This document shows positions 1 through 64,000 of a DNA stretch of 64,000 nucleotides, one piece after another. The notes beneath the pieces are model-generated. The model did no database searches. It was not told the DNA's origin and saw only the letters and a program-made list of their open reading frames with translations. The position numbers were made by a program, and so were the translations under genes. Source of the DNA: an uncultured Bacteroidota bacterium (GTDB taxonomy: Bacteria > Bacteroidota > Ignavibacteria > Palsa-1295); contig OY969726.1 in the NCBI GenBank assembly GCA_963702215.1, positions 1,809,533 through 1,873,532 of the forward strand, written 5' to 3'. Numbering within the stretch: position 1 is the first letter of the stretch; the number at the start of each line of letters is the position of its first letter.

Positions 1-1398
<1,398 letters not shown>

Positions 1399-1440
1399 GG
1401 ATCGCAGCAGACGTTGCGGGGACTTTTGTAACCTCGACTC

Positions 1441-2437
1441 TTAATTCACGGTGGCGTAACAGACTTCGAAAAAGCTTTTCACATCGTTCCACCGTTTCTC
1501 GAGGCGAAACCCGCTCGCTTTCAGGATCTCCTCGAAAGCCTCCGGAGAATATTTGTACGAAAATTCCGTAATAACATGTTCCCCTTCCGCGAAATAAATT
1601 TCCTCTCCTTCTAAGAGGTAATGCTGAGCCTTCCGGCTGACTAAATGCATCTCGATTCGGCTTTGCTGCTCGTTAAAGAACGCGAGATGTTCGAAATCGT
1701 TCTGGTGAGATGGGCAGATCGAACGCGGCGGCAACCCGCTCGATTAAGTGAAGATTAAATTCGGCGGTAATTCCTTCCGCATCGTTGTACGCTGCTTCGA
1801 GGATGGATTTATCTTTTACCAGATCGAACCCAATGAGTAGGCCACTGCCATCGCCCAATAGCATGGCAATGCCCTTTAGAAATTCGACGGCCTGCTCCGG
1901 CATAAAATTCCCAATCGTCGAGCCGGGAAAGAAAAACATTCGCTTCCCCTTCTCGTTGAATCGCGGAATCGTAATGGGTTTCGTATAGTCTCCACAAACC
2001 GGGCTTATTTCAAGCGTTGGAAATTGTTCCGATAACCGACGCGAAGCGCGCGCGAGCTGCTCTCGTGAAATATCCACTGGGATATACGCGCGAGGCTGAT
2101 CGAGCGCCATGAGCAGCATGCGCGTCTTTACGCCGGCTCCGGTGCCGAATTCAATGACGAGTGCGTTCGGGCCGATAAGCGCGGCCATCTCCAGCAGGTG
2201 GGCCTCGAAGATCGCGATTTCTGTTCGCGTGAGATAATATTCTGGCAGGCGCGTGATTGCCTCGAAAAGCTGCGATCCGCGCTCGTCGTAAAAGAGCTTG
2301 CTCGGAAGCTGTTTCGGCTTGGCAGTCAGGCCCGCAAGCACCTCCCGCCGGAAGGATGACAAAGCCGGCCGCGCTCCGGGATTTATGATGGTAGTGGGGT
2401 GGTTCAAAGAGTAATTAAACACTCGGCATCGGCGCAT
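1441..2437 (-). pseudogene. egtD: EgtD-like L-histidine N-alpha-methyltransferase (ergothioneine-type), interrupted by a frameshift at about 1673-1734
   Basis: The N-terminal 254-aa ORF (1673-2437) carries the EgtD hallmarks LFYDERGSQLFEAITRLPEYYLTRTE, EFGTGAGVKTRMLL and FPGSTIGNF. The C-terminal 97-aa ORF (1441-1734) carries RIEMHL...EGEHVITEFSYKY. The two ORFs overlap in different frames. Their combined length of about 330 aa fits EgtD. Confidence 0.7.
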
Positions 2438-2487
2438 AAATCCGTGCCTCCATCTGCTCTCTGAGAATTAAATCGATATCCGATACC

Positions 2488-3357
2488 GTGCGCAAAGTTC
2501 ACATCGCCACCGTTTCGTTCCTCATGGAGGATACGCCACATTCCGTCCCATTCAATCTGGGCCGGGCCGCCGAATATATTCGTGAGGCGCGACGGGCGGG
2601 TGCCCAACTCGTGTGCCTGCCGGAGACGGTCACGACGAATGGGTTTCCGGGGCACACAAAAGCCGATCCGGATTGGTCCAACTTTTTCCAGGCGGCGGCG
2701 ATCGAGAGTTCGGTCGCTGTTATTGCCCCGTTTTACGTCGAGGAGAATGGGAAGGTGTTCAATCAGGCGAATGTGTTCGATTCATCAGGGAATCGGGTCG
2801 GCTTCTACCGCAAAGTTCAGCCGACGGGAGCGGAAGCGAAGTGGGTGACGCCGGGTAGCGAGTTCCCAGTTCTCGATCTCGGATTTGCGAAGATCGCGAT
2901 GATGATCTGTATGGATATTTATTTCCCGGAGATCGCCCGAATCTACGCCATGAAGGGCGCGGAACTTCTTTTCTGGCCCACAACCACGCATGGCCCGACA
3001 CAAAGCGGCTTGGAGGCGCAACTTCGTTCCCGGGCCATAGATAATTCCCTGCACGTTGTCGAATCGAATCTTGCATGCCACCCGCCGTATGCGCCATATA
3101 ACGGCCGATTTTATCCGGGCAATGCACGCATCGTGGATTTCAGTGGCGATATGCTCGCGCAAACCGGCCGGCGGGGCGGGATCGCGTTCGCGAGTATCGA
3201 TCTGGACGAACGCCGAATGACTTCAAACGTCGTCCTCATCCACGAACCCGACGACACCCGCCTCGATTTGGAAGCGCTTGCGCAAATGGATTTATATGCG
3301 AAAGAATATGCCGCTATTGCCGCTCGTCAAAAACGATTTTACGACTCCATCAAATGA
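2488..3357 (+). CDS. carbon-nitrogen hydrolase family amidohydrolase (nitrilase / beta-ureidopropionase / N-carbamoyl-amino-acid amidohydrolase-like)
   Basis: 289 aa with an E-K-C triad context (VCLPETV ... MMICMDIYFPE ... ELLFWPT) typical of the CN-hydrolase fold. Confidence 0.8.
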   Translation: MRKVHIATVSFLMEDTPHSVPFNLGRAAEYIREARRAGAQLVCLPETVTTNGFPGHTKADPDWSNFFQAAAIESSVAVIAPFYVEENGKVFNQANVFDSSGNRVGFYRKVQPTGAEAKWVTPGSEFPVLDLGFAKIAMMICMDIYFPEIARIYAMKGAELLFWPTTTHGPTQSGLEAQLRSRAIDNSLHVVESNLACHPPYAPYNGRFYPGNARIVDFSGDMLAQTGRRGGIAFASIDLDERRMTSNVVLIHEPDDTRLDLEALAQMDLYAKEYAAIAARQKRFYDSIK

Positions 3358-4646
3358 GGAAATATTTTGCAACGCTTACCGTCCTTGCTCTCGCGTCCGT
3401 TCTTGGTGGCTGCAATCGAGCGGAAAACGCCCCCGGCAAAATCCACCTCAAGCTCGTTCACTTTTATCTCGATCAGAAGGATGCGTGGCAGCATGATGTC
3501 GTCGATCCATTTATGAAGGCGCACCCCAATATCGAGATCGATGTCGAAGCGATTCCGTATGGGTTATACACCGCGAAGATCGAGGCAGCGGCGGCAAGCG
3601 GTACATCGCTCGGGGATGTTGTTGTCATCGACGATTGGTTTGGGCAGGATCTCTTCAAACGCGATTATACGATTCCACTGGATTCGTTTTTTCATCGCGA
3701 TCTGAATGACAGCGATTTCTTCACACAATTTTTCACCGTATGGCATAGAGGCAATGTTCCCACAGGGCCGCTCATGGCCATGCCGGCATGCGGAGGCGTA
3801 ACCGCACTTTTCTATAACAAAGATCTCTTCGATAAAGCTGGGCTTCAATATCCCGATTCTTCCTGGACTTATAACGATATGTTAAATGCCGCGCGAACGC
3901 TGACGAACAATGAGGCAGATCCCGCAAAGAAGAGCTGGGGACTCTTGCTCGATGACGGAGGCTTTACCGGAGTCGATACCTACATTTACTCGAACGGTGG
4001 AAGAATCCTGAGCAATGATATGCAGCACAGCGCAATGATGGATCCGGCGACGCTTGCGGTGGTTCAATCCTATATCGATCTCGTTCAGAAAGATCATCTT
4101 GCACCTCCGCCGGACCCCTCGATGCCGCTGGGGGAACAGTTCCTGCTGGGCCGCGCAGGAATGATGCTGAATATCGACTACGCAAAAACAGAGCTCGCGC
4201 ACGCCACCTTTCGTTGGGATTTAGCCGCACCGCCCCGAGGCTCTGCCGGACTGATGGACCGTGAGAATGGCCAAGCCTTCGGTATTCCGACGACGTGCGA
4301 GCATCCGGATTCCGCGTGGGAACTGATTAAATGGATCGTCACGCTGCCCTCGAAAAAGGGAATTAACGATCTCTTCTTCTCCGCCATGCCGCTGTATAGA
4401 CCGCTCGCGAATTCGAGCGATTATCTCGATGGCACCCCAAAGTGCAACCGGCGCGCGCTCATGGCGATCAATAATTACGGGCATCTCTTCACGCTCATCA
4501 CGCCCGGCTGGCAGCAGTGGCGCGACAACGGATTCATTCCCAACATGCAGGATATGCTGGCGGGGCGCGAATCCGTTCAGGACGGCTGCGCTGCCATCGA
4601 TAAAATGATTAACGATGTGCTCGCGCATAATCGCGCCAATCCATGA
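3354..4646 (+). CDS. ABC transporter solute-binding lipoprotein (carbohydrate/oligosaccharide family 1 type)
   Basis: 430 aa. It has a lipoprotein signal with a lipobox (LALASVLGGC), and its size and composition are typical of extracellular solute-binding protein family 1. It is immediately followed by two ABC permeases, and its 4-nt overlap with the upstream gene suggests an operon. Confidence 0.8.
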   Translation: MRKYFATLTVLALASVLGGCNRAENAPGKIHLKLVHFYLDQKDAWQHDVVDPFMKAHPNIEIDVEAIPYGLYTAKIEAAAASGTSLGDVVVIDDWFGQDLFKRDYTIPLDSFFHRDLNDSDFFTQFFTVWHRGNVPTGPLMAMPACGGVTALFYNKDLFDKAGLQYPDSSWTYNDMLNAARTLTNNEADPAKKSWGLLLDDGGFTGVDTYIYSNGGRILSNDMQHSAMMDPATLAVVQSYIDLVQKDHLAPPPDPSMPLGEQFLLGRAGMMLNIDYAKTELAHATFRWDLAAPPRGSAGLMDRENGQAFGIPTTCEHPDSAWELIKWIVTLPSKKGINDLFFSAMPLYRPLANSSDYLDGTPKCNRRALMAINNYGHLFTLITPGWQQWRDNGFIPNMQDMLAGRESVQDGCAAIDKMINDVLAHNRANP

Positions 4647-5511
4647 ACCATTGAAATCACGTTCGGCATATCTCTACCTCCTTCCGATTTTGATCGGCCT
4701 CACCGTATTTACGGCCGGCTCCGTGCTCGCTTCGCTCGCGCTTTCCTTTACGCACTACAATATCGGCCAGTTCCCAGCGTTCACTGGCATAGCAAATTAT
4801 AGGGAGCTTTTTCATTCCGATTTATTTTGGCGGGTGGTTCTGAATACCTGCTATTATGTCGTTCTTTACGTTCCAGCCAGCATCGCTGTCTCGCTTGCAC
4901 TGGCCTTGCTCATCGAGCCGAGCATTCGCGGAATCTCTTTTTTCCGAACCGTTTATTTTCTCCCGGTCGTCGTGAGCATTGTTGCCGCAGCGATAATCTG
5001 GTCGTGGATGTACAATAGCGATGTGGGCCTGCTCAATTATTTGCTTTCGTTCCTTGGCATCGCAGGCCCGAAATGGCTGGACGATCCGCATTGGGCACTG
5101 CCGGCAATTGCCATCATGAGTGTATGGAAAAACGCAGGATATAACATGATGATCTTCCTCGCGGGCCTTGCAAGCATCCCGAAAGATTACCACGAGGCCG
5201 CACGCCTCGATGGATCGAACGCGTGGAACCGTTTTCGGCATATCACGCTGCCCCTGCTTTCGCCGGTAACCTTTTTTGTGCTTATCGTGACGACCATCGG
5301 CGCATTTCAGGTTTTCGAGCAAACATTCGTGATGACGAATGGCGGCCCAGGAGTTTCATCGCTGACGCTCAGCTATTACATTTGGCAAATGGCGTTTCGC
5401 TTTTTCGATCTTGGCGGCGCAAGCGCGCTCGGGTATATTTTGTTCCTCCTCGTACTTCTCGTGACTGGGCTGCAATTTCTCGGGCGACGAAAGTGGGTGT
5501 TTCAGCAATGA
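4615..5511 (+). CDS. ABC transporter permease (MalF/UgpA-like)
   Basis: Six predicted TM segments and the EAA-loop signature EAARLDGSNAWNRFRHITLPLLSP. The ATG at 4615 overlaps the solute-binding gene by 32 nt, so an alternative TTG start at 4651 (MKSRSAYLYLLPIL) is plausible. Confidence 0.85.
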   Translation: MCSRIIAPIHEPLKSRSAYLYLLPILIGLTVFTAGSVLASLALSFTHYNIGQFPAFTGIANYRELFHSDLFWRVVLNTCYYVVLYVPASIAVSLALALLIEPSIRGISFFRTVYFLPVVVSIVAAAIIWSWMYNSDVGLLNYLLSFLGIAGPKWLDDPHWALPAIAIMSVWKNAGYNMMIFLAGLASIPKDYHEAARLDGSNAWNRFRHITLPLLSPVTFFVLIVTTIGAFQVFEQTFVMTNGGPGVSSLTLSYYIWQMAFRFFDLGGASALGYILFLLVLLVTGLQFLGRRKWVFQQ

Positions 5512-6338
5512 AGAAGACCCTTCACCACATCGTTCTTTGGATGGTTGCGGCGATGATGTTGGTGCCGCTTGTTTGGATGGCGATTACTTCGCTTCAAAGC
5601 CCGGAATCGCTCGTTCATTTCCCGCCGAAGCTAATTCCTTCTCCGCCTCGATTCTCGAATTATTCCACCGTATTTCGCGAACTCCCAATTGGAACGTTTT
5701 TTCTCAATTCGATCAAGATTTCGGTCCTCGGAACGATTGGCGAACTCATCGCCGCATCGCTCGCAGCCTTCGCATTCGCCAAAATGCGATTTCGTGGTAA
5801 GCGCATTATCTTCGGTCTGCTGCTTGCGACGATGATGATTCCGTTTCAGGTGACGATGATTCCCGTCTATGTCGTCATGCGCTATCTAGGCTGGCTGGAT
5901 AACCTCGCTTCCCTCATTGTGCCGCATTTCTTCGGCGGCGCCTTTGCCTCGGGAGCTTTTGGCGTATTTTTGCTCCGGCAATTTTTCGAATCGGTTCCCA
6001 AAGAATTGGAAGATGCCTCGCGCATCGATGGCGCGAGCCAGTTCCGGTATTTCATAACCATTTTGTTACCGCTTTCTCGACCTGCGCTCGCAGTGCTTGC
6101 GCTGTTCGTTTTTATGGGTATTTGGAATGATCTGCTTTCGCCCGTCCTCTTTCTTTCGAGCGAAGATAAAATGCCGCTGCCGTTCGGACTCGCCGTTCTG
6201 CAAACGGTTCAGCATAATTTTCGGTACGATTTGCTCATGGCCGGAACGCTCATTAGCATCGTTCCCATCGTTATCGCCTACATTTTCGCCCAGCGATATG
6301 TGACTCAGGCATTTTTGCGTGCAGGAGTGAAGGGATAG
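5508..6338 (+). CDS. ABC transporter permease (MalG/UgpE-like)
   Basis: The ATGA overlap with the upstream permease puts the start at 5508, so the table ORF starting at 5223 is over-extended. The EAA-loop is DASRIDGASQFRYFITILLPLSRPAL. No ATPase gene is present in the cluster. Confidence 0.85.
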   Translation: MKKTLHHIVLWMVAAMMLVPLVWMAITSLQSPESLVHFPPKLIPSPPRFSNYSTVFRELPIGTFFLNSIKISVLGTIGELIAASLAAFAFAKMRFRGKRIIFGLLLATMMIPFQVTMIPVYVVMRYLGWLDNLASLIVPHFFGGAFASGAFGVFLLRQFFESVPKELEDASRIDGASQFRYFITILLPLSRPALAVLALFVFMGIWNDLLSPVLFLSSEDKMPLPFGLAVLQTVQHNFRYDLLMAGTLISIVPIVIAYIFAQRYVTQAFLRAGVKG

Positions 6339-6344
6339 AGCCCA

Positions 6345-7496
6345 ATGGAATCCATATCAATCGAGCGCGTAATTCTACGCCGCGTTCGCATTCCTATGCG
6401 TGAGCCGTTTCGAATTTCGAATGGCGTCGTTTCCAAAAAGGAAAGCATCGTCGTGGAATTGCATTCGCGTGGCCGGATTGGTTACGGCGAAGCCTCACCA
6501 ATGAGCGGCTCGTTCTATTCGAGTGAAACGCCGGAGAGCACGTGGTCTGCATTGGCGAATGACCTTATTCCCGATCTTTTCTCGCGAAGCCTTGCAAATC
6601 CCGTGGAGTTCGCCGAAGTGCTCAATGATTATGTGGGCGAGCCATTCGCGCGAGCAGGAATCGAAGGGGCGGTGTGGGATTTATTTGCCGCCCATCTCGG
6701 CACCAGCATTCGGGAGCTGTTCGGCGCACCTTCCGCCAGAATCCCTTCCGGCCTCGCAGTCGGCATATATGAGTCTGTCGAAGAATTGCTCGATCGCATC
6801 GCGTTTTACCAGAAGGACGGTTACCAGCGTGTTAAAATAAAAATCGCGCCGGGATGGGATATAGAGCCACTCACCGCAGTGCGCAACCGTTTCGGAGATA
6901 TTCCGCTTATGGTCGATGCGAACGCGGCTTATAATTTGTCCGAACACGCGGATATTCTCTGTTCGCTCGACCGATTCCATCTCATGATGATCGAGCAGCC
7001 GCTCGGGAGCAATGCACTTGACGCACTAGCGGAACTTTCGCGGATGATGCCAACGCCGATCTGCTTCGATGAATCAGCGGATTCGCTCGACGCGCTCGAA
7101 AAAATCATTGCGCTGCGGCCACCAGCTAACCCCTTCCTTGAACAGGCGGGGAAATTTATCCTGAATATCAAAGTGCAGCGGGTGGGCGGGTTGTGGAATG
7201 CGAGGAAAATGCTCGATCGTGCGCGCGAGGCCGGGCTTGCGTGCTGGCTCGGCACAATGCCGGAGCTTGGCATTGCCAGCGCGCAGGCCCTTGCGATTGC
7301 AACGCTCCCGGGATTTGTTTATCCGACGGACATCGAAGCCAGCGATCGATGGTTCGCTGACGATCTTACGGATCCCGCCATCACAATTTCAAGCGATGGA
7401 TTTATTGTTCCACCCAATGAAGGAACGACGGGATACCTCGTGGATCGACAAAAGTTAGAACTCTATACGATCGAAAAGCGAGTATTCGAACGATAA
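6345..7496 (+). CDS. enolase-superfamily enzyme (mandelate racemase / muconate lactonizing enzyme family; OSBS / N-acyl amino acid racemase / dipeptide epimerase-like)
   Basis: 383 aa. It has an MR/MLE N-terminal capping domain and a barrel with KIKIAPG...DANAAYN, placing candidate metal ligands and the acid/base Lys in the expected positions. Confidence 0.75.
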   Translation: MESISIERVILRRVRIPMREPFRISNGVVSKKESIVVELHSRGRIGYGEASPMSGSFYSSETPESTWSALANDLIPDLFSRSLANPVEFAEVLNDYVGEPFARAGIEGAVWDLFAAHLGTSIRELFGAPSARIPSGLAVGIYESVEELLDRIAFYQKDGYQRVKIKIAPGWDIEPLTAVRNRFGDIPLMVDANAAYNLSEHADILCSLDRFHLMMIEQPLGSNALDALAELSRMMPTPICFDESADSLDALEKIIALRPPANPFLEQAGKFILNIKVQRVGGLWNARKMLDRAREAGLACWLGTMPELGIASAQALAIATLPGFVYPTDIEASDRWFADDLTDPAITISSDGFIVPPNEGTTGYLVDRQKLELYTIEKRVFER

Positions 7497-7497
7497 T

Positions 7498-8430
7498 ATG
7501 AAGGCAGCAGAAGTTCAGGAACGTTTGCGGAACCGGCTTATCCCGGCCGTGCCGGTTCCGTTTACGGCGGATCGAATTATCCATCACGAATCCCACGTGC
7601 GCATGGCAGGATACATGGCCGACATGCCGATCGCGGGGGTGGCCGTATGGGCCCATACAGGGCGCGGGCTGCTACTAACGGAGAATGAACGCACGGAAGT
7701 ACTGACGCATTGGCGCGAATCGTTACCGGAATCGATCATCGTGGCCGGAGCAGGCTCGCGCGAGATGGCGAAACATGCGGCTTCGCTCGGCGCAGATGCA
7801 ATTCTCTGCCATCCGCCCACGCAGCTTCGGGAACTTCCGGAGCGAGAACGCGATGGCGCTATCATGGAATATCATCGCGAACTTTCAGAAGCCGGTCTTC
7901 CCCTTATCCTATTCTATCTCTATGAAGCCGCCGGCGGCATCGACTACTCAACCGACCTCCTTCGCAAACTCCTCGCGCTACCAAAAGTAATCGGCATCAA
8001 GGTCGCCACGCTCGATAGCATCATGACATTCCAAACCCTGGCAAAAGTCATCAAAGCCGACTTCCCGCACAAGCTTCTCATTACCGGCGAAGACCGTTTC
8101 TTCGGCTACTCGCTCATGCTCGGTGCAGACGCGGCCCTCGTGGGCATGGGAACGGCGCTCACGGCACTGCAAGCCGAGATGATGCAAGCGTATTACTCGC
8201 AACAATCCGAAGATTTTCTTTACCGCTCGAACGTCGTCGATCGATTCGCTATGGCCACCTTCACCGCACCGATGGAAGGATATATCGGCCGGATGCTTTA
8301 CGCGCTCTCGTGGCTGGGCGTGATTTCACCAAACGCGATTTTTGACCCCTGGGCACCAAGCATTGAAGAAGAAGACGTTCAACGCGTTGGCGATTTCCTT
8401 GCCACCCTGCCAACCGAACTCAAACGCTGA
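7498..8430 (+). CDS. dihydrodipicolinate synthase / N-acetylneuraminate lyase family (class I aldolase/dehydratase) protein
   Basis: 310 aa. It has a GVAVWAHTGRG motif (GxxxxGTTGE-like) and a Schiff-base lysine context VIGIKVATLDS. It is translationally coupled to its neighbours. Confidence 0.7.
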   Translation: MKAAEVQERLRNRLIPAVPVPFTADRIIHHESHVRMAGYMADMPIAGVAVWAHTGRGLLLTENERTEVLTHWRESLPESIIVAGAGSREMAKHAASLGADAILCHPPTQLRELPERERDGAIMEYHRELSEAGLPLILFYLYEAAGGIDYSTDLLRKLLALPKVIGIKVATLDSIMTFQTLAKVIKADFPHKLLITGEDRFFGYSLMLGADAALVGMGTALTALQAEMMQAYYSQQSEDFLYRSNVVDRFAMATFTAPMEGYIGRMLYALSWLGVISPNAIFDPWAPSIEEEDVQRVGDFLATLPTELKR

Positions 8431-9618
8431 TGGACTGGCGCGCAAAGCTCCGCGAAGATTTCGAGCGTTTTGCCAATGGGCTTCCGCGCCCCCTTGAAGG
8501 TTACATTCTCGAAACGTACGGAATCTCCCTTGCAAGCGAATATGCCGGAATCCCTATAAAGAATCCATTCGGAAAAGCGTCCGGTCAGCTTTCTCTTAAT
8601 GAGAATCAGGTTGAGCGGGACGCGGAAGCCGGACTCGGATTCGTCGTTCTTAAGACGCTTATCGCTCAAGATGAGAGCGGCTCGCAGTCGATGAAAGCGT
8701 GGGCCATTCAGGCCACAAAGATGACGGTCGAAGAAATTGTTGGAACCCGTGAAGCCGTGCGCGGCGAGCGAGGGTGGACGATTTCGTGGAAAGGACGCGG
8801 ATGGAGCGAAAGTTTCGAAAAGTATCTCGATTTTTTCGATCGTGCGCTCCAAATTGGATGGAACGCAAAAATGCTGATCGTTCCCTCGGTCAAATATCAT
8901 CTTCCAAAGCCGGGCGAAGACGAATGGCGAACGGGCGAATATGAGTTTACGACATCTGAAGCTGCACCAGCTCTGGCAACGACACCGAAAGGATCCGATG
9001 CCACTCGAAAAGGATTTTTCGCCGACACTCGCCGGCGATCAGGATTTTTCGCGCGAGAAGGAGAATATCCTCAACTGGCTTCACCATGTGCCGCGAATTG
9101 TTCGAAAAACGAGCGTCGGGAACGCTGTTCGTCTCGGCCTCAAGATTTTTAACGCCGGGTTCTCGGATGAATTCCAGCTCGCAATGCTCGATCTCTGCGA
9201 GGCAAGCATGCCGCGCGCCGATTACATTATTTATGGGAACCGGTTGTTCGATCCAATAAAGAGTTACGAGGGCGTGAGTGGCGTTGCCTACGGCGGCCCG
9301 GATTTGAGTGACCGAAATCTTTCCGTGCTTTCACGCTGGCGGCATTCCATTCCCCTTTCGGCGACCGGAAATATCACCACGGGCCGAATGGCCTTCGAAT
9401 ATTTGAAAAACGGAGCAACATCGTTCCAAATGCATACGCTCTTTCAGTTTCCAGATTCGGAATTCGTAATGAAAGGGGGTTCCCGAACCGAGCGTGCCTT
9501 GCACCGGCTGTTGTTTCATCCCGAGCATGGGTTCCTTGCCCCGCTGCTGGCCCAAGGAGAAAAGCAAGGGTGGGCGCGGGAAATAAGCATCGCGGAGATT
9601 GCGCGGAGCTATCAGTAA
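8430..9618 (+). CDS. dihydroorotate / dihydropyrimidine dehydrogenase-like FMN TIM-barrel protein, split by a frameshift (overlap 8941-9152)
   Basis: The N-terminal ORF contains GIPIKNPFGKASGQLS and LGFVVLKT, which resemble DHOD-like substrate and FMN loops. The C-terminal ORF (8941-9618, different frame) contains IPLSATGNITTGRMAFEYLKNGATSFQMHT, which matches the DHOD C-terminal motif IPIIGxGGIxSGxDAxEkIxAGAsxVQxyT. Confidence 0.6.
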
Positions 9619-9639
9619 CGCAGTTGTTCTCGCCCCGCG

Positions 9640-9657
9640 AGCGGACTTTTAGTCCGC
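9640..9657 (+). terminator. weak stem-loop downstream of the DHOD-like gene
   Basis: GCGGACT-TTT-AGTCCGC is a perfect 7-bp stem lying 22 nt after the stop codon. No U-tract follows it, so terminator function is uncertain. Confidence 0.3.
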
Positions 9658-9824
9658 ATCCTGCTGAGGGAGCTTAAGCGCGATCCGTCTAGAAGTCCGT
9701 CGCACAGACAAAAATACCTGTGCCACTCCGCTCGTCACTTATTGTTTTGCCAGATTTTGTGCATCGCCCTCTTTTATATCATAAATTTGTAGTTAAGAAT
9801 TGTACCGAAGAAAGGCTCATCATA

Positions 9825-11103
9825 ATGAATTTTGAAATCGCAGACGAGATCGACATAGTAACCCCAACATTTCCGGCGCGGACGGTGCCGCCGGTATCGC
9901 AGATGGCGCAAGGGCTAATTGGCTCGGAGATCTTAAAAATCGCCGCCGATATTCGCGCGATGGTGGCGGAGGGGCACACAATCTGCAATCTCACCGTTGG
10001 CGATTTCGATCCAAAATACTTCCCGATCCCGAGGAGCCCTGCGAACGTCGATCGAAGCGGCGCTCGACGCCGGCGAAACGAATTATCCGCCGTCGGATGG
10101 AATGTTGAACGCTTCGCAAAGCCGTGAAAAGCTTTTACGAACGGCGGCTTGGCCTGGATTATCCAACCGAATCCTTCATCATCACGAGTGGCGCGCGGCC
10201 AGCGATTTATTCCACGTATGCCACGCTGATCGACGAAGGCGATAAGGTGGTTTACCCGGTTCCATCGTGGAATAATAATCATTATTGCCACGTGGCCCGC
10301 GCAACATGGGAACGTGCGGTCTGCCGCCCGGAGGATGCGTTTCCTTCCCACTCGCGAAGTGCTGGATGGCAAACTCGCCGATGCCAAATTGCTTTCGCTC
10401 TGCTCGCCGCTCAATCCGGCGGGCACCGCGTTTACCCGCGAGGCGCTGGAAGGAATTTGCGATCTCGTGATTGATGAGAATGATCGTCGCGGTCTCGGAT
10501 GACCGACCGCTTTTCATAATGTACGATCAGGTATATTGGATGCTGACGTTTGGCGAGACGGTGCATTACAACCCGGTTTCGCTTCGACCGGAGCTGGCTG
10601 CGAATACGATCTTTGTCGATGGCATCAGCAAAGCCTTCGCTGCAACGGGTGTGCGCGTCGGGTGGGCCGTGGCCGCGCCGGATGTTGCGCATCGCATGTC
10701 CAACATTTTGGGGCATATCGGTGCCTGGGCGCCTCGAGCGGAGCAGGTCGCCACGGCGGCGCTCCTCCTCGATGATGACGCCATCGATGGCTACCACGCA
10801 ACGATGATCGCGGAAATCGAGGCGCGCTTGAATCTGCTGTATCACGGCATTCGCGATTTGCGCGAAGCCGGGTTCCCCATGGATGCGATTACGCCGATGG
10901 GTGCGATTTACCTTACCGCGCGCTTCGATCTGATCGGCCGCAAATCCCCATTGGGAACGACTTTCGAGACAAACGAAGATATTCGCAAGTATTTGCTCGA
11001 AGAGGTGCGGCTGGCGGTCGTGCCGTTCCAGGCATTTGGTTCCGAAGGCAATTCGAGGCTGGTTCCGGCTCTCCGCCGGTGCGGTTTCGATGGAAGCCAT
11101 TGA
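9825..11103 (+). pseudogene. class I/II PLP-dependent aminotransferase, fragmented over at least four reading frames
   Basis: Consecutive ORF pieces recapitulate an aminotransferase: 9825-10127 (MNFEIADEIDIV...ICNLTVGDFD), 10124-10300 (FIITSGARPAIYSTYATLIDEGDKVVYPVPSWNNN), 10314-10502 (LSLCSPLNPAGTAFTREALEGICDL) and 10471-11103 (PLP-lysine motif GISKAFAATGVRVGW plus the C-terminal domain). Confidence 0.65.
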
Positions 11104-11166
11104 GGGGATGCTCGGACGACTGCGTACGGCGCTGGAATCCCTATAATCTTAAACTTCCGTTCTCGA

Positions 11167-12786
11167 TTACAACGTCCCGAAAACCTCGATGGATTCGGTT
11201 CCCAAATCGAAGCTCACCACCGCGCGCCCGTGATTCTTGAGCGTTTCGAAATCGCCGATGGCTTGGGCGCGGATGAGCGTGCCGAAGCTGTAGGGTTTTT
11301 CGGGAATCGGAATGTCTTCCTTAGGCGTATCGACAAATTGCACGAACACGCCGCCCGGCGGGCCGCCTTTGTGAAGCTGGCCGGTCGAATGCAGGAACCG
11401 CGGGCCAAAGCCAACCGTCACCGGCACATGATATTTTAACGAGAGCCGGTCGCGCAGTTCCGCCAGAGCCGCTTGCGATGCTTCGTTCCGCTCGATGAAG
11501 GCCATGATCGCGATATAGCTATCGGATTTCAGATTCTCGGCGAGAAATTGAGCTAATGCGGAGAGGGAAAAACCACCCCCTGCCCCCTCCTTGAAAAGGA
11601 GGGGGGTTCCAGGACGATACCCTTCAAGCACTTCATTGGTTTTCGCTTTGCTCTCTGCGACGTTCGGCTCGTCGAATGGATTAATTCCCAGCCGTTCGCC
11701 TGCAACCGCAGTGGCAAATTCCCATCGGAAGAATTCCGCGCCGATATCGTAAAGATTCTCCAAATGAAGTGCGAAATGCGCGGGCCGCCCCTGCAGGTCT
11801 TCATCGAGCGATTCTTCGCCAAGGGTCAGGTGCGCATAAATGCGGTAATCGGCCTGCTCTTTTCGAGCCGCCTCGCTCTCACCTTCGATCGGAAGGATGC
11901 CCTTACCCAGCTTGCCCGTACTCTCGGCGATAAGCTGCTCGGCCCAATATCCAAAAGATCGAAGTTTCGGAGGCGTGACGATCGTAAGCTTATTACGGCC
12001 ATTTTTCGCGGCATCGCCCAGGAATATGCCGAAGGCGAGCGGCGAATTGCGCTCCTCTTCCGCGCGCGAAAGTCCCGCTTCGGAACTGGCACTCGATAGT
12101 ATTTTTTCGATGTCGATCCCCGCCAGCGCGGCTGGAACCATACCAAAATACGAAAGCACGGAATAACGCCCGCCGATATCCGGCGGATTCGAAAAGGTAT
12201 GGCGGAATCCGCGATCGTCGCCCAATTTCTCGAGCGTCGTATCGGGGTCAGTGATCGCTGCAAAATGAAGCCTGCGATCGTCACCCAGGGATTCCAGTTT
12301 TTTCCAGAAATAATCGTAATAGCATTGCGGCTCCAGCGTCGTGCCCGATTTGCTCGCCACGATGAATAGCGTTTTTGCGAGATCGCAGGCGCGTTCCGTC
12401 GCCAGCACCTGATCGGGATGCGTGCTATCGAGCACCAGGATGCTGGGATATCCATTCCGGGTTTCAAATGAATCCCGCAAAGTCTCGACGCAGAGGCTGC
12501 TACCGCCCATACCGAGAATGACGACATGTGTGATGCCGTCTTTCTGAACCCCCTTCGCAAAATCGGCGATCTCATTGAGCTGTTTGAGCGACCAATCGGA
12601 GACTTCGAGCCATCCAAGGCGATCCTCGATCGTTTGACGGATTTTAGGATCCGAACTCCATACGCCAGAATCTTTCTCCCAGATCCGAGTGGGTAGTTTT
12701 TGCTCGATAGCACCCGCAATAGCTGTGCGCAATTCATCCGTGAGGACGGTTTCTTCGGGCTGCAAGGTCTTTCCGGTTCCCAACAT
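11167..12786 (-). CDS. pgi: glucose-6-phosphate isomerase
   Basis: 539 aa with PGI signatures HVVILGMGGSSL and GGRYSVLS. The start codon overlaps the tal stop (TGATG). Confidence 0.9.
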   Translation of the reverse strand: MLGTGKTLQPEETVLTDELRTAIAGAIEQKLPTRIWEKDSGVWSSDPKIRQTIEDRLGWLEVSDWSLKQLNEIADFAKGVQKDGITHVVILGMGGSSLCVETLRDSFETRNGYPSILVLDSTHPDQVLATERACDLAKTLFIVASKSGTTLEPQCYYDYFWKKLESLGDDRRLHFAAITDPDTTLEKLGDDRGFRHTFSNPPDIGGRYSVLSYFGMVPAALAGIDIEKILSSASSEAGLSRAEEERNSPLAFGIFLGDAAKNGRNKLTIVTPPKLRSFGYWAEQLIAESTGKLGKGILPIEGESEAARKEQADYRIYAHLTLGEESLDEDLQGRPAHFALHLENLYDIGAEFFRWEFATAVAGERLGINPFDEPNVAESKAKTNEVLEGYRPGTPLLFKEGAGGGFSLSALAQFLAENLKSDSYIAIMAFIERNEASQAALAELRDRLSLKYHVPVTVGFGPRFLHSTGQLHKGGPPGGVFVQFVDTPKEDIPIPEKPYSFGTLIRAQAIGDFETLKNHGRAVVSFDLGTESIEVFGTL

Positions 12787-13919
12787 CAGGCGATGGCCTC
12801 CTCGATCGTGTGCCGTTTGGATTCCAAATTTTTCGCGAGCGAATCGAAGGCATCCGCGAATTTCTTCACACCTTCGACCTGTAATTCCGTAGCCACCTGC
12901 TCGGTGTCAATTCCGATCTTGCTCAACCGTTCAATCACTTCGTGGGCGTCAGTGATTCCTTTAGTGAGCGTGTCGGCAACTGTTCCGTGATCGGCGAAAG
13001 CCTCGATCGTCTCGTCCGGCACGGTGGTTACGGTTTCTGCGCCAATAAGCGGTTCGATGTATTTAACATCGCTATAATCGGGATTCTTCGTGCTGACGCT
13101 CGCCCATAAACATCGCTGGGGCCGCGCGCCGGAATTGCTCAAATCCGAAAACGGAGCGCCATGAAAAATTTCGAGATAATGCTCGTAGGCAAGCTTGGCA
13201 TTGGCAATGGCGGCTAAGCCGTGGAGCGAACGAATCGGGCCCGCTGCACCGTCGGCGGCGCCGATTTTGGCGTCGAGCTTCTGATCGACATTCGTATCGA
13301 CGCGCGAAAGGAAAAAGCTCGCCACGCTCGCCACACGAGAAATATCCTTGCCGCGCTTTTTCAAATCCTTCAGCGCGTCCAGATATGCTTTTGCGACCTG
13401 CGAATAACTCTCGATCCCAAAAAGGAGCGTGATGTTGATATTGATGCCTTCGGAGAGGCATTGCCGAATAGCGGGAACTCCTTCAGGCGTACCAGGAATC
13501 TTTATCAGCACATTCGGCCGATCGACCGTCTTCCACAGCCGCCGAGCCGCATCGATGGTCTCCTCGGTTTTGTTGGCAAGCTTCGCATCGACTTCGATCG
13601 AGACAAATCCATCGACGCCCCGAGTCCGGTCATAGACAGGGCGCAAAATATCGGCAGCATTGCGAACATCGTCGGTGGTGAGATGCTCGTAGATTTCCGC
13701 GGTCGTGAGTCCATCGCGCACGCCCTGCTCGATGTCCTCGTCATATTCATCGCCTTTGGAGATCGACTTTTCAAAGATGGAGGGATTGGATGTAATGCCG
13801 CGAAGCCCGAGCTCCTCGATCATATTGGCTATTTTTCCCTCGGTGATAAATTTTCGGCTCAGGTTATCGTACCATAGGCTTTGGCCGTAGCGTTCTAATT
13901 CTTTCCAGCGGTTTGACAT
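12786..13919 (-). CDS. tal: transaldolase
   Basis: 377 aa with GITSNPSIF and the catalytic Lys region. It is translationally coupled to pgi, an arrangement seen elsewhere as bifunctional Tal-Pgi proteins. Confidence 0.9.
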   Translation of the reverse strand: MSNRWKELERYGQSLWYDNLSRKFITEGKIANMIEELGLRGITSNPSIFEKSISKGDEYDEDIEQGVRDGLTTAEIYEHLTTDDVRNAADILRPVYDRTRGVDGFVSIEVDAKLANKTEETIDAARRLWKTVDRPNVLIKIPGTPEGVPAIRQCLSEGININITLLFGIESYSQVAKAYLDALKDLKKRGKDISRVASVASFFLSRVDTNVDQKLDAKIGAADGAAGPIRSLHGLAAIANAKLAYEHYLEIFHGAPFSDLSNSGARPQRCLWASVSTKNPDYSDVKYIEPLIGAETVTTVPDETIEAFADHGTVADTLTKGITDAHEVIERLSKIGIDTEQVATELQVEGVKKFADAFDSLAKNLESKRHTIEEAIA

Positions 13920-13980
13920 GAAAAATTAAGTTTTTGGTGGAGATACATTCTTCGTCCCGAAATCAGAACGAGAAGCGTGC

Positions 13981-14017
13981 AAAAAATAAGCCCTCGCAGA
14001 GAGATTCTGCGAGGGCT
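13981..14017 (-). terminator. rho-independent terminator for the large cargo gene C
   Basis: On the minus strand the sequence GCCCTCGCAGA-atctc-TCTGCGAGGGC forms an 11-bp perfect stem and is followed by TTATTTTTTG. Confidence 0.6.
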
Positions 14018-14058
14018 CCAAAAATACTCCTTCGAATTGCGAAGGAAGGGGAAGATTT

Positions 14059-17000
14059 TTACTTCTGCACCACGAACGGTACGGACTGCTCCGTTGCGCC
14101 ATCGGAAACGCGCAGGATATAACTGCCGCTGGGAAGCGCCGTTGTTTGTAGCGTAGCACTGTGCTCGCCGGTCAGGATCGGGTTTTGCCACATGAGTGTC
14201 AGGTCCCGCTGGCCGAGCGCGTCATAGATGTCCATCGTTAGCGGCACGCCATTGAGGCGGACGGAGTAGGCAACCGTGGCGTCACCCCTCGTGGGATTCG
14301 GCGTAATACTCTCAATCCGGAACGTTGGCGTTCCTCCGCTAAGCAAATTCCGAAGCGTAAGGTCCCCACAGCGGTCCAGGCCGGCAAAGGTTGCAGGGAT
14401 CGTATCATGCGAAACCCAGCAGACCGGATTGCCAGTCGAATCCTCATAGACGGGATCAATAATATCCAGTGTGGAAATCGAATCCTTGTTCACCACATAT
14501 TCCAAAGTGACGCTCGCGATCGAGCTATCGCCTTCGGTGATCGGGCTATTCGATTGAACGACCACGGTATTGAGCACAAAATTCGCGTCCGAAGGATCCG
14601 GACCGCTATTGTTCTGAATCACCCGCAAGCCGCTGGCATTATTACCTTGTGGCGTACCAGAGATAAACATATCGCGTTTGTAACGCAGGATAAACCGAAT
14701 GCGATAGATGCCCGATTGCATATTGAGGCCACCTAAGCCCGAGCCGAAGCTAATCGGAACGGTAACGCTCTCCGACGGATGCGCCGTATAGAGACCACCC
14801 GTCGCACCGCTCGCCAGGCTCAAGGTGTTCACGTAGTGTAACGGCGCGCCCGAGAGTTGCTCGAGGAACGAGGTGTCCATTCCCGTTTCCAGGTTGGTGA
14901 ACGTGTAACGCAAGTAGGCGCCGGTCCCGCCCGCGATCTGCGGATTGAACATCACGGTAAAGTTTACCGAGCCATTCAGATTCAGCGTGTCACCCAATGT
15001 CAAGCCGTGGGTTCCATTCGTGAATGTAAATTGGTTCGCTCCGTTGCTCGATAGTGCATCCACGATTTGGACGCTATCCAGGACCGCTGGTATCGTTCCC
15101 AAACTCTTCGCTGTCACGACGGCCGAATCGTTCCGGCAGACATAGACGTTGCCGAAATCGTGATTCGTCCCGGCAACCGCGAAGCTTGTGGCGATAACCT
15201 GCACCGGCGCGGTTTGAGCCATCGTGCATGCGGTATCCGCGCCCACGGCCAGAAGACTTCCGATGTTCGTGCCGCCTGGAACGCTGGCAAAGGTCACCAC
15301 GACCGGGGCACTATCGCCAGGAAGAATCTGCTCATTCGGAGTGTAGCCGGACAGCGCAAAGCCGCCATCGACCGTCAGGTCCGAAAGCACGAGCGTCGTA
15401 TCGCCATCATTGTGAATCCAGAAAGTCGTTCCCACGCTATCGCCGGGATTGACCGTTCCGAAATCGTCCGAGGGCGGCGTGATGCGGATCGTCGCGTGGC
15501 GGACGATGCCGGTTAGGATGAGTTCCGGCGTATAGATATTTTCACCGGAATTTCCCGAGGAACCATAAGCGATGATTGTATCCGTCCTTTCCCCGTATCC
15601 CTTGGTCAGGTCTGGAGTAAATTTGAGTATAACAAAGGCATCGGCACCTTTGGCAAGTTGCCACATTGTCGTTCTGGCTGCCATACTGCATACCGATGAT
15701 CGAGAACTCCGCTGCATCCGGACCATGGATTTGGACGCTATCTACGGCTACAGCCGCCGTCGCGCTAAGAGGATCCACGAGGTACACTGTATCGATCACA
15801 GGATTGCCGCATTCGGTCACGAAACCCTGGCTCGGGCGGTTCCAATTGAGTTCTGCCTTCACGCCAACTCCCAGAAGCTGCGAGGTGTCTTTAATCGAAT
15901 GGACAAACCACCCCGGGAGATTATCGCTCCAGTTCTGCAGCGATTCCGCAGCGCCGGTATCCTGAGGATGGAAGCAGAATTCAAGTGTGACGGTGGCTCC
16001 GGGCGGAATCGTCACAGGCAGGATGGAAGAGTCCGAAAACGAAAAGTCCGCATTCCCGCCGAGCCCCGATCCGGCACCGAGCGTGAGCGGCGCTTTGCCG
16101 ACATTCCGCACCGTGACCGGTTTGCAAATCGTATCTCCGACTGTTACATTGCCAAAATTGAGATCGCTCGCAATGATGAGTGGCGTGGTGCCAATGCCCG
16201 AGAGTGGATAGGGCAGCAGCGTGCAACTATCCTTCCCGATCGCCAAAAATAAGGTGTCAAACGATAGAAGCGTGTCGGACGGCGTGAAGCAAAGCTGGAG
16301 TGTGACGCTATCTCCCGGCTTGATCGTTCGGTTTATCTCCGTTGGAGATATTTTAAAGGTTCCCGCCGTATCGATGCCCATAACGTGGGCGCTCGCGACC
16401 GTAATCGGTCCGCCGCCAGTATTGACAAACGAAATCTGCTCACAGGAATCATCCGTCACCCGAACGGGTGCAATCTCGAATGGCGTCGGCGAGGGGCGAA
16501 GTTTCGGCGCAATGTAATAATATTGATACACGGTGTCGTTGCCGGCCTTATCCGTCGTCCAAACGGCGGCGTAGGCATCCTGCGTGGGATCGATGACGTT
16601 GAGGTCGAAATAGGCCGTGCTATCGCCCGAGGTGAATGGGTGCGACGGATCGAAGCTAAAGACGAAATTATGCGAGGACTTCGGCCAACGAGGATCGAGC
16701 GAATCGGTAATCAGCTGGATGTCCGAAATTTTTGTATCTTCGAAACTAAACGTGGGCTCGTGCCGAGTCTCCAAAAATTCCACCTGGAAATTGGTACATG
16801 AGGAATCCACCTTTTCCAGAGGCGGCAGCGTATCGGGCGACGGAATTCCCAGGGCCATGCCGGCCGGATGGCCGTAACTTTCGTATTGCGACCAGCCATA
16901 CAAATAGCATGCGAATGGCGAGCCGCAACTGGCAACATAGCAAGTCGAGGTTCCCGGAAACTGAATGCGGTAACATCCCATGAGGGGTTTCGTCCCGGGA

Positions 17001-18322
17001 ATGACCGAATGCCCCGCCGGGGGATAGAAGGTGATTGGTTCCCCATTGATCATGATGTGCAGGATCGAATCGTCCTCGCATAAGAAAGTTCCGTAATGGA
17101 CAAACCCCGCCACCCCGGTTCGATCCGGTGGCCGAAAGATCATCTTATTCTGGAACTGTTCCTTCGGCGTGAGGACGATCGAAAATGGATCGGAGAGTCC
17201 CGGATCCCCATCGTAATTCTGGCTATATGCCATTTGGACCGCGAGGAACTTTTCTCCGCCCTGAGAAGAAATCGTGCTCGGCTCGACCACCTCATCGAAA
17301 TCGTAATAATCACCTGCATGGAGCAGTGTGGTCTGCTGATTCCGATTGGCGCTCACAAGCGTAACCGTCACATTATCTTGTCCCGCAATCACACGAATCA
17401 AATCGCCGCACACGACGCGTGTTGCTGTTGGCATGTCGTAATACTGCGTTCCCCATTCCTGTATGGGCGGAACCATCTCCATCACTTCGTCCTTGGAGCC
17501 ATTCGAGGCGGCCAGTTCCCCGATGGGAATCGAGCAAAGCTGGTGCCCGGAGATGAGCCCGATTGGCTTCGTGCTCGTGATATGAGTCCCAGTTAGGTCC
17601 GCATCGCCATACTGCAGTCCGGTCGATTGCACGAGGTACGTTTGGCCCTTCATGAGCGTGATGTTCCAGGTGTCGCCCGCATGGTGCAGAATGGTTGTCG
17701 CGTTTGGGTCCTGTCGCGTATCCGTCTTCACGGGGCCAATCGTGACGAGATTATTGTCATAAGGCGAAATAATCAAAAACTGCCCCGCCAGGGGAGGAGT
17801 CCCAAGCAGCGTGTAATGATCGTCGTAATAGCACGCGGGGTAATACTCGGTTCCCAGCGCCGGCGTCGGGATGGCAAGATAACTGTCGGTTGAGGAGGTA
17901 TTGGCTCCGGTATATTGATAGCCATAGACCACGACTGGATTCTTTGAATAAACATGAATACCAAAATTGACTGCTTCCTCCGGCGAATAATCTTCCCACG
18001 CCGCTTCACTCCGTGCCGGAACCGTCCAAATGCTATTGGGCGTCATCGTGGAATGGTATGTCTCTACCGGGCCGGACGAGCCGCCATAGACATCGACGTG
18101 AACATCGTTAGCGGTTCCCGTACCAATGTAGAGCACGCAATTCTCTGGCGGGCAGCAGTTTAGTCCAAACGAATTTGGCATGAACCCCATCCAGAAATCG
18201 GTTCCCATCGAAGTTTGGCCTTTTTGGGCAACCGCGCCCGAGGGCCAAAGCCACGCCGAAACAAGCAGGAGTGCTGCCCAGTGAAGGAAATTCAGACGCA
18301 AAGACTGACGAGTTATATACAT
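14059..18322 (-). CDS. giant T9SS-secreted cell-surface protein (paralog C), apparently interrupted by a frameshift at 15542-15726
   Basis: The 941-aa ORF has a signal peptide (MYITRQSLRLNFLHWAALLLVSAWLWPSGAVAQ) and an N-terminal GTDFWMGFMPN domain homologous to the paralogs at 19401 and 23881, but it has no sorting domain. The overlapping 555-aa ORF has no signal peptide and ends with a T9SS C-terminal sorting domain (NPTRGDATVAY...LTMDIYDALGQR...GSYILRVSDG...VVQK). Fused, they would give a protein of about 1450 aa, matching paralog A. Confidence 0.6.
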
Positions 18323-18420
18323 GGAATTCCGAAAATAAGAAAAACAAAGTTCTGAGACGCGCCGCATGCGCGCCTCACTTAACTACCACCCGCCGCACCA
18401 TTGCGGCAACTCTTCCCCGT

Positions 18421-19230
18421 TTATCCGCGGATGAAGTAGCGGATAGCGATTCCGCCGAAGAGCGACGATGCGCGCCAGGCTTCCGGCGCATCCACTTGCG
18501 TCAGCGGGAAATCATAACCAACGACGGGCGTAGCGATCCAGTCATTCGAAAACGAAATATCGTATGTAGCCGCAGCGCGAAGCGCGATGCGGAGCGACTG
18601 CGCAGTCGCAATCGCGGTGGACGAGGTGACGGTTTGCGTCACATCCTGATTGTCCTGCGAAGCGCTCGGCGAGATTGCGGAAACGGTAACGGTCTTATTG
18701 AGCGTCGCCCCCATTTTAATTCCCACCGTGGGTCCGATCATAATGCCGGGGCCAACGGGGCTTGGGCCGGGCGTGAAGTTATATTTGTATGCCAGGTTCA
18801 CTTCAAGATAGCTCACGTTCGCGGTAAGCGAAGTGGTAACGCTGGAATTATCATCGACGTGGCCATTTTCCTTCGTGGGAGTGGTTACAGCGCTTGAATT
18901 CAAGTTATTGAACTTCGAGGACTTCGAATCGAAGATCACTTCGCCCACGATGAAGTTCTGAAGCGCATCCGCATTCCCGAGCGGGAACTCGAGCGAAACG
19001 CCGCCCCAGGCCGCTACATCCGAACCATTCTGAGCCAAAAAGCACGTAGGCTCCGAATTCAGGATGGGAAACTGATTGGAATTATAGGTCACGAGATTGA
19101 TGCCGCCTACCGGTCCGGCCAAAAAGCCGACCTGCACCGAAGGCGTCAGAACGCCCTGTGCGGAAGCACGGCCGAACTGGATTGCAAGGAAAGCGAAAGC
19201 AAATAGAATTAAAAAGAGACGAGTACGCAT
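18421..19230 (-). CDS. outer-membrane beta-barrel protein (OMP_b-brl/PorT-like class) embedded between T9SS cargo genes
   Basis: The signal peptide MRTRLFLILFAFAFLAIQFGRASAQ suggests a start at 19230. The mature region of about 245 aa shows amphipathic beta-strand periodicity. The N-terminus does not resemble PorP/SprF. Confidence 0.5.
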   Translation of the reverse strand: MRTRLFLILFAFAFLAIQFGRASAQGVLTPSVQVGFLAGPVGGINLVTYNSNQFPILNSEPTCFLAQNGSDVAAWGGVSLEFPLGNADALQNFIVGEVIFDSKSSKFNNLNSSAVTTPTKENGHVDDNSSVTTSLTANVSYLEVNLAYKYNFTPGPSPVGPGIMIGPTVGIKMGATLNKTVTVSAISPSASQDNQDVTQTVTSSTAIATAQSLRIALRAAATYDISFSNDWIATPVVGYDFPLTQVDAPEAWRASSLFGGIAIRYFIRG

Positions 19231-19400
19231 GGTTTTGTTCGTTAAGTCGAGTGTGTTTGTTAAAAGCTTGCAGTGGCTACGACGCATGAATCGTTCATAC
19301 CGTGATCTCTCATGCGCGAAAGGTTGAGTTTCCAAGTCCTTTCGGCTGCCGTTAGTTCCGCAAATTGAAAATCGTTCATTCGATGACTCCATTTTTCATT

Positions 19401-22400
19401 TTACCGGTCAATCACGAATTGCTTCGAGATGACACTTCTGCCCAGGTTGCCTTCGGCAGAAAGCCGGTATGTATAGGTACCGGCGGGAAGCTTCGCGACA
19501 TCCGCGGAAGCTTCCCACGAGCCAGCTTCGTGATATACATTGCCCACGGGCCGCGCTACTTCGCGACCGAGCACATCGTAAATCGTAAGTGTCAGCCTCG
19601 CCGGCGCCCAATTCGCATATTGGAACGTTATTTCGCCCCCGGTCACCGGATCCGGCTTCGCCGGCTGAATGAAGGCGACGATGCCTCCGCCCTGCATAAA
19701 GCCGCGCAAGGTTGGATCGCCGCAACGCTGAATCAGGCTGAAATTGCTATCGGCCACCATCGGATTGATGCATCCGGCGGTTGCGCTGTCACTGAAAAAT
19801 GTGAGCTCCGCGAGCGTGACATTCGTCGCCGTATCGAGTTTTGGCAGCGTAACGGTAAAGCCGATCTGGCCTAAAGTGATGGTGCCATTCGGAAGCTTTG
19901 GGCCGCGCAGCACGAGCACGACGCTATCCCCCAGCTTCGTTACATACGATCCCGGCGCCACGCTCCAACCCGGTGGAAGCCCAGCAACCGCGTTTGTGAG
20001 ATCGCCTTTCGTGATATTCAGCAAATCCGGATTTGAAATGAGATAGACGAGCCGCACGCCCGTAATATCCAAATCTGTATCGTTCACTGTCAGGTTGCGC
20101 GGATTGACCGTGAGCGACATCGGAAGATCCGCCGTCGTCCCTGCGTTGCCGCTCGGCGGCGGGAACTGCGAAGTCACTTCGACATCGACAAAGTTCGAGG
20201 TGCCCTGAACCGTGGCAACAACGGTAGAAATCGATTTGGAATTCTTCAGCGCGAAGGCGATCGAGTCGATGTCCGTGTGCAGATTCGAATCCTGCGCGTT
20301 CGGAATGAATTCCACCGGAATGCGAAGGAAACTATCGCTCGGAATAATCAGTCCTTCTGGATTCGTTGGGAACAAGAATGCAGTGCTATCCGCCCCGAGC
20401 CAATTTGCCGAATGGATCGTATCCGCTTCCGGGCTGGGGTTCGTGATCGTGATCGTGTCCATCGTATGTGAGCAAGCGAGGATGGGCGAGGATACCGTGC
20501 TTTGAGCCACATCCGGTGGCAAGCCGGAAATGCTTAGGGCGTAGATCGATGTGTCACATGCTGTGCTTGCGAACTCGAGATTCACCCACTGTGAATCGAC
20601 AAAGCTCACCGAAGGATCGAACGTAACCGACACCGTAAGCGATTGCCCCTGCGTAAGCGTAACCGGCAACCCATTGCCCGCGCTCGGCGAAACCGAATAC
20701 GATCCCGGCGAGCTGCCATTGACTGGCGCAAACGAAATATCGTTATAGATAACCGGCGTTGCATTCGGATTCGTGATGGTAAATGTCTTCGTAACCTTAC
20801 CGCTCTGATAGGGAACCTGCCCAAAATCGAGCGTGGGCGGATTGAACGTCATGGTAAGCTCGTTGACCTGGATATGGGCGATAACTTTGCCCATCGGCTG
20901 ATTATCCGAGCCGTACGCCGTGATGGTGTCCCACGCCGAGGCATTCCCACCGGTGGGAACTCCATAGGTGACGACGATGGTATCCGCGCCACCGCTCTTG
21001 GCGAGCGTTTGCGCCACTTTGGCGGGGTCCCACGTAGAGTCGTTCGCTAAAATGCCAATAGGTTTCGAGAAATCCAAAGTATTCGATGCAGTGACACGGT
21101 TAACAATGGCATCCGCCGAGCCGCTATTCGAAAGCACGAACGTCAGCCGGAGCGTATCGCCGGCCTGCGGGCAGTCGATCGTGTCGTCGATATTCTGGGC
21201 GAAGGTCACTTGCGCCACAATCGGGTTTCCAAAGAGGGAATCGTTATGGAAATCGAGCGAGCCATTGGCGTTTTCGCCGGCGCTTTCCCAATAACCTTGT
21301 GCCTTATCCTGCTCGACGACGGTGGGCTGATAGATGAACCAGACGGAATCGAGACCATCCGGGCCATTCACGGTTTTTTTCTTGGGAACCGTTACTGTTT
21401 TTGCTTGATAGGGCGCAAGGTAAAAATGCGTGGGGTCCGAGACCGAATCGAATTTCACAACGAGGTCCTCGAGCGATGTTTTGTTGTGAATCACCACGGG
21501 CTTTTGCACCCATCCGGTATCTTTTGTGAGCGGCACATTCAGCCAGGTTTGGTTATCGACGCTATAATCGGCGGCGCCGGCATTGCCCTCGGCCACCGGA
21601 GCCATCGCCAGGCATTCGCTCCCGAAATCCAGCGTATCGTACGCTTCCTGGCCCTTCTTTGGCGTGAACTGAATCTCTACGACGCGCGAAGAATCGGCCG
21701 GTATCGGGCTCAAATCTGGATTGACTAAGCTGAATCCCTGGTTCCCAAGTTTCAAGGTTAGCGTCTTGATATCGAAGGGCGTTTTGCCCGTATTGCGAAT
21801 CGTATCGTAGAGTACGGCGGTTACCCCAAGCGCAACCGTTCCGAAATCCTGCACGGCCGGAACGATTGTGGCGTAATTTGGCTGGTATCTACTAACGATG
21901 CTCGTCGCATTGCCGGCGATGTCATACACCGTCACTTGAAGGTAGCCCTCTTTCGTCGGATCGGTGACGGATATTCCGTAGCCGGAGGTGTCCAGCCCCA
22001 CGCCCTCGAGCCAATCCGAATCGAGGGTGAACGTCATGTTGTAGTCGCTATCGATCTGAATCTTTGCAAGCTTGGTTGCAAGCGCACCGGTATCGGAAAG
22101 ATGGATGAACGCGTCGTAGCATGCGCTGAACGTATCGGCTTCGGGCGGAATGGTATCGGTCGCGTGAAACGTTCCGGTTCCGAAGGAGCCCACCCACGCA
22201 TAAGACTCATCAAAGCCATAGCCATAAATATACACGCCAGCCCCGGCGGTGTCGCCGGCGATAATGTGGACCCCCGATGGCAGATGTTTATAGGTAAATA
22301 TTTCAAACGTATCGTCGATGTTCTGCTTAGTCGAGTTTAGCGTCAGAATGCTATTGCCATCGATAGTCGTGGTGGCCTCATCGTTCTTATTGATGGTGAT

Positions 22401-23690
22401 CGTAGCGTAATTATCATAGGCCTGTTGCCCATTGCCGGGTATCGGGGATTCGAATACCACCGTTTTCGTGAATTGTTCGCGCGGATTAATTACCACTTCG
22501 GCCGGATCGCCATCCCCGTTGACGTGGTCAGGATAGCTGGAACTATTAATATATTCGACCAGCATAAAGGGTGCGTCGCTCCAGAACTTTTGAGCCAGTT
22601 CGATTTCATCCCAGTAGGTGCCATATTTACTGCCAATCACACATTCTTGACTTGTTCCGCCTTGCGCGGAGTTGTACTTCCAAATGGTCTGGCCCGGTTT
22701 GGAAGACACAAATAGATACAGCCCATAATCATGACCATTCTGCCCGGTCGGCTGGGTAAAGTAAGTGCTGTAGTATGTCGATGCCCATGTCCGGACGGGC
22801 GGCATCATGTGCTCCACATGGTCGCAGTAAGGAAAATCAAGTGGAATATTCGTACACATGGAGCCGCCGATGACCCCAACCGGATTGTTCGAGTGAACGA
22901 TTGTTCCGGTCACATCATAATTGTCGGCATTTGTCGCAAGCACTGAAAGGAACTGCTCACTCTCGCCGCGATTGAGCGTAATTTGAAAGGTGTGACCCGC
23001 CGCGTACCCGACCGTCGAAACACTTTCACCACCCTGCCGGAGATCGCATGCCGGGGTAATTTGGATGACCGTGTTATCGGTATTCGCGGCAATGGTGAAT
23101 TCGGATGGGTAGTCCGCGCTTGGTTCAAAGAGAGAGGCATATCCCGCTACCACATAGTCCGTGCCCCAGCCTATGGTGGGAACGACATAGGTTCCATCGG
23201 AAGTGTATTCGTCGTGGGACATGAAATAGACCGTCAGATCCGCATCATTCGACCAGACATGCACCGCCTGCTCGACGGACCCGCTATTCTCGATCTCATC
23301 AGAAAAAGGCAGGTTAATGGTAGCAATCTTATAGGCCGTTACCGCAACGGACTGCGCGATCCCGGTTCCCAGTGCTGCGTAGGCGGTGGTGTTATAAGGC
23401 GAGGTAATGAACAAATGGAGATACTTCCCACCCGTGTTCACACCCCAGTAATTCGAGGGCACCCCGAACCAGAATTCACGCCCCATTGTGGGCGGCGATT
23501 CATGGAGTTTCGTTATACTATGGGTGATGAAGCCGGATTGCGCGCGCACCGGCTGCGTCGTAAAAACGGCAAGAGTGGCAAGCAGGACGAGAGCCACGAG
23601 ACCACGCGAGTGGCGCAGCGTTGGGCGCAGCGTTGCGTGCAACGCCGGGCGCGAGATACCGCAGCTTGAATTCCGGTGAATAATTCTCAT
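19401..23690 (-). CDS. giant T9SS cargo / putative adhesin (paralog A, 1429 aa)
   Basis: It has a signal peptide. The N-terminal domain of about 640 aa is about 60% identical to paralog B (GREFWFGVPSNYWG...VHVWSNDADLTVYFMS...GGSMCTNIPLDFPYCDHVEHMMPPVRTW...ELAQKFWSDAPFMLVEYINSSSYPD). The C-terminal T9SS sorting domain is LTLTIYDVLGREVA...AGTYTYRL...QFVIDR. Confidence 0.75.
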   Translation of the reverse strand: MRIIHRNSSCGISRPALHATLRPTLRHSRGLVALVLLATLAVFTTQPVRAQSGFITHSITKLHESPPTMGREFWFGVPSNYWGVNTGGKYLHLFITSPYNTTAYAALGTGIAQSVAVTAYKIATINLPFSDEIENSGSVEQAVHVWSNDADLTVYFMSHDEYTSDGTYVVPTIGWGTDYVVAGYASLFEPSADYPSEFTIAANTDNTVIQITPACDLRQGGESVSTVGYAAGHTFQITLNRGESEQFLSVLATNADNYDVTGTIVHSNNPVGVIGGSMCTNIPLDFPYCDHVEHMMPPVRTWASTYYSTYFTQPTGQNGHDYGLYLFVSSKPGQTIWKYNSAQGGTSQECVIGSKYGTYWDEIELAQKFWSDAPFMLVEYINSSSYPDHVNGDGDPAEVVINPREQFTKTVVFESPIPGNGQQAYDNYATITINKNDEATTTIDGNSILTLNSTKQNIDDTFEIFTYKHLPSGVHIIAGDTAGAGVYIYGYGFDESYAWVGSFGTGTFHATDTIPPEADTFSACYDAFIHLSDTGALATKLAKIQIDSDYNMTFTLDSDWLEGVGLDTSGYGISVTDPTKEGYLQVTVYDIAGNATSIVSRYQPNYATIVPAVQDFGTVALGVTAVLYDTIRNTGKTPFDIKTLTLKLGNQGFSLVNPDLSPIPADSSRVVEIQFTPKKGQEAYDTLDFGSECLAMAPVAEGNAGAADYSVDNQTWLNVPLTKDTGWVQKPVVIHNKTSLEDLVVKFDSVSDPTHFYLAPYQAKTVTVPKKKTVNGPDGLDSVWFIYQPTVVEQDKAQGYWESAGENANGSLDFHNDSLFGNPIVAQVTFAQNIDDTIDCPQAGDTLRLTFVLSNSGSADAIVNRVTASNTLDFSKPIGILANDSTWDPAKVAQTLAKSGGADTIVVTYGVPTGGNASAWDTITAYGSDNQPMGKVIAHIQVNELTMTFNPPTLDFGQVPYQSGKVTKTFTITNPNATPVIYNDISFAPVNGSSPGSYSVSPSAGNGLPVTLTQGQSLTVSVTFDPSVSFVDSQWVNLEFASTACDTSIYALSISGLPPDVAQSTVSSPILACSHTMDTITITNPSPEADTIHSANWLGADSTAFLFPTNPEGLIIPSDSFLRIPVEFIPNAQDSNLHTDIDSIAFALKNSKSISTVVATVQGTSNFVDVEVTSQFPPPSGNAGTTADLPMSLTVNPRNLTVNDTDLDITGVRLVYLISNPDLLNITKGDLTNAVAGLPPGWSVAPGSYVTKLGDSVVLVLRGPKLPNGTITLGQIGFTVTLPKLDTATNVTLAELTFFSDSATAGCINPMVADSNFSLIQRCGDPTLRGFMQGGGIVAFIQPAKPDPVTGGEITFQYANWAPARLTLTIYDVLGREVARPVGNVYHEAGSWEASADVAKLPAGTYTYRLSAEGNLGRSVISKQFVIDR

Positions 23691-23880
23691 CGAAGTGTGG
23701 AGGGCTTCGCGACTCCATCGCGAAGATACCTTCTATAGTTAAAAACGCGCGGAAGGCTTCGGGTTACAAATTATTTTTATGAATTGTGGACATCCACCCA
23801 AAAATCCCGCGCTCAATTTGCAAAGCAATTCCAAGCGAAACAGTTCAGCGACGCAACCTAATTCCCCGTGGCGGGCGGCA

Positions 23881-26568
23881 TCAACGCTCTTTTACAGCCC
23901 GCTTCGTCCGAACGATGCTCCCTGCTTCGAGCCGAACGAAATACGTCCCAGCAGGCCACGAGGCAGTGTTTAGCTCATACTCAGAAGCTTCGGTGAGCGC
24001 ATCCGCGGCCGGAGTGGCCATGGTTCGGCCCAGCACATCTAAGACACTCAGCGTCGCCGGAATGTCCCGCGCGAGGCTCACGTGGATTTCCAATTTATCA
24101 CTGAAAGGGTTATTTACGACCTGAAGATCGCTCGCCGATACACTTTGGACGGGAGCGACTGAAGCCACCGCCGCATTTCCAATCAGGCTATCGGTTCGAA
24201 TGCTTTCGGTTTTGCCATCGGAGGCGAGGACTTGCGGGCTTGTCCAGGTGCCTAACGTTCTGTTGGGAATCATTGCGGAGCTATCGTCCGGAAAATATGC
24301 GATGTGGAAGGGAACGGAACTCGTAGGCGGCACGGCGAGCGGGAATCTATCGTCGGCAAGGAAATGCCGGTCCGGCCACCAACCGGTATCGATCGTGATC
24401 GGCCAGGCTGAAAGATTGTGAATGCTTACCGCCATGATATATCCCGCCGGCGGCGCGGGAATGGATTCATTCAACCAGCGGGCATCACTCACGCTAAAAT
24501 CGGCAGTGCCGGCGTTGCCGACGAGCGCCGCGATTTCGGTGCTGCAACTGTCGCCAAAGAGCAAGCCATCGACGGTGGATCCCGAACTCGTTGGCTGAAA
24601 CGAAATTTTTAGAACCCGGCGCTCGCCTGGTTGAAGCGTCGAAGGCGTCATGCCGCTATCCAAAGTAAATCCAAGGTTCCCGTCGGCGAGCGCGAGCTTC
24701 GTGAACGGATATGGCACGGAGCCAGTATTGACAAGCGTATCGTACGCGTACTTAATCGATGACGTACTATCGGAACCAAAATATTGCACCGCCGGCTCGA
24801 TCGAAGCCGTTTGCGGCGAGTAGGTGCTTGCAATCGTCGTTCGGTTGCCGGCCACATCGAATGCTTCCACTTGAAGATAGGCCGGCTTTGTGGGATCGAG
24901 GACGTACATGCTGTAATCAGAAGTATCGCTGCCAATGCCTTCCAGAAAATTCAGATTCGGAAAATAAGCCATGTTAGACTCGGAATCGAGGCGAATCATA
25001 GTCAACTGGCTTTGCGGAATTCCGCCGGGATTCATTCCCGAATCCGCGAGATGCACAAAGGATTCGTAACACGCTCCCTTAATCATTGCCTTCGGCGCGA
25101 CGGTATCCGGCGAGCGATATGTCGAAATCCCCAGCGGCCCGCTCCAGGCGTAGGCTTCGTCGTGACCATAGCCATAGGTATAAACCCCAACCCCGGAGGA
25201 ATCTCCCGTAACAACATGGACTCCGGGCGCGACATGCGGAATGGTAAACACCTCGAAGGTGTCGTCAATGGGCTGCACCCTATATTGCGGGAGATTCTTC
25301 CCGTCGAATGTTGTTTGGGTGACTTCGCCCACCTTCAGGATAATGGTCGCATAATTGTCGTAAGGCAGTTGTGAGCCAGCGCTGATCGGTGTTTGGAATA
25401 CGACGTTTTTTGTGTATTGCCCGCGCGAAGGAATGACAACCTCCGCCGGATCGCCAAGGCCATTCACCCCATCCGGATAGCTGGAACTATTAATATATTC
25501 GACCAGCATAAACGGCGCATCACTCCAAAACTTTTGTGCGAGTTCCAGCTCATCCCAATAGAGATCGTACTGACCGGCGAGTTGACACTCCACGTGCATC
25601 CCGGAGCCGTAATCCTGCCGATAAAAAGTTTGGCCAGCTTTCGAAGCCACGAAAAGATACAATCCGTAATCATGCCCGGGTTGGCCAGCAGGCTGAACGA
25701 AATTGGTTGTATAATACACGGTTCCCCAGGTGCGAACCGGCGGAATCATGTGCTCGACGTGATCGCAATACGGATAATCAATTGGGATATTCGTACACAT
25801 CGACCCACCAATTACGCCTACGGGATTGCTTGAGCGTATGACCGTTCCGGTGACATCGAACCCTGTCACATCAGTCGCCGAGTCAGACATGAACTGTATG
25901 CTTTCGCCGCGATTGAGAGTATCAATAAAGGTTTCTCCCGCCGGATAAGCGACGATGGATGCATTCTTGCCAGCTCCGCTAGCCCGACGAATGTCGCACG
26001 ATGGCGTAATTTCGAGGACTGTCTTGTCGGATGCTGCGGCAACGGTGAATTCCGAGGGGTAATCGCCATTTGGTTCAGAAATCGCTCCAAATCCCGCAAC
26101 GACATAATCGGTGCCCCAGCCAATCGTCGGAATAATGTAGGAGCCATCCAACGTAGTAAAGTCATCGGACATGAAATAGACGGTCAAATCCGCATCGTTC
26201 GACCAGACATGAACGGCCTTGGTTTCCGCTATGCCGCTCAATTCCATTTCCCAGGAGAAGGGAACCGCAAAGCTCGATACGTTATAGGCTTGGACAGGCA
26301 CGGCGACAGCTCCGCCGACCCCCACGCCGACGTAAGCTGTCGTATTTTTCGCCGAACTAATATAAATCCGAAGATACTTCCCACCGTTATCCACTCCCCA
26401 GAAATTCGATGGAATTCCGAACCAGAAATCCCGCCCTGCGGTGGGCGGCGCGTGCTGTTCGGTCGTGATTTGGTTTTGAATGCGCGCCGATTGCGCGTGG
26501 GCGAAGCCAAACGAGCACGCAATAAGGGCGAAAGCCGCAAGGAAAATCCGGCGAGGTGAGTGGTTCAC
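23881..26568 (-). CDS. T9SS cargo / putative adhesin (paralog B, 895 aa)
   Basis: The signal peptide is MNHSPRRIFLAAFALIACSFGFAHAQ. It shares the N-terminal domain with paralog A (GRDFWFGIPSNFWG...). The T9SS C-terminal sorting domain is LSVLDVLGRTMA...AGTYFVRLEAG...AVKER. Confidence 0.75.
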   Translation of the reverse strand: MNHSPRRIFLAAFALIACSFGFAHAQSARIQNQITTEQHAPPTAGRDFWFGIPSNFWGVDNGGKYLRIYISSAKNTTAYVGVGVGGAVAVPVQAYNVSSFAVPFSWEMELSGIAETKAVHVWSNDADLTVYFMSDDFTTLDGSYIIPTIGWGTDYVVAGFGAISEPNGDYPSEFTVAAASDKTVLEITPSCDIRRASGAGKNASIVAYPAGETFIDTLNRGESIQFMSDSATDVTGFDVTGTVIRSSNPVGVIGGSMCTNIPIDYPYCDHVEHMIPPVRTWGTVYYTTNFVQPAGQPGHDYGLYLFVASKAGQTFYRQDYGSGMHVECQLAGQYDLYWDELELAQKFWSDAPFMLVEYINSSSYPDGVNGLGDPAEVVIPSRGQYTKNVVFQTPISAGSQLPYDNYATIILKVGEVTQTTFDGKNLPQYRVQPIDDTFEVFTIPHVAPGVHVVTGDSSGVGVYTYGYGHDEAYAWSGPLGISTYRSPDTVAPKAMIKGACYESFVHLADSGMNPGGIPQSQLTMIRLDSESNMAYFPNLNFLEGIGSDTSDYSMYVLDPTKPAYLQVEAFDVAGNRTTIASTYSPQTASIEPAVQYFGSDSTSSIKYAYDTLVNTGSVPYPFTKLALADGNLGFTLDSGMTPSTLQPGERRVLKISFQPTSSGSTVDGLLFGDSCSTEIAALVGNAGTADFSVSDARWLNESIPAPPAGYIMAVSIHNLSAWPITIDTGWWPDRHFLADDRFPLAVPPTSSVPFHIAYFPDDSSAMIPNRTLGTWTSPQVLASDGKTESIRTDSLIGNAAVASVAPVQSVSASDLQVVNNPFSDKLEIHVSLARDIPATLSVLDVLGRTMATPAADALTEASEYELNTASWPAGTYFVRLEAGSIVRTKRAVKER

Positions 26569-27005
26569 GATAGCAAATGTCCTTCCTTAAAGATAACGCT
26601 CTATAACGAAGACCCGCGAAACGCCGAAAGGTTACAGCATTCATCCGGTTTTTCGCGAGACTCCTCATAGAATAAAGCGCACAACTCGCCAAAGGTTACA
26701 AACTATTTTCGGGAGTGTCTCATTATTCCTGAAGTTCCCACTCGGGCATCGGCTCCGTGAACTCGAATTAATTCGTTAAAAACAGCATTCTTGCGGCAAA
26801 TGCCAAAAATGCCGCGAAGTCGCGCGATAGCCGCTGGGAACTCGGCTTTGTATTAATCTTGTTATATTAATCATGAGAACATTGTGTTTTTTTCAGAAAA
26901 TATACTTTCAAAAAAGAAACCAGTTCATGAATACGCATCCAACACCCACTATAAAATTTGTCGTAACAGTTATTTATGCCGGCTTCTTGTCACGGCCACG
27001 ATCCG

Positions 27006-28907
27006 CTATTGCATCATCATTTCAATTTGCTTGCGAAGTTCCTCGATGCTCTTAGCGAGCTTGGGTTCGAGCTTCATATCCTCATGGATGGCCTGAACGG
27101 CGTGGATGACGGTGGAGTGGTCGCGCCCGCCAAAATGAAAGCCGATGGATTTGAGCGAATGGTTCGTCATCTCCTTGCAGAGGTACATTGCAATTTGCCG
27201 CGCCAGCACGACTTCCTGTTTCCGAGTCTTATGGCGCAAAAGCTCCTCCTCGATTCCCATGCGTACTGCAACGGTATGCTGAATCGCCTCAATGGAAATA
27301 ATCGGCGCAGCGCGTTTGGCGATCTTTCGGAGCACCTCGCGCGCCAGATCGAGCGTGGGTTCCCGGCCTTCGAGCGAGGACATCGCCAGCAGCGAAATCA
27401 GGCAGCCTTCGAGTTCACGGATGTTCGAGGTAATGTTCGAGGCGATATATTCGATTACTTCACCCGGAAGCTCGATCCCATCGGCGATGGCTTTGTGCCG
27501 AAGGATTGCGATACGCGTTTCGAGATCGGGTGCACCAATATCGGTCGTGAGGCCCCATTGCAGTCGGTTGAGCAGGCGGTCGTCGATGTCTTTTAGTTCC
27601 TTCGGCGCGCGGTCGCAGGTGAGGATGATTTGCTTGCCAAGCTCACGAAGCGCGTTGAAGGTATGAAAGAAAATATCCTGAGTTTTTTCTTTGCCGGCAA
27701 AGAATTGCACATCGTCGATAATGAGAACGTCGATCGAGCGATAGAGCGCCTGGAATTCGTTGATTCGGTCGTTCTGAATCGCATCGACAAATTCGACGGT
27801 GAATCGCTCGCTCGAAGTGTAAAGGACCTTCGCCGATGGGAATTTTTGCATCGCCGCGTGGCCGATCGCCTGAATAAGGTGCGTCTTACCCAATCCGACG
27901 TTGCCATAAATAACGAGCGGATTATATCGCGTGCCGCCCGGGTTATTTGCGACCGCCATCGCCGCGCCATACGCTAATTTATTCGATTCGCCACGAATGA
28001 ATGTATCGAACGTGTATCGCGGGTTTAGCAGCGATTCGAAGGCCGCCGCGGCGGGCCGCTTCCCATTCGAACTTGCTCCATTCGCGGAGATTCGGATCGG
28101 GGATGTGCCGGAAATTGACGCAGCGGGATGCGCCATGCCGTTTAGGCTGGTTGGTTCGTTCGTAACCCGCGAGCTAAATGGCTCGGGTGCGGAAGGTCGC
28201 GCAAATGGTTCCGAACGAAACGCCGGTGGCTGCTCGCTCATCCGCGGAGCCGAATCCGATTTCATCGCGGGTTCGAGTTTCGTGTTCAGGGACTCGACCT
28301 CGTTTACGCTATCGAATCGGAAGCGAGCCACCGGGCCTAAGACCGCGTGAAGGGATCGCTCTAAAATATCCTGGTAATGCTCGCCGATCCATTCGCAGAA
28401 GAAGCTGCTTGGAGCGCGCAGCGTCATCTCCGATCCTTCCAGCGCGACTGCGCGAAGCGGTTCGAACCACGTACGCATCGTTTGCGCCGAAAGCTGCGGG
28501 CGTATTGTGTCCAGGCACATCCGCCAGATTCGTTCCGCCGCAGCCTGTAAGTTTGCAGCGGAGGATTGCTCATCGGCATTTAATGAGCGCTCATCGGTTG
28601 TCGAATCCAATTCGGATTCAGGTGCTAATTCGGCCGCAGCAATCGCCGGTTCCACACCATAATTTGAATTCCGATCGATCTCAGGAGCAGCTAGCGGCTC
28701 TGACTGCGGAACCGCCGATTGACGCGCCAAATGGCCAGCATCCGGCCACGCGTCGATCAAATTTTCAGAATTCGTGGATAACCGAGCCCGATCGGCGACA
28801 CGAGCGTGCTCGCTCCGTGCTGATTCGCTAATTCGCAGGTCGCTTTTTCTTGAGGATGAGTGGGCGGAAGCCAGGGGCGTACGGTTATCTACGGAAAACT
28901 CGGTCAT
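27006..28907 (-). CDS. dnaA: chromosomal replication initiator protein DnaA, with an unusually long N-terminal/linker region
   Basis: AAA+ Walker A GNVGLGKTHL, Walker B LIIDDVQF, and sensor and box VII motifs are present. The C-terminal DNA-binding domain is (K/R)TRKQEVVLARQIAMYL. The start is probably MTEFSV at about 28907. A low-complexity S/A/P/E-rich segment of about 280 aa precedes domain III. Confidence 0.93.
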   Translation of the reverse strand: MTEFSVDNRTPLASAHSSSRKSDLRISESARSEHARVADRARLSTNSENLIDAWPDAGHLARQSAVPQSEPLAAPEIDRNSNYGVEPAIAAAELAPESELDSTTDERSLNADEQSSAANLQAAAERIWRMCLDTIRPQLSAQTMRTWFEPLRAVALEGSEMTLRAPSSFFCEWIGEHYQDILERSLHAVLGPVARFRFDSVNEVESLNTKLEPAMKSDSAPRMSEQPPAFRSEPFARPSAPEPFSSRVTNEPTSLNGMAHPAASISGTSPIRISANGASSNGKRPAAAAFESLLNPRYTFDTFIRGESNKLAYGAAMAVANNPGGTRYNPLVIYGNVGLGKTHLIQAIGHAAMQKFPSAKVLYTSSERFTVEFVDAIQNDRINEFQALYRSIDVLIIDDVQFFAGKEKTQDIFFHTFNALRELGKQIILTCDRAPKELKDIDDRLLNRLQWGLTTDIGAPDLETRIAILRHKAIADGIELPGEVIEYIASNITSNIRELEGCLISLLAMSSLEGREPTLDLAREVLRKIAKRAAPIISIEAIQHTVAVRMGIEEELLRHKTRKQEVVLARQIAMYLCKEMTNHSLKSIGFHFGGRDHSTVIHAVQAIHEDMKLEPKLAKSIEELRKQIEMMMQ

Positions 28908-28940
28908 GGTCTTGATGGGTCGTAACAGAAGGAGAAACAC

Positions 28941-29283
28941 TCGCCGTGGCGAGTCACGTTCGGATTATTTCGATCTCGTTCATTCTATTTTATTTCGCAT
29001 GAGATACGTTTGGTTCTCATCATTTTTATTTCCTATGCCCATTCTCTGCAAGCGACTCGCATCGCTGGCGCATCTCAATTGGCGATTCAAACTTATCCAC
29101 AATCTCTAAACATCTGCACGCATTTCATATATCTTACAGTATAAGCAATCGATCCATAACCAACTCGAAATTTCAAAAAAATAATTTAGTAACTTTGATT
29201 GACCACTGTGTGCCGAGCACCACGTGAAGAGCAGACGAGCTGCAGTGTCCTGAATCGTCCTTCGGTGACGGATTAGCGTCCCG
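28941..29283. other. candidate oriC / dnaA upstream control region
   Basis: A perfect DnaA box TTATCCACA lies at 29093-29101. It is followed by a very AT-rich stretch of about 110 bp (29101-29215, for example TTTCAAAAAAATAATTTAGTAACTTTGATTGA) that could serve as a DNA unwinding element. The region is immediately upstream of dnaA. Confidence 0.45.
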
Positions 29284-29290
29284 CTACCCT

Positions 29291-30450
29291 CTACCGATGA
29301 CCCTGTACTCGATACTTGGTACCCCCGAGGGATAAGCTTCCCAGCGTGGTGCGCCGTCGCGCGCCGGTTGTTGCAGGGAGGTGGATGGGAATGTTTTCGA
29401 CAAACGCCTTGGCAAAAAATGCGAATGCGATCGCTTCCTTCGCTTTCGAAGGGATCCCATACCTCTCAGAATGCCACCACATTCGCGTGCTCTCCCGCAG
29501 AGGCAGCCAGAACGCTGCATAAGGAATCCGTTCAATGCACCACCGCCGCTAACGATGATTTCGACAGGCGCCGATATCGCGCCGATCAATTTCAAGCTTT
29601 GGACGATTGAGCGGGCTGTTAGTTCTGTAAGTGTTGCGAGCACATCTTTCGGAGCCATTTGCCTTGATGCGATAAGCTGGCGTATGTGATCGAATTTACT
29701 TTCGGAAAACAGTTCCCGGCCTGTCGATTTCGGGGGCCGATGTTCGAAGTATGGATTCGAAAGAAGGTCGATTAGCAATGCCTCGTTGATCGTACCGTTG
29801 CTGGCGTGCCGCCCACCGAGATCGAAGTCCTCTTGGTAATAGTCCTGGGAAATCCAATCCAGAAGGATGTTTCCCGGGCCAGTGTCGAACGCGATCACAT
29901 CTGCTTCTCGAGCGGTTCGAGGGAGCCACGTGACATTTGCTATGCCGCCGATATTGACGATGAGCCGATCAACAGAGTCGCTTTGAAGGAAATGATAATC
30001 GAACATTGGAACCAGCGGCGCTCCTTGCCCGCCGAGCGCAAGATCGGCGGAACGAAAATCACTGACCACATCGATTTCCGTAAGCGCGGCAAGTGCGGCG
30101 CCGGAGCCAAGTTGCAGCGTTGCCGGATGTGGCGAACCCGGCAAATGCCGCACCGTTTGGCCATGCAAGCCAATCGCCCGGATGCTCTCCTTCGCGAGCG
30201 CTGCCGCATCGAGCGCGCCGACCACTGCCTGCGCGTAACGTTCAGCCAGCACGAAATGCGTGCGAACGACAGTATCCATTTCGACAGCGTGGGCGGTCGC
30301 CACTTCCATCAAGAGACCGCGCAATTCATCTGAAAACTCCGTTGAATAAAACGACACGAGTTCAACGTTCGTCTTATCGAATTGCACGATCGCGACGTCG
30401 ATGCCATCTAAGCTGGTGCCAGACATTATGCCAGCGTATAGTTCCATCAC
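29291..30450 (-). CDS. anmK: anhydro-N-acetylmuramic acid kinase, C-terminal frameshift at about 29482-29520
   Basis: The N-terminus has GIMSGTSLDGIDVA. The main ORF turns into an Arg-rich junk tail after VSGGGALNGFLMQR. The genuine C-terminus (EAIAFAFFAKAFVENIPIHLPATTGA) is read in the overlapping 63-aa ORF at 29291-29482. Confidence 0.8.
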
Positions 30451-30465
30451 TCTTGGTTCGGGCCT

Positions 30466-30687
30466 TCAGCGTGGAACATGACCGGCGGTATCGACGCTCC
30501 GCTCGTAGGTGGTATCGGGCGCAATACCACTCGGAATTTTCCGCTCGGTAACTTTAACAAACAAGAAAAACACGACGCTCATCACAGCGAAAATGAGAAT
30601 GCGAACCAGGATCGAATCGGCGCGAAGCCGCGACCGAAGCCCTTCTGCGCGGCCACTGTATGGCGAAGTTTTGGAACGCCCGAACAC
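30466..30687 (-). CDS. hypothetical small membrane protein
   Basis: 73-aa ORF with one strongly hydrophobic segment (ILVRILIFAVMSVVFFLFV), immediately upstream of anmK. There is no other support. Confidence 0.25.
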   Translation of the reverse strand: MFGRSKTSPYSGRAEGLRSRLRADSILVRILIFAVMSVVFFLFVKVTERKIPSGIAPDTTYERSVDTAGHVPR

Positions 30688-30760
30688 GTGCTAGGTCCTA
30701 CGTTTTGGAGTGGTGGGAATGAAGCTCTGCGGCGGTGGCAAGAGGCATCACTCATTTACG

Positions 30761-31387
30761 CTAAGAGTTTTGGATGCCGATAAGTTCGAGACTCGAGATG
30801 ACAGAGCGCTGTACAATCTGCTGTTCGAGAATCAGGCCGTGGTCTTGGGCGAAGAACCGGAGCGTATAGTTATCGTTCGGCTGCCCATCCTCATGATATT
30901 GCACAACGAGCACGTTCGCGTAATCCTTCAATTTCACGTCCGGCAAATAGTAATCGTCATACTCGGTGAGCACCGTCGCGTGAATGCGGTTGATGTCGTC
31001 GGCCACCCAGGTTGCCCCATCCTCGAGCGTGCCGTCAAGTACCATGAGCGACGAGGTGTCTGTCGAAATCACAGCCGCCTGGTTATAGTTCGCGTCATGA
31101 GTCAGGCTCACGCGGTAAAAAGTGACCAGCGTGCCATTAGCGCTTTTATAAACAAACACATTTTGTAGCCCCTGCTGAGCGGTGACAAGTCGCAGATTCA
31201 ATGTATCATAACGATTATTCAGGAACCGCTGATAGGTGTAGATGAGGCCGTTATCGAGAGGGTAGAATTGCGACTGCACCGTCGGTGTGGAAGCGGGTGG
31301 CGCATCACTTGTGCCACATCCATTCAGCAGTGCCGCGCCGATCGCCAGCGTGGCAACGCCCATCCACCAATATGATCGCACCGGCAT
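30761..31387 (-). CDS. hypothetical lipoprotein
   Basis: The signal and lipobox are MGVATLAIGAALLNGCG. No homology was recognised. Confidence 0.5.
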   Translation of the reverse strand: MPVRSYWWMGVATLAIGAALLNGCGTSDAPPASTPTVQSQFYPLDNGLIYTYQRFLNNRYDTLNLRLVTAQQGLQNVFVYKSANGTLVTFYRVSLTHDANYNQAAVISTDTSSLMVLDGTLEDGATWVADDINRIHATVLTEYDDYYLPDVKLKDYANVLVVQYHEDGQPNDNYTLRFFAQDHGLILEQQIVQRSVISSLELIGIQNS

Positions 31388-31392
31388 GGAGT

Positions 31393-32682
31393 TTAGAAAT
31401 CGAAGAATAATCCGGCATTTAGTTCAGTATTGAAACTCGGGCCGACTGACGCGACCGCGTTCGAAATCGCGAGACCGCCTGGCGCCGATTGAATCGCCGC
31501 CTGCTTTTCGGCGCTTAAGTCGTAGGTGAAACGCATGACCCGAATTCCAAAATCGGTTCCCATCTCTTCGGAGATATTGTAGTGGAAGCCCACTTCGCCA
31601 AAGAGCATGCGCCCCAGATTTGCCCATCCGTAGCCGCCCCCCAGCGTGAGATCGGTGGCGGCAAAGGCCGGTAGATGAAGCTCTGCCATGGCAGCAACAT
31701 ACGTGGTCTGTTTGTGCACGGTATCGGCCTGCAGCACATCCTGCGATAGCGGAATGTATTGCGACTGCGGATCGCCCTGCTGTACGGAAAGTTCTTTCGT
31801 TGTCACACTTGCCGAGCCGTATCCACCGCCGACCCAGACCAAGTTGGAATGCGGCAGCAACTGGAAGAAGGCCGAGATCGAAGAATTGGTGATGAGCGGC
31901 CAGGAAACATTCGTCATAGCATTGTTTGGAAACTGACGCCCAAAGCTTTCATCGACACGGAGTTCGAAGCGTTGCAGTAAGCTCGTATGAGCTGCGCGGA
32001 TTGCCTCGGTGTGATGAAAGATCGGCTTGATTCCGCCGCCATCCCCGCCGATTCGGTTTTTGAGGACAATGGGCTGCTGGCTTTGAGGGGTGATGCTTGC
32101 GATCATTGGCACTTCGTTCACAGGCTGATCGGACAGATCAGGCTGATTAGTCCGTTGAACCACATTGGACATGACTCCCGCGGCATGGGGCTGCATCAAC
32201 GCTGCCAATGGTGCAGGAACAACATTCCGTCGGAGCATTTTGTGATACACCGGAGTATTCGTTTCCACATCCGCCGAGGCCTGAGTTGTTGCAGGCGTAG
32301 GAGAATGAATTTCGACAATTTTCGTATGCACCGGAGCATTTCGTACGCCGGCAAAATAGCCGATTCCTATTCCAGCGAACAAAGTTACGGCGCTGGCGAT
32401 CGCACGAGCCCCGTGGAACGAATTCGCTAGGATACCTCCCGCGTTCGTTTCGACTGGCACGGGGATGAGCGCCGGCTCTGCCGCCGAGGGCGCCGGCATC
32501 ACCTCGTCCAATCGTTCCCACAGCCGCTGCTCGGCTTCGTAGGGAACCTGAAGCGATTTGCTGTCGCGCGCCAGAAGCGTGCGCTGATCCATAAAACCGC
32601 GCAGTACACCCCGCTTTTCCGGCGAGACGGAGAGGGTGTGGAGCAACTCCGCTTCATCATCGGGATGAAGCGAGCCGTCCAT
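31393..32682 (-). CDS. putative anti-sigma factor with a C-terminal outer-membrane beta-barrel-like domain
   Basis: It lies directly downstream of the ECF sigma gene with a gap of about 50 bp. It has a cytoplasmic N-terminus, a single TM segment (AIASAVTLFAGIGIGYFAG), and a C-terminal region of about 170 aa with alternating-hydrophobic strands that ends in ...NAGLFFDF (a terminal Phe, as in OMP beta-barrels). Confidence 0.5.
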   Translation of the reverse strand: MDGSLHPDDEAELLHTLSVSPEKRGVLRGFMDQRTLLARDSKSLQVPYEAEQRLWERLDEVMPAPSAAEPALIPVPVETNAGGILANSFHGARAIASAVTLFAGIGIGYFAGVRNAPVHTKIVEIHSPTPATTQASADVETNTPVYHKMLRRNVVPAPLAALMQPHAAGVMSNVVQRTNQPDLSDQPVNEVPMIASITPQSQQPIVLKNRIGGDGGGIKPIFHHTEAIRAAHTSLLQRFELRVDESFGRQFPNNAMTNVSWPLITNSSISAFFQLLPHSNLVWVGGGYGSASVTTKELSVQQGDPQSQYIPLSQDVLQADTVHKQTTYVAAMAELHLPAFAATDLTLGGGYGWANLGRMLFGEVGFHYNISEEMGTDFGIRVMRFTYDLSAEKQAAIQSAPGGLAISNAVASVGPSFNTELNAGLFFDF

Positions 32683-32731
32683 AAAAATCTAAGATGCGAT
32701 CGTTCAATGTCATAAAAATCTCCGCGCACCG

Positions 32732-33400
32732 TTATGCGCCATAATGCTCCTTATAATAGGGAGTTAGAATTTCTCGTAGTTTTCCTTTCGCTCGATAGAG
32801 CCGGCTTTTGATCGAAGGAATTGTGGTGTGCAATACTTCCGTCATTTCCGAATAGGTCATTCCCTCATATTCGCGCAGGAGGATAATCTCGCGATATTCC
32901 ACCGGCAGCAGCGCCATCGCGCGCGCGATTACTTCCTGCCAATCTTCCCCGATGGCGCCTTCCGGAGGAACGGGAAGATCGACATCGTCGATGGAATCCT
33001 GTGGCTTGCGGTCGCGCACTTTATTCAGGCAAAGATTATGCGCAATCGTAAAAATCCAACCGCTCAAGCTTCGCTCTTCGGTAAAACTATCGGCGTGGGT
33101 ATAAACCCGGTAAAATACTTCCTGAAAAAGATCCTCGGCATCCTGTTCGTTAGCGAGCACGCGAAGCGCGTAGGCATAAACACGCTCACGGTAGCGCAAA
33201 TACAGCTTGGTGAACGCCTCGCGCGCGCGCGCCGCGCCGCTTTCGCGGTGCGAATCGACTCCGCTTTCGGCCACGGCGCGGTTCGTCAGGAATTCGCGGA
33301 AAAGCGCAAGGTCTTCCGCATTTTCCCGATCCCGATCCCGGCCGGATGATCGCTCATCCGCACGATTCGCGGCGGGCGGCTTGAATTCGAGGGTCTCCAT
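32732..33400 (-). CDS. ECF-type RNA polymerase sigma-70 factor
   Basis: Region 2 is LYLRYRERVYAYALRVL...DAEDLFQEVFYRVY. Region 4 is the helix-turn-helix motif YREIILLREYEGMTYSEMTEVLHTTIPSIKSRLYRAKGKL. Confidence 0.9.
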   Translation of the reverse strand: METLEFKPPAANRADERSSGRDRDRENAEDLALFREFLTNRAVAESGVDSHRESGAARAREAFTKLYLRYRERVYAYALRVLANEQDAEDLFQEVFYRVYTHADSFTEERSLSGWIFTIAHNLCLNKVRDRKPQDSIDDVDLPVPPEGAIGEDWQEVIARAMALLPVEYREIILLREYEGMTYSEMTEVLHTTIPSIKSRLYRAKGKLREILTPYYKEHYGA

Positions 33401-33578
33401 CTAAAGGGAGAACACACGGAAATGGCAGAAGTTGCGCGGAAAGATTGTTAAAAATCTGGTCCGCGAGCGGGGTTACCGACCTGCCCAAATTGAATGGGGC
33501 CACCGCCGTCCCCCCTCTCGGATAAAATTTTGCGTTTCCGAACCAAAATCGAATTTTCTTGTAACTTTCCAGCGAAAA

Positions 33579-34214
33579 ATGAATTCTATAAGCATGAACA
33601 CACCCATATTTCGATCTCTGGCCCTCATGGCTTGCGCAGCGGCGCTCGCCACATCCGGCTGCGCTCCCTCGACGAGCTCCACATCCTCGAACAGCTTTTC
33701 AAATCCCGACGCCAAATACACGGCGAACGTCTCGCAGCTATACCAACTCGTGCCCTATGGAACATTTGGCTCCTGGAGTGGGATCGATCTGAAGTGGAAG
33801 GACTCGGCGACCGGAGAAATTCGGTCGCTCTCCGGCGATGCGGGCAAAGTGCTGTTACTTACCTTTTGGGTGACCCGACCAGATACCGGTGCATGGGAAG
33901 TGCCCTCGCTCGATTCGGTGCAAGCCGATTTGGGCGACAGTGTGCGAATCGTTACCGTTGCGGAGGACGATAATTATCCCGATAATTTTCAGAGCGTCTC
34001 CGCTTATGTCTCCGCGCATAATCTTCATTCCGAGGTCATCCTCGATACCACCGAGTTTGCCCATATCCAATATGGCGAGCAGGTTAGCACCGATCTTGGC
34101 CTGCCGGAGACGTTCGTAATCGGGCCAAGTGGATATTCTTCGAATCCGGAGGCCGTCCTTGGCTATTATTCTTCGCATCAGCTCAATAGCCTCGTCCGTG
34201 CGAAGTATCATTAA
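33579..34214 (+). CDS. lipoprotein with a thioredoxin/redoxin-like fold (TlpA-like but lacking CXXC)
   Basis: The start at 33579 gives the signal MNSISMNTPIFRSLALMACAAALATSGC. The segment GKVLLLTFWVTRPDTG lines up with the TlpA motif VLLNFWATWCGPC but has no cysteines. Confidence 0.45.
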   Translation: MNSISMNTPIFRSLALMACAAALATSGCAPSTSSTSSNSFSNPDAKYTANVSQLYQLVPYGTFGSWSGIDLKWKDSATGEIRSLSGDAGKVLLLTFWVTRPDTGAWEVPSLDSVQADLGDSVRIVTVAEDDNYPDNFQSVSAYVSAHNLHSEVILDTTEFAHIQYGEQVSTDLGLPETFVIGPSGYSSNPEAVLGYYSSHQLNSLVRAKYH

Positions 34215-34250
34215 CGCAGTCGTGCACGTCCAGTCAGCGAAAACAAATCA

Positions 34251-34457
34251 CTACTCGCGCTTATGGCGCGATTCCCTCAAATGCTTGAGCAGCGACTCCC
34301 GGCCGGATTCCACCGCGCGGTGAAGATCGGCGCGGCGCTTTAGGCGTAGCGCTGCGGCAGTAACCGCCAGAACCCCGGCGGAGCCAAGCGCCACATATTC
34401 CGGCCAGCCGCCGCTAACATCGACGAGGGCGCCCAGGACCGACAGCACGAAAAACAC
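34251..34457 (-). CDS. small membrane protein, truncated tandem paralog of 34544-34807
   Basis: 68 aa. It aligns with the downstream half of the neighbouring 87-aa protein, and the two share the C-terminal motif SLLKHLRESRHKRE. Confidence 0.4.
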   Translation of the reverse strand: MFFVLSVLGALVDVSGGWPEYVALGSAGVLAVTAAALRLKRRADLHRAVESGRESLLKHLRESRHKRE

Positions 34458-34543
34458 TCCGAGACAGATCAGCGCGGCGGCATTCAGAACGGGTTATGGT
34501 TGAGCGAGCTATCATGGTATGGGATCGAATCCTCCTTTGCAAA

Positions 34544-34807
34544 TCACCACTCCCGCTTGTGGCGAAGTTCCCACAGGTGCTTCAGAAGCGAATCGCTGCT
34601 GGATTTCACCTCGCGACTACTTTCCGCGCGGCGGCGCAACTTCAGAAATGCGGCGAGAAAAATAAGCGAACATGCGACCCCAATAATGCTGTATTCCATC
34701 CAGCCCGTCTCGCCCCTGAAGACCCGCATAATCGAAAGGACGAGATAGATCGCAGCGAGCAACAATGCCGCCGCGATAATTCGATTGATGGTGATTCGGG
34801 AAATCAT
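34544..34807 (-). CDS. small two-TM membrane protein with a basic C-terminal tail
   Basis: 87 aa with two hydrophobic helices followed by KLRRRAESSREVKSSSDSLLKHLWELRHKREW. It is duplicated in tandem. Confidence 0.5.
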   Translation of the reverse strand: MISRITINRIIAAALLLAAIYLVLSIMRVFRGETGWMEYSIIGVACSLIFLAAFLKLRRRAESSREVKSSSDSLLKHLWELRHKREW

Positions 34808-34834
34808 TAAGAATGCGGGATTTCAAGACGAAGA

Positions 34835-35044
34835 TTAAGGGACGGGATCGAATCCGCCGTTATGGAATGGATGGCATTTGCTTACGCGCTTCATGCCCAT
34901 CCAGCTTCCCAAAAACACGCCATATTTCGCGATCGCCTGCGCCGTGTATTCCGAACACGTCGGGGTAAATCGGCACGAAGGCGGAAACAGCGGAGAAACG
35001 AGCCGCTGATACAAGCGAATCACGAAGATGAGTATGGTGCGCAT
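34835..35044 (-). CDS. yidD: membrane protein insertion efficiency factor YidD
   Basis: 69 aa with the canonical motifs [23 protein letters not shown]...[13 protein letters not shown]. Confidence 0.9.
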
Positions 35045-35075
35045 GATCTAAACCATGTTCATTACAAAAGAAGAT

Positions 35076-35489
35076 TCAGACTCGTTTCTTCAATTGCTCT
35101 TTGATATTTCGAACGTCTTCAAGAACGGCGGCCCAGGTTACTTCCCGAATAGGTTTGGAAATTCGCATCATGAGAAGAATTTGTTCGCTATTCGCGACTA
35201 CTTTTTCTTCGAGTTCCAAAAATTCGGCTTTTGTAATCGCGGCGCGAAGCCATCGCTTCATTTTGTTGCGATCATGTGCTCGCTTATAGGAACGTTTCGG
35301 AGCCAGAAGCAGGAACCGAATTCCCGCATCCCCTGCGGGCAGCGGACGTTTTGCCCAGGCACTTTCCAAAATGGATGAGCGATCATTCAGCGAAGACAGG
35401 CGAATCCATTTCCGGTTCGCAAAAAACCATGCGATATTTTCGCGGCCTGCTAAGGAATGCCGGCGATCGAGTGTGAGTCGGGAACCCAT
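35076..35489 (-). CDS. rnpA: ribonuclease P protein component
   Basis: The basic RnpA core is FLLLAPKRSYKRAHDRNKMKRWLRAA. It lies between rpmH and yidD, as in the canonical rpmH-rnpA-yidD arrangement. Confidence 0.8.
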   Translation of the reverse strand: MGSRLTLDRRHSLAGRENIAWFFANRKWIRLSSLNDRSSILESAWAKRPLPAGDAGIRFLLLAPKRSYKRAHDRNKMKRWLRAAITKAEFLELEEKVVANSEQILLMMRISKPIREVTWAAVLEDVRNIKEQLKKRV

Positions 35490-35549
35490 GAAAAAAGGAT
35501 GACGGATGAACGCCACAGGGCATAACCCTCATCCTTCACCCTTCATCCC

Positions 35550-35702
35550 TCAGCCTTTTCTTTCGTCGGAGACGGTAAGCTTGTGCCGGCCTTTGGCGCG
35601 GCGAGAGGCCAGCACGCGGCGGCCGTTTTTCGTCGCCATCCGTGAGCGGAATCCATGTTTGTTGGCGCGGCGGCGCCGGCTGGGTTGGTAGGTACGTTTC
35701 AT
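35550..35702 (-). CDS. rpmH: 50S ribosomal protein L34
   Basis: Manual translation of the minus strand gives [50 protein letters not shown]. This gene is not in the ORF track because it is shorter than 60 aa. Confidence 0.88.
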
Positions 35703-36113
35703 ATTGAGTCCTTAAAGTTCGGAGTCCTTCGGACTCGCTTCAAATTCGGCGCGGCAAACAGCAACCGGCCGCGAAATGGTTCAGGCCAAGCGCAAAGAGC
35801 GGATGAGGGGCCGGACCAGCTCAAAAAAATCCCAGAAAGCTACTCCAAACCATGCGCGCGCGTTCGTGCTTCATGAACTATGCCGATTCAAAGCCAATTT
35901 CGCCGTTTTTTAAACTGTGGTAACTTTTAAACTCACTTTTTCGAGGGTGGTTTTGAAAAACTTAGAAAAGTAGTTTTCACTACAGCCTTGCCTGCGGACA
36001 CTAATCCGCGACTTGTTAGAACCTCAATTTGGCGAGATTAATTGGATTCCGATCATCGTTATAGCAAAACATCTCATTAATCTCGAAAATCGCGCGAATC
36101 GCGCTTCAGGAAA

Positions 36114-36803
36114 ATGGAAATCGTCATTATCACCGGCGGCACGAAAGGGCTGGGCCGCGCTTCCGTTAAAAAATGGCTGGGGGAAGGCTGGCGCGTCGCT
36201 ACCTGCGCGCGCGACGAAGCAGATCTCGCCCGACTGGAAGAAGAACTCAACACTCCTAACCTGCTCACGCAGGCGCTGGATATTTCGGAAACGAACTCCG
36301 TACACGGTTTTGTCGAGCGGGTGCTGGGGATGTGGTCCGCAGTCGATGTGCTCATCAATAACGCGAGCATATTGGGACCACGCGACACCATCGAAGAGTA
36401 TTCCGAAGAAACATGGCGCGAGGTAATGGATATCAATCTCAATGGGTCGTTTTATTTCGCCAAAGCCGTGCTGCGGCCAATGTTGGAAGTGCGTTCCGGT
36501 GTTATTATCAACGTGACGAGCGGCGTAGGAATCGTTGGGCCGAAGCGGTGGGGAGCTTACTGCGCAAGCAAATTCGCCATCGAAGGATTTACGCAGGTGC
36601 TGCAGAATGAACTGCTGGACTCGCATATTCGCGTCCACGCCTTCGATCCCGGCGCGATGCGAACCGATATGCGCCGCGCCGCCTATCCCCAGGAAGACCC
36701 CACGCAGCATCCCACCCCCGAAGCCGTCGCCCGCGTCCTCTTCAATGTCGCCGCCGTGTATGAACCGACGATGTGTCGGCTCAATGTCAGCGATTATCTG
36801 TGA
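36114..36803 (+). CDS. short-chain dehydrogenase/reductase (SDR) family oxidoreductase
   Basis: It has the Rossmann motif ITGGTKGLGRA, NNASILGP, and the catalytic S...YxxxK region (YCASKFAIEGF). Confidence 0.85.
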   Translation: MEIVIITGGTKGLGRASVKKWLGEGWRVATCARDEADLARLEEELNTPNLLTQALDISETNSVHGFVERVLGMWSAVDVLINNASILGPRDTIEEYSEETWREVMDINLNGSFYFAKAVLRPMLEVRSGVIINVTSGVGIVGPKRWGAYCASKFAIEGFTQVLQNELLDSHIRVHAFDPGAMRTDMRRAAYPQEDPTQHPTPEAVARVLFNVAAVYEPTMCRLNVSDYL

Positions 36804-36845
36804 GTAGCGTTCCTGAGGAAACTGCTCCAAAGCGTGTGTGTGTAA

Positions 36846-36862
36846 ATTCATAATTCATAGAA
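36846..36862. repeat. partial copy of the heptamer-array repeat arm
   Basis: AAATTCATAATTCATAG matches the right-arm core CTTCATAATTCATAG of copy 2. It sits in an AT-rich intergenic region that also carries the AATTCCTAATTC/G tandem. Confidence 0.35.
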
Positions 36863-36987
36863 AACTATCTAAATCGTCCATAATCGCCATTTCGAGTTCC
36901 ACAGTTCATGAAAAGACCTCCTTTCCTTTTTCAATGAGCCAAGCACCGAATTCCTAATTCTCAATTCCTAATTGCTAATTGAAATAG

Positions 36988-37248
36988 GTGCCTATCAAAA
37001 CACCATACAATATAATACCTATTTTGCCGGATGGTTCGAAATCCGAAAGATATAATATTGCGGGCACCTACCCTCGCGTCCGGGTCGCGGTGAATAGCCC
37101 GAAAGCCACGCCGTTTTTTCCCGGCGGCCTCAAAGCCGATATCGAGGAACTTTTAGGTTCTGAAATCGACATCGTAACCGAAAACGCCCTTCATCAACTT
37201 ATTCGGAACCAAATTTTGCGCGACGCCCGACCAGTCTTAATGCTTTGA
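36988..37248 (+). CDS. degenerate nucleotidyltransferase (MNT-type) domain protein/fragment
   Basis: The C-terminal half matches small nucleotidyltransferases (LKADIEELLGSEIDIVTENALHQLIRNQILRDARPV). The catalytic GS...DxD segment appears to be deleted (RVAVNSPKATP where RVAVFGSYARGEATP is expected). Confidence 0.35.
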   Translation: MPIKTPYNIIPILPDGSKSERYNIAGTYPRVRVAVNSPKATPFFPGGLKADIEELLGSEIDIVTENALHQLIRNQILRDARPVLML

Positions 37249-37471
37249 AAAAATGATGGTTACTTGCGCGGAAGGATCGCTCCAGTCAATGCTCAGGGTT
37301 GTCGAGCTTTGCCCGTAAAATCGTTCCGTCCACTGCTCTTGCGAGCTAAAATATGCATTCCTCACCAGCGGGCCACGCGCTTCGAACACCACATCCGAGT
37401 CTGACTGACTTCTAAAAGGAACCTGATAGAAATCACAACCCGCCGAACCACTACTCGATCTATTGGAACCA

Positions 37472-38401
37472 TTATTGGGAGAGATCGAGAACGTCAGAAC
37501 CAGAGTTCCCACCTAAAACACTCAATATCATAGTCGTGTTGCTGTCAACTCCTCCGCCACAAGACCATTCAAAACTCCCGGAAGATCCCGAACTCGAATC
37601 GTACCAACTGTACTGTGTATCCATCTCGAATTGAAAATCATTCCACGTGAGCGGTTTGTAAATGAAGGCCATTTCCGGGCTAAGTGGCTGGGGGTCCATG
37701 CCTGACTCTGTGCTTATGAGCCGGCCAGCGCACAAGACGGTTGCAAACCGCATTTCATTCAACAATGCCAAATCAAAATGACGGGCAACAACATGCACCG
37801 AATCGATTTGGGAACCGAGTAAAATATGGTTTACTGTATCATCGAGTTCAACACGAACAGTGTAGTTTCCCGGCGTAAGGTACCAGTGCAAGATGCTACT
37901 TTGTCGAGACGAAACGCTTGCGCTATCTCCCAGCGTCCACGTATATTTCCACGCTGAGCGGAGTGGTTGGGAACTCGCAACGCTCATCACGCACGAATCG
38001 CCCCAATAAACGGTATCAGGAACGGTCAGCGTAAGCGTTGGCGCATTCAGCGGCATCACCGGAAGCTGCGCGGTTTGCTTCGCAATCGTCTCCCCCGTGC
38101 TATCGACTAAAGTTACCCGAACACTGTAGGTCCCGGCCGAATCATAAACGTGGGAGATGCTGCTATCCGCGGTTGTGTCGCGCGAAGAATCGCCGAACTG
38201 CCACTGGAATTTCCAGGAGGATTTTATCGAATCGGAATAATGGACGCGAAATACCGCCGTATCGAACGCACGCGCCGACTCCGGCAAAATAATCGTTAGC
38301 GTTGCCGGCGGCGGCGCGGGAACCGAAGCCGTCGGAGCTTTGCAGGAGGCCAGCAGCGCAAGCAGCGAGAGAACGACGAGTGAGGCTATGCGATATTTCA
38401 T
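37472..38401 (-). CDS. secreted lipoprotein with PKD repeats
   Basis: The signal and lipobox are MKYRIASLVVLSLLALLASC. There are two PKD-like repeats (WKFQWQFGDSS...GTYSVRVTLVD and WKYTWTLGDSAS...GNYTVRVELDD). The overlapping ORF at 37237-37512 may be its frameshifted 3' extension. Confidence 0.65.
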   Translation of the reverse strand: MKYRIASLVVLSLLALLASCKAPTASVPAPPPATLTIILPESARAFDTAVFRVHYSDSIKSSWKFQWQFGDSSRDTTADSSISHVYDSAGTYSVRVTLVDSTGETIAKQTAQLPVMPLNAPTLTLTVPDTVYWGDSCVMSVASSQPLRSAWKYTWTLGDSASVSSRQSSILHWYLTPGNYTVRVELDDTVNHILLGSQIDSVHVVARHFDLALLNEMRFATVLCAGRLISTESGMDPQPLSPEMAFIYKPLTWNDFQFEMDTQYSWYDSSSGSSGSFEWSCGGGVDSNTTMILSVLGGNSGSDVLDLSQ

Positions 38402-38511
38402 ATCCGCCCTTTTTGTTCCACAGCTCAAACAGCGATCGAGTGGGATAATTCGCATGGGACAAATTATTGACCTAATGCAGCCGTGATCTCTACCGCCGAA
38501 CGAAGCCCCGC

Positions 38512-39309
38512 GTGCGAAGCGTTTGGGATGCGGTGAATATCTTAGTTACGAACGACGATGGCATCGACTCCCGCGGGATTTACGAACTCGTGCTCGCGCT
38601 CCGCGAAATTGGCGATGTGATCGTGATGGCGCCGCTGGGGGAGCAATCGGCGGTGGGGCATGCGCTGACAGTGAGTCTGCCCTTGCGCGTAACCGAGTTT
38701 CATAAAAACGGGAAGTTTTTCGGCTTCGCCGTAAGTGGCACACCGGCGGACTGCGTGAAGCTCGCGCTGCGCACGTTCCTCGATGAACGCAAGTTGCCGC
38801 GGCCCGACATTGTCGTCAGCGGCATCAATCATGGTCGAAACACCGCCGTCAATATTATTTATTCCGGCACGGTAAGCGCGGCCACGGAAGCGACCGTGCT
38901 CGATGTACCGGCCATCGCGGTTTCGCTTACGAGTTATTATCCCGATGCGGATTTCGGCGCGGCTGCCGAATTTATGCGCCGCTTTACGCCGCACGTTGCG
39001 GCGCTCGGCCTGCCGAAGGGAACGTTACTCAACGTAAACGTTCCGCCTCTTCCGCTTGCAGAAATTCAGGGTATCGCGTACACCAAACAAGGCGCTTCCT
39101 ACTGGGAGGACGAATTCGAGAAGCGCGTCGATCCGCAGGAGCGGCCGTATTACTGGCTCAAGGGCCGCTACATTCTGGAAGACCGTGAGGATGACATCGA
39201 TGACATCGCCATCCGGGAACGGAAGATTAGCATTACTCCGATCCACTACGACCTCACGAATTACGATTTTTTACAAAAGTTACGGAGCGCGTGGCCGAAA
39301 GAATTTTAG
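38512..39309 (+). CDS. surE: 5'/3'-nucleotidase SurE
   Basis: It has the N-terminal metal-binding motif NILVTNDDGIDSRGI and GINHGRN, with length typical of SurE. Confidence 0.9.
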   Translation: MRSVWDAVNILVTNDDGIDSRGIYELVLALREIGDVIVMAPLGEQSAVGHALTVSLPLRVTEFHKNGKFFGFAVSGTPADCVKLALRTFLDERKLPRPDIVVSGINHGRNTAVNIIYSGTVSAATEATVLDVPAIAVSLTSYYPDADFGAAAEFMRRFTPHVAALGLPKGTLLNVNVPPLPLAEIQGIAYTKQGASYWEDEFEKRVDPQERPYYWLKGRYILEDREDDIDDIAIRERKISITPIHYDLTNYDFLQKLRSAWPKEF

Positions 39310-39342
39310 AGCAAGCCGGAGCTTGCTCTTACTCCACTAGTT

Positions 39343-40206
39343 ATGTTCATCTTCCGCGAAACACTTCGGTTCCTTCGCCATCATTTCGGATGGTGGCTCA
39401 TGGCGTGTATAACGCTCGGGGTGGCCCTGGGCGTGAGCGGGCTTTTTGCGCTCCTCGCATGGCGTGCGCATTCGGCGATGGCGGAACTCCGTGCGAATCT
39501 CGCCATTGAAGCTTTTTTCGATCCAGGTATTTCCTCTGGTGACGCGGCAGCCATTGCGCAATCCACCATCGAGTCTCTTCCCGGAGTTTCACGAGTCATC
39601 TTCATTTCGAAAGAGCAGGCGCTGCGAGATTATACAACCTCTTCCGGCGAGGACGTCGCGAACGTGCTGGGAATGAATCCGTTGCCCGCGAGCGTGAAGA
39701 TTTATCTTAGAGATCCGAGCGCGAAATCGGCCGAATCGACGGAGGCAGCGCTTCGCGCTGTACAAAAGATCGAGGAGGTGCGCGGGAATTATTCGCTCCT
39801 TCAAACGATGGAATCGCGTTCACGCGTGCTCGACAACATCGCGATTCTTCTATCTTCCTTGCTTCTTCTCTCTGCGTTGTTTTATGCGCTGCTGGCGGGC
39901 CGTCATAGTTTCGAAATCTCTCGCGACACACTCCGAACCTTCGATCTTTTGGGCGCCACGCGCTTTGCATCCATTGCTCCGATTACCATCGCAACCGCCG
40001 CGGCCGGCCTCGCGGGCGGCACATTGGGGTGGGCGCTTACCTGGGCTGCAAGCAAGCAGGCCGTAAGGTTCCTCGATCCGGCGCTCACCGTATCGCTTTC
40101 GGGGGCCGAATCATTCGTGTGGCTGGGCGTGCTCGCGGGTGCGGGATTTATTATTGGAACGCTCGGTGCTGTGCTCTCGGCCTCCCGCCGGAATATTTTT
40201 GAGTAG
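39343..40206 (+). CDS. ftsX: FtsX-like permease (cell-division ABC transporter permease family)
   Basis: 287 aa. TM1 is followed by a periplasmic domain of about 100 aa and then three C-terminal TM helices, matching the FtsX/LolC-type topology. No ftsE gene is adjacent. Confidence 0.7.
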   Translation: MFIFRETLRFLRHHFGWWLMACITLGVALGVSGLFALLAWRAHSAMAELRANLAIEAFFDPGISSGDAAAIAQSTIESLPGVSRVIFISKEQALRDYTTSSGEDVANVLGMNPLPASVKIYLRDPSAKSAESTEAALRAVQKIEEVRGNYSLLQTMESRSRVLDNIAILLSSLLLLSALFYALLAGRHSFEISRDTLRTFDLLGATRFASIAPITIATAAAGLAGGTLGWALTWAASKQAVRFLDPALTVSLSGAESFVWLGVLAGAGFIIGTLGAVLSASRRNIFE

Positions 40207-40247
40207 AAGCATTGAACCGAGCCGCCCGCGCATCCGTTTAAATCCGC

Positions 40248-40991
40248 ATGATTTCAAAGCCTGCAACCTTCTCTGTTCTATTCTTTGTCATTGCAATTCT
40301 CTCGACGCCCGCCATGGCGCAATTTCAGCACGCGGCGCCGCCGCTGCCGTTGAGCAGTGAGGGAACTATCGCATTCGAGCGGAGCGAGGTAACCTTTGCG
40401 CCGCAAAGCACCGGTATCGAAAATTGCGTGAACGTTGCGATCAATAACACGACGGATCACCCTCGGCTGCTGACGAAGCTGCTATCGCTCGATCCGAAAC
40501 ACTTTTACGTGAGTTCGCCCGCGCCGGAAATGATGCCGCTCACGATTGGGCCGAACACGTCATTCTATCTGAATCTCTGCTTCAAAGCCGAACGAGCGGA
40601 GCAATATCATGCTGCGTTGCTCGCGATGTTTCAGACGGATACCGTGCGCCTGGACCTTACGGGAACCGGTGTCGAGGCGCCGGAAGTGATGCCGGTTCCC
40701 AAGGAGACGGCGATTACGAAGATCACGCATAAGCGGCACCAGTGGCTTTTTCAATTCGGTATGGCTACCCGCGGCACGGTGCATTTGGACCTCGAATCCA
40801 TCGATGGGAAGGCCGTCCGGAACTTTCCGTTCGAGGCGCTCAAAACGCCGGGATATTATGAAGTGGCGTTCGACGAGCGCAACGATGTGGGTAAGGAACT
40901 TCCGGCGGGGACCTATATCCTCCGGCTCGATGTGACCGACATCCAGACCCGAACGGACGTGCATTCGTCTCAATTGGTCAAGATCCCATAG
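40248..40991 (+). CDS. secreted hypothetical protein with an Ig-like / T9SS-type C-terminal domain
   Basis: The signal peptide is MISKPATFSVLFFVIAILSTPAMAQ. The C-terminal segment is YYEVAFDERNDVGKELPAGTYILRLDVTD....QLVKIP. Confidence 0.5.
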   Translation: MISKPATFSVLFFVIAILSTPAMAQFQHAAPPLPLSSEGTIAFERSEVTFAPQSTGIENCVNVAINNTTDHPRLLTKLLSLDPKHFYVSSPAPEMMPLTIGPNTSFYLNLCFKAERAEQYHAALLAMFQTDTVRLDLTGTGVEAPEVMPVPKETAITKITHKRHQWLFQFGMATRGTVHLDLESIDGKAVRNFPFEALKTPGYYEVAFDERNDVGKELPAGTYILRLDVTDIQTRTDVHSSQLVKIP

Positions 40992-40993
40992 CG

Positions 40994-41662
40994 TTACGGA
41001 GCCTCGTTATCCGGCTCGTCTCCATTCGTGTTGGGCAGTTCCGTTGCGCTGTCGGGGAGGGCAGCCCAATCGGGATGAATGACATCGACCGTGCTTGCCT
41101 GAAGCGCCTGCACGACGACATCGTCAGATTCGTTCCGCTTCGTCCAGCCGCGAATTACCGTATCGCAACCCAGGACCACCTGGTAGTAACGATTCGCCGA
41201 GAGCAGCGCGACGTGCAGAATCTGTCCCGGGGACGCGATCATGTCGGGCCGCGAAAGAAGGATTCGTCCCGAATCTGCGAGCGTTAGGCCTGAGGTCGTA
41301 GCCATAATAATAATTCCCGAATCGGGAATATCGCGGTGCTCGACGACAGGCCGCAAAAGAATGCGAAATCCGTTCCCAGTACGCAGCCGAACGCCCATCG
41401 TTAGATAATATTGCGTGGCGCCATAATAATTGAGATCGAGCGCGGCGGTATCCTGCAGCGTGGCCATATAATCCGAGTGATCGACGCCCGGAAGCGAAGT
41501 GAGAATATAGCACGTAACGATATGCGGCCCGCCCATCACAAATTGGTAGGGATTGCAGCCAGCGAAGGTAAGCAACGCCGAAAGAATGAACGCATTCCTT
41601 GATCCGTGCAATGGCCTCACTATGGTTCCGATGCGATTTGACATTTTATTTTTCTTCATCAC
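40994..41662 (-). CDS. hypothetical lipoprotein (last gene of the OmpA/PD40 operon)
   Basis: The lipobox is LLTFAGCNP. It has an 8-bp spacing to the upstream gene. Confidence 0.45.
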   Translation of the reverse strand: MMKKNKMSNRIGTIVRPLHGSRNAFILSALLTFAGCNPYQFVMGGPHIVTCYILTSLPGVDHSDYMATLQDTAALDLNYYGATQYYLTMGVRLRTGNGFRILLRPVVEHRDIPDSGIIIMATTSGLTLADSGRILLSRPDMIASPGQILHVALLSANRYYQVVLGCDTVIRGWTKRNESDDVVVQALQASTVDVIHPDWAALPDSATELPNTNGDEPDNEAP

Positions 41663-41669
41663 TCGGTAC

Positions 41670-43124
41670 TCAGTACCCGGCGCTCTCTCGTGCCCGGTCG
41701 GCCATCACCTTTTCCGGCGTTTGGTCCCAGTCACCCAAGAAGAGCGAGATGCCCAGATAGGCTGTGCTGAACGATGTGGCTTGGGCAACTCCGGCGGTAT
41801 TGAAAATCTGCGGCGTGAAATCGCCCGGCGATCCGGTGGCGTAGCCTAACGTGATACCGATATTTTCTGTGCTATGCGTATCGAGTTTAAGTTGCGCACC
41901 GATATTGAAGATCGTCGAGGGATAATAATTATACTCGACAAACGGTTCAATCATTAGTTCCGGACCGAAGAGGTATTGCCGGTATCCGGCACGCAACGGC
42001 AGGATGCCCAGCCCCTGCTTTTCGAATCCCATCGCCATCCAGTTAATGAGCGATGTTCCAGCCCAGAAGTGATAGTTCCCCAACGGCAGCGGGAGTTCCA
42101 CATTCGCGAATTTTACCTGCGCCGCGGTAAACGGAATCGTCGAGTCGCTCCAAATGCTAAGATAATTTGGGAAGGTGCGCATGAGCGTTGCTTCGAGGAT
42201 ATTCGTTTGAATGGCGGTATGGGTGTAGTCCTTCCACTCATGCTCTGTTTCCTCGACGGCGTTCGTAAAATCGAGCGCGCTCACGCCAAGCCCGAGGTAT
42301 GGGAATGTTAATTCGTGACCGGGCGAAGTCCATTGGAAGCCGGAGGCGAGGCCCGCGTACGCTCGAAGATTAAATCCCGCGAGCGAGCCGAGCTGCAATT
42401 CCCCACCAAGATTAACGTACGCGGATGGAAACGCGCTGATGCCGACGAACGGATCGAAAATAATATACGGAATCCGGTCACGAAGGAAAAAGCGGCGGCG
42501 GAGATAGACATTCGTGCCAACGCTCATGAGCCAATCGTTTGGCGTGCCAGCAGTTCCCCGCAGTTCGTCCGGCGCGAGTAGCTCGAAGGCGCTCCAGCCG
42601 AGCGTCCAATTCGGGGCATCGTTAAACCAGCGCAGGCGGTATTCATAGGGCATGATGCGGATGAGTTCCCCTTTGAAAAGTTGGGAAGATGGATTCGTCC
42701 CCGGAAGCCAGAGTGTTCCGGGATGTGTGTATTGATCGGCCGTAAAGAGCGAGTATATCCCGAGCAATCCGGGTCCGATGCCGTTTGCGCTGGAACTTCC
42801 CATCAGCCCGGCTACTTCAATTCCCCCGGCCCGCAGGAAATTCGGATAGTTCCGATCGTGCGTCGAATCGTGCGAAAGTGTGCTGCGGTCGATATAAATT
42901 TCGCGGGATGAGGGGAATACCACGCCATTATCCGCCTGGGAACCCGGGACATTGCGCGAGGTTTCGTGATAGGTCGTATCGCGGTCGGTGATGGTATAAT
43001 AATCCGTTTCCGTTCGCGTGATCGGATTGGAGACGTGCGAAAAGCATCCGGTGAGCCCGGAAGCTAGCAGGATACACGCGGCACAAGCGAAGGCGCGAAT
43101 TCGATAATTAAATCTCATCATCAT
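41670..43124 (-). CDS. hypothetical outer-membrane protein (484 aa)
   Basis: It has a signal and lipobox-like N-terminus (ACILLASGLTGC) and an aromatic-rich body with beta-strand periodicity. Its start overlaps the stop of the OmpA/PD40 gene, which suggests an operon. Confidence 0.45.
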   Translation of the reverse strand: MMMRFNYRIRAFACAACILLASGLTGCFSHVSNPITRTETDYYTITDRDTTYHETSRNVPGSQADNGVVFPSSREIYIDRSTLSHDSTHDRNYPNFLRAGGIEVAGLMGSSSANGIGPGLLGIYSLFTADQYTHPGTLWLPGTNPSSQLFKGELIRIMPYEYRLRWFNDAPNWTLGWSAFELLAPDELRGTAGTPNDWLMSVGTNVYLRRRFFLRDRIPYIIFDPFVGISAFPSAYVNLGGELQLGSLAGFNLRAYAGLASGFQWTSPGHELTFPYLGLGVSALDFTNAVEETEHEWKDYTHTAIQTNILEATLMRTFPNYLSIWSDSTIPFTAAQVKFANVELPLPLGNYHFWAGTSLINWMAMGFEKQGLGILPLRAGYRQYLFGPELMIEPFVEYNYYPSTIFNIGAQLKLDTHSTENIGITLGYATGSPGDFTPQIFNTAGVAQATSFSTAYLGISLFLGDWDQTPEKVMADRARESAGY

Positions 43125-44911
43125 TTAAACACCTTGATAAACTCCACTCTGCGCGAGCGCAGGCGAAAACTTTCATCCGATTCATCCGGCCGCCGCGCGA
43201 CGGGCTGCCGCCGACCCCGTGATTCCACTTTGATAAGTTCCGGTGGCACGCCACGTACTTCCAGTTCCCGCGCAACAAACGTGGCGCGCTCGAAACCGAG
43301 ATTGTCGTTGTACGCATCGGTACCCAGTGAATCGGTATAGCCGATCACAATCAATTCCTTCAGCGTTCGAATCGACTGCATGGCGGAATGCGCCGTCAAA
43401 TCGAGCGCACGCTGCCATGTGACCGATGATGGCTGGCCGCTTTCATCGATCGTATATTCATAGGGATGTTCGTAATCATCGAACGGGAAATTAATGCGAA
43501 TGACGAGCGTGTCCGGCAAGTGCAAATATACGTGTACGACCGAATCCGTGGAATTGCGCAGATCGACATGGCGCACATCGAAAAACGCCTGCTCGGTCTC
43601 CGCGCCCACATCATATTCCGCGCCGCGATTGACCTTAAAGCCCATCATCCCGCTGGCCGGAATGATTCCACCATAGATTTGCTGCGAATCCTCGCGCACA
43701 AATATATCGGCGCCGACTGCGGGCCGGTAATCCGCGCCCTGCGTAACATGCGCAATGATTTCTACGGGCCCCATCGGCTTTGTTATCGCCTGCCGCAATG
43801 TATTGAGCTTCAAATGCCCAACCTTCGGCCGCTCCGGCGGTTCAACTTGCGGATTCACGGCGAGCTCCGGCCCGCGCGTCCGAGTGATCGTGTAAAGATT
43901 CATTCCCGCTTCGTTCCCGGGCCTGTTCGATGACCAAAAAAATGCCGTATCGTTTAGCGCCGATGGGAACACTTCATCCGAGGCCGTATTAATCGGCTTT
44001 CCAAGATTGTCCGGCTCCGCAAATCGGCCATCATCGATATGCGTTTTGAAGAGATCGTATCCGCCGACCGTCTCGTGGCCGTTCGAAGCGAAGTAGAGCG
44101 TCGTCGAATCATAAGGTGGGATAAAAGGCGATACCTCATCGCACGGTGTGTTTACCGGTTCCGGCAACGGCTGCGGAACGGACCAATCCTGCGAGGATGC
44201 TGAAGATCGTTCGGAATACCAAATATCCGTTCCCCCATCGCCGCCGGGACGGTCACTGACGAAATAAAGGTGGGTTCCCGATGGATCCAGCGCGGGCTGG
44301 CTATCGAAATTGCCGCGGGCATTAATCGTGATCAGCGGGCGCACATCGGAAAGCGAAACGACAGCGGCATTAACCAAAATACGCGCCGTATAAAGATCGA
44401 AATCATCGGGATCGGTATTATCCGCTTTTGCAGAAAAATAGAGGAGCTGGTCGGCCTTCGAATAAAAACCCGCTCCGATGGGAACCGGCGCATCGCCGAT
44501 TTGCACCTCTTCGAGCGGCCCGAAGCTGGTCGTGGAATACATCCTTGCCGAATAAAGCTTCTGTACGCCAGTCTCCCCGTCATCACTTTCGGCATTAGCA
44601 CGGTTGCTGGTAATCAACGCGAACGGCCCGTCGGCGGAGGCGATGAAACTAATCGCATAATCCTGCACGCTGCTGTTTGGAGGGGCAGGAAGCATCCGGA
44701 TATGATATTGCGTATATGCCTGCCCATGATAGAGCGTATCGAGCAGCGTCTTGTCGAACGCGCCAGGCGAGCACACCGGAACCGGCGGCGGCGGGCACGC
44801 CGGGTTTCGCACCACGGGCGGCTGGGAACAGCCCCATGCTCCAAGCAGGAGCACGAACACAACGCCCCAATTTAACGGAGCGGGATTACGATGATATAAG
44901 ACGACGGACAT
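43121..44911 (-). CDS. OmpA-family protein with N-terminal PD40 (TolB-like) beta-propeller repeats
   Basis: It has a signal peptide and repeated LYFSAKADN/LYFVSDRPGG/LYFASNGHE/FFWSSNRPGN PD40 blades. The C-terminal OmpA peptidoglycan-binding domain is IVIGYTDSLGTDAYNDNLGFERATFVARELE...RRVEF. Confidence 0.75.
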   Translation of the reverse strand: MSVVLYHRNPAPLNWGVVFVLLLGAWGCSQPPVVRNPACPPPPVPVCSPGAFDKTLLDTLYHGQAYTQYHIRMLPAPPNSSVQDYAISFIASADGPFALITSNRANAESDDGETGVQKLYSARMYSTTSFGPLEEVQIGDAPVPIGAGFYSKADQLLYFSAKADNTDPDDFDLYTARILVNAAVVSLSDVRPLITINARGNFDSQPALDPSGTHLYFVSDRPGGDGGTDIWYSERSSASSQDWSVPQPLPEPVNTPCDEVSPFIPPYDSTTLYFASNGHETVGGYDLFKTHIDDGRFAEPDNLGKPINTASDEVFPSALNDTAFFWSSNRPGNEAGMNLYTITRTRGPELAVNPQVEPPERPKVGHLKLNTLRQAITKPMGPVEIIAHVTQGADYRPAVGADIFVREDSQQIYGGIIPASGMMGFKVNRGAEYDVGAETEQAFFDVRHVDLRNSTDSVVHVYLHLPDTLVIRINFPFDDYEHPYEYTIDESGQPSSVTWQRALDLTAHSAMQSIRTLKELIVIGYTDSLGTDAYNDNLGFERATFVARELEVRGVPPELIKVESRGRRQPVARRPDESDESFRLRSRRVEFIKVFK

Positions 44912-44922
44912 CCACTGCGAAA

Positions 44923-45669
44923 TTACGCAATTGTTTTCGTCACCAGCGAAAAAAGGTCTTTTGTACCAAGCGGTTCGTGCGACCAGAACGGCTCGGCATA
45001 GCGCGTGCCAATCATCATTCCATAGTGAGCGGCGCGCGCCCGCAGGCCATCGACGAATCCGGGCATGGCAAGGATAGTCATGCGCTCGCCACCTGCCGCT
45101 TCAGTTCCGGGCTTTGGTGTGAACTGCGAGGCAAAAGCTTCCATCGCCTTCATTCGCTCTTCGAATACCGGAGTAACATCGAGGATAATCTTCGGCTCGA
45201 ACGAATAGCCCTGCATAAAATGCAGTACGAGGAGCGGACGGTGTGGCTCCTGCTTGGTTCCATCGTCATCCTTCGTTTCAATTTTTACGAGTCCCGCATA
45301 AAACGCGGCGCGGTGCGCAAGTTGGGCGGCGGCTTCGTGATCGGGATGCCGCTCGTGCGGACTCGGGGCCAGCAATATCGTGGGCCGCGTTTTTCGTATA
45401 TGGATTATTACGCGCCGGAGATTCTCCTGCGACAGCTCAATATTGCCATCGGGCATTCCAAGATTCGCGCGATAATCCAGCCCAAGAATTTTCGAGGCGG
45501 CCTCGGTTTCGCGCGCGCGGCTTTCTAACGTTCCACGCGTGGAAAGCTCGCCGCGCGTGAGATCGAGGATGCCGGTGCGCTTACCCGCGCGCTTGGCCAT
45601 GAGCATCGTGCCCGCGCAGGCGAGTTCCACATCGTCCGGGTGCGCGGCAATTGCGAGAAGATCTAACAT
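44923..45669 (-). CDS. PIG-L/LmbE family N-acetylglucosaminyl deacetylase (BshB1-like)
   Basis: It has the AHPDDVELACAG zinc-binding motif and HPDHEAAAQL. Confidence 0.75.
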   Translation of the reverse strand: MLDLLAIAAHPDDVELACAGTMLMAKRAGKRTGILDLTRGELSTRGTLESRARETEAASKILGLDYRANLGMPDGNIELSQENLRRVIIHIRKTRPTILLAPSPHERHPDHEAAAQLAHRAAFYAGLVKIETKDDDGTKQEPHRPLLVLHFMQGYSFEPKIILDVTPVFEERMKAMEAFASQFTPKPGTEAAGGERMTILAMPGFVDGLRARAAHYGMMIGTRYAEPFWSHEPLGTKDLFSLVTKTIA

Positions 45670-45694
45670 AGGTGGCCTGCTATAACCACCGAAG

Positions 45695-47161
45695 CTAAGG
45701 ATTCGGTGCTACTTGGATTCTTCGTTTCCATCTCCAATAAAAATAAAACGGCAGCCCCGTCAGCACGAGCGCGAGGCCCGTCGCGCTTTTGATGAGCGGC
45801 TGCGTGCCGGCCTGATACGCCTGAATATCGGTGACGAGCGTGATGATGAGGAACGCGCTGGCGAACAGCACGAAGATGGCTGGAACCCAGGGATAGCCTG
45901 GAACTTTGAACGGTCGCTCGCCTTCCGGTTTGCGTTTTCGCAGGACAAAGATCGCAAGTGCCATCAGCACATAGAGCACCCAGTTGACAAAAACGTACAT
46001 GCTCGTGATGAGATCGAACGAGCCGGTGACGAGCAGCACAATCGACCACGCGCCTTGCAGCACAAGCGCAATGTGCGGCGTTTGGAATTGTTTGTGAATC
46101 TTCGCACCATTGCGGACGAAGAGGCCATCCCGGGCCATTGCGAAATAAACACGCGCATTCGTGAGGACCGTGGAGTTTGTCGCATCGAACGCGGAGAGCA
46201 TCATGATCGCTGCGATAATGCCCGCGCCACCCGCGCCAACGACCGCGAATATCATTTGCGAGGCCACGCGGTCGCCGGGCGCATTGGCAACGCCGGTCAC
46301 CGAGAGAATATAGAAATACGAAAGGTTAACGACGATATAGAGCGCAATGAAAATAAGCGTTCCCATGATTATCGCGCGTGGAATCGTTTTTGTTGGCTCC
46401 CGAACCTCGCCCGCAATATAGGCAACATTTCCCCATCCATCATAAGACCAAAACGCGCCGGACATCGCGAGTGCAATTCCGCCGATTAATGTCCACCCGG
46501 ATAGCATCGGCGTACCACCGTTGGCCGCCAGCCAGTTCCCAGACGAGCCAACATGCGAGCCAGCGATAAATGCGACGAGTACGATTGCGAGAATGGCGAG
46601 CATTTTCATTGTTGTCGAAATGCTTTGAAGCGTTCCGCCCAGTCTCACACCACGAATGTTGAGCGCGGTGAGAAAGATAACGAGAAACGACGCTACTAAT
46701 TTTCTTCCCAGAAATTGATAGGGAAAAATCGCTCCCAGGAATGGGATATTCCACGGAGTCGCCTCCGTGACTCCGATGGCGGCAAGCGCGTGCGTAAAAT
46801 GCGGCAGGCTCACGAAATTCTCGGCGTACATCGCGAAGAAAAAACTGATGGCCGCGATCGCGCCCGAACCCGCGATCATAAAATTGGCCCAGCCATAGAG
46901 GAATCCGATTCCCTCGCCATACACCTCTCGGAAGTATTCGTAAAGGCCGCCGGTGCGCGGCATTTGCGCGACCAGCTCGCACATCGTAAACGCGCCAAAG
47001 AGCGTGAGCACGCCGGTGAGCACCCATACCGCGAGCAAATATGGTGCGCTCGGCAGGCCTCGCGCCATTTCCGACGGCGAAGAAAAAATCCCGGAGCCCA
47101 CCACCGAGCCGATGACGAGGGCGGTGGTGGCATAAAGGCCTAATGCGCGCTTGAGGGGCAC
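45695..47161 (-). CDS. APC-superfamily amino acid permease
   Basis: 488 aa with 12 predicted TM helices. The N-terminal motif TALVIGSVVGSGIFSSP is characteristic of amino acid permeases. Confidence 0.85.
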   Translation of the reverse strand: MPLKRALGLYATTALVIGSVVGSGIFSSPSEMARGLPSAPYLLAVWVLTGVLTLFGAFTMCELVAQMPRTGGLYEYFREVYGEGIGFLYGWANFMIAGSGAIAAISFFFAMYAENFVSLPHFTHALAAIGVTEATPWNIPFLGAIFPYQFLGRKLVASFLVIFLTALNIRGVRLGGTLQSISTTMKMLAILAIVLVAFIAGSHVGSSGNWLAANGGTPMLSGWTLIGGIALAMSGAFWSYDGWGNVAYIAGEVREPTKTIPRAIIMGTLIFIALYIVVNLSYFYILSVTGVANAPGDRVASQMIFAVVGAGGAGIIAAIMMLSAFDATNSTVLTNARVYFAMARDGLFVRNGAKIHKQFQTPHIALVLQGAWSIVLLVTGSFDLITSMYVFVNWVLYVLMALAIFVLRKRKPEGERPFKVPGYPWVPAIFVLFASAFLIITLVTDIQAYQAGTQPLIKSATGLALVLTGLPFYFYWRWKRRIQVAPNP

Positions 47162-47199
47162 GGGAATGTATTAGAGTATTCGAGACCTGAAAACCTAAA

Positions 47200-47577
47200 T
47201 CAAGTTAACCGGATATTGCCGGAATTTCGGATCGTCGGTAAGGATGGGAATATTTTCCACAATGCCTTGAGCAATAATAAGGCGATCGAACGGATCGTGA
47301 CGATGCTGCGCAGTCGAATAATTTCAGAGAGATGAGAAGGTAAAATAGATAGCGTTTGAATGCCTCGATCGTTCACATTCTTTTCGATAAGTCCCTCAAA
47401 CGGGACTGGCAGGCTCAATTTCTGAATAGAGGTCTTAATCGCAATTTCCCACGGGCTTGCAGTGCTCAGTAAAATGTCATTTGTCACATCCTCAACTATC
47501 GATTTCCATTTTGATCCAGCCTTTTTATCATCGGTGGCAAGCCACAAAAATGCATGCGTATTGAGCAATACTCTCAT
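47200..47577 (-). CDS. vapC: PIN-domain toxin VapC, with a C-terminal frameshift near 47300
   Basis: The N-terminus is MRVLLNTHAFLWL...SPWEIAIK. The conserved C-terminal HRHDPFDRLIIAQGIVENIPILTDDPKFRQY is encoded in the -1 frame downstream of position about 47300. Confidence 0.7.
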   Translation of the reverse strand: MRVLLNTHAFLWLATDDKKAGSKWKSIVEDVTNDILLSTASPWEIAIKTSIQKLSLPVPFEGLIEKNVNDRGIQTLSILPSHLSEIIRLRSIVTIRSIALLLLKALWKIFPSLPTIRNSGNIRLT

Positions 47578-47579
47578 GA

Positions 47580-47807
47580 TTACATGTAATCTTTAAAATC
47601 CTCGAGTGGCTCATCGAAATCGTCCGCAATCCACACTTTGCCTATTAGGCTTCCGACAAATCCGCGTTTCACCAGGCCGCCATTAAAAGGCATTACCTTC
47701 GCAACCGGTTTTTCATGTTCGGTAAGAATAACCTCCTCGCCATGCAGCACATCGGCCAGAACGCTGGCTATGTGCGCCGTGGCTTCTTCAATCGTGATCT
47801 GGTGCAT
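47580..47807 (-). CDS. type II antitoxin (Phd/YefM/VapB-like)
   Basis: 75 aa acidic protein immediately upstream of vapC with a 2-bp gap. Its N-terminus MHQITIEEATAHIASVL is typical of an antitoxin. Confidence 0.6.
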   Translation of the reverse strand: MHQITIEEATAHIASVLADVLHGEEVILTEHEKPVAKVMPFNGGLVKRGFVGSLIGKVWIADDFDEPLEDFKDYM

Positions 47808-47855
47808 AAATTCCCTCTTTTTGCTAACGACCTACCAATGGTTACAGTTCGGCGA

Positions 47856-49673
47856 TCATTTCACCTCAAAGTCAATATTCGCGATGGTCCAGCGGGGTCG
47901 CGCATCGAATTCTTTTGGGAACTCGCCGGTGGGAACACCGAAGTGCCAGGGCCGCACGGAGCCGGGGTCGTACACGCCCGTTCCGTCGCGTGAAAGGTAC
48001 GCGCGCGCGCGATAGCTTGCGGTTGGTATTTGATCGAAGGCGAATTTACGTTCGCCGTGCGGCAACACCTTTTGCGCGGCCACCGCGCCGCCTTGCAGGA
48101 CTTGCAGGACTTGCACGACGAGTGCGCTCCTCGGATTTTGCGCGAAAAAAGAATCGGCTATTGTAATTGTTCCCGATATTTTTCCAAAATCGCGAATGTT
48201 CGCGGTTTGGAAATGATACTGCAGGACCGTGTCCACCGCCGGACGTTCCCGCGCGGCGATCGGGCTTCGAATGCCCGCGGTTCGAATCGTCACCGTGTAC
48301 CAGGAATTCGAAAGCAAGCTATCGGATGGCGTAAGATACACGCGCGCATCGTCAGACCAGCGAAAGACCGTCTTGACGAGATGATGGCCAGAATCGGTCA
48401 GCGTAATCGCTTTCTCGGCAGAATCGTGGTTCACCGCATCGCTGAAGGAAATTGGGAAGGAGGGCAGCGCGGAAACATCGCGCGTGCTATCGCGAATGCC
48501 CATCGAAGTAAATGCCGGCGGCACGGGGGCATTCATCGAAGCCGGAGTCGTAAAATCCAACTTATAGGCGGAATCGCTCAACGGATTGTGCGAACGATCG
48601 TGGATGCGGTCGCGAATGCCCTCCAGCGTGTACTCGCGATTCGACGCGATTGGGGTTCCCAACAGCAGCAGCATCTGCTCGGGATGGGCGTGTGGATGCT
48701 CGCGGAACGCCGCCACTACATCCAAAGGACCCGAAGAGGACGAAAGTTTAAAATTCTCAGCACGAACATCCCCGCTATCGATCGCTTCTGAAAAATGGGC
48801 GCGAAGATGGCGCAAATCGACGATCTCCACATCCGAAAGTTCCGGTTTGATCGTATCCGTCGGCGGGGACATTCGAATGTACATGCCGCTCGTAATCGCA
48901 CTATCCAAAATGGCATCGCCGGCGGGAATGCCGAACGCATCCACGCCGGGATCATAGACTTTATTGCGATAGACATCGCCAATCGCGAACACGCGATACC
49001 GGTGCCCGACTTTCATCGCGCGGAACTGCCACAGACCCTGATCGTTCGGCTGCGTAAGCTGATCGGGCGGAGTGTGCGTGAAGTTGAGTGTATCCGGGCG
49101 CTGAACGGAAATATCGTAGGCGAATACGAACAGGTCTGAAGGCTTCATAGGCGGCGCGTGGATGGGCGTGAGCAAATAGCCGGATAGAAGACCCGTATCG
49201 ATAAGCGGGCCGGTAGAAAACGTAAGAAAATATGGTTCCTCAAGCGCGGCACCCGTGCCGGTGAGAAGCCGCGCTTTCAGGTCGCGTGAAAGTTCCACCG
49301 TGTAGGTGGTGGAATCTTTGAGCGTTGGGAGATCGACACGCACTTCGTTCGACCCCGACCAGTGAAAGGTGGGTGTGCCATTCAAATACGGCGTGATCGT
49401 AAACGCCGTCGCAAACGAAGGCTGATCGACATCGCGCTGAAAATGGAACCAGAGATACGTGCTCGTGGAAACATTTATTTGCCGGTGATGCGGAATGACC
49501 GAATCAATCGCCGGGCGCGTGGTGTCTATCGGTCCTCCCGGCGGGGGCTGCTGCGAAGCGCAGGAGGAGAGGATAAGTATGAGGTATGAAGTATGAACTA
49601 TGAAAAGGGAACTTCGCGGTATGAAGAGCCTAAGGCTGCGCCGCATTGCAGCGCTCTTTTTTTCATACTTCAT
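47856..49673 (-). CDS. hypothetical lipoprotein (605 aa) with Ig-like domains
   Basis: It has a lipobox LILILSSCAS. The 5' end, including the start codon and the signal-peptide core, is encoded by a heptamer-repeat element. No functional homology was recognised. Confidence 0.5.
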   Translation of the reverse strand: MKYEKKSAAMRRSLRLFIPRSSLFIVHTSYLILILSSCASQQPPPGGPIDTTRPAIDSVIPHHRQINVSTSTYLWFHFQRDVDQPSFATAFTITPYLNGTPTFHWSGSNEVRVDLPTLKDSTTYTVELSRDLKARLLTGTGAALEEPYFLTFSTGPLIDTGLLSGYLLTPIHAPPMKPSDLFVFAYDISVQRPDTLNFTHTPPDQLTQPNDQGLWQFRAMKVGHRYRVFAIGDVYRNKVYDPGVDAFGIPAGDAILDSAITSGMYIRMSPPTDTIKPELSDVEIVDLRHLRAHFSEAIDSGDVRAENFKLSSSSGPLDVVAAFREHPHAHPEQMLLLLGTPIASNREYTLEGIRDRIHDRSHNPLSDSAYKLDFTTPASMNAPVPPAFTSMGIRDSTRDVSALPSFPISFSDAVNHDSAEKAITLTDSGHHLVKTVFRWSDDARVYLTPSDSLLSNSWYTVTIRTAGIRSPIAARERPAVDTVLQYHFQTANIRDFGKISGTITIADSFFAQNPRSALVVQVLQVLQGGAVAAQKVLPHGERKFAFDQIPTASYRARAYLSRDGTGVYDPGSVRPWHFGVPTGEFPKEFDARPRWTIANIDFEVK

Positions 49674-49690
49674 AATTCAAACATCATAAT
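49566..49690. repeat. inverted-repeat element built from TTCATAN heptamer arrays (copy 1)
   Basis: The left arm is GATAAGTATGAGGTATGAAGTATGAACTATGAAAAGGG and the right arm is TTTTTCATACTTCATAATTCAAACATCATAATG, with about 45 bp between them. It shares 20-24 nt arms with the element at 62839-63254. Confidence 0.6.
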
Positions 49691-49695
49691 GTTCC

Positions 49696-50637
49696 TCACG
49701 CAGCAACGGATTTGTTCTGGAAATAGTCCACCGTTTCACGGAGGCCTTCGATCAGCGTCATCTCCGGCTGCCAGCCGAGCACCTTCGCGGCATGGTCGTA
49801 GCTGCACACGCTTCGCTGCTGCTCGCCCGCTTTGGCCTCGCCGTGCTTCGCTTCGGCTTCGCCATTCGTCACAAGCTCACTCAGCACCTGAAAGATTTCG
49901 TTCACGTCCGTTTCGGTGGCCGTCGAGAGATTGATAATATCGGAACCGGATAGCTTATCCAGGGCCAGCATGTGCGCGCGGACGACGTCGCCAACGTAAA
50001 CATAATCGCGCGTTTGCGTGCCATCCCCGTTGATGACGCATTCGTTTCCATCCAACAATTTCTCGGTAAAAATCGCAACCACGCCGGCTTCGCCATGCGG
50101 CGATTGTCGCGGGCCATACACGTTGGTATATCGGAATGCAACATACGGCATCTTATGCACTTGCTCGTAGTAATGCAGATACAATTCAATGCTCCGTTTT
50201 GCAACACCATAGGGCGAAATAGGGCGCGTGGGATGTTTTTCATCGGCGGGGAAATAATCCTGCTCGCCATAGATCGCGCCGCCGGTTGAAGCGAGCATGA
50301 ATCGCTTGAGGGTTCCCACTTCTCTGGCCGCTTCGAGCAAATTGAGCGAGCCGATAATATTCTGCTCGCAATCGAAGACCGGATCGGCCACACTTTTGCG
50401 CACATCGAGCTGGGCCGCATGATGATTGACGATCTCGAATTTATGCTCGCGGAAGATCCGCCGCACGAGTTCGCGGTCTGTAATATCGCCCTGAATAAAC
50501 TCAGCTTTGGGGTTTAGATTGTCGGTCGAACCCGAGCTTAAATTGTCAAGTATGGCAACCGTATCGCCGCGCGCAATAAACGCATCCACAATATGGGACC
50601 CGATAAATCCCGCTCCGCCCGTTACTAATACGTTCAC
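49696..50637 (-). CDS. NAD-dependent epimerase/dehydratase (UDP-sugar 4-epimerase / UDP-glucuronate decarboxylase-like)
   Basis: It has VLVTGGAGFIGSH and the YxxxK catalytic motif (YGVAKRSIE). Confidence 0.85.
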   Translation of the reverse strand: MNVLVTGGAGFIGSHIVDAFIARGDTVAILDNLSSGSTDNLNPKAEFIQGDITDRELVRRIFREHKFEIVNHHAAQLDVRKSVADPVFDCEQNIIGSLNLLEAAREVGTLKRFMLASTGGAIYGEQDYFPADEKHPTRPISPYGVAKRSIELYLHYYEQVHKMPYVAFRYTNVYGPRQSPHGEAGVVAIFTEKLLDGNECVINGDGTQTRDYVYVGDVVRAHMLALDKLSGSDIINLSTATETDVNEIFQVLSELVTNGEAEAKHGEAKAGEQQRSVCSYDHAAKVLGWQPEMTLIEGLRETVDYFQNKSVAA

Positions 50638-50744
50638 GTTTTTCTCCTTCCGATAGAAACATTAAATAGCTGTCTAAAGGATTCAGGAGCAAAAAGCGGG
50701 CAAATGGCACTCCTCCAGCCGCACCGAGGTCCGGTGCGCGGAAG

Positions 50745-52460
50745 TCACGCTCCGGGCGCCATTTCTCCCAGCTCAAGCGCTTTCGCCGCCCAATTCATAA
50801 GATCGCGCATGGTAGCCGGGTCGAACGGCGAGCGGAACCCGGCCGTTTTGAAAAGATTGAGGATTCCCATTGTTCCCCCGAGTTCGCAAAGCCGGAAGTA
50901 CGTGGCAAGTGCCCTTTCGTGATCCTCGGAGTCCACCATCCCCAGTTGCATCGCGGCCGTCTGTGCAATCCCGTAACCAATGTAATAAAAAGGCATACGG
51001 AACGAATGCCAAATGGCGTACCACCCTGCAAACGAATAATCTTCATAGCCCGTGTAGTCCCTGCCCGGCATATAAAGATTCGATATCCGAGCCCAGGCCT
51101 TATCGCGCTCGGCAGCCGAGGCATTCGGATGCTCATAAACCCAATGCTCGAACTCATCGGTGGCCGCAATGCCGCAAATTTGATTTACCGCGTTGTAAAA
51201 TTGATGCCTCCGAAACTTCTTTGCGTTCTCGGGCCTAAAAAAATGTTCGATGTGCGGTAGTGACAGGAATTCCATTCCCATTGAAGGAATTTCCGCACCG
51301 TCGCTGGATGCCGTGCGCAACTCCACAGGCTCGATTTTCTGGCTCTCCCACGATTGGAACGCGTGCCCCATTTCGTGAATCAGAGTCGTTACGTCACTCT
51401 CATCACCGGTAGAATTGCAGAGGATTGCCGGCTTGCCCTCGTCGTGAAAGGTGACCGTGAAGGCGCCCGCTTGCTTGCCTTTTCGATTTTCGAGATCGAT
51501 CAGGCCCTCCTCGCGCATTCGGACAAAATGCGCCGCAAGGCGAGGGGACAGAGCCTTGAATACCGCTTGGGCGTTATCAAGTTGTGTTTCAATCGGGGCG
51601 ATGCCATTCGGCAAGGTATAATGGGGCTGGTATCGGACATCCCATGGCCGAAGCGTTTCGGTTCCAAGGGCCTTCGCATGTTCCGCGTCGAGCCATGCCA
51701 GCAAAGGGACCGCGTACTTACGAACGGAATCCCGAAACGCTTCAAGTTCCTTCGGCCCGTAATCCGTCCGCACCATGGTGAGATACCCGAGCCGGACATA
51801 ATTGACGTGGCCAAGGTTGCGGGCCATTTCGTCCCGCAGATGAACCAACTCGTTGAAGCAGCCGGCGAGAACCTCGCGGTTTTCGAGGTACCATCGTTTG
51901 CTGGCGAACCACGCGGCCTTGCGCGTTTCAGCGTTTGAACTACTCTGAAGTCCGGAGGCGCGAGGAAGCGTCATTCGCGTGCCTTCTACTTCGACCTCGG
52001 CGCTGGCCGTCAATTTTTCATACCGCGCAACGACATCCCCTTCCCGCACGCGCAACTCGGAATTCACCGGCGCCAGCGGCTCGACCGCAGCCATCGCCGA
52101 CACGATTAGGCGGGCCCCGTATTGCTCACCTATCGCATCGCGATGACGAGATCCAAGGAAATGATCGAGGAGTTTCGCCATGCCAGGTTCCGCCGCCGGG
52201 CCTATCTCTGGGCGGTAATAGCGGAGGGCCTCCTCGGCAGCTTGATTGTTCGTGTCCTGCGCATATGCGTACGTCGCGCGGTAGCCATCGCCGCTACAGC
52301 GGGCGGCAAAGTCATTCCAATCTCGATAAAGGTCGATCCACGCGTTTGGGGATTCGGATGCCTCGGCCTGAGACACCCGGGCGAGCAATTGTTCAAGCGC
52401 GCTTTCGACAAACTCTTTTCTCTGCATAGAGGGCCGGGATGTAGGACTGGACTGTACCAT
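50745..52460 (-). CDS. pepF: M3-family oligoendopeptidase F
   Basis: 571 aa with the zinc motif LIHEMGHAFQ and downstream Glu. Confidence 0.85.
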   Translation of the reverse strand: MVQSSPTSRPSMQRKEFVESALEQLLARVSQAEASESPNAWIDLYRDWNDFAARCSGDGYRATYAYAQDTNNQAAEEALRYYRPEIGPAAEPGMAKLLDHFLGSRHRDAIGEQYGARLIVSAMAAVEPLAPVNSELRVREGDVVARYEKLTASAEVEVEGTRMTLPRASGLQSSSNAETRKAAWFASKRWYLENREVLAGCFNELVHLRDEMARNLGHVNYVRLGYLTMVRTDYGPKELEAFRDSVRKYAVPLLAWLDAEHAKALGTETLRPWDVRYQPHYTLPNGIAPIETQLDNAQAVFKALSPRLAAHFVRMREEGLIDLENRKGKQAGAFTVTFHDEGKPAILCNSTGDESDVTTLIHEMGHAFQSWESQKIEPVELRTASSDGAEIPSMGMEFLSLPHIEHFFRPENAKKFRRHQFYNAVNQICGIAATDEFEHWVYEHPNASAAERDKAWARISNLYMPGRDYTGYEDYSFAGWYAIWHSFRMPFYYIGYGIAQTAAMQLGMVDSEDHERALATYFRLCELGGTMGILNLFKTAGFRSPFDPATMRDLMNWAAKALELGEMAPGA

Positions 52461-52581
52461 TGCATTAGTAAGATTGATGTATCAGAGAAGGGATGCAGTG
52501 GAAACGACGCCTTTGCCGAGAAAGATTCGCTCCCCCTCGCGAGCGTTCAAACTTACCACAGCGGGCGAGGCACCAAGGAAT

Positions 52582-54801
52582 TTAGTCTCCACACCGCAGC
52601 GCTACTGGAGTGCATTGCACCCCGCCATTCATTCGCACGATGCACTCGTACATCCCCGCCGTCAGCCTGCCCGGTTCCAAGGTGAAGGAATGCTCGCCCG
52701 CCGAAAGCTCGCCCGAGAATACGCGCGCCACTTCCAAGCCGAGCTGGTTTACCACGCGCACATTTGCATAGCCGGGCGCGGTGCTGGTGAAGGCGATTGT
52801 GGCGGGGCCGGTAACGGGATTGGGGAAGACGGAGATGGGCGCGGCACTCACCAGCGGCTGCGGCGCGACGGAACTAATGCCGAAATCGGAAAGCGGGCGG
52901 CGCCAGACACCAAAACCATAAGTTCCAGCATAGAGATTCGAACCTACTATAGCGAGGGTCTGTATCTCAGCGCTGGTCAATCCCTCCAATTGCCAACTAT
53001 TGCCGCTATCGGTGCAGAGATACACACCACCATTATACGCACCGGCAAAAAGATACGATCCACTCACAGCAAGGGTTTGAATTCGCGTGGTATCCAGACC
53101 GGCAGATGTCCAATCCCTGCCACTGTCCGTTGAAAGATAGACGCCAGTATAGGTAGATGCGAAGAGCAGGGGCGAAGCAGAACTGTCACCCATAACTGCT
53201 AATGCCTGCACATCCAAATCTCCCACAGCGCCTCCCGATATCCAAGTGCTCCCGCTATCGGTCGAGCGAAATACTCCGCCTCCAAACGTTCCTGCGAAAA
53301 CAACGGACGAAGAGTTGCTCGAACCGATCAATGCAAAACACGTAACTGCGTCGCTCGCCAAACCGCTACCCGAGTTCTTCCACGTTGTGCCATTATCGGT
53401 TGAACGGTACATACTTCCGCCACCCACCGCTCCGGTAGTGCCAGCAAACACTATTGGCGTTGAGGTGTCTGCTCCGCCGATTGACGCCAGGGCAGATATT
53501 TCGAACCAGGTCGACAAGCCGCTCGCCGCTCTGGACCAAGTAACGCCCGAATCTGACGAACGATAAATGAGACCTGAAAGGCCGCCGAGGGTTCCGATCG
53601 TGCCAGCAAAAATTACTGGCGTGGAAGAATTTGTGCCGCTCACCGTTAGAGCGGTAATGTCGGAATTGGCTGCGAGTCCATTGCTTGCCTGCCAATTATC
53701 GCCATCATCGGTCGAGAGGAAAAAGCCCCCGAGATAATTCCCTCTAAAGTTAGAACCTTCGCCAGCAAATAGCATTGGCGATGGTGAATCCTGGCCAATG
53801 GTAGTAAAGGCTTGCACATTCGTGTTCACGGGCAAACCGTTACTAGCGTCCTTCCACAGAGTTCCGTCATTCGTCGAAAGAAAAATTCCATTGATTGTTC
53901 CGGCAAGGAGATTATTGCCGCTGGGCAGCAGAGCAGTACCAAACGTGTTTGTCAAACCGAGATTCACCGCGGCCCAGCTTGTGCCGTTGTTCGTTGAGCG
54001 ATATATGCCACCCTCCTGAGTGCCTGCGAAGAAATCACTTCCGCTAACGGCCAAAGAATAAACGGCCAGACCAGATCCTCCCAGCCCTGTGGTATCCGCC
54101 GTCCAGCTGGAACCATTATCGGTTGAAGCAAAAACACCTCCGCCCCATGTGCCTGCTAAGACGGTATCCCCGCTGGCCGCAAGCGCAAGAACTTGCTTAT
54201 TCGTTAGACCGCTGGTATCTACGGTCCAGCTAATACCATTGTTCGACGAGAGATAAACACCTTGGCCATAAGTTCCGGCCAGGATATTCATTCCGGAGAC
54301 TTTCAAGCAAATGATGTTCCCATAGGCTACGCTATCCCAGCTTGCGCCATCATTCGTTGAGCGAAAAATGCGATCTGCCGTTCCAGCAAAAAGATCGGAG
54401 CCACTTACAGCAAGAGCTTGGACACTCAGGTTCGCCAAGCCATTGTTCGTGGCCGTCCATGTGGCACCGCTATCGGTCGAGCGGAAAACGCCGCCACCAC
54501 GCGTTCCCGCAAAGACGGTGGTGCCGCTAGTGGCAAGGGCCCACACATCCGTGTTCGTCAGGCCGTTGTTTTTTGCCGTCCAGCTATTTCCGTTGTCCAC
54601 AGAACGAAAAACTCCAAAGCCCGCGCTTCCTGAGCTCGTGACCGCAGCAAAAACAACAGGCGATGTCGTATCCATCAATGCAAAAGCACGGATGTAACCG
54701 CCGCTTGGCCCGTTCGTTTGCACCCACTGGCCGCGCGCGCCCGACGCGGCAAGCAGGGTTCCCAAAACCACCATCGCGAGAAGAGAGACGCTTCGTTTCA
54801 T
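52582..54801 (-). CDS. secreted multi-blade beta-propeller protein (BNR/Ycf48-like repeats) with a T9SS C-terminal sorting domain
   Basis: The signal peptide MKRSVSLLAMVVLGTLLAASGARGQ places the start at about 54801. More than 15 repeats of the type GGGVFRSTDSGATWT / IFRSTNDGASW are present. The C-terminal sorting domain is VFPNPVTGPATIAF...ANVRVVNQLGLEVARVFSGELSAGEHSF. Confidence 0.7.
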   Translation of the reverse strand: MKRSVSLLAMVVLGTLLAASGARGQWVQTNGPSGGYIRAFALMDTTSPVVFAAVTSSGSAGFGVFRSVDNGNSWTAKNNGLTNTDVWALATSGTTVFAGTRGGGVFRSTDSGATWTATNNGLANLSVQALAVSGSDLFAGTADRIFRSTNDGASWDSVAYGNIICLKVSGMNILAGTYGQGVYLSSNNGISWTVDTSGLTNKQVLALAASGDTVLAGTWGGGVFASTDNGSSWTADTTGLGGSGLAVYSLAVSGSDFFAGTQEGGIYRSTNNGTSWAAVNLGLTNTFGTALLPSGNNLLAGTINGIFLSTNDGTLWKDASNGLPVNTNVQAFTTIGQDSPSPMLFAGEGSNFRGNYLGGFFLSTDDGDNWQASNGLAANSDITALTVSGTNSSTPVIFAGTIGTLGGLSGLIYRSSDSGVTWSRAASGLSTWFEISALASIGGADTSTPIVFAGTTGAVGGGSMYRSTDNGTTWKNSGSGLASDAVTCFALIGSSNSSSVVFAGTFGGGVFRSTDSGSTWISGGAVGDLDVQALAVMGDSSASPLLFASTYTGVYLSTDSGRDWTSAGLDTTRIQTLAVSGSYLFAGAYNGGVYLCTDSGNSWQLEGLTSAEIQTLAIVGSNLYAGTYGFGVWRRPLSDFGISSVAPQPLVSAAPISVFPNPVTGPATIAFTSTAPGYANVRVVNQLGLEVARVFSGELSAGEHSFTLEPGRLTAGMYECIVRMNGGVQCTPVALRCGD

Positions 54802-54939
54802 GGTTACTTCGATAAAAGTTACTTCGTCGGGAGCGATTCCACCGGCGTTGTGACGAGGAACGCATCGTAAACAAGAATAATGCTCCCGAATGGAAAGCAT
54901 TATTCGCAGTCAGAACTTTGAAAAAACGGTCGCCGCTTA

Positions 54940-55493
54940 ATGCACTCGGTTCGGAACCGGAGAGCATCATCCGTCCGTGGGAACCGGAATAGGGGAACAT
55001 CGGCGAATCGAAATGGAAGATGGCATGGGCAACCAAATCCTTCACATCTTCGAGGGAGGCACTCGGTATGCCGGAAAGCATAATGCGATCGATGAGGAAC
55101 TCCTGGTCGGCATCGCTGATAAGGCCAAGTTCGAGCAACTGGAGCATGAATCCGCGCGCTTCGGGAGAAATCACACCGCGCTCGACTTCGTGGTAAACTC
55201 TAAAGCTGGCTTCCGCTTTTGTGGAATTGAGAAGGCTGCGTTTGCCGAAGGGAACCGAGAGCATGACCGGGTTTTCATCCGGTCCGTTCGGCAAAGCGAT
55301 CGATGAGCCAGGAAAATGCGGTCGAAATTTCCGTCTCGCTGAAGCCCCGAGTGGAAAGGGGCTTCAGATCGATATCCGTAAGCGGTGTATTATCCCGTAT
55401 TTCGTTCAGCAGAAAAAAAATAATTTCTATAATGCGCTCGCGTCCAGATTCCACTGCGTGCGGCACTTCGGATGTATTTTCGACTTTTATCAT
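54940..55493 (-). CDS. smg: Smg (DUF494) family protein, frameshifted at about 55275-55294, 3' end uncertain
   Basis: ORF 55275-55508 gives IIEIIFFLLNEIRDN...GFSETEISTAFSWLIDRFAE, which matches the Smg N-terminus (VLMYLFETY...AGFDREDIYNALLWLEKLA). ORF 54584-55294 gives ASFRVYHEVERGV...GFMLQLLELGLISDADQEFLIDRIMLS...LEDVKDLVAHAIFHF, which matches the Smg C-terminal half. It then continues without a stop into the neighbouring gene. Confidence 0.55.
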
Positions 55494-55550
55494 TTTTCTT
55501 TTAGGCACGGATTCGGAACATTCCGTAAAAACATGCGAGAACGCTATCAG

Positions 55551-56036
55551 TTAGCCGAGCTGTCGGTCAATTGAGCTAACCGGGCGAAACTGAACAAGGT
55601 ACGAACGCTCTCGTTGGCGCATTCGTTTCAGGCCGTTCCGCGATTTATCTTCATAGCCGGCCAGGTGCAAAACCCCATGAATGACAAGGTGCAAAAGTTC
55701 TAAATCGGCCGGTTCCTCATAGCGTTCGGCATTTTCTATCGCCCGCTCTGCGCTCAGGTAAAGCTCCGCTTCGAGTGCGCCCGGTGCTCGTTCGATCTCG
55801 AACGTAATCACATCCGTAAGCCAATCGTGTCCGAGCGAGGCGCGATTAATTTCAAGAAGTTCCGCATCGGACATCGAAATAATTGAGAGGCGGAACTCGG
55901 AAAGATCGCTCATCTCGGCTTCGGCGATCTGGCGCGCAGCGCGAAGCATTTCGTGCCGCAGCCCGGGCGCAATACGATAGTGTTTTTGCGCAGCGAGCGT
56001 TCGAGTAAAGGAAAACTCGAAGTTCAAGCTGGGCAA
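55551..56036 (-). CDS. ybeY: rRNA maturation endoribonuclease YbeY
   Basis: It has the metal-binding motif HLVIHGVLHLAGYED. Confidence 0.85.
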   Translation of the reverse strand: MPSLNFEFSFTRTLAAQKHYRIAPGLRHEMLRAARQIAEAEMSDLSEFRLSIISMSDAELLEINRASLGHDWLTDVITFEIERAPGALEAELYLSAERAIENAERYEEPADLELLHLVIHGVLHLAGYEDKSRNGLKRMRQRERSYLVQFRPVSSIDRQLG

Positions 56037-56045
56037 TGTCCGGAT

Positions 56046-56546
56046 CTATTCATCCTCCAGAAACACCTCGGTATGCTCGGCAAAAATCTTGAGTGCGATG
56101 GCGGCGCGAAGATCGACATCTTTCACATTCGAAAGCTCCATCGCCCCGAGCGATTCCGGAACGTTCATATAGACCTGCAGCGCGCCGCGTGAACTTACGG
56201 TGAGCATTGAAACGGTTCCTGCCGAATCGCCTGCCTCCCGCGCATAAAATGCCGCTTCTTCCGTCGCCGCAAGGAGCCGGATTTCTTCAACGCCATGCAT
56301 TTCCGCAATGCCAAGGGCGGATGTTACGATGACGGATGTGCCATCCTCACCTTCCGCCAAATTTATTTCGAGGAGCGGGCTTTCGCCCGCCACCGGACCG
56401 CCCACATCAACGCCGCTCGAATGATAGACGAGTACACTGGCTTCGCGGCGGCCCTCCTCGCTGGGCGATGCCGCGTGAGCATTCGAAATGGCGATACCTT
56501 CAAGTGTATCGGCCAGCCTGTCAACAAGTTCCTTTCGAAGGAGCAT
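56046..56546 (-). CDS. hypothetical acidic protein (166 aa)
   Basis: The ORF is tightly packed between ybeY and pcrA, at 10 bp from ybeY. No motif was recognised. Confidence 0.4.
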   Translation of the reverse strand: MLLRKELVDRLADTLEGIAISNAHAASPSEEGRREASVLVYHSSGVDVGGPVAGESPLLEINLAEGEDGTSVIVTSALGIAEMHGVEEIRLLAATEEAAFYAREAGDSAGTVSMLTVSSRGALQVYMNVPESLGAMELSNVKDVDLRAAIALKIFAEHTEVFLEDE

Positions 56547-56621
56547 TCTTTATTTATAACTTCCTGCTACTAAAATACGGAAAAAATCGCGCGTTCATTT
56601 CACTTTCGTCTCATCGCGGCA

Positions 56622-58925
56622 TCACAGGAGTTTCAAATTCGCGAATTTCAGCATCAGATTCTTTCTTCCGAATTTTGGAAATTCGACGGTGGCTTTAGCT
56701 TTATCGCCCATACCCGCTACGGCAATGACGCGACCTTCGCCAAAGGTTTCGTGAAAAACGCGCGAACCATGATGCAAATTCGGCCCGTCTTCAAGTTGAG
56801 AATATTCGTTGTGCGAATATTGTGAGCGCCCGTCGAATTGCTGGCCGCTTTGCGATTCGCGCCGCTTGCGCGCAAACGTGCGACCATTGACAACGGGCGA
56901 GCCAGAGAATAAATGCGAAATCTCCTGTGCCCGATCCGTAAGCGACGCGCGTTCACGTGGTTTCGTTCCAAAGCTCGTCACATGCTCGGTCGAACCGGAA
57001 CGCTCGATCTCTTCCAAAAATTGCGAGGGCAGCGCCCGCGCCGTCTCGCCAAATCGCAATCGTTCCAGCGCATAAAAAATAAAGCAGCGGCGCATCGCGC
57101 GTGTAATGCCGACATAAAACAAGCGCCGCTCCTCCTCGATGTCGCGCGGCTCGCGGTTTGTGCCCGCAGGCTGGCTTGGGAAAAGGCCCTCCTCCAAGCC
57201 CGTGATGCAGACCACCGGGTATTCCAGCCCTTTGGCAGCATGAAGCGTCATGAGCGTGACGGCATTTTTCGTTCCATCCGCCTGATCGACTTCGCTGAGC
57301 AAGGAAATCTCTTCCAAGAACGATTCTAACGTTGCGTCCGGCTGCCCGTGGAAATAGTCGGTAATGCCGGAGAGGAATTCCTGGATATTCTCGCGCCGCG
57401 AAAGCGCTTCCATCGTGTTTTCGAGCTTTAGTTCCTGAAGGATATTCGTTTCATCGATCAGAGAACGGAGCAATTCGCTGGGCGACATTTTGTCGCGGAG
57501 GGCCGAATATTTTTGCATCAGCTTCGCGAACTCGCGGATTCGCTGCACAGCACGGCTTTGCACGCCTGGAACGAAGTCGATCGCTCCGAGCGCGCCCATC
57601 AGGCTTTGGTTGTGATCGCGGGCATACATCGCAACGTGCTCCATCGTCGTTGCCCCGATACCACGTGGCGGCGTATTAATGACGCGCAACAGGCTCTCCG
57701 AATCGTTGGGATTCACGAGCAGCCGCACATAGCCGAGCACATCCTTGATTTCCTTGCGTTTGTAAAACGCAGTGCCACCGACGATCATATAAGGAATGCC
57801 TTGCCGGCGCAAGCCATCTTCGATCGCGCGGCTTTGCGCGTTGGTGCGATAGAGAATCGCGAAATCTTTCAGATCCAGCTTATGGGCGCGCACCTCTTCT
57901 TCAATCACACGAACAACAGAACTCGCCTCGTCGCGCTCATCCAGGCATTGCGTAATGCGCACCGGCTCACCGCGAACATTTTCGGTGAAGAGCGTCTTCG
58001 GAATCTGCCCTTTATTATTTTTTATGAGCTCATCGGCTGTCGCGAGGATGGATTTGGTTGAACGGTAATTTTGTTCGAGGCGAAAGATTTGGGTTCCCGG
58101 ATAATCGCGCTCGAAATCGAGGATATTGCCAATCTCCGCGCCACGAAAGGCATAGATGGATTGCGCATCGTCGCCAACGACGGTCAGATTGGAATGCTTC
58201 GAGGCCAGCCGCTTTATGATCGCGTACTGGGCGCGGTTCGTATCCTGATATTCATCAACCAGGATATACTTGAACTTCCGTTGATAATGGGCGAGCACGG
58301 ATTCGCTTCCATCGGCGGTGGGCTTATCGAAAAGCGCAATCGTTTTGAGTAGCAGGTCATCGAAATCCATCGCGTTTGCAAGCGCGAGCGAGCGATTGTA
58401 TTCGGGATAGACTCGGGCAACCTGCTCGGAAAACGGATCGCGCGCAAGCCGCTCGTATTCCTCCGTACCCACAAGCTGGTTTTTCGCGCTGGAAATCCGG
58501 GAGCGAATGGCGTTCGGATTGAACTGATCCTTCGAAATCCCCACCGCGTTCATCACTTGCTTGATGGCGCTGAGCGAATCGTCGCTATCGTAAATCGTAA
58601 AGCTCGATGTGTAGCCAAGTTCTGCCGCGTGCCTGCGAAGAATTCGGGCGAAGATGGAGTGGAAGGTGCCCATCCAGAGATCGCGCGCCAGTTCCGGCGA
58701 GACCATCCGCGAAATACGCTCCTTCATTTCGTTCGCCGCTTTGTTTGTAAACGTGAGCGAAAGCACTTCCCAGGGCCGCACGCCACTTTCGATGAGCAAC
58801 GCGATCCGGTGCGTGAGCACGCGCGTTTTGCCCGAACCGGCCCCAGCTACAATCATCACTGGCCCGGTGAGCTGCGAGACGGCGGCCCGCTGCGCCGGAT
58901 TCAACCCGGCCAGTATTTTTGACAT
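56622..58925 (-). CDS. pcrA: ATP-dependent DNA helicase PcrA/UvrD/Rep family
   Basis: It has Walker A AGAGSGKT, helicase motifs II (ILVDEYQDTN), III (VVGDDAQSIYAFRGA) and VI (VGITRA), and a C-terminal extension. Confidence 0.92.
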   Translation of the reverse strand: MSKILAGLNPAQRAAVSQLTGPVMIVAGAGSGKTRVLTHRIALLIESGVRPWEVLSLTFTNKAANEMKERISRMVSPELARDLWMGTFHSIFARILRRHAAELGYTSSFTIYDSDDSLSAIKQVMNAVGISKDQFNPNAIRSRISSAKNQLVGTEEYERLARDPFSEQVARVYPEYNRSLALANAMDFDDLLLKTIALFDKPTADGSESVLAHYQRKFKYILVDEYQDTNRAQYAIIKRLASKHSNLTVVGDDAQSIYAFRGAEIGNILDFERDYPGTQIFRLEQNYRSTKSILATADELIKNNKGQIPKTLFTENVRGEPVRITQCLDERDEASSVVRVIEEEVRAHKLDLKDFAILYRTNAQSRAIEDGLRRQGIPYMIVGGTAFYKRKEIKDVLGYVRLLVNPNDSESLLRVINTPPRGIGATTMEHVAMYARDHNQSLMGALGAIDFVPGVQSRAVQRIREFAKLMQKYSALRDKMSPSELLRSLIDETNILQELKLENTMEALSRRENIQEFLSGITDYFHGQPDATLESFLEEISLLSEVDQADGTKNAVTLMTLHAAKGLEYPVVCITGLEEGLFPSQPAGTNREPRDIEEERRLFYVGITRAMRRCFIFYALERLRFGETARALPSQFLEEIERSGSTEHVTSFGTKPRERASLTDRAQEISHLFSGSPVVNGRTFARKRRESQSGQQFDGRSQYSHNEYSQLEDGPNLHHGSRVFHETFGEGRVIAVAGMGDKAKATVEFPKFGRKNLMLKFANLKLL

Positions 58926-59433
58926 GCGCGATAAAAAGTGCTAAAGTGCTGAGTCTTAAGTCCTGCGTGCGCCCGGTACTAAGGCGTTCACGGAGTGTTC
59001 CTCACCGTCCCTGCAAAGCCCAAATTTCAAAAATTCAATTTGCGAAGCGAATTTTGGCTTCTTTTCAAAGGTTCGACTCTTGGTAAACCAAAGAGATGAG
59101 CTTCATGGTTTATTATTTTTGATGAGCGTAGCAAAATCCTCCGTGAAAGAGCGAATCGGCTCGCGCGATTCGGGGGCGCCCGCCGCGGGTGCGGAATCGC
59201 CGCCCATGCTCTCCGACCGAGTCGGCATCGAACGCGCCTTCAATGTTATTCGCCATCACACCGTTCACACGAAAGGATACGTTATGACCGCGCTCCAGCT
59301 GATCGAAGAATTTGGGAACGCCGCGGACAAAGCGCTCTTAGCCGAACTCCTTCGTGACGACGGCCACGCGCCGGAACTTGCAACCTCCCGCCCGCCCACA
59401 GCGAAGAAGAAGGTTGGGAAGCGGAAGTAGCTT

Positions 59434-60159
59434 TTATCTTTGTTCCTTTAAAGTAGTATCCGCCGGCAGCCCAAGAGGCTGCTCCTGCATGGCACCCGCA
59501 CCGGGAACACTTTGTGGCGTGGGGCGAAGCGGGGTTTGTGAACCGGCGGAGGGCGCCCCGAAGGTTCCGGACGGCGCAATGATCGTGGGATGAAGAATAT
59601 GATAATGTTCTAAGCTTTGATCGCTTTCGAAGCCGATGCCATCCGTAACGCGGCCATTCTTTTCCACGATGTGAACCGGCGCATCCGACTTCACCGTCTG
59701 CGAATTATTTTCCCACAAAAGCGAATCGGTATCGACCGTCGTTCCTGAATCGCTCACGATATGCACACGCCCGTATGCCGTCATATTATTGTTGAGGGAA
59801 TTAACTTCCGCGCGCTGAGATGTAAGCACGCTGGAATGCACGCCGCCGTGATTGTAGAAATCGACACGGACGCCGCTATCGAGCCAGGTGTAATGCTTCA
59901 TCTCGAACGTTTGCACGCGCCCCGCATGAAGGATCGCGCGAAGCATGCCATCCGAGGAAAAATTCATCGAAGTATTATAGCTTACCTGGGCGGCCTCGCC
60001 CGCGCCGAGGGGCGCGTTTGCCGTGCTTGGCGAAACTTTCGGGCTTTCATCGCAACCAGAAACAAGCGGCAAGATGAGACAGGAAGTGACGAGAGCGCGA
60101 AATACCCGCGAGAGGGATTTCTGCGAGCACTTGTCACCCCATACCCTATACCCGATCAT
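59434..60159 (-). CDS. periplasmic lipoprotein, possibly LptC-like (LPS export)
   Basis: The lipobox is LPLVSGC. Its size and beta-rich composition match LptC. It lies directly downstream of kdsD with a 4-nt overlap, as in kdsD-(kdsC)-lptC-lptA clusters. Confidence 0.4.
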   Translation of the reverse strand: MIGYRVWGDKCSQKSLSRVFRALVTSCLILPLVSGCDESPKVSPSTANAPLGAGEAAQVSYNTSMNFSSDGMLRAILHAGRVQTFEMKHYTWLDSGVRVDFYNHGGVHSSVLTSQRAEVNSLNNNMTAYGRVHIVSDSGTTVDTDSLLWENNSQTVKSDAPVHIVEKNGRVTDGIGFESDQSLEHYHILHPTIIAPSGTFGAPSAGSQTPLRPTPQSVPGAGAMQEQPLGLPADTTLKEQR

Positions 60160-61151
60160 GCAATTCCTGCTTTCACAATATCGTGAATATGAATAATTCC
60201 CTCGATGGCACCATCCTCGCGCACGACGAGAAGCTGCATCACTTTCGCTGAGGCGTCTTCCATCGCGCGCAGTGCTTCGATGGCGAGTTTGCCGGAGAGG
60301 ATCGTTCGGGGATTGCGTGTCATGATGTCTGTTGCGAGGACCTTATGCGTATTGAACGTGGTATGCGATTCAAAAAAGCGGCGGAGATCGCCATCGGTGA
60401 TGATGCCGACAAGCCGGCCCGATTCCGTAACCGCCGTTGCGCCAAAACGCTTCCGTGACATTTCCATCATCACCTGATTCATCGATGCCGATGCTTCGAC
60501 GCTGGGAACCGCATCGCCGGTCGCCATGAGATCGTTAACCGAGAACGTGAGCCTGCGTCCCAATGCGCCGGCCGGATGCAGCTTCGCAAAATCCGCGCTC
60601 GAAAACTTCCGCGCCTCGAGCAACGCGATCGCCAAGGCATCGCCAAGCACGAGCATCGCCGTCGTCGAAGCCGTCGGCGCAAGATCATGTGGGCAAGCTT
60701 CTTCCTCACAATGGATGAGCAAAACCGCGCCACTGCTGGATTTCGCCATCTCCGCTAATTTCGATTCCGGCGCGGCCGATATTGCGATAATGGGAACTCC
60801 GATCGTTCGAAGCAATGGATAGAGTGCGAGAAGTTCATCCGAGACGCCGCTCTTACTTAGCACTATCAGAATATCCTCCGGCTGCACCATGCCCACATCG
60901 CCATGCGCCGCTTCCGCCGGGTGCAGAAAAAACGCGGGTGTCCCGGTCGAAGCAAGCGTGGAAGCGATCTTGTTCGCAATGTGCCCCGACTTGCCGACGC
61001 CGGTGACGATGACGCGGCCGGATGCATTCAAGATGAGGTCGCAGGCGCGATCGAACGCAACTGCATCGAGCTTTTCGGCGGTGAGTTGCACGGCACGCGT
61101 TTCGATCTCGAACGCTTTTCGCGCCCGCTCGATCAGGGAACCATCGCTCAT
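60156..61151 (-). CDS. kdsD: arabinose-5-phosphate isomerase (KdsD/GutQ; SIS + tandem CBS)
   Basis: The SIS domain motif is GRVIVTGVGKSGHIANKIASTLASTGTPAFFLHPAEAAHGDVGMV. It has a C-terminal CBS pair. Confidence 0.88.
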   Translation of the reverse strand: MSDGSLIERARKAFEIETRAVQLTAEKLDAVAFDRACDLILNASGRVIVTGVGKSGHIANKIASTLASTGTPAFFLHPAEAAHGDVGMVQPEDILIVLSKSGVSDELLALYPLLRTIGVPIIAISAAPESKLAEMAKSSSGAVLLIHCEEEACPHDLAPTASTTAMLVLGDALAIALLEARKFSSADFAKLHPAGALGRRLTFSVNDLMATGDAVPSVEASASMNQVMMEMSRKRFGATAVTESGRLVGIITDGDLRRFFESHTTFNTHKVLATDIMTRNPRTILSGKLAIEALRAMEDASAKVMQLLVVREDGAIEGIIHIHDIVKAGIA

Positions 61152-61990
61152 GCACGTTCCTCCGCCGCTTCGCGGATTACAAGTAATCGTTCCAGAAGCG
61201 GTTCCAATTCCGAAAGTGGGAGCTGCGAATCCCGGTCGCTCCAGGCCTCGGCGGGGTTGGGATGCGTTTCGAGGAATAATCCATCTATTCCAACAGCCAT
61301 CGCCGCGCGGGACAATGGTGCGATGAATTGCCGCTCGCCACCGCTTACTCCATTTTGCCCGGGCCGCTGCACCGAATGTGTCGCATCATACACAATGGGC
61401 GAACCGAATGCGCGCATTTTCACAAGAGAACGAAAATCGACGACCAAATCGCCATAGCCGAAAAACGTTCCGCGCTCGCAAAGCAGTACGCGCTCATTGC
61501 CCGTACCACCAACTTTTTCCTTAGCGAACCGCATATCCTCAGGCCCCATAAATTGCCCTTTCTTGATATTCACCGCACATGCCGTTTTTCCCGCGGCCAC
61601 GAGCAATTCCGTTTGCCGCGAAAGGAAAGCAGGAATTTGCAACACGTCGCACACCGCCGCTGCGACGGGACATTCTTCGGGTGTGTGCACATCGCTCAGC
61701 ACCGGCAAATCGTAATCGGAACGGATTTTCTCCAGCAGATGAAGTGCCGCATCCATTCCGATCGAGGAAAAGCTGGCAGCACTCGTGCGGTTCGCCTTGG
61801 TGTAGGATGATTTAAAAACAAAATCGACTGGCAGCCGCAATTGAATATTCAGAAGCCGCTCCGCCACCGTGCGAAGCAGCGTTTCGCTTTCGACGACGCA
61901 TGGTCCGGCAATCACGGCCAGCCGGTCATTCGAGCCGAACGCAACGCCTCGCACGCCGGTGGGGGATGGAATGGTAACTATCTGGGTCAA
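61148..61990 (-). CDS. kdsA: 3-deoxy-8-phosphooctulonate (KDO-8-P) synthase
   Basis: AVIAGPCVVESE, KSSYTKANRTS and the C-terminal His/Cys metal-site context are present. The table ORF is over-extended to 62092. A TTG at 61990 gives the typical length of about 280 aa and avoids overlap with rlmB. Confidence 0.85.
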   Translation of the reverse strand: MTQIVTIPSPTGVRGVAFGSNDRLAVIAGPCVVESETLLRTVAERLLNIQLRLPVDFVFKSSYTKANRTSAASFSSIGMDAALHLLEKIRSDYDLPVLSDVHTPEECPVAAAVCDVLQIPAFLSRQTELLVAAGKTACAVNIKKGQFMGPEDMRFAKEKVGGTGNERVLLCERGTFFGYGDLVVDFRSLVKMRAFGSPIVYDATHSVQRPGQNGVSGGERQFIAPLSRAAMAVGIDGLFLETHPNPAEAWSDRDSQLPLSELEPLLERLLVIREAAEERA

Positions 61991-62051
61991 AAGAACTAAA
62001 ATTGGTAATGCCGCACAACACCGAGGTGCGTCGTTTAGGTCGCTCGCGTCC

Positions 62052-62840
62052 TTACCGTCCCTTTCTTCGCCCTCGCAGTTCCGCCAACACAATGGCCGCG
62101 CTCACCGCCACATTCAGCGATTCGCCGGAACCATATTTCGGAATAATCACCTGGCGGCTCGCCATCTGCAAAAGTTCCGGCTCGATACCCCGGCCTTCGG
62201 TGCCAAAAAGCAGCACGCACTTTTCCGGAAAATCGAATTCGAACACCGAAGTTGCCGAACCCTCGACCGTCGCTGCTATGATTTCGCGCCCTTCGCGAAG
62301 CGCTGGCAGGCGTTTGTTCAGATCCGCGTTGGTTTCTATTCCAACATCGAAGATCGCACCTTGGGTGCTGCGCACAACCTTCGGCGCGAAGGGGTCGGCG
62401 GTGCCATCGCCCAGCAGAATGCTCTCCACGCCGAACCACGCACACGTGCGAATTACGGTTCCCACATTGCCGGGATCCTGCACGCTATCGAGGGCAATTA
62501 CCACGTCCCCCTTCACTTCGGCTGGCCGCGAGGGCAACCGCAAAATGGTGAACCAGCCTTGCGGCTCCCGCGCATCCGTAATTCGAACGGCGTTTTTGGG
62601 CGAGAGCATATAACTTTCGATCCCGAGCGATTCCGCCCGCTCGACAAGCGCGGGATTTTGGCTTATCGCTTTCTCCGTAACCGCGATATAAAGAATGAGC
62701 TTCGGAGCTTTCTCAAGCGCCGCTTCGAAAAGGTGCGGCCCCTCCGCGACAAATTCCGAATCGCCGCGGCGCGCTTTCGGATTCCGCAATAGTTCTGCGA
62801 TATGTTTCGAACGTAATTCTGTTAACGGTGTCAATGTCAA
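62052..62840 (-). CDS. rlmB: SpoU/TrmH-family rRNA 2'-O-methyltransferase (RlmB-like)
   Basis: It has an N-terminal L7Ae-like substrate-binding domain and the SPOUT motifs VIALDSVQDPGNVGTVIRT, LLFGTEGRGI and IPKYGSGESLNVAVSAAIVL. It uses a TTG start at 62840. Confidence 0.85.
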   Translation of the reverse strand: MTLTPLTELRSKHIAELLRNPKARRGDSEFVAEGPHLFEAALEKAPKLILYIAVTEKAISQNPALVERAESLGIESYMLSPKNAVRITDAREPQGWFTILRLPSRPAEVKGDVVIALDSVQDPGNVGTVIRTCAWFGVESILLGDGTADPFAPKVVRSTQGAIFDVGIETNADLNKRLPALREGREIIAATVEGSATSVFEFDFPEKCVLLFGTEGRGIEPELLQMASRQVIIPKYGSGESLNVAVSAAIVLAELRGRRKGR

Positions 62841-63254
62841 AAAGTATGAGGTATGAAGTATGAAGTTTGAAAATGGCTCGTTATCTTCCTTTGAGGATAA
62901 GAACGATCTATTTTAAAGTGGCAATCAATTCGTTCCTTTCGCTACTGAGATTATCGAGCAGAGATCAGTCGACCGTACCAGCTTCGACAAGAATCTTCAG
63001 CCAGCACCGAGTCTCTTCGATCTCTTGAAGCGCGCCCGTCAGCTTACTGTTGTAATCGGCTTTCGATTCGTGCGAGAGGCTACGCGAAATTGCGCTCCAG
63101 CGTAAGTGCCACTTCGAAGTACTTGCTGGTCAATAACTTTCCCGCCGGAAGTATGAAGTTTGGTATAGAGCCGACTCATGCGAAGCGCAAACTTTTTTGT
63201 TCTATCGCCGGGTAGTTATTCATGCCCTATTTCATACTTCATAATTCATAGTTG
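62839..63254. repeat. inverted-repeat element built from TTCATAN heptamer arrays (copy 2, about 415 bp) filling the rlmB-sdhD intergenic region
   Basis: The left arm is AAAAGTATGAGGTATGAAGTATGAAGTTTGAAAATGG (62839-62875), with an internal partial arm GGAAGTATGAAGTTTGGTAT (63147-63166). The right arm is CTATTTCATACTTCATAATTCATAGTTG (63227-63254). The arms are near-identical to copy 1. Confidence 0.55.
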
Positions 63255-63259
63255 CCCGG

Positions 63260-63694
63260 TCAAGGCTTCAGCGGATCGAAGGTGAGAATCGTATTCCAGC
63301 CGACCGCTACGAAAATAATTCCGGCAACAACGAGCACTCCAAATATCGTGAGGCCAACGGCCGGGCGGATCTTATAATCGCGTACGATATTCCAGCAGCC
63401 TTGCAAGCCGTGGTACATTCCGATGGTGATGAAACCGAGATAAAGTCCCTTGAACCATGGCGAAGCAAGCCGCGAAGCCGTCTCGCCATAATCGTGCCCG
63501 CTTACCTGATTATAGTGCATCATGATATAATGCCCAACGAGCAGCACGACGAGCGCCAGTCCCGTAACGCGCTGCAACCACCACGCAGGCGCGCCGCTCC
63601 GTCTCGGACGTGAATAGCTGCGAATGAGCCGATTCGAACGCACCGACTCCTCTTCTCCGACGGGGATTGCGGATACTTGTGCTTCTGCTTCCAT
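63260..63694 (-). CDS. sdhD: succinate dehydrogenase hydrophobic membrane anchor subunit (SdhD-like)
   Basis: 144 aa with three TM helices. WWLQRVTGLALVVLLVGH has a heme-ligand His context. It follows the sdhC-like gene directly. Confidence 0.6.
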   Translation of the reverse strand: MEAEAQVSAIPVGEEESVRSNRLIRSYSRPRRSGAPAWWLQRVTGLALVVLLVGHYIMMHYNQVSGHDYGETASRLASPWFKGLYLGFITIGMYHGLQGCWNIVRDYKIRPAVGLTIFGVLVVAGIIFVAVGWNTILTFDPLKP

Positions 63695-63697
63695 AGT

Positions 63698-64000
63698 TTA
63701 TTTGGCGAATAACTCGCTGGAAAAAATGAGAAAAAACATCCCGACGACGATAGCGACACTCACCACCCACACGGCCGCGAGCATTGGCTTGTGATAACGG
63801 GCGCCGTTCGATAAATCGACCACCGCGATCCGGATTCCGTTGAATGCGTGGAACATAACGAGCGCGCCAAGCAGCCACTCCGCGATTTTCCACGGCACGG
63901 AGGAAAAGGTTACCATCTCCTTCGTAAACGCCGCCCGCCCGTGCGTGAGCGACGAGAGCGCCCAAATATGTATGAAGAGATAGACAATGAGCCCAATGCC
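63698..64000 (-). CDS. sdhC: succinate dehydrogenase cytochrome b subunit (SdhC-like); the 5' end lies beyond the window
   Basis: The C-terminal portion has TM helices and LVMFHAFNGIRIAVVDL, which is an SdhC-like His context. The ORF runs off the right edge. Confidence 0.55.
   Translation of the reverse strand, partial: GIGLIVYLFIHIWALSSLTHGRAAFTKEMVTFSSVPWKIAEWLLGALVMFHAFNGIRIAVVDLSNGARYHKPMLAAVWVVSVAIVVGMFFLIFSSELFAK

Follow-up and report, generated by a model that had tools for sequence, protein, structure and literature searches.

Which compound is taken up and broken down through the eight-gene cluster in this window (the whole stretch of 64,000 nucleotides that was analysed), and do its genes form a single pathway that is intact in the organism?

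Gene content, layout and conservation

All eight genes lie on the plus strand and encode, in order, a CN_hydrolase, an SBP_bac_1 protein, two BPD_transp_1 proteins, an MR_MLE enzyme, a DHDPS-family member, a DHOD-like protein and a class I/II aminotransferase (Table 1). Six of the seven junctions are an overlap or a gap of at most 6 nt: ATGA overlaps join hydrolase to binding protein and permease 1 to permease 2, TGATG joins the DHDPS and DHOD-like genes, and gaps of 1-6 nt separate binding protein from permease 1, permease 2 from the MR/MLE gene and the latter from the DHDPS gene. The first seven genes are tightly coupled. An earlier note made from the sequence had described a same-strand, partly translationally coupled eight-gene array, and its genes, junctions and all eight family assignments hold, as does the lack of an ATPase; the intact state of the last two reading frames, the array end at 11103 and the term island do not, the corrected aminotransferase gene running from 9825 to 11146.

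Table 1. Coordinates of the cluster genes and of the gap before the last gene.
Feature	Position	Strand	Remarks
Nitrilase-superfamily C-N hydrolase, Nit2/omega-amidase-like	2488..3357	+	289 aa; PF00795 125.5 bits
Family-1 solute-binding lipoprotein, CUT1-type ABC importer	3354..4646	+	430 aa; PF01547 98 bits
ABC permease 1 (UgpA/MalF-like)	4651 (or 4615)..5511	+	PF00528; UgpA 3e-38
ABC permease 2 (UgpE/MalG-like)	5508..6338	+	PF00528 73 bits; UgpE 2.5e-33; ATGA overlap onto permease 1
Enolase-superfamily enzyme, NSAR/OSBS subfamily	6345..7496	+	383 aa; TIGR01928 237.3 vs cut-off 200.65
Divergent DHDPS/NAL-family Schiff-base lyase	7498..8430	+	310 aa; PF00701 52.6 bits
DHOD/DPD-fold TIM-barrel protein, unnamed family	8430..9618	+	395 aa corrected; ORFs 8430-9152 and 8941-9618
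Intergenic gap	9619..9824	.	206 nt; 108 nt longer than in orthologues
AspAT-like class I aminotransferase	9825..11146	+	438 aa corrected; five 1-nt insertions

The solute-binding protein carries a signal peptide with a lipobox (LGG/C20), and its best PDB match is an arabino-oligosaccharide-binding protein (6rjy, 1.3e-19), followed by Lmo0181 and a trehalose/maltose-binding protein; this likeness to oligosaccharide binders, set against a cluster with no glycosidase, counts against the explanation that we prefer below. Permease 1 starts at TTG 4651, where tblastn places residue 1 of the orthologue, with an alternative in-frame ATG at 4615. A tblastn search of the 64 kb with a MalK probe returned no ABC ATPase, and a scan of all six frames of the window found neither an LSGGQ signature nor an ABC-type Walker A motif. 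The arrangement of a family-1 binding protein and two MalF/MalG-like permeases with no ATPase in the operon resembles CUT1 sugar importers served by a shared MsmK/MsiK-type ATPase, but here the accompanying enzymes are of amino-acid type instead of glycosidases.

The set from C-N hydrolase to DHOD-like gene recurs in 11 Kapabacteria/Ignavibacteriota genomes, ten of which also have the aminotransferase, and in related genomes it lies between IMPDH/EgtD and PGI/transaldolase. Its GC content (0.51-0.58) is like that of the flanks, and the window holds no tRNA genes. Rather than an island, as had been proposed, the cluster is chromosomal and vertically inherited in Kapabacteria/Ignavibacteriota. 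It was rightly called uncharacterised: the 11 loci of identical gene content are all from MAGs, none has an assigned substrate, and we found no description of the cluster in the literature.

Membership of the aminotransferase is less clear-cut. The corrected protein has an SK(A) PLP-lysine motif, and its orthologue matches Sinorhizobium AatB best in the PDB (6f35, 3e-39) and aspartate transaminase best in NCBIfam (1e-52, under the cut-off). The gap before it contains a hairpin that follows the stop codon and has no U-tract (fold z-score only -1.83), no Rfam match, and a TAAATTTG motif at 9782-9789, which is no more frequent in the window than expected by chance; a separate promoter here is possible, and the aminotransferase may be its own transcription unit. 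Its linkage to the cluster is restricted to Kapabacteria, in which the housekeeping flanks are syntenic as well, so it may be the general AspAT. This raises the alternative that the functional unit comprises only the ABC, MR/MLE, lyase and DHOD-like genes instead of all eight forming a single pathway; the aminotransferase, and perhaps also the C-N hydrolase, would then be housekeeping neighbours retained through general synteny. The long gap with its possible promoter-like motif, the absence of an aminotransferase beside the lyase and DHOD-like genes outside Kapabacteria, and the equal synteny of the flanking PGI and TAL genes all fit such a view. We nevertheless regard it as rather unlikely, though the most serious of the alternatives, given that even L014 and L030, the Kapaibacterium loci that diverge most, have the aminotransferase in its usual place despite a changed upstream flank, and that the hydrolase is coupled to the binding protein because its stop overlaps the start of the latter.

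A lyase and a DHOD-like protein as the conserved core

In 76 of 80 loci, spread over at least four phyla (Acidobacteriota, Planctomycetota, Firmicutes and Kapabacteria), the lyase gene has the DHOD-like gene as its direct neighbour; an NSAR-like gene is present in 33 of these loci, in 29 of them adjacent. The conserved core is thus narrower in genes and wider in phyla than the earlier note saw.

The search for orthologues of the lyase yielded 461 genome stretches. Residue K168 never varies, Y140 and T54 are also conserved, and the place of GxTGE is taken by AHTGRG; scores fall under both the DapA and the NanA cut-offs. Invariant R56 and R200 occupy the positions of the NAL glutamates (GxTGE, GxDE), so that an acidic substrate fits better than a polyol.

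For the DHOD-like protein, the model of an orthologue (pLDDT 90.3) gave DHODH and DPD as top Foldseek matches (TM 0.52-0.65, probability 1.0), and the TIM-barrel fold and C-terminal GG...(A/G)TG(N/G)I phosphate-binding motifs are held in common with DHODH and PreA. However, identity to these is only 12-17%, about 90 residues are extra, no catalytic base was identified, and the partner gene is of the DHDPS family, never a pyr or pre gene. We treat it as a separate family, because it fails the cut-offs of PF01180 and PreA/PyrD (PreA 24.7 bits against 335) and, out of 1.8 billion, its family profile picks up no more than 342 representatives. The alignment with DHODA is confined to the C-terminal phosphate-binding region, and the same motif also occurs in TIM barrels that bind no flavin; the protein is probably an FMN-dependent oxidoreductase. 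The family is compact, and its members are annotated only as 'hypothetical'.

Other loci with this pair carry an M20 N-acyl-L-amino-acid amidohydrolase (TIGR01891, 367 bits against 154), GNAT, M55/M28/S15 peptidases and MFS, SSF or CUT1 transporters, as well as sugar-processing genes (NagC-like ROK regulator, NagB-like, MocA, xylose-isomerase-like TIM, GH-like). In kind, these accessory genes follow the same logic, which speaks for the pathway proposed below.

Candidate pathway and its counterparts

The enolase-superfamily member is, as judged from its sequence, an NSAR/OSBS-type enzyme with the full catalytic residue set: N-succinylamino acid racemases in the PDB match at 6e-63, and K164, K166, D191, E217, D242, K276 and R279 align with K161, K163, D189, E214, D239, K263 and R266 of the Amycolatopsis enzyme. 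Together with the TIGR01928 score this replaces the sugar-acid or hydroxyproline type that had been suggested for it. The C-N hydrolase has the E46/K109/C141 triad motifs and an ORF that is intact relative to its orthologues; it matches mouse Nit2 best in the PDB (2w1v, 8.2e-24) and AguB best in NCBIfam (92 bits; cut-off 410), and it stays far under every equivalog cut-off.

From the gene content, order and coupling, the conservation, the folds and family memberships and the catalytic residues, we infer each chemical step, the order of the steps and the substrate as follows. The CUT1-type importer (lipoprotein and two permeases, with an ATPase from elsewhere) would take up a sugar-like or N-substituted amino-acid conjugate, from which the Nit2-like hydrolase could strip an amide or N-acyl group. 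Inversion at, or elimination across, the alpha-carbon of an N-acylated carboxylate would fall to the NSAR/OSBS-type enzyme, and the acidic 2-oxo or imino acid so formed would pass to the probably FMN-dependent DHOD/DPD-fold oxidoreductase and the Schiff-base lyase, which may release pyruvate and an aldehyde, or dehydrate, or deaminate. The AspAT-like aminotransferase, if part of the pathway at all, might supply or remove a 2-oxo acid. Taken as a whole, this scenario of a catabolic cluster for an N-acylated or glycosylated acidic amino acid, with a pyruvate-lyase end step, is one for which we see the balance as even. An N-substituted amino-acid-like compound is the best reading of the substrate class, in line with the modified amino acid proposed earlier.

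NSAR-type racemization is known from other routes. In Geobacillus kaustophilus, an operon that converts D- to L-amino acids combines an NSAR with a GNAT N-succinyltransferase and an M20 L-desuccinylase (Sakai 2006 via PMC12006748). This operon and the DgcN/DgcA N-acetyl-D-Glu route share with the window cluster the NSAR/OSBS-type racemase, including the R266 equivalent, and a deacylase in the same cluster. GNAT and M20 aminoacylase are absent from the window cluster, whose hydrolase is of the nitrilase superfamily, but do occur in related clusters of other phyla; conversely, the ABC importer, DHDPS-family lyase, DHOD-fold protein and aminotransferase that are present here do not belong to the known pathway. 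The presence of both a Nit2-like hydrolase and a class I aminotransferase in one cluster also recalls the glutamine/asparagine transaminase and omega-amidase (Nit2) pair, but the two genes stand at opposite ends, the hydrolase is only modestly identical to Nit2, and neither gene has a tie to 2-oxoglutaramate.

The earlier interpretation was right on the families, the ATPase-less ABC system, the uncharacterised status and the modified amino acid, and erred on the MR/MLE type, the island and the analogy with reductive pyrimidine or N-carbamoyl-amino-acid (hydantoin-type) catabolism. NSAR enzymes accept N-carbamoyl amino acids, the DHOD/DPD fold is present, and the hydrolase fold is common to beta-ureidopropionase and D-carbamoylase (weak matches, 1e-8 to 4e-7). 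The analogy is largely refuted because the ring-opening enzyme is missing: the cluster has no dihydropyrimidinase and, as had been noted, no hydantoinase. A PreT partner is absent too, the hydrolase is closer to Nit2 and AguB, the DHOD-like family is not of DHOD/DPD scale, and the DHDPS-family partner would be left unexplained, making this reading highly improbable.

In a hydroxyproline or 4-hydroxyglutamate-type route, the starting (hydroxy)imino acid, N-acylated or glycosylated, would be epimerised and then oxidised by the flavoenzyme. The DHDPS-family enzyme would cleave or dehydrate a 2-oxo-4-hydroxy acid in the manner of HOGA1 or Pyr4H2C deaminase, and the 2-oxo acid would come from the AspAT-like enzyme. 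The AspAT-like character of the aminotransferase fits, human 4-hydroxy-2-oxoglutarate aldolase is the second-best PDB match of the lyase in a single-sequence search (9e-11), and in other phyla the pair occurs with an S15 X-Pro peptidase, a glyoxylate-reductase-like 2-hydroxyacid dehydrogenase and a PutP-like symporter. Catabolism of hydroxyproline includes DHDPS-family deaminases, and clusters for trans-4-hydroxyproline or hydroxyproline betaine likewise set an epimerase, a flavin dehydrogenase and a DHDPS-family enzyme beside a transporter (PMC4113996). Their epimerase, however, is of the proline-racemase family or an HpbD-type MLE and their oxidase of DAAO type, whereas the window cluster has an NSAR/OSBS-type enzyme (matching Hyp-betaine epimerase and cis-3-Hyp dehydratase only weakly, at 1e-11 and 1e-17) and a DHOD-fold protein, and lacks a proline-racemase-family epimerase, a D-amino-acid oxidase and an aldehyde dehydrogenase such as that for alpha-KGSA. 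As the supporting matches are all under family cut-offs, we consider this route improbable.

An oxidised amino-sugar or nonulosonic-acid route would start from a sialic-like acid or an N-acetyl amino-sugar acid (e.g., GlcNAc1A from LPMO-oxidised chitin), the latter formally an N-acyl-D-amino acid, with the DHDPS-family enzyme as a KDG/NAL-type aldolase. The sugar-type CUT1 binding protein agrees with this, and N-acetylneuraminate lyases are the top PDB matches of the lyase family profile (1.8e-17), but DapA and YagE are nearly equal (1e-14) and invariant arginines replace the sugar-binding glutamates of NAL. The ong cluster of Pseudoalteromonas, which encodes a GlcNAc1A pathway 'akin to D-amino acid catabolism', offers a parallel: a sugar-like N-acyl 'D-amino acid' is imported and deacylated, and an aldolase cuts the end product into pyruvate and a triose (PMC9537276). 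Acidobacterial clusters with the core pair resemble its layout, with a TonB-type receptor (barrel), an SSF symporter and NagC-like ROK, NagB-like and GH-like genes. The window cluster lacks an OngB-type D-aminoacylase, the OngC PLP deaminase, RidA and the KdgK kinase, and the ong cluster lacks the NSAR, DHOD-fold protein and aminotransferase, of which the latter two would have no role in such a route; we find it hard to credit.

Interruptions of the two terminal reading frames

The earlier note counted five metabolic enzymes; their families were right, but it overlooked that two are frameshifted in the present sequence. Relative to two orthologues (L001 and L002), the DHOD-like gene is split near 8961 by a 1-nt insertion and the aminotransferase gene near 10031, 10111, 10339, 10498 and 11059, each by one additional nucleotide, such that the tblastn alignment of the latter falls into six HSPs in shifting frames.

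The breaks are clustered, with 7-8 in the first 16 kb (1.7-16 kb) and intact ORFs of 1429, 895, 772 and 767 aa elsewhere in the window, which local gene decay would fit too. A strain losing the pathway, with the DHOD-like gene, the aminotransferase gene and the upstream EgtD as genuine pseudogenes, could also be seen in the split of EgtD at different sites in a related genome. This we hold to be unlikely. Every indel adds a single base, and neither deletions nor nonsense codons occur; five independent indels in 1.3 kb with no accompanying substitutions are unlike neutral decay, judging from usual substitution-to-indel ratios; and the six upstream genes of the cluster are untouched. Private changes at otherwise invariant columns number 4 of 378 and 4 of 409, compared with 1-5 in intact genes of this genome and 1-6 in close orthologues, and are thus not in excess.

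An assembly artefact is likelier than decay because deletion of six bases restores stop-free proteins of 395 aa (DHOD-like) and 438 aa (aminotransferase) with no sign of relaxed selection. The six breaks are probably consensus errors, in which case the cluster of the organism is intact. Sporadic frame breaks are also seen in related long-contig MAG assemblies (2 of 32 genes versus 1 of 124).

Gene content, importer and inheritance of the cluster

The cluster comprises eight plus-strand genes, and the family names given to them in the earlier note were borne out by ORF listing and Pfam scans. The first seven are tightly coupled, since at their junctions they either overlap (ATGA between CN-hydrolase and binding protein and between the two permeases, TGATG between the DHDPS-like and DHOD-like genes) or are separated by gaps of 1-6 nt. 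The aminotransferase gene lies behind a spacer of 206 nt.

Genes of the cluster with window positions, strand and basis of assignment
Feature	Position	Strand	Basis
CN_hydrolase	2488-3357	+	ORF listing and Pfam
SBP_bac_1 binding protein, lipoprotein signal LGG/C20	3354-4646	+	Pfam
BPD_transp_1 permease 1	TTG 4651 (orthologue alignment) or in-frame ATG 4615, to 5511	+	Pfam
BPD_transp_1 permease 2	5508-6338	+	Pfam
MR_MLE enzyme	6345-7496	+	Pfam
DHDPS-family protein	7498-8430	+	Pfam
DHOD-like (weakly DHO_dh-like) gene, two overlapping ORFs	8430-9152 and 8941-9618	+	ORF listing and Pfam
Class I/II aminotransferase, three listed ORFs plus fragments	9825-11146	+	frame-corrected span

As a substrate-specific catabolic operon with a CUT1 importer, the cluster is of an ordinary kind, and its parts belong to known superfamilies. 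The binding protein matches PF01547 with 98 bits (cut-off 26) and carries a lipobox; its nearest solved relatives are oligosaccharide binders, among them an arabino-oligosaccharide-binding protein at 1e-19. Both permeases are matched by PF00528, with UgpA/UgpE and MalF/MalG as the best NCBIfam models, below equivalog cut-offs. The ABC system had been described as lacking an ATPase, and this was confirmed for the whole 64 kb, where a MalK probe found no match and neither an LSGGQ signature nor an ABC-type Walker A motif occurs in any frame; related loci likewise hold no MalK/MsmK-type ATPase at E<=1e-20.

The genes had also been called an island, a term that our data do not support. GC content is 0.51-0.58 across the cluster, the same as in its flanks, there are no tRNA genes in the 64-kb window, and no mobility gene was found near the cluster. 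Thousands of homologues of the DHDPS-like protein exist, and on the contigs of two of them the identical eight genes follow one another in unchanged order, the DHOD-like protein (398 aa) and aminotransferase (437 aa) being intact, in both cases between IMPDH/EgtD and PGI/transaldolase. Species-representative genomes were scanned, yielding 80 loci whose ORFs were clustered before the clusters were annotated. The complete set from CN-hydrolase to DHOD-like gene was present in 11 of the 80, ten of them with the aminotransferase, and all 11 loci derive from Kapaibacterium, Ignavibacteriota or "Bacteroidetes" MAGs. This makes the cluster a chromosomal locus that is inherited vertically.

Further along the window, dnaA (27006-28940, minus strand) encodes a protein of 644 aa that is considerably extended at its N-terminus, and from the position of this gene the replication origin of the chromosome probably lies no more than a few kb from the cluster. 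Next to dnaA, at 29284-30450, is a gene for the anhydro-MurNAc kinase AnmK.

The aminotransferase, which is AspAT class Ib-like, is the weakest link in terms of pathway membership, because of the 206-nt spacer (9619-9824), a possible promoter motif of its own and its absence beside the lyase and DHOD-like genes outside the Kapabacteria. The spacer contains a hairpin (GCGGAC-TTTTA-GTCCGC) directly after the upstream stop and the motif TAAATTTG 36 nt ahead of the aminotransferase ATG. As a promoter, the TAnnTTTG copy before this gene is only a hint: this Bacteroidota-type motif shows no enrichment across the window, with 29 copies against an expectation of 21±5, and a scan for sigma-70 promoters and terminators gave counts at chance level. 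Folding of the spacer is not significantly stronger than that of shuffled sequences (z = -1.83), and no Rfam riboswitch was detected in positions 1-14000. Three insertions (53, 31 and 24 nt) make the spacer 108 nt longer than in two orthologous genomes.

A recurrent lyase and DHOD-fold pair

In 76 of the 80 loci the DHDPS-like and DHOD-like genes lie side by side, and one of the four exceptions is truncated. The adjacent pairs occur in Acidobacteriota (Pyrinomonadaceae, Blastocatellia, Terriglobia), Planctomycetota, Kapabacteria and Firmicutes (Desnuesiella massiliensis, Paenibacillus faecis). The DHDPS-like protein matches PF00701 with 52.6 bits (cut-off 22.1). Its Schiff-base lysine, K168, is invariant in 30 homologues and aligned with that of NAL, and Y140 is aligned with the catalytic tyrosine of NAL. 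Where the family has GxTGE, it reads AHTGRG, retaining T54 and G55 and replacing the glutamate with an invariant R56, and GEDRF stands where NAL has GxDE, so that two invariant arginines take the place of glutamates. The protein is neither DapA nor NanA proper (47.5 against 206 and 52 against 281 bits, respectively), and NAL, DapA, YagE and HOGA1 are roughly equidistant from it. On these sequence grounds we regard it as a separate subfamily, presumably with an acidic substrate.

The DHOD-like protein falls below the family HMM cut-offs (PF01180 19.9 against 27; PreA 24.7 against 335). An AF2 model built from 35 homologues (pLDDT 90.3) found DHODH and DPD as top Foldseek matches, with TM scores of 0.52-0.65 at 12-17% identity, and predicts a TIM-barrel fold with a putative FMN phosphate-binding site. 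With hhalign, the segment YGGPDLS...SATGNI..G..A.EYL, which contains the phosphate-binding motifs, was aligned with the C-terminus of L. lactis DHODA, and this profile alignment covers the C-terminal 55 columns only. The family profile retrieved 342 representatives among 1.8 billion, 105 of them at 1e-30, and at E<=1e-5 the DHOD-like family numbers about 4,700 sequences. The annotation in the sources is "hypothetical protein"; the proteins form a compact, unnamed family.

The MR/MLE enzyme can be assigned from its sequence to the NSAR/OSBS subfamily: it scores 237.3 with TIGR01928 (cut-off 200.65), finds N-succinylamino-acid racemases in the PDB at 6e-63, and has the KxK motif, three metal ligands and second catalytic lysine (K164, K166, D191, E217, D242, K276) as well as R279, the equivalent of the specificity-linked R266. 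Known NSAR/OSBS contexts are the men operon or a GNAT with an M20 desuccinylase (PMC12006748). Neither is matched in the window, where the neighbours are the CN-hydrolase, the ABC system and the DHDPS-like and DHOD-like genes; a GNAT or M20 gene was seen only in the clusters of other phyla. An NSAR-like gene is present in 33 of the 80 loci and adjacent in 29. The CN-hydrolase belongs to the nitrilase superfamily (PF00795, 125.5 bits) and has the Glu-Lys-Cys triad, with E46, K109 and C141 in the motifs CLPE, RKVQP and MICMD; it is nearest to Nit2/omega-amidase (8e-24) and AguB, far below equivalog cut-offs, and much more distant from the carbamoylases and beta-ureidopropionase.

Around the pair, gene content varies between phyla. 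The cluster of Pyrinomonadaceae and Blastocatellia combines a TonB-type barrel, a NagC-like ROK regulator, the lyase, the DHOD-like protein, a GNAT, a NagB-like protein and an SSF symporter with GH123-like, beta-helix and xylose-isomerase-like TIM proteins and a glyoxylate-reductase-like 2-hydroxyacid dehydrogenase, often with an S15 X-Pro peptidase and sometimes with an MLE. The order in Terriglobia is MLE, lyase, DHOD-like, in some cases GNAT, and MFS, with an M55 D-aminopeptidase, M28 and S9/S15-type hydrolases and an OYE flavoenzyme encoded upstream. The two Firmicutes have CUT1 ABC systems, two ADP-ribosylglycohydrolase-family proteins, a MocA oxidoreductase, a xylose-isomerase-like TIM protein, an M20 protein, the lyase, the DHOD-like protein, an MLE and a 2-hydroxyacid dehydrogenase; their M20 protein is an N-acyl-L-amino-acid amidohydrolase (TIGR01891, 367 bits against 154). 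Directly upstream of M20-lyase-DHOD-like, both of these cultured organisms encode a conserved protein of about 440 aa (7233-8555 in locus L048 and 5983-7320 in L073) with no Pfam or NCBIfam match, which may be a further pathway component.

The recurring logic across phyla comprises a transporter, removal of sugars or peptides, an N-acyl-amino-acid set that would serve stereoinversion and deacylation (GNAT, NSAR, deacylase), and the invariant lyase/DHOD-like pair. What the accessory genes indicate is N-acyl or glycosylated amino acids from necromass or plants, a carbon and nitrogen pool that is large and has been little mapped. The cluster had been termed uncharacterised, and a full-text literature search on the gene combination, which gave no relevant description, agrees with this: we found no description of an obligate pair formed by this DHDPS-subfamily lyase and the DHOD-fold family, of the recurrent association of the pair with NSAR-type racemases, or of the particular eight-gene arrangement of the window. 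If the pair is a true two-enzyme module, it would represent a new function for the DHDPS/NAL family and the DHOD/DPD fold alike, the latter in a family carried by abundant, poorly cultured soil phyla (Acidobacteriota, Planctomycetota, Kapabacteria). Two carriers are in culture, Paenibacillus faecis DSM 23593 and Desnuesiella massiliensis, which brings the question within reach of experiment.

Candidate chemistry and substrates

The most economical reading of the gene content, in which we infer every step, would begin with import of an N-acylated and/or glycosylated acidic amino acid and its deacylation or deamidation, by the CN-hydrolase in the window cluster and by M20 elsewhere, with the NSAR-type enzyme racemising C-alpha while the substrate is N-acylated. 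Conversion to a 2-oxo or cyclic imino acid would follow, a step at which the aminotransferase may act in the window cluster; the DHOD-fold enzyme would then catalyse alpha,beta-dehydrogenation or reduction beside a C=O or C=N bond, and the Schiff-base lyase would release pyruvate and an aldehyde.

Three kinds of substrate each fit part of the evidence. A 4-hydroxyglutamate or hydroxyproline-type compound is favoured by the similarity to HOGA1, the AspAT-like aminotransferase and the glyoxylate-reductase-like and X-Pro peptidase neighbours; known trans-4-hydroxyproline clusters, however, have only the DHDPS-family component in common with the window cluster, and no proline-racemase-family epimerase, DAAO-type oxidase or alpha-KGSA dehydrogenase is encoded in 2488-11146. 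By analogy, the parallel layout of the ong cluster (PMC9537276) would suggest a GlcNAc1A-like oxidised amino sugar. The third candidate is meso-DAP or N-acyl-DAP, which would be broken down by the DAP pathway in reverse; each enzyme class of the window cluster has a counterpart in that pathway.

The last candidate leads to the most far-reaching proposal, to which we give little credence: that the pair is the heart of an undescribed, soil-widespread route for an acidic amino acid that forms an N-heterocycle, in its most striking version the reversed DAP pathway. Here peptidoglycan-derived meso-DAP or N-acyl-DAP would be the input, the deacylase would be the analogue of DapE, the NSAR-type epimerase that of DapF and the aminotransferase that of DapC/DapL, while the DHOD-fold enzyme, as analogue of DapB, would oxidise tetrahydrodipicolinate and the lyase would perform a retro-DapA step to pyruvate and aspartate semialdehyde. 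The lyase has a DapA-like IK-x-AT motif, and its two extra invariant arginines might suit a dicarboxylate.

The analogy with reductive pyrimidine or N-carbamoyl amino acid catabolism, drawn initially, is the least supported of the readings. A hydantoinase had already been noted as missing, and indeed the cluster is without any amidohydrolase gene that could serve for ring opening. PreT is missing as well, and the two candidate enzymes are of the wrong subfamilies.

Frame breaks in the last two genes

The DHOD-like and aminotransferase genes are not open as written, a point missed in the earlier note. With the intact orthologues of the related genome L001 as tblastn queries, one frame change was found in the DHOD-like gene and five in the aminotransferase gene, and nucleotide alignment with two orthologues showed every break to be exactly one extra base in the window (near 8961 in the former; near 10031, 10111, 10339, 10498 and 11059 in the latter). 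Deletion of the six bases gives stop-free proteins of 395 aa and 438 aa with natural stops, moving the end of the aminotransferase gene from the 11103 proposed previously. Private changes were counted per genome at otherwise invariant columns, comparing the corrected proteins with 11-12 orthologues: the window has 4 in 378 columns (DHOD-like) and 4 in 409 (aminotransferase), compared with 1-5 in its own intact genes and 1-6 in close orthologues. The corrected proteins contain no in-frame stops or deletions.

It is likely that the six insertions are an assembly artefact. That the two genes are real, very recent pseudogenes is an unlikely alternative, in favour of which the breaks are gathered in the first 16 kb of the window and long ORFs elsewhere (1429, 895, 772 and 767 aa) are unbroken; five independent insertions within 1.3 kb with no excess of substitutions are nevertheless unlike neutral decay, going by usual substitution-to-indel ratios. 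Programmed frameshifting or slippage in the aminotransferase gene was rejected, as none of the five sites is homopolymeric or slippery and the orthologues read straight through. An apparent pattern in which all inserted bases were G shifted with the alignment set and was dismissed as an artefact of gap placement.

Among the related loci, frame breaks affect 2 of 32 core genes on long contigs named MFDxxxxx.bin, which we take to be Microflora Danica nanopore MAGs, against 1 of 124 in other assemblies, a suggestive but weak difference. The DHOD-like gene is also frame-broken in loci L072 (10939-12124), L016 (11080-12173) and L043 (2652-3517), two of which are long-contig MFD MAGs, and this suggests that such assemblies contain indel errors not too rarely. 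The copy of the cluster in the window carries a quality caveat, because probable assembly indels interrupt two genes, which are for the same reason open to being miscalled as pseudogenes or silently merged.

Outside the cluster, a +1 insertion near 1704 splits the gene for an EgtD/EanA-type L-histidine N-alpha-methyltransferase (1441-2437, minus strand), which is transcribed divergently from the CN-hydrolase gene at a distance of 50 nt from the start of the latter; the methyltransferase orthologue in L002, another related genome, is split at two other sites, and that in L001 is intact (TIGR03438, 385.7 bits for the intact orthologue). On the other side, 14059-26568 (minus strand) holds a tandem of three to four large IgGFc_binding/Ig-like/Por_Secre_tail proteins (T9SS cargo); L001 has a single member of about 1500 aa at the matching place, and local expansion of the family has thus taken place in the genome of the window. 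At 14059-18367 (minus strand), two ORFs (941 aa and 555 aa) run colinear with a paralogue of 1429 aa at 19401-23690, with IgGFc_binding and Ig-like repeats followed by a T9SS Por_Secre_tail, the tail in the downstream ORF only. They are probably a single T9SS-type surface protein, split by another frameshift somewhere in the stretch from about 15660 to 15960.

What the first reader, a model, noticed from the sequence alone, without database searches (positions are those of the whole stretch)
14059..26568. Origin-proximal cluster of three paralogous giant T9SS cargo proteins sharing a large N-terminal domain, plus an embedded OMP
Three consecutive minus-strand genes (1429 aa, 895 aa, and 941+555 aa fused) all start with a signal peptide followed by a shared domain. 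Paralogs A and B are about 60% identical over roughly 640 aa, with blocks GR(E/D)FWFG(V/I)PSN(Y/F)WG, VHVWSNDADLTVYFMS, GGSMCTNIP(L/I)D(F/Y)PYCDHVEHM(M/I)PPVRTW and ELAQKFWSDAPFMLVEYINSSSYPD. Paralog C retains GTDFWMGFMPN. All three end in T9SS C-terminal sorting domains. The opening G-T/R-E/D-F-W-x-x-F-x-x-N motif resembles the start of the IgGFc-binding-protein N-terminal beta-helix domain that is common in Bacteroidota adhesins. That assignment is from memory and needs an HMM search. An outer-membrane beta-barrel gene of about 245 aa (18421-19230) sits between paralogs A and C in the same orientation, the way PorP/SprF-type partners accompany T9SS adhesins. The whole block abuts dnaA where dnaN would normally be. 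The PCDHVEHM(M/I)PP block is conserved between A and B and could be a metal- or catalytic site, which is speculative.
Basis: partly seen in the sequence, partly recalled or inferred. Interest (0 to 1): 0.7.

Follow-up and report, generated by a model that had tools for sequence, protein, structure and literature searches.

The report
Kapaibacteria T9SS surface-protein paralog cluster
Three related genes for large secreted cell-surface proteins, plus a small outer-membrane barrel gene, form a cluster that recurs throughout an uncultured bacterial class; it is a new example of a known protein type, and only the fixed pairing with the barrel gene appears to be new.

Summary
Minus-strand genes B (23881-26568), A (19401-23690) and C (14059-18367) each carry a signal peptide, an N-terminal FCGBP_N/IgGFc_binding domain (PF17517, E 1e-42 to 1e-49), Ig-like repeats and a type A T9SS sorting domain. 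A and B are about 59% identical over the N-terminal 590 aa; C is about 25% identical to both.

C is split by a +1 frameshift at 15666-15680. This is probably an assembly error, because housekeeping genes in the window are split too and all six C orthologs checked are intact.

The 269-aa gene between A and C encodes a small OmpW/NspA-like beta-barrel. It is not a PorP/SprF, PorT or PorQ protein. An A-type gene lies directly upstream of its ortholog in every related Kapaibacteria locus with enough flank.

The dnaA adjacency is specific to this genome. Relatives carry a PorE-like PD40-OmpA gene there instead.

The PYCDHVEHM block is not a metal site. Its cysteine covaries with a second cysteine like a disulfide, and the histidines are not conserved.

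No beta-helix fold was found. The N-terminal module has no solved structural relative.

Verdict: a new member of a known kind, of modest interest.

The parts
23881..26568 (-). Paralog B, 895 aa: signal peptide, FCGBP_N module, two Ig-like domains, type A T9SS CTD. It is the short form of the family.
   Evidence: ORF. PF17517 E 3.7e-48 at aa 142-466. TIGR04183 30.4 bits against a cutoff of 23, at aa 820-893. Identical to database protein P0125 on a 3.58-Mb contig. Orthologous short forms lie upstream of A in L003, L004, L008 and L043.
19401..23690 (-). Paralog A, 1429 aa: signal peptide, FCGBP_N module, about 800 aa of Ig-like (ASH/HYDIN/choice-of-anchor D) domains, type A CTD. It is the conserved member that always precedes the OMP gene.
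   Evidence: PF17517 E 2.9e-49 at aa 165-490. HYDIN-like Ig E 7.6e-15. Choice-of-anchor D 50.1 bits (cutoff 45) and TIGR04183 25.0 bits (cutoff 23). Orthologs of 1420-1550 aa in all related loci.
22221..23198 (-). PF17517 (IgGFc_binding/FCGBP_N) match within A, aa 165-490. The homologous module begins earlier, at the GREFWFG motif (aa 70).
   Evidence: The AlphaFold2 model of aa 61-653 has pLDDT 86.8 and pTM 0.81 and is all-beta.
25171..26145 (-). PF17517 match within B (aa 142-466).
16895..17887 (-). PF17517 match within C (aa 161-491 of the C1 ORF).
   Evidence: E 9.7e-42.
22824..22859 (-). Cys278...Cys289 of A (GGSMC...PYC): a probable disulfide flanking the 'PYCDHVEHM' block.
   Evidence: Co-occurrence in 139 family members: 92 have both, 45 have neither, 2 have one only.
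18421..19230 (-). Small outer-membrane beta-barrel protein, 269 aa with a signal peptide ending AQ. It belongs to a family found here only in Kapaibacteria-type sequences.
14059..18367 (-). Paralog C, about 1430 aa when restored: signal peptide, divergent FCGBP_N, Ig-like/choice-of-anchor D domains, type A CTD. It reads as two ORFs (15542-18367 and 14059-15726) because of a +1 frameshift.
   Evidence: The six orthologs checked are single ORFs of 1404-1472 codons.
15666..15680 (-). Site of the +1 frameshift that splits C. There is no homopolymer or slippery motif.
   Evidence: blastx against four intact orthologs switches frame between these positions. Sequence.
19404..19655 (-). Type A T9SS C-terminal sorting domain of A.
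   Evidence: TIGR04183 and PF18962 at aa 1346-1415.
23890..24111 (-). Type A T9SS C-terminal sorting domain of B.
   Evidence: TIGR04183 at aa 820-893.
14065..14307 (-). Type A T9SS C-terminal sorting domain of C.
   Evidence: TIGR04183 29.0 bits at C2 aa 474-554.
13988..14018 (-). Terminator-like hairpin (13-bp stem followed by a T run) just downstream of the C stop codon. It probably marks the end of the cluster's transcription.
   Evidence: This is a consensus match only; the number of such sites in the region is not above chance.

Best explanation
The block is a cluster typical of the Kapaibacteria lineage. It encodes three paralogous cell-surface proteins that are cargo of the type IX secretion system.

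Each protein is expected to take the following route:
1. It is exported by Sec, using its N-terminal signal peptide.
2. Its type A C-terminal domain is recognised, and it is moved across the outer membrane by the T9SS.
3. It follows the canonical type A route: PorV shuttle, CTD removal by the PorU sortase, and covalent attachment to an anionic lipopolysaccharide.

The result would be a cell-attached stalk of Ig-like domains carrying the N-terminal FCGBP_N module at its outer end, as a binding (adhesin-like) head. The ligand is unknown. The family is heavily duplicated in these genomes, in tandem arrays and with long and short forms, which fits a diversified surface repertoire.

The 269-aa gene after A encodes a small OmpW/NspA-like outer-membrane barrel that always accompanies the A ortholog. 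I consider a functional link to A plausible but unproven.

C is most likely an intact gene whose apparent frameshift is an assembly error. The position next to dnaA is a rearrangement breakpoint specific to this genome.

Shown: the domain content, the paralogy, the synteny and the barrel fold. Inferred: surface display, adhesin role, anchoring route and any A-OMP interaction.
For: - Domains: PF17517 at 143.7-168.4 bits, and Ig-like ASH/HYDIN/DUF1573 families. TIGR04183 is above cutoff in A, B and C2, and choice-of-anchor D is above cutoff in A and C1.
- Signal peptides ending in AQ/AQS are visible in the translations.
- Paralogy.
- Family size and expansion: 4866 cluster representatives at E<=1e-3. 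A related genome has a tandem array of at least 5 paralogs.
- The architecture FCGBP_N plus Bacteroidota secretion/gliding domains was already described (PMC4948705).
- Type A route: PMC9143113 and PMC12618676.
- OMP fold.
- A-OMP adjacency: all 26 species-representative loci and L001 and 9 of 11 metagenome loci. The genes are on the same strand, 46-232 bp apart. Extra paralogs lie on either side of the pair but never between its two genes.
- Frameshift as artefact: the aminotransferase and DHO_dh-like genes in the window are also frame-split relative to their orthologs, and the C orthologs checked are intact.
- dnaA: no dnaA in any related locus. A PD40-OmpA gene bounds the cluster instead.
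Against: - No T9SS core gene lies in the 64-kb window, so the machinery is only presumed from the lineage and the CTDs.
- No bacterial FCGBP_N protein has a demonstrated function. The human domain does not bind IgG (PMC8267560), so 'adhesin' is an inference from architecture.
- The N-terminal module has no solved structural relative from which to borrow a function.
- TAL and PGI are conserved in the same block as A and the OMP, so the A-OMP adjacency could be plain synteny.
- The frameshift is not in a homopolymer and could be a real mutation.
Confidence: 0.6

Rival explanations
1. A and the OMP form a dedicated cargo-anchor or cargo-shuttle pair that works like SprB-SprF or PG1035-PorP-PorE, although the OMP is not homologous to PorP. 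In relatives the upstream PorE-like PD40-OmpA protein would join them. The barrel would hold or deliver the A protein at the outer membrane, and the PD40-OmpA protein would tie the complex to peptidoglycan.
For: - A is always directly upstream of the OMP, on the same strand, and never separated from it by the frequent paralog insertions.
- All named sequences in the OMP family come from the same clade.
- In 14 loci a PD40-OmpA gene with a 164-bit match to the PorE family model starts the block.
- A PorE-PorP-cargo complex is a known arrangement (PMC9143113), and cognate shuttles are encoded next to their cargo (PMC12618676).
Against: - The CTDs are type A, for which PorV/PorU anchoring needs no private barrel (PMC12618676). 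There is no type B CTD hit, and CHU_C is below cutoff.
- The barrel has no PorP/SprF, PorQ or PorT signal and is a small OmpW/NspA-like barrel.
- The PD40-OmpA protein scores far below the PorE cutoff (164 against 600 bits) and equally resembles the CHU_0125 envelope-integrity family.
- TAL-PGI is co-conserved, so synteny alone explains the data.
- The window's own cluster lacks the PD40-OmpA neighbour.
Confidence: 0.25
2. The barrel is an ordinary housekeeping outer-membrane protein of Kapaibacteria, such as a major small OMP. It sits in a stable syntenic block (PD40-OmpA, A, OMP, TAL, PGI) and has no specific functional tie to the FCGBP_N proteins.
For: - The whole block, including central-metabolism genes, is conserved.
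- The OMP is more conserved (47-81%) than A (36-70% in the N-terminal domain, 26-63% in the middle).
- Intergenic gaps of up to 232 bp leave room for its own promoter.
- A distant OMP paralog (L029) and tandem OMP triplication (L014) occur without matching cargo duplication.
- Most FCGBP_N paralogs elsewhere have no such neighbour.
Against: Paralog insertions never separate A from the OMP, although they occur immediately on both sides of the pair. The neighbours on the upstream side are also envelope proteins.
Confidence: 0.4
3. The shared N-terminal domain is an enzyme, for example a glycoside hydrolase, lyase or protease, with the conserved PYCDHVEHMxPP block as its metal or catalytic site. 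The proteins would then be secreted degradative enzymes rather than adhesins.
For: Many T9SS cargos are hydrolases (PMC11205867). The block is strongly conserved between A and B. An acidic residue, Met, Pro-Pro, Trp-Gly and Tyr are family-wide.
Against: - No catalytic family is hit in Pfam or NCBIfam.
- No enzyme fold appears among the structural matches.
- Cys289 behaves as half of a disulfide. His291 is replaced by F or Y in 63 of 139 members, and His294 by E or D in 122 of 139.
- The conserved positions look like a structural core signature.
Confidence: 0.05
4. C is a genuine pseudogene and the cluster is decaying in this genome. It has lost the upstream paralog X and the PD40-OmpA gene through the rearrangement that brought dnaA next to B.
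For: The frameshift is real in the sequence as given and is not in a homopolymer. The upstream part of the cluster seen in close relatives is missing here.
Against: At least three further frameshifts split housekeeping genes within 3 kb of the same window, which points to assembly indels. Both halves of C keep full-length homology without other lesions.
Confidence: 0.15

Closest known systems
Bacterial FCGBP_N (PF17517 IgGFc_binding) proteins of Flavobacteriia, Cytophagia and Sphingobacteriia with CHU_C, PKD or SprB domains (Lang et al. 2016, PMC4948705)
   Same: A signal peptide is followed directly by the FCGBP_N module at the N-terminus, then repeated beta-sandwich domains and a Bacteroidota C-terminal secretion domain. 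The genes are multi-copy within genomes. The function is unknown.
   Different: The host is the uncultured class Kapaibacteria. The CTD is type A (TIGR04183) rather than CHU_C/type B. The stalk is made of ASH/HYDIN/choice-of-anchor-D Ig-like domains. One ortholog has a fixed small-OMP neighbour.
SprB-SprF (Flavobacterium johnsoniae) and PG1035-PorP-PorE (Porphyromonas gingivalis) cargo-shuttle/anchor complexes (PMC9143113, PMC12618676)
   Same: A large T9SS surface protein is encoded next to an outer-membrane beta-barrel gene. In relatives a PD40 + OmpA (PorE-like) gene lies in the same block.
   Different: Those systems use type B CTDs and PorP/SprF-family barrels. Here the CTD is type A, and the barrel is a non-homologous OmpW/NspA-like protein with no PF11751 or TIGR03519 match. 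No interaction has been shown.
Type A CTD cargo such as gingipains, anchored via PorV, PorU and A-LPS
   Same: A C-terminal TIGR04183/PF18962 domain above the curated cutoff, at the extreme C-terminus, preceded by Ig-like domains.
   Different: No protease or other catalytic domain is present. The machinery and A-LPS pathway have not been verified for this organism.
Human FCGBP N-terminal domain (FCGBP-N1)
   Same: A homologous domain (the same Pfam family) located at the N-terminus of a secreted protein.
   Different: The human protein continues with 13 vWD-C8-TIL units. The domain does not bind IgG (PMC8267560) and its role is unknown, so the family name carries no functional information for the bacterial proteins.
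Small outer-membrane barrels OmpW, NspA and the OmpA/OprF N-domain, and Pfam OMP_b-brl_2 (PF13568)
   Different: Sequence identity is only 9-16%. The window protein itself does not reach PF13568. The family has its own conserved motifs (such as YKYNFTPGPSPVGPG) and a fixed genomic partner.

Membership tests
PF17517 IgGFc_binding / FCGBP_N | Match to the family HMM above the gathering score | tested here: met
   A 168.4, B 164.8 and C1 143.7 bits against a cutoff of 25.6. Nearly the full profile is covered (1-297 or 2-297 of 297).
PF17517 IgGFc_binding / FCGBP_N | Domain placed at the N-terminus of a secreted protein, directly after the signal peptide (Lang et al. 2016) | tested here: met
   Hydrophobic signal sequences end in AQ/AQS, followed within 20-25 aa by the G-R/T-E/D-F-W motif. 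No signal-peptide predictor was available.
PF17517 IgGFc_binding / FCGBP_N | Binding of IgG Fc, as the family name implies | not testable with these tools
   The human N-terminal domain showed no IgG binding (PMC8267560), so this is not a true family property.
T9SS type A C-terminal sorting domain (TIGR04183 / PF18962) | HMM match above the curated cutoff, at the extreme C-terminus | tested here: met
   TIGR04183: B 30.4, A 25.0 and C2 29.0 bits against a cutoff of 23, ending 2-15 residues from the stop codon. The family profile also matches the solved CTD 8glj_D.
T9SS type A C-terminal sorting domain (TIGR04183 / PF18962) | T9SS machinery (PorK/L/M/N, Sov/SprA, PorV, PorU) encoded in the same genome | not testable with these tools
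   Only the 64-kb window is available and it holds no core T9SS gene. A PorE/CHU_0125-like paralog at 43121-44911 scores 115 bits against a cutoff of 600.
T9SS type B CTD (TIGR04131 / PF13585 CHU_C) | HMM match above cutoff | tested here: not met
   No TIGR04131 hit at E<=0.1. CHU_C scores only 19.1 bits against a cutoff of 27, in A.
PorP/SprF family T9SS membrane protein (PF11751 / TIGR03519) | HMM match of the barrel protein | tested here: not met
   No hit at E<=10 in Pfam for the window protein. None at E<=1 in Pfam or NCBIfam for the 24 family members.
PorP/SprF family T9SS membrane protein (PF11751 / TIGR03519) | Encoded next to a cognate type B CTD cargo | tested here: not met
   The neighbouring cargos carry type A CTDs.
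PorT / PorQ / PorG small T9SS barrels | Match to the NCBIfam models for these proteins | tested here: not met
   The only NCBIfam hit is TDE1717-family OMP at 17 bits against a cutoff of 135. Whether the library holds a model for each of these proteins was not verified.
Small outer-membrane beta-barrel (OmpW/NspA/OmpA-N type; Pfam OMP_b-brl_2 PF13568) | Signal peptide plus predicted closed antiparallel membrane barrel | tested here: met
Small outer-membrane beta-barrel (OmpW/NspA/OmpA-N type; Pfam OMP_b-brl_2 PF13568) | PF13568 HMM match | tested here: inconclusive
   12 of 24 family members match (best E 4.4e-10), but the window protein itself does not. Precomputed PF13568 hits are recorded on many homologs.
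Choice-of-anchor D domain (NF012200) | HMM match above the cutoff of 45 bits | tested here: met
   A 50.1 and C1 75.7 bits. B (20.1) and C2 (40.8) are below cutoff.
PorE family T9SS protein (NF052230), for the PD40-OmpA gene that bounds the cluster in relatives | HMM match above the curated cutoff (600 bits) | tested here: not met
   L001 protein: 164.4 bits, E 3.3e-48. The CHU_0125 family scores 187.9 bits against a cutoff of 620. The protein is related to both families and a certified member of neither.

The most novel reading that the evidence does not exclude
Kapaibacteria may have a private outer-membrane module for one type A T9SS cargo. Its parts would be a PorE-like PD40-OmpA protein, the FCGBP_N surface protein A, and a small OmpW-like barrel unrelated to PorP. 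The barrel would anchor or shuttle its neighbour. This would extend the principle of a cognate barrel encoded next to its cargo, so far known only for type B CTDs and PorP/SprF proteins, to type A cargo and to a different barrel family. It would also give the functionally orphan FCGBP_N domain its first defined cellular context.
Probability: 0.2. Interest if true: 0.55.

Novelty: new member of a known kind. Interest (0 to 1): 0.3.

Why it matters
FCGBP_N is a large domain family: 4866 cluster representatives were found here, and it is shared by animals and bacteria. It has no known function and no solved structure. The invariant pairing of one Kapaibacteria ortholog with a clade-specific small barrel, and in relatives with a PorE-like gene, gives a concrete hypothesis to test about how such proteins are held at the surface.

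Otherwise the cluster is an ordinary example of expanded T9SS surface-protein genes in a Bacteroidota-related lineage. Practical lessons are that the dnaA adjacency and the conserved 'PCDHVEHM' block carry no special meaning. This assembly also contains frameshifts, so split genes in it should not be read as pseudogenes or fusions without checking.

Tried and rejected
- Exact-sequence look-ups of the window's own proteins (A, and the OMP as P0001) found no contig record, so the source genome could not be examined beyond the window. Cluster look-up gave no name or accession.
- The afdb50 fold library was unavailable, so the taxonomic spread of the fold was taken from the phmmer search instead.
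- A sequence-profile search of the PDB found only Hydin-type Ig repeats and T9SS CTDs, and nothing for the FCGBP_N part.
- Literature searches for PF17517 or IgGFc-binding together with T9SS, and for Kapabacteria together with T9SS, gave no functional study.
- The sigma-70 promoter and terminator scans were at chance level. Bacteroidota-type promoters are not covered by that tool.
- DnaA boxes are not enriched, and the composition profile shows no skew switch, so 'origin-proximal' could not be substantiated.
- The DNA repeat search only recovered the A/B paralogy at 71-79% DNA identity, which indicates an old duplication. It found no mobile-element repeats flanking the cluster.
- Programmed +1 frameshifting in C was considered and rejected. 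There is no slippery or homopolymer context, and neighbouring housekeeping genes show similar breaks.
- The metagenome scan added only close relatives. No lineage was found in which the OMP is separated from both A and TAL, so synteny and functional linkage could not be told apart.
Full report
**Observation.** The ORF list and translations confirm five consecutive minus-strand reading frames:
- B, 23881-26568, 895 aa.
- A, 19401-23690, 1429 aa.
- A small ORF, 18421-19392.
- C1, 15542-18367, 941 aa.
- C2, 14059-15726, 555 aa, overlapping C1 in another frame.

A and B are 48% identical over 825 aa, 59% over the N-terminal ~590 aa and 60% over the first 450 aa of the mature protein. A and C1 are 24% identical over 731 aa, E 2e-27. 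The C-terminal third of A aligns with C2, including the CGD(P/L)TLR segment and the sorting domain, so A and C1+C2 share one overall architecture. dnaA lies directly upstream of B at 27006-28940 (DnaA_N, Bac_DnaA and Bac_DnaA_C domains). Transaldolase and glucose-6-phosphate isomerase follow C.

**Domain identity.**
- All three proteins match Pfam PF17517 (IgGFc_binding, the FCGBP_N domain) over essentially the whole profile: 168.4, 164.8 and 143.7 bits against a gathering score of 25.6.
- A, B and C2 end in a type A T9SS sorting domain: TIGR04183 at 25.0, 30.4 and 29.0 bits against a cutoff of 23.
- There is no type B signal. No TIGR04131 hit was found, and CHU_C is below cutoff.
- The middle parts consist of ASH/HYDIN/DUF1573-type Ig-like domains, and choice-of-anchor D is above cutoff in A and C1.

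**The frameshift in C.** The six C-type orthologs checked in related loci are single ORFs of 1404-1472 codons. blastx of the junction against four of them switches from one frame to the next between window 15680 and 15666, inside a variable loop. The local sequence has no homopolymer or slippery site. The same window also holds frame-split housekeeping genes. An aminotransferase whose ortholog has 437 aa is read in three frames (9831-10493, 10495-11055, 11057-11143). A DHO_dh-like gene of 397 aa is read in two frames that break at about 8960. A related long-read assembly likewise shows a split FCGBP_N gene. I therefore read 'C1+C2' as one gene of about 1430 aa with an assembly indel (probability about 0.8), not as a fusion, a programmed frameshift or a pseudogene.

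**Organism and family context.** The small ORF's product has 142 database homologs. All that carry names come from Candidatus Kapabacteria/Kapaibacterium MAGs or from bins labelled Bacteroidota or Ignavibacteriota. One is 100% identical and lies on a 3.58-Mb contig. Protein B is found on that same contig. The FCGBP_N part of A retrieves 4866 cluster representatives at E<=1e-3 and 139 at E<=1e-30. Related genomes hold many paralogs, including a tandem array of at least five and solitary copies. Lang et al. 2016 (PMC4948705) had already described FCGBP_N at the N-terminus of 564 bacterial proteins, mostly from Flavobacteria, Cytophaga and Sphingobacteria. There it occurs together with CHU_C, PKD and SprB domains, its function is unknown, and a link to gliding is only speculative. 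The human domain does not bind IgG (PMC8267560), so the family name says nothing about function.

**The PYCDHVEHMxPP block.** I compared 139 family members.
- Cys289 and Cys278 (in GGSMC) are present together in 92 members, absent together in 45, and unpaired in only 2. This is the pattern of a disulfide.
- His291 is H in 74, F in 41 and Y in 22 members.
- His294 is E in 75, D in 47 and H in only 11 members.
- The constant positions across the family, including paralog C, are D/N290, an acidic residue at 294, M295, P297-P298, W302-G303 and Y306.

This is a structural signature of the family, not a His/Cys metal or catalytic site.

**Synteny.** I scanned one genome per species with the OMP alignment and obtained 27 loci. 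Twenty-six are titled Kapaibacterium, Ignavibacteriota/Ignavibacteriae, Bacteroidetes/Bacteroidota or simply 'bacterium'. L027 is labelled Alphaproteobacteria and is probably a mislabelled bin.
- In all 26 primary loci, and in L001, an A-type gene (FCGBP_N, Ig middle, CTD) ends 46-232 bp upstream of the OMP on the same strand.
- The same holds in 9 of 11 metagenome loci. The other two have less than 300 nt of upstream sequence.
- Downstream lies TAL(-PGI). A C-type gene is inserted between the OMP and TAL in the window's closest relatives and in a few others.
- Extra A/B-type paralogs lie upstream of A in many loci.
- L014 has three tandem OMP copies.
- Nothing is ever inserted between A and the OMP.
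- Upstream of the FCGBP_N genes, 14 loci carry an 858-878-aa PD40 beta-propeller + OmpA protein. It scores 164 bits on the PorE family model and 188 bits on the CHU_0125 family model, both far below the curated cutoffs.
- The full order in a close relative is PD40-OmpA, X, B, A, OMP, C, TAL, PGI.
- No related locus contains dnaA. The window has no ortholog of the PD40-OmpA gene or of X, only a 596-aa paralog at 43121-44911.

The dnaA adjacency is thus a breakpoint specific to this genome. From general knowledge, not tested here, dnaA-dnaN linkage is not universal in this superphylum, so 'where dnaN would be' carries no weight.

**Mechanism.** The best-supported reading is that A, B and C are Sec-exported cargo of the T9SS type A route. 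They would be displayed on the cell surface, with the FCGBP_N module held distally on an Ig-like stalk as a binding head. The family would be diversified by duplication.
- Shown: the domain content, paralogy, synteny and barrel fold.
- Inferred from the established behaviour of type A CTD proteins: surface display and the anchoring route.
- Inferred from architecture only: the adhesin role.

The role of the barrel is open. I give about 0.25 to a dedicated anchoring or shuttle partnership with A, functionally like SprB-SprF or PG1035-PorP-PorE but not homologous to them. I give about 0.4 to plain synteny of a housekeeping OMP. The remainder is undetermined. TAL and PGI are co-conserved in the same block, so adjacency alone cannot decide between these.

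**Novelty and score.** The protein type (FCGBP_N plus a Bacteroidota secretion domain) is known, and tandem expansion of T9SS surface proteins is common, so this is a new member of a known kind. The literature I searched does not report the invariant A-OMP pairing across Kapaibacteria, nor the PorE-like gene that bounds the block in relatives. It is a reasonable lead for T9SS specialists but rests on synteny alone. Interest is 0.3. The most novel reading still allowed, a private barrel module for a type A cargo, gets probability 0.2 and interest 0.55 if true.

Noticed in passing
window 8430-9618 (+) and 9720-11143 (+): Two housekeeping genes are broken by frameshifts relative to their orthologs in L001. 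A DHO_dh-like gene (397 aa) is read in 2 frames, and an aminotransferase (437 aa) is read in 3 frames. This indicates frequent indel errors in the assembly, or less probably widespread pseudogenisation.
   Followed up: partly
L001:2606-5182, L043:2433-5069 and 12 other loci: A conserved 858-878-aa PD40 beta-propeller + OmpA protein lies directly upstream of the FCGBP_N gene block in relatives, on the same strand. It scores 164 bits on the PorE family model and 188 bits on the CHU_0125 family model, both far below cutoff. It is absent from this position in the window.
   Followed up: partly
window 43121-44911 (-): A 596-aa PD40 + OmpA protein, a PorE/CHU_0125-like paralog (115 and 119 bits against cutoffs of 600 and 620). 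It is followed by a 484-aa ORF (41670-43124) with no family hit.
   Followed up: partly
window 52582-54900 (-): A 772-aa Sortilin/BNR-repeat protein with a weak Por_Secre_tail match (20.7 bits, below cutoff). It may be another T9SS cargo.
   Followed up: no
L014:10001-12535: Three tandem copies of the OMP gene. The second and third are about 35% identical to the window protein. They lie between the A-type gene and TAL.
   Followed up: no
L030:1-12628: A related genome carries a separate tandem array of at least five FCGBP_N/T9SS paralogs with no OMP gene. The array includes a gene split into 490-aa and 666-aa ORFs, and is followed by several FlgD_ig/cohesin-like giant genes on the other strand.
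   Followed up: no
window 18745-18789 (-), OMP aa 148-162: The motif YKYNFTPGPSPVGPG is nearly invariant across the OMP family, as are Cys63 and the NGS(D/G) motif. Such conservation is unusual for a loop or turn of a small barrel, so this could be an interaction site.
   Followed up: no
L027 (CAYOJJ010000002.1): The bin is labelled 'uncultured Alphaproteobacteria bacterium' but carries the complete Kapaibacteria-type block (PD40-OmpA, A, OMP, TAL). It is probably mislabelled or mis-binned.
   Followed up: no
window 27006-28940 (-): The dnaA ORF is 644 codons long, but the DnaA_N domain starts only at residue 137. The true start is probably much later. The single perfect DnaA box (29093) and two one-mismatch boxes (28773, 26387) lie near dnaA, without overall enrichment.
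   Followed up: partly
window 18353-18377 (-) and 19231-19400 (-): A GC-rich hairpin overlaps the OMP-C junction. A 7-bp inverted repeat (CGAAAGG...CCTTTCG) lies in the 170-bp A-OMP spacer. Either could be a terminator or attenuator.
   Followed up: no
window 37472-38455 (-) and 47856-49673 (-): Further predicted surface-type proteins: one with PKD domains and one with Big_5 domains. No CTD match was listed for either at E<=1e-5 and E<=1e-3 respectively.
   Followed up: no

Follow-up and report, generated by a model that had tools for sequence, protein, structure and literature searches.

Hairpin-forming heptamer arrays at two gene junctions, one of them around the remnant of an intervening-sequence protein gene

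We have analyzed a stretch of 64,000 nucleotides (the window) in which arrays of the heptamers TTCATAN and NTATGAA are the arms of hairpin-forming inverted repeats at two gene junctions. The explanation that we consider probable is that the full form of this element is a cassette in which the arms enclose a gene for the four-helix-bundle 23S rRNA intervening-sequence protein (IVP, also S23p), that the copy between sdhD and rlmB (copy 2) is such a cassette in decay, that the copy at the start of a lipoprotein gene (copy 1) is a form without cargo, and that the stem is transcribed. The most likely role of the element, judged by analogy, is that of a transcribed double-stranded stem serving as a putative RNase III processing or insulating site.

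The preliminary description of this DNA reported a dispersed inverted-repeat element made of heptamers, and this is borne out by hairpin-forming pairs at 49569-49697 (copy 1) and 62842-63253 (copy 2). The sequence TTCATANTTCATANTTCA, with up to two mismatches allowed, has eight matches in the window, all of them at these two sites, against 0.05 expected from dinucleotide shuffles, none of which (0/100) reached eight; the arrays are thus confirmed at the places where they had been described. The left arms of the two copies have an exact 23-mer in common (AAGTATGAGGTATGAAGTATGAA) and the right arms an exact 19-mer (TTTCATACTTCATAATTCA). Each arm holds three to five heptamer units, the 5' arms being intergenic and the 3' arm of copy 1 lying inside the lipoprotein ORF; with at least three tandem 7-nt units in intergenic DNA the arrays are in this respect like the heptanucleotide tandem repeats of the STRR/LSSR class. 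A partial copy claimed at 36846-36862 is also present, as two units with no inverted partner (Table 1). An array at 36946-36981, missed in the preliminary description, has the same orientation as this partial copy and is likewise unpaired. About 400 nt past the end of the window (about 64400), on the same contig, there is a fourth, unpaired heptamer array in which a lipoprotein of the M28 peptidase type starts (MKYENRR...). The statement that arrays adjoin the 5' ends of genes is true for copy 1, copy 2, and the array just outside the window; start codons are adjoined by three of the four array sites on the contig, and the NTATGAA units themselves supply ATGs. An Rfam scan of the window returned nothing at the gathering threshold and no rRNA, and the only sub-threshold match, TeloSII_ncR30 (22 bits vs. 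a gathering score of 86), was dismissed.

Table 1. Coordinates of the heptamer arrays, the two hairpin elements and the genes at their junctions.
Feature	Position	Strand	Remarks
Unpaired two-unit array	36846..36862	+	TTCATAATTCATAG; downstream of SDR gene
AATTCCT/AATTCTC/AATTGCT heptamer array	36946..36981	+	no inverted partner
Big_5 (bacterial Ig-like) lipoprotein	47856..49673	-	5' end is the copy 1 hairpin
Copy 1, 3' arm	49569..49606	-	TTTTCATAGTTCATACTTCATACCTCATACTTATCCTC; translated as signal-peptide h-region LFIVHTSYLILIL
Copy 1, loop (53 nt)	49607..49659	-	inner GC-rich mini-hairpin; ATG 49646-49644
Copy 1, 5' arm	49660..49697	-	GAGGAACATTATGATGTTTGAATTATGAAGTATGAAAA, NTATGAA units; begins at epimerase stop codon (49696-49698); in-frame ATG at 49673
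NAD-dependent epimerase/dehydratase	49696..50637	-	upstream of copy 1; stop codon is the hairpin base
SpoU/TrmH-family rRNA methyltransferase (rlmB-like)	62052..62840	-	downstream of copy 2
Copy 2, 3' arm	62842..62872	-	TTTTCAAACTTCATACTTCATACCTCATACTT; ends 1 nt before TTGACATTGACA at rlmB start
Decayed IVP (S23p) gene	62908..63179	-	PF05635, TIGR02436, PDB 2RLD
Copy 2, internal 3'-type arm	63148..63171	-	…CCAAACTTCATACTTC…; pairs with 5' arm, 52-nt loop, copy-1-like geometry
Copy 2, 5' arm	63230..63253	-	CTATGAATTATGAAGTATGAAA; 6 nt past sdhD stop codon
Succinate dehydrogenase membrane subunit (Sdh_cyt; sdhD)	63260..63694	-	upstream of copy 2

The two arms of copy 1, 38 nt each and 82% complementary, are 53 nt apart; the inverted pair described at 49566-49690 stands, with the exception of its spacer, which had been given as about 45 bp. 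RNA folding of this unit gave a single long stem at -47.8 kcal/mol (z = -5.5), and none of 200 shuffles folded as well. Copy 1 had been said to provide the start region and the signal-peptide h-region of a lipoprotein of 605 aa, and this reading of the ORF is correct. The protein has 605 aa when counted from the ATG in the 5' arm (MKYE...) and 596 aa when the loop ATG is taken, which is preceded by an A-rich tract and is the start in the public gene call (MRRSLRL...); the 3' arm encodes ...LFIVHTSYLILILSS-C, with the Cys codon of the lipobox at 49562-49560. This is an unusual exaptation in which one arm of a hairpin also encodes the hydrophobic core of the signal peptide of a lipoprotein, with unit variants that avoid stop codons. 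A sigma-70 promoter scan found none on the transcribed strand, and a promoter specific to the lipoprotein could not be placed. A single terminator-like site was found, in the loop of copy 1 on the plus strand, and an intrinsic terminator was rejected as the transcribed (minus) strand shows no GC-rich stem followed by a U-run. The loop contains no S23p/IVP ORF, and homology of this loop with the mini-loop of copy 2 was likewise rejected upon alignment, which showed unrelated sequences with only the arms aligning.

Analysis of the orthologous junction in 15 related genomes identified a heptamer array in 11, as a clear two-arm hairpin in nine and in degenerate form in two (L003 and L013), and since the array is found at the same junction in so many relatives copy 1 is not a recent insertion. 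The preliminary description had held that the idea of a mobile repeat would fail if only these copies existed and if relatives conserved the site; the second part applies to copy 1 and the first does not, as the element also occurs outside this genome. The units at these junctions are of the types TTCATAC, TTCGTAA, TTCTTAC, and TTCTTAA, and the lipoprotein orthologues in the genomes which retain the array are only 58-77% identical. The start codon is located in either the loop or the 5' arm, and the h-region of the signal peptide is encoded by the 3' arm; in the translated arm of L017 the stop-free unit TTCGTCA takes the place of TTCGTAA, and L011, alone among the orthologues in having no usable start, owes this to a point change and not to slippage. 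RNAalifold predicted a common stem of 24 bp with 10 compensatory pairs, the arms being paired in 88% of cells compared to 74.1±1.8 in shuffles (0/500) and in at most 48% in slid controls; the covariation score was 0.389 vs. 0.144 in shuffles (0/500), where it should be noted that the four repeated units per stem are not independent observations. No difference in unit number was seen at this junction between L001 and L002 or between L003 and L004, i.e., independent assemblies with the same protein. An IVP gene was present at none of the 15 orthologous junctions, nor was one detected by tblastn or jackhmmer in 21 orthologous lipoprotein loci; a weak jackhmmer match in L003 (20650-20874) looks spurious and was discarded.

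Copy 2 had been described at 62839-63254 with a spacer of about 340 bp and an extra internal arm. Both the pair and the internal arm are there, and the spacer measures 357-366 nt between outer arms (62842-62872 and 63230-63253) that are 87-90% complementary over 21-23 nt and are paired in both the MFE and the centroid RNA structures. The internal arm repeats the outer 3' arm in the same orientation; it pairs with 63224-63247, leaving 52 nt between them, and overlaps the truncated 5' end of a gene remnant that occupies the spacer. On its sequence this spacer is an IVP/S23p pseudogene, matching TIGR02436 with 34.8 bits (cut-off 24), PF05635 with E=1.8e-6 and 28.6 bits (below the gathering score of 33.8), and PDB 2RLD with E=2.2e-8, in each case with a query protein spliced from two frames. 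The remnant, overlooked in the preliminary description, changes the classification of the element. Helix 1 is missing (the profile match begins at position 14-19), the reading frame shifts near 63078 and is interrupted by a TGA after ...EAGTVD, and an intact four-helix ORF of about 110-125 aa is absent. The contig contains split genes which are probably due to indel errors, and the frameshift alone is therefore weak evidence for decay; neither the truncation nor the in-frame stop is of the indel-error type. A homologue search with the spliced protein returned no candidate. In the three closest relatives (rlmB 79-84% identical) sdhD and rlmB are separated by 115-125 nt with neither array nor IVP gene, which fits an element gained in this lineage, and in L264 the same junction carries a different inserted gene (HTH). 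The ancestral spacer of 115 nt has been replaced rather than interrupted by copy 2, and only a local repeat of TTGACATTGACA is found there. The preliminary description placed the end of one arm 1 nt before the TTG start of rlmB; this holds for the first TTG, and the alignment of orthologues suggests that the ancestral start is the second TTG (62834).

The association between IVP genes and inverted short repeats was found to extend well beyond the window. Among intact IVP genes from metagenomes and plasmids of four phyla, 17 of 18 adjoin short tandem repeats, mostly heptamers and usually inverted on both sides. In metagenome loci chosen for carrying an array, PF05635 was the top family among 67 small ORFs within 60 nt of the array (six members, all others at most two), and seven out of eight IVP genes checked were bracketed by inverted short tandem repeats, six of them heptamer-based and one with a period of about 9; the eighth had an AT-rich inverted repeat only. 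An independent, small sample of 10 genes selected by protein alone (annotated as four helix bundle protein) was taken from plasmids of Nostoc, Anabaena, Planktothrix, Pseudanabaena, Euhalothece, Bernardetia, Chondrinema, Treponema, and Chlorohelix, and period-7 arrays were found beside all ten; in seven the inverted-repeat score was at least 19, compared to a shuffle maximum of at most 14. On the Bernardetia replicon (50 kb, 48 genes) the sole long heptamer array and the sole inverted pair flank the IVP gene, and the Euhalothece gene is flanked by a CTGGTCA array. As in the window, every cassette of the GTATGAA type carries NTATGAA units before the IVP gene and TTCATAN units after it, read along the coding strand. 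We disfavor the idea that an IVP recognizes its own heptamer by sequence, as IVPs that are 50-60% identical have unrelated heptamers (GTATGAR, GATTAGT, GAAAGNG, CCAGTGA). A search for IVP genes in viral contigs gave 442 pattern matches, none of which was confirmed. Within a limited literature search, which is no proof of novelty, we found no paper on IVP genes with inverted heptamers, and the literal arm sequences were not found in any relevant paper.

An exact 20-mer of the arm is present in at least 120 metagenome stretches with GC contents from 0.27 to 0.66; such recurrence in very different organisms is expected from a simple two-unit alphabet rather than from common descent. For about 45% of the arm instances in metagenomes there was no partner of the same type within 700 nt, and some phage-like contigs carry arrays of a single orientation in nearly every gap between genes. 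Given these unpaired and one-orientation arrays, the heptamer array may serve a function that is independent of the hairpin. One such repeat-rich phage-like contig had a single, unannotated blastn match in a phage collection. The 47 cargo-less hairpins included 27 between co-directional genes, seven between convergent and none between divergent genes, and one within an ORF. Most hairpin loops are 0-60 nt long, and a reading as invertons (invertible promoters) was rejected on this ground. Two near-identical loci, L151 and L248, differ by an indel of 14 nt, or two units, in one arm.

In the model that we favor the arrays are the arms of long hairpins with stems of about 24-38 bp, which are members of a widespread group of extragenic palindromes whose short tandem repeats are for the most part heptamers. 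The complete cassette would read 5' arm, IVP/S23p gene (PF05635/TIGR02436), 3' arm, which is the architecture of an ORF-bearing 23S rRNA intervening sequence (IVS). Copy 2 would be a cassette that this lineage acquired at the sdhD–rlmB junction and that is now decaying, from which recombination via the duplicated 3'-type arm would delete the IVP remnant and leave an empty hairpin resembling copy 1; it is solely from the structure of copy 2 that we infer a derivation of empty hairpins from IVP cassettes. Copy 1 would be a cargo-less form long retained after the stop codon of the epimerase, and the lipoprotein now starts inside it with an h-region read from the 3' arm. In a polycistronic transcript the arms would be expected to pair into a perfect or near-perfect double-stranded stem, which by analogy with 23S IVSs and with the heptamer hairpin in the 5'-UTR of Haemophilus hmw1A may be a substrate for RNase III; cleavage would separate the cistrons on either side, insulate them from each other and determine how strongly the downstream gene is expressed, and changes in unit number would tune this. 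A role of the hairpins at the RNA level in this organism is what these analogies point to. Some observations do not sit easily with the model. The complementarity of the arms could persist through template switching at quasi-palindromes in the DNA and not through selection on the RNA. A cut by RNase III in copy 1 would separate the ATG in the loop from the rest of the lipoprotein ORF, which is awkward unless processing is partial or the lipoprotein has its own promoter, and the promoter scan found none. In addition, the window and contig contain the unpaired arrays at 36846, 36946, and about 64400.

These unpaired arrays, together with the one-orientation arrays in nearly all the intergenic gaps of phage-like contigs, speak for another explanation, which is that the arrays are binding sites for a protein that binds single-stranded nucleic acid (OB folds of the cold-shock-domain or S1 type, one heptamer per domain) in initiation or regulatory leaders, with the hairpin being secondary, e.g., a switch melted by the protein. 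The proximity of three of the four contig sites to start codons, the ATGs supplied by NTATGAA (MKYE..., MKYENRR...), and a 7-nt period that suits a single-strand footprint better than a helical repeat are all in keeping with this, as are the start-proximal TAACTGA heptamers for which binding of S1, Csp, or CsrA was proposed (MacGregor, 2015; PMC4679880). We nevertheless regard it as unlikely, since the arms co-vary so as to preserve pairing, for which a pure single-strand site has no need, since the many unrelated heptamers, even within one genome, make a single sequence-specific factor implausible, and since the bracketing of IVP genes by inverted arms is left without explanation. A bolder reading, and a rather doubtful one, is that IVP/S23p and the inverted arrays are one self-propagating system of the REPIN/RAYT kind, in which the pentameric IVP, homologous to Avd, an accessory protein of DGRs, would act on or bind arms about five heptamers long; hairpins without cargo would represent non-autonomous relics of that system, and 23S IVSs as well as many STRR-like heptamer repeats of Cyanobacteria or Bacteroidota would have been produced by the same element.

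The preliminary description had raised the possibility of a MITE, i.e., a non-autonomous transposon with heptamer arrays as terminal inverted repeats that is mobilized in trans. The exact 23-mer and 19-mer common to copies 13 kb apart, the lack of copy 2 in the closest relatives, and the other gene inserted at the same junction in L264 would all be accounted for, but we consider this improbable: no convincing target-site duplication was found at either copy and none can be defined, the ancestral spacer at sdhD–rlmB was replaced, the interiors of the copies are unrelated so that there is no homology along their whole length, the arms vary in unit number and type and their 20-mer recurs in organisms with GC from 0.27 to 0.66, the position of copy 1 is conserved in 11/15 genomes, and there is no adjacent transposase. 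Slippage of 7 nt in the signal-peptide arm might instead switch or tune the surface lipoprotein, in the manner of the CTCTT repeats in the leaders of Neisseria opa genes, which are an example of on/off slippage. Very little probability is given to such a contingency locus, as unit numbers at the junction are the same in L001/L002 and in L003/L004, NTATGAA arrays offer ATGs in all three frames and would so buffer frameshifts, copy 2 adjoins a housekeeping methyltransferase, and the start loss in L011 is a point change; this is in spite of a unit length that is not a multiple of 3, the array in the signal-peptide region of a surface Ig-like lipoprotein, the second lipoprotein (M28 peptidase) that starts in an array, the whole-unit indel between close strains of another lineage (L151/L248), and the precedents of hmw1A and of Coxiella strains that differ in heptamer copy number. 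Least probable of all is a neutral by-product in which slippage-prone repeats and quasi-palindrome correction maintain functionless hairpins. Tandem arrays with template switching can indeed homogenize arms, and the array sequences vary freely; against this stand the retention of arrays at 11/15 junctions although the lipoproteins are just 58-77% identical, the stop-free unit variants in the translated arm, the exclusion of hairpins from divergent intergenic regions, and their specific association with one gene family.

IVP/S23p is a large family, and under the cassette model this locus and the related loci link IVP genes, the origin of 23S IVSs, and heptamer simple repeats, with the hairpins of copies 1 and 2 tying together two poorly understood families, one of repeats and one of genes. 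The IVS in rRNA looks to be just one of the places where a more general cassette has landed, and cargo-less hairpins with co-varying arms persist at operon junctions. The heptamer simple repeats of Cyanobacteria and Bacteroidota have been a puzzle for decades.

Among known systems, REPs and REPINs are dispersed extragenic palindromes in transcribed spacers, rare between divergent genes, and RAYT is an HUH transposase of the IS200/IS605 type. The likeness lies in a single small gene flanked by inverted repeats alongside many cargo-less hairpins; the gene flanked here, however, is not a RAYT but encodes a four-helix-bundle protein with no known catalytic activity, and the arms are tandem heptamers of many sequences instead of one conserved REP. 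Heptanucleotide STRR repeats of cyanobacteria were reportedly described by Mazel et al. in 1990, and named units include CCCCAGT, TTGGTCA, and CAACAGT, from which the units in the window (TTCATAN/NTATGAA) differ. In Beggiatoaceae, Cyanobacteria, and Bacteroidetes, TAACTGA heptamers occur as direct repeats shortly before start codons, CspB binding one heptamer per protein, and only one case among 170 sets was inverted (MacGregor, 2015; PMC4679880). Our arrays resemble the STRR and TAACTGA arrays in being tandem 7-nt units that are intergenic, often start-proximal, sporadic in distribution, and found in Cyanobacteria and Bacteroidetes, but those are described as direct repeats and have other unit sequences, whereas here complementary and co-varying hairpin pairs bracket IVP genes.

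In the hmw1A gene of H. influenzae an (ATCTTTC)n array of variable unit number is one arm of a 5'-UTR hairpin whose processing by RNase III sets expression (PMC12721329). Copy 1 has in common with this system that a heptamer array makes up one side of a long hairpin in the 5' part of the mRNA for a surface protein; in hmw1A, though, only one arm is repetitive (the other is G-rich), the array is in the UTR and not in coding sequence, there is no IVP gene, and organism and sequence are different. The IVS of Coxiella has a terminal stem of 28 bp cut by RNase III, with the S23p ORF in its loop and a strain-variable number of GACAGAT heptamers before that ORF; 23S rRNA IVSs are regarded as selfish, and their origin has been described as unclear (PMC4990558). 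With the ORF-bearing 23S IVSs of Coxiella, Leptospira, Xanthomonas, and Brucella our elements have in common an inverted-repeat stem of about 28 bp around an often decaying S23p/IVP ORF, and copy 2 has the same order of parts. A long terminal-repeat stem (about 20-30 bp) is seen in both copies, and an S23p/IVP gene in the loop of copy 2 only, as a pseudogene. The differences are that the elements of the window are inserted between protein-coding genes and not in helix 25 or 45 of 23S rRNA, that the whole stem here consists of tandem heptamers, and that the cargo-less form, copy 1, overlaps a coding start.

The heptamer arrays reported in the preliminary description were confirmed by pattern search: TTCATANTTCATANTTCA, with up to two mismatches, has eight matches in the window, all at the two main sites, against 0.05 expected from shuffles, and both sites are built from inverted arms. 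On the plus strand NTATGAA arrays are paired with TTCATAN arrays (three sites read), and copies 1 and 2 match without mismatch over a 23-mer in one arm and over a 19-mer in the opposite arm. The window has a GC content of 54%, and scanning its 64 kb returned no tRNA and no Rfam family. Every gene flanking the two copies lies on the minus strand. Copy 1 occupies the gap from the epimerase stop codon to the Big_5 lipoprotein gene, copy 2 the gap between the Sdh_cyt subunit (sdhD) and SpoU/TrmH methyltransferase (rlmB) genes, and the order on the transcribed strand is always NTATGAA arm, loop, TTCATAN arm. Copy 1 folds as RNA into a single long stem (-47.8 kcal/mol, z = -5.5; none of 200 shuffles equally stable), with z = -4.3 for the opposite strand, and the outer arms of copy 2 are paired in both the MFE and the centroid structures.

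Positions of arrays, arms and neighboring genes (window coordinates unless a locus is named)
Feature	Position	Strand	Remarks
Copy 1 arms	49569-49606 and 49660-49697		38 nt, 82% complementary, 53 nt between; repeat finder
Copy 2 arms	62842-62872 and 63230-63253		87-90% complementary, ~360 nt between; repeat finder
Copy 2 internal arm	63148-63171		partner at 63224-63247, 52 nt between; repeat finder
Two-unit site	36846-36862		partnerless
AATTCCT-type array	36946-36981		beside the two-unit site, same orientation
Fourth array	L275 8187-8220 (~64390-64422)		unpaired, just past the window end
NAD-dependent epimerase	49696-50637	minus	upstream of copy 1
Big_5 Ig-like lipoprotein	47856-49673	minus	downstream of copy 1
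Sdh_cyt membrane subunit	63260-63694	minus	upstream of copy 2
SpoU/TrmH methyltransferase	62052-62840	minus	downstream of copy 2
Phd/YefM-type antitoxin	47580-47807		Pfam E = 1.4e-7
86-aa ORF	36988-37248		no Pfam match
L34 (rpmH) region	35076-35702		rnpA-like ORF follows

The fourth array, TTTCATATTTCATACTTCAAACTTCATA, is on the same contig as the window (locus L275) at the start of a Peptidase_M28 lipoprotein whose N-terminus reads MKYENRRLFFLTGIFAIALIGC, the initial ATG coming from NTATGAA units. The 86-aa ORF immediately after the AATTCCT-type array resembles nucleotidyltransferase-family proteins by eye at its C-terminus and may be a gene fragment. The antitoxin lies between the lipoprotein and an amino-acid permease and adjoins a 125-aa ORF without a Pfam match; this slot (47200-47807) holds a DUF433/DUF5615 pair in one relative (L001) and a different ORF in another (L003), and thus looks like a variable toxin-antitoxin slot. 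A 50-aa protein elsewhere in the window is ribosomal protein L34 by eye; the rpmH-rnpA pair is often near the replication origin.

The spacer of copy 2, to which the preliminary description gave no identity, is a decayed gene for the four-helix-bundle protein of 23S rRNA intervening sequences (IVSs), here called IVP. Translated on the minus strand, two frames jointly read ...VIDQQVLRSGTYAGAQFRVA / SHESKADYNSKLTGALQEIEETRCWLKILVEAGTVD*SLLDNLSSERNELIATLK and match PF05635 with E = 1.8e-6, short of the gathering score (23S rRNA-intervening sequence protein), TIGR02436 with 34.8 bits, above the cut-off of 24 ('four helix bundle protein'), and the solved Bacteroides protein 2RLD (E = 2.2e-8). Helix 1 is missing, the gene is frameshifted, and a TGA interrupts it in frame. 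Other genes on the source contig (ENA ERZ25039458 contig_59834, 86.8 kb) are split as well, which makes indel errors likely; kdsD (SIS + CBS) and uvrD are each split into two ORFs (L275 11459-12455 and 13687-15989), as is kdsA in a sister assembly (L263 4850-5676), and single frameshifts in the window therefore need caution. The IVP gene is called a pseudogene because truncation and a nonsense codon are not errors of the indel type.

The gene order sdhC-sdhD-rlmB-kdsA-kdsD-lptC is conserved between the window and its relatives. In the three closest (rlmB 79-84% identical) the sdhD–rlmB spacer consists of 115-125 nt of ordinary sequence, with neither arrays nor an IVP gene, and rlmB starts with ATG, as against TTG in the window. 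In the window this ancestral spacer has been replaced and TTGACA duplicated, which identifies copy 2 as a lineage-specific gain. The earlier interpretation, a MITE or an array of regulator binding sites, was borne out in part: its claim on the lipoprotein start stands (see below), and a target-site duplication, sought at copy 2 by comparison with the relatives' spacers, could not be defined. In another relative the same spacer is filled by a 227-aa HTH_3/HTH_31 gene (L264 3311-3994), so that this junction took different insertions in different lineages. The internal arm of copy 2, which repeats the outer 3' arm in the same orientation, overlaps the truncated 5' end of the IVP gene. If these two arms recombined, the remaining hairpin would have a 52-nt loop and so the geometry of copy 1, and we infer that copy 1-like empty hairpins may arise in this way from copy 2-type elements.

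Association of IVP genes with inverted arrays extends well beyond the window. Of the 67 small ORFs located no more than 60 nt from an array, six belong to PF05635, the commonest family; every other family has two at most. Eight IVP genes were checked in these array-selected loci, and inverted short tandem repeats bracket seven of them. In five, GTATGAR precedes the gene and YTCATAC follows it; in one (metagenome locus L173:5898) the GTATGAR array precedes the gene and a short array of loose similarity follows; and one is flanked by a unit of period ~9. At the eighth (L173:3217) the sole repeat is an inverted one rich in AT. Because these loci had been chosen for their arrays, an independent sample was drawn by protein alone; tblastn gave 31 plasmid records with IVP genes, of which ten, from nine genera and four phyla, were read. 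Period-7 arrays adjoin the IVP gene in all ten (e.g., AATTCAA/TTTTGAA, AAGTCGG/CGACCTC, CCAGTGA/CTGGTCA, GATTAGT/ACTAATC), and the flank-to-flank inverted-repeat score is 19-30 in seven, with shuffle maxima of at most 14. Within 50 kb (48 genes) of the Bernardetia replicon, the IVP gene is flanked by the sole long heptamer array, of 109 nt, and by the inverted counterpart of that array; the two further arrays detected are weak 21-nt matches. The IVP genes examined here often lie within operons, in cas2/cas1, RND adaptor/permease and helicase/methylase intervals. Array-flanked four-helix-bundle genes inside operons or systems were seen in Anabaena pANACY.01 (L270), Chondrinema (L269), Chlorohelix (L274) and Pseudanabaena (L273), the settings across these four being cas2–cas1, upstream of cas1, RND adaptor–permease and helicase–N6-methylase.

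The lipoprotein downstream of copy 1 has 79 homologues, in MAGs named at source as Candidatus Kapabacteria, Ignavibacteriota or Bacteroidota, with odd periodic peptides (RITNYELRITK, IRSSSFVIRK, LLLTSYLLPLTSY, FIFHTSYFIF) at their N-termini. We retrieved 21 orthologous loci and examined 15 junctions. In 11 of these, the stretch from the epimerase stop codon to the Cys codon of the lipobox contains a heptamer array, nine with a clear inverted pair and two degenerate (L003, L013); the array is absent from this junction in L005, L014, L015 and L019. Each locus uses one unit type in both arms: TTCATAC (window, L007), TTCGTAA/TTCGTCA (L001, L003, L006, L017), TTCTTAC (L008, L011, L012), TTCTTAA (L010) or TTCCTCA (L013). 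These types are discordant with the protein tree, the window being 75-76% identical to TTCGTAA loci and sharing its unit with a 68% relative, which points to arm turnover and not to slow substitution. In cross-duplex comparisons the energies are most favorable for arms of one locus or one unit type (mean -33 vs -15 kcal/mol), and RNAalifold on nine hairpins gave a 24-bp stem with 10 compensatory pairs. Pair counting, in which repeated units within one stem are non-independent, found 88% paired (74.1±1.8 shuffled), 30 double-change cells (13.2±2.5) and a covariation score of 0.389 (0.144), none of 500 shuffles reaching any of these values; slid controls were at most 48% paired. Arm complementarity could also be kept by quasi-palindrome correction at the DNA level.

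That copy 1 supplies the ATG and the signal-peptide h-region of the lipoprotein, as first proposed, is supported. The 3' arm is translated as the h-region, and its units occur as stop-free variants (TTCGTCA for TTCGTAA in L017, at the cost of one mismatch per unit), which shows that translation of the arm is real; in-frame ATGs also occur within the NTATGAA arms (MKYE... in the window and L007); and in most loci the loop has a conserved A-rich tract and, after it, ATGCGC (M-R). In L011 (~9980-10060) the orthologue reads ATG CGC TGA at this loop start and has no alternative start in frame ahead of the lipobox; its public gene call is shortened to 457 aa. The allele may be inactive, or the sequence may be in error.

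At least 120 metagenome stretches, ranging in GC content from 0.27 to 0.66, contain the exact 20-mer TATGAGGTATGAAGTATGAA. Among the matches listed, distinct instances number 114. Cargo-less hairpins with loops below 150 nt account for 47; in three the loop measures 350-600 nt and in every one it encloses an IVP gene; 51 have no same-type partner within 700 nt (a few of them look like chance matches in coding sequence), 12 are near contig ends and one has reversed arm order. The cargo-less hairpins lie between co-directional genes in 27 cases, between convergent genes in seven, inside an ORF in one and never between divergent genes. This places them in transcribed spacers, as is also the case for REP-like transcribed elements. 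Two near-identical loci, L151 and L248, differ by a 14-nt indel that is a whole-unit change; a second array next to the hairpin, on its upstream side (GTTCCGA/GTTCCGG), differs between them by exactly one 7-nt unit. The pattern TTCATANTTCATANTTCATA is present in at least 119 viral contigs. Three phage-like IMG/VR contigs (L077, L090, L028) have a heptamer array (TTCATAA, TCATAAC, TTCTTAA, TTTTCAA/TCTTGAA) in nearly all intergenic gaps; in viral contigs inverted arrays also bracket single genes (Dam methylase in L102, HTH in L055/L059, unknowns), and the stop codon of the upstream gene is often within the array.

We consider it probable that copy 2 is an IVS-like IVP cassette and copy 1 a cargo-less heptamer hairpin. 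As to function, the arms would pair into a double-stranded RNA stem for RNase III, whose processing would both separate the neighboring cistrons and insulate them, and would set expression of what lies downstream. The cassette would tolerate or exploit insertion into operons, as in rRNA. At copy 1 such a cut would part the loop ATG from the lipoprotein body. This mechanism is put forward tentatively, at somewhat below even chances, and the account as a whole seems to us moderately likely.

In the open-access literature we found no paper that connects IVP genes as a family with inverted arrays of heptamers. The 'selfish' Coxiella IVS of 428 nt has a terminal stem of 28 bp that RNase III cleaves, a loop with an S23p ORF under reductive evolution and, preceding this ORF, two to three GACAGAT heptamers in strain-variable number, the origin and function of IVSs being stated as unclear (PMC4990558). 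Direct repeats of the heptamer TAACTGA, for which S1, Csp or CsrA binding was suggested, are intergenic, adjoin start codons and occur in Beggiatoaceae, Cyanobacteria and Bacteroidetes (MacGregor, 2015; PMC4679880). In H. influenzae an (ATCTTTC)n array forms one arm of a 5'-UTR hairpin whose processing by RNase III sets adhesin expression (PMC12721329). The copy 2 cassette and the copy 1 hairpin are akin to 23S IVSs and to heptamer simple repeats of the STRR/TAACTGA type, and are variants of these.
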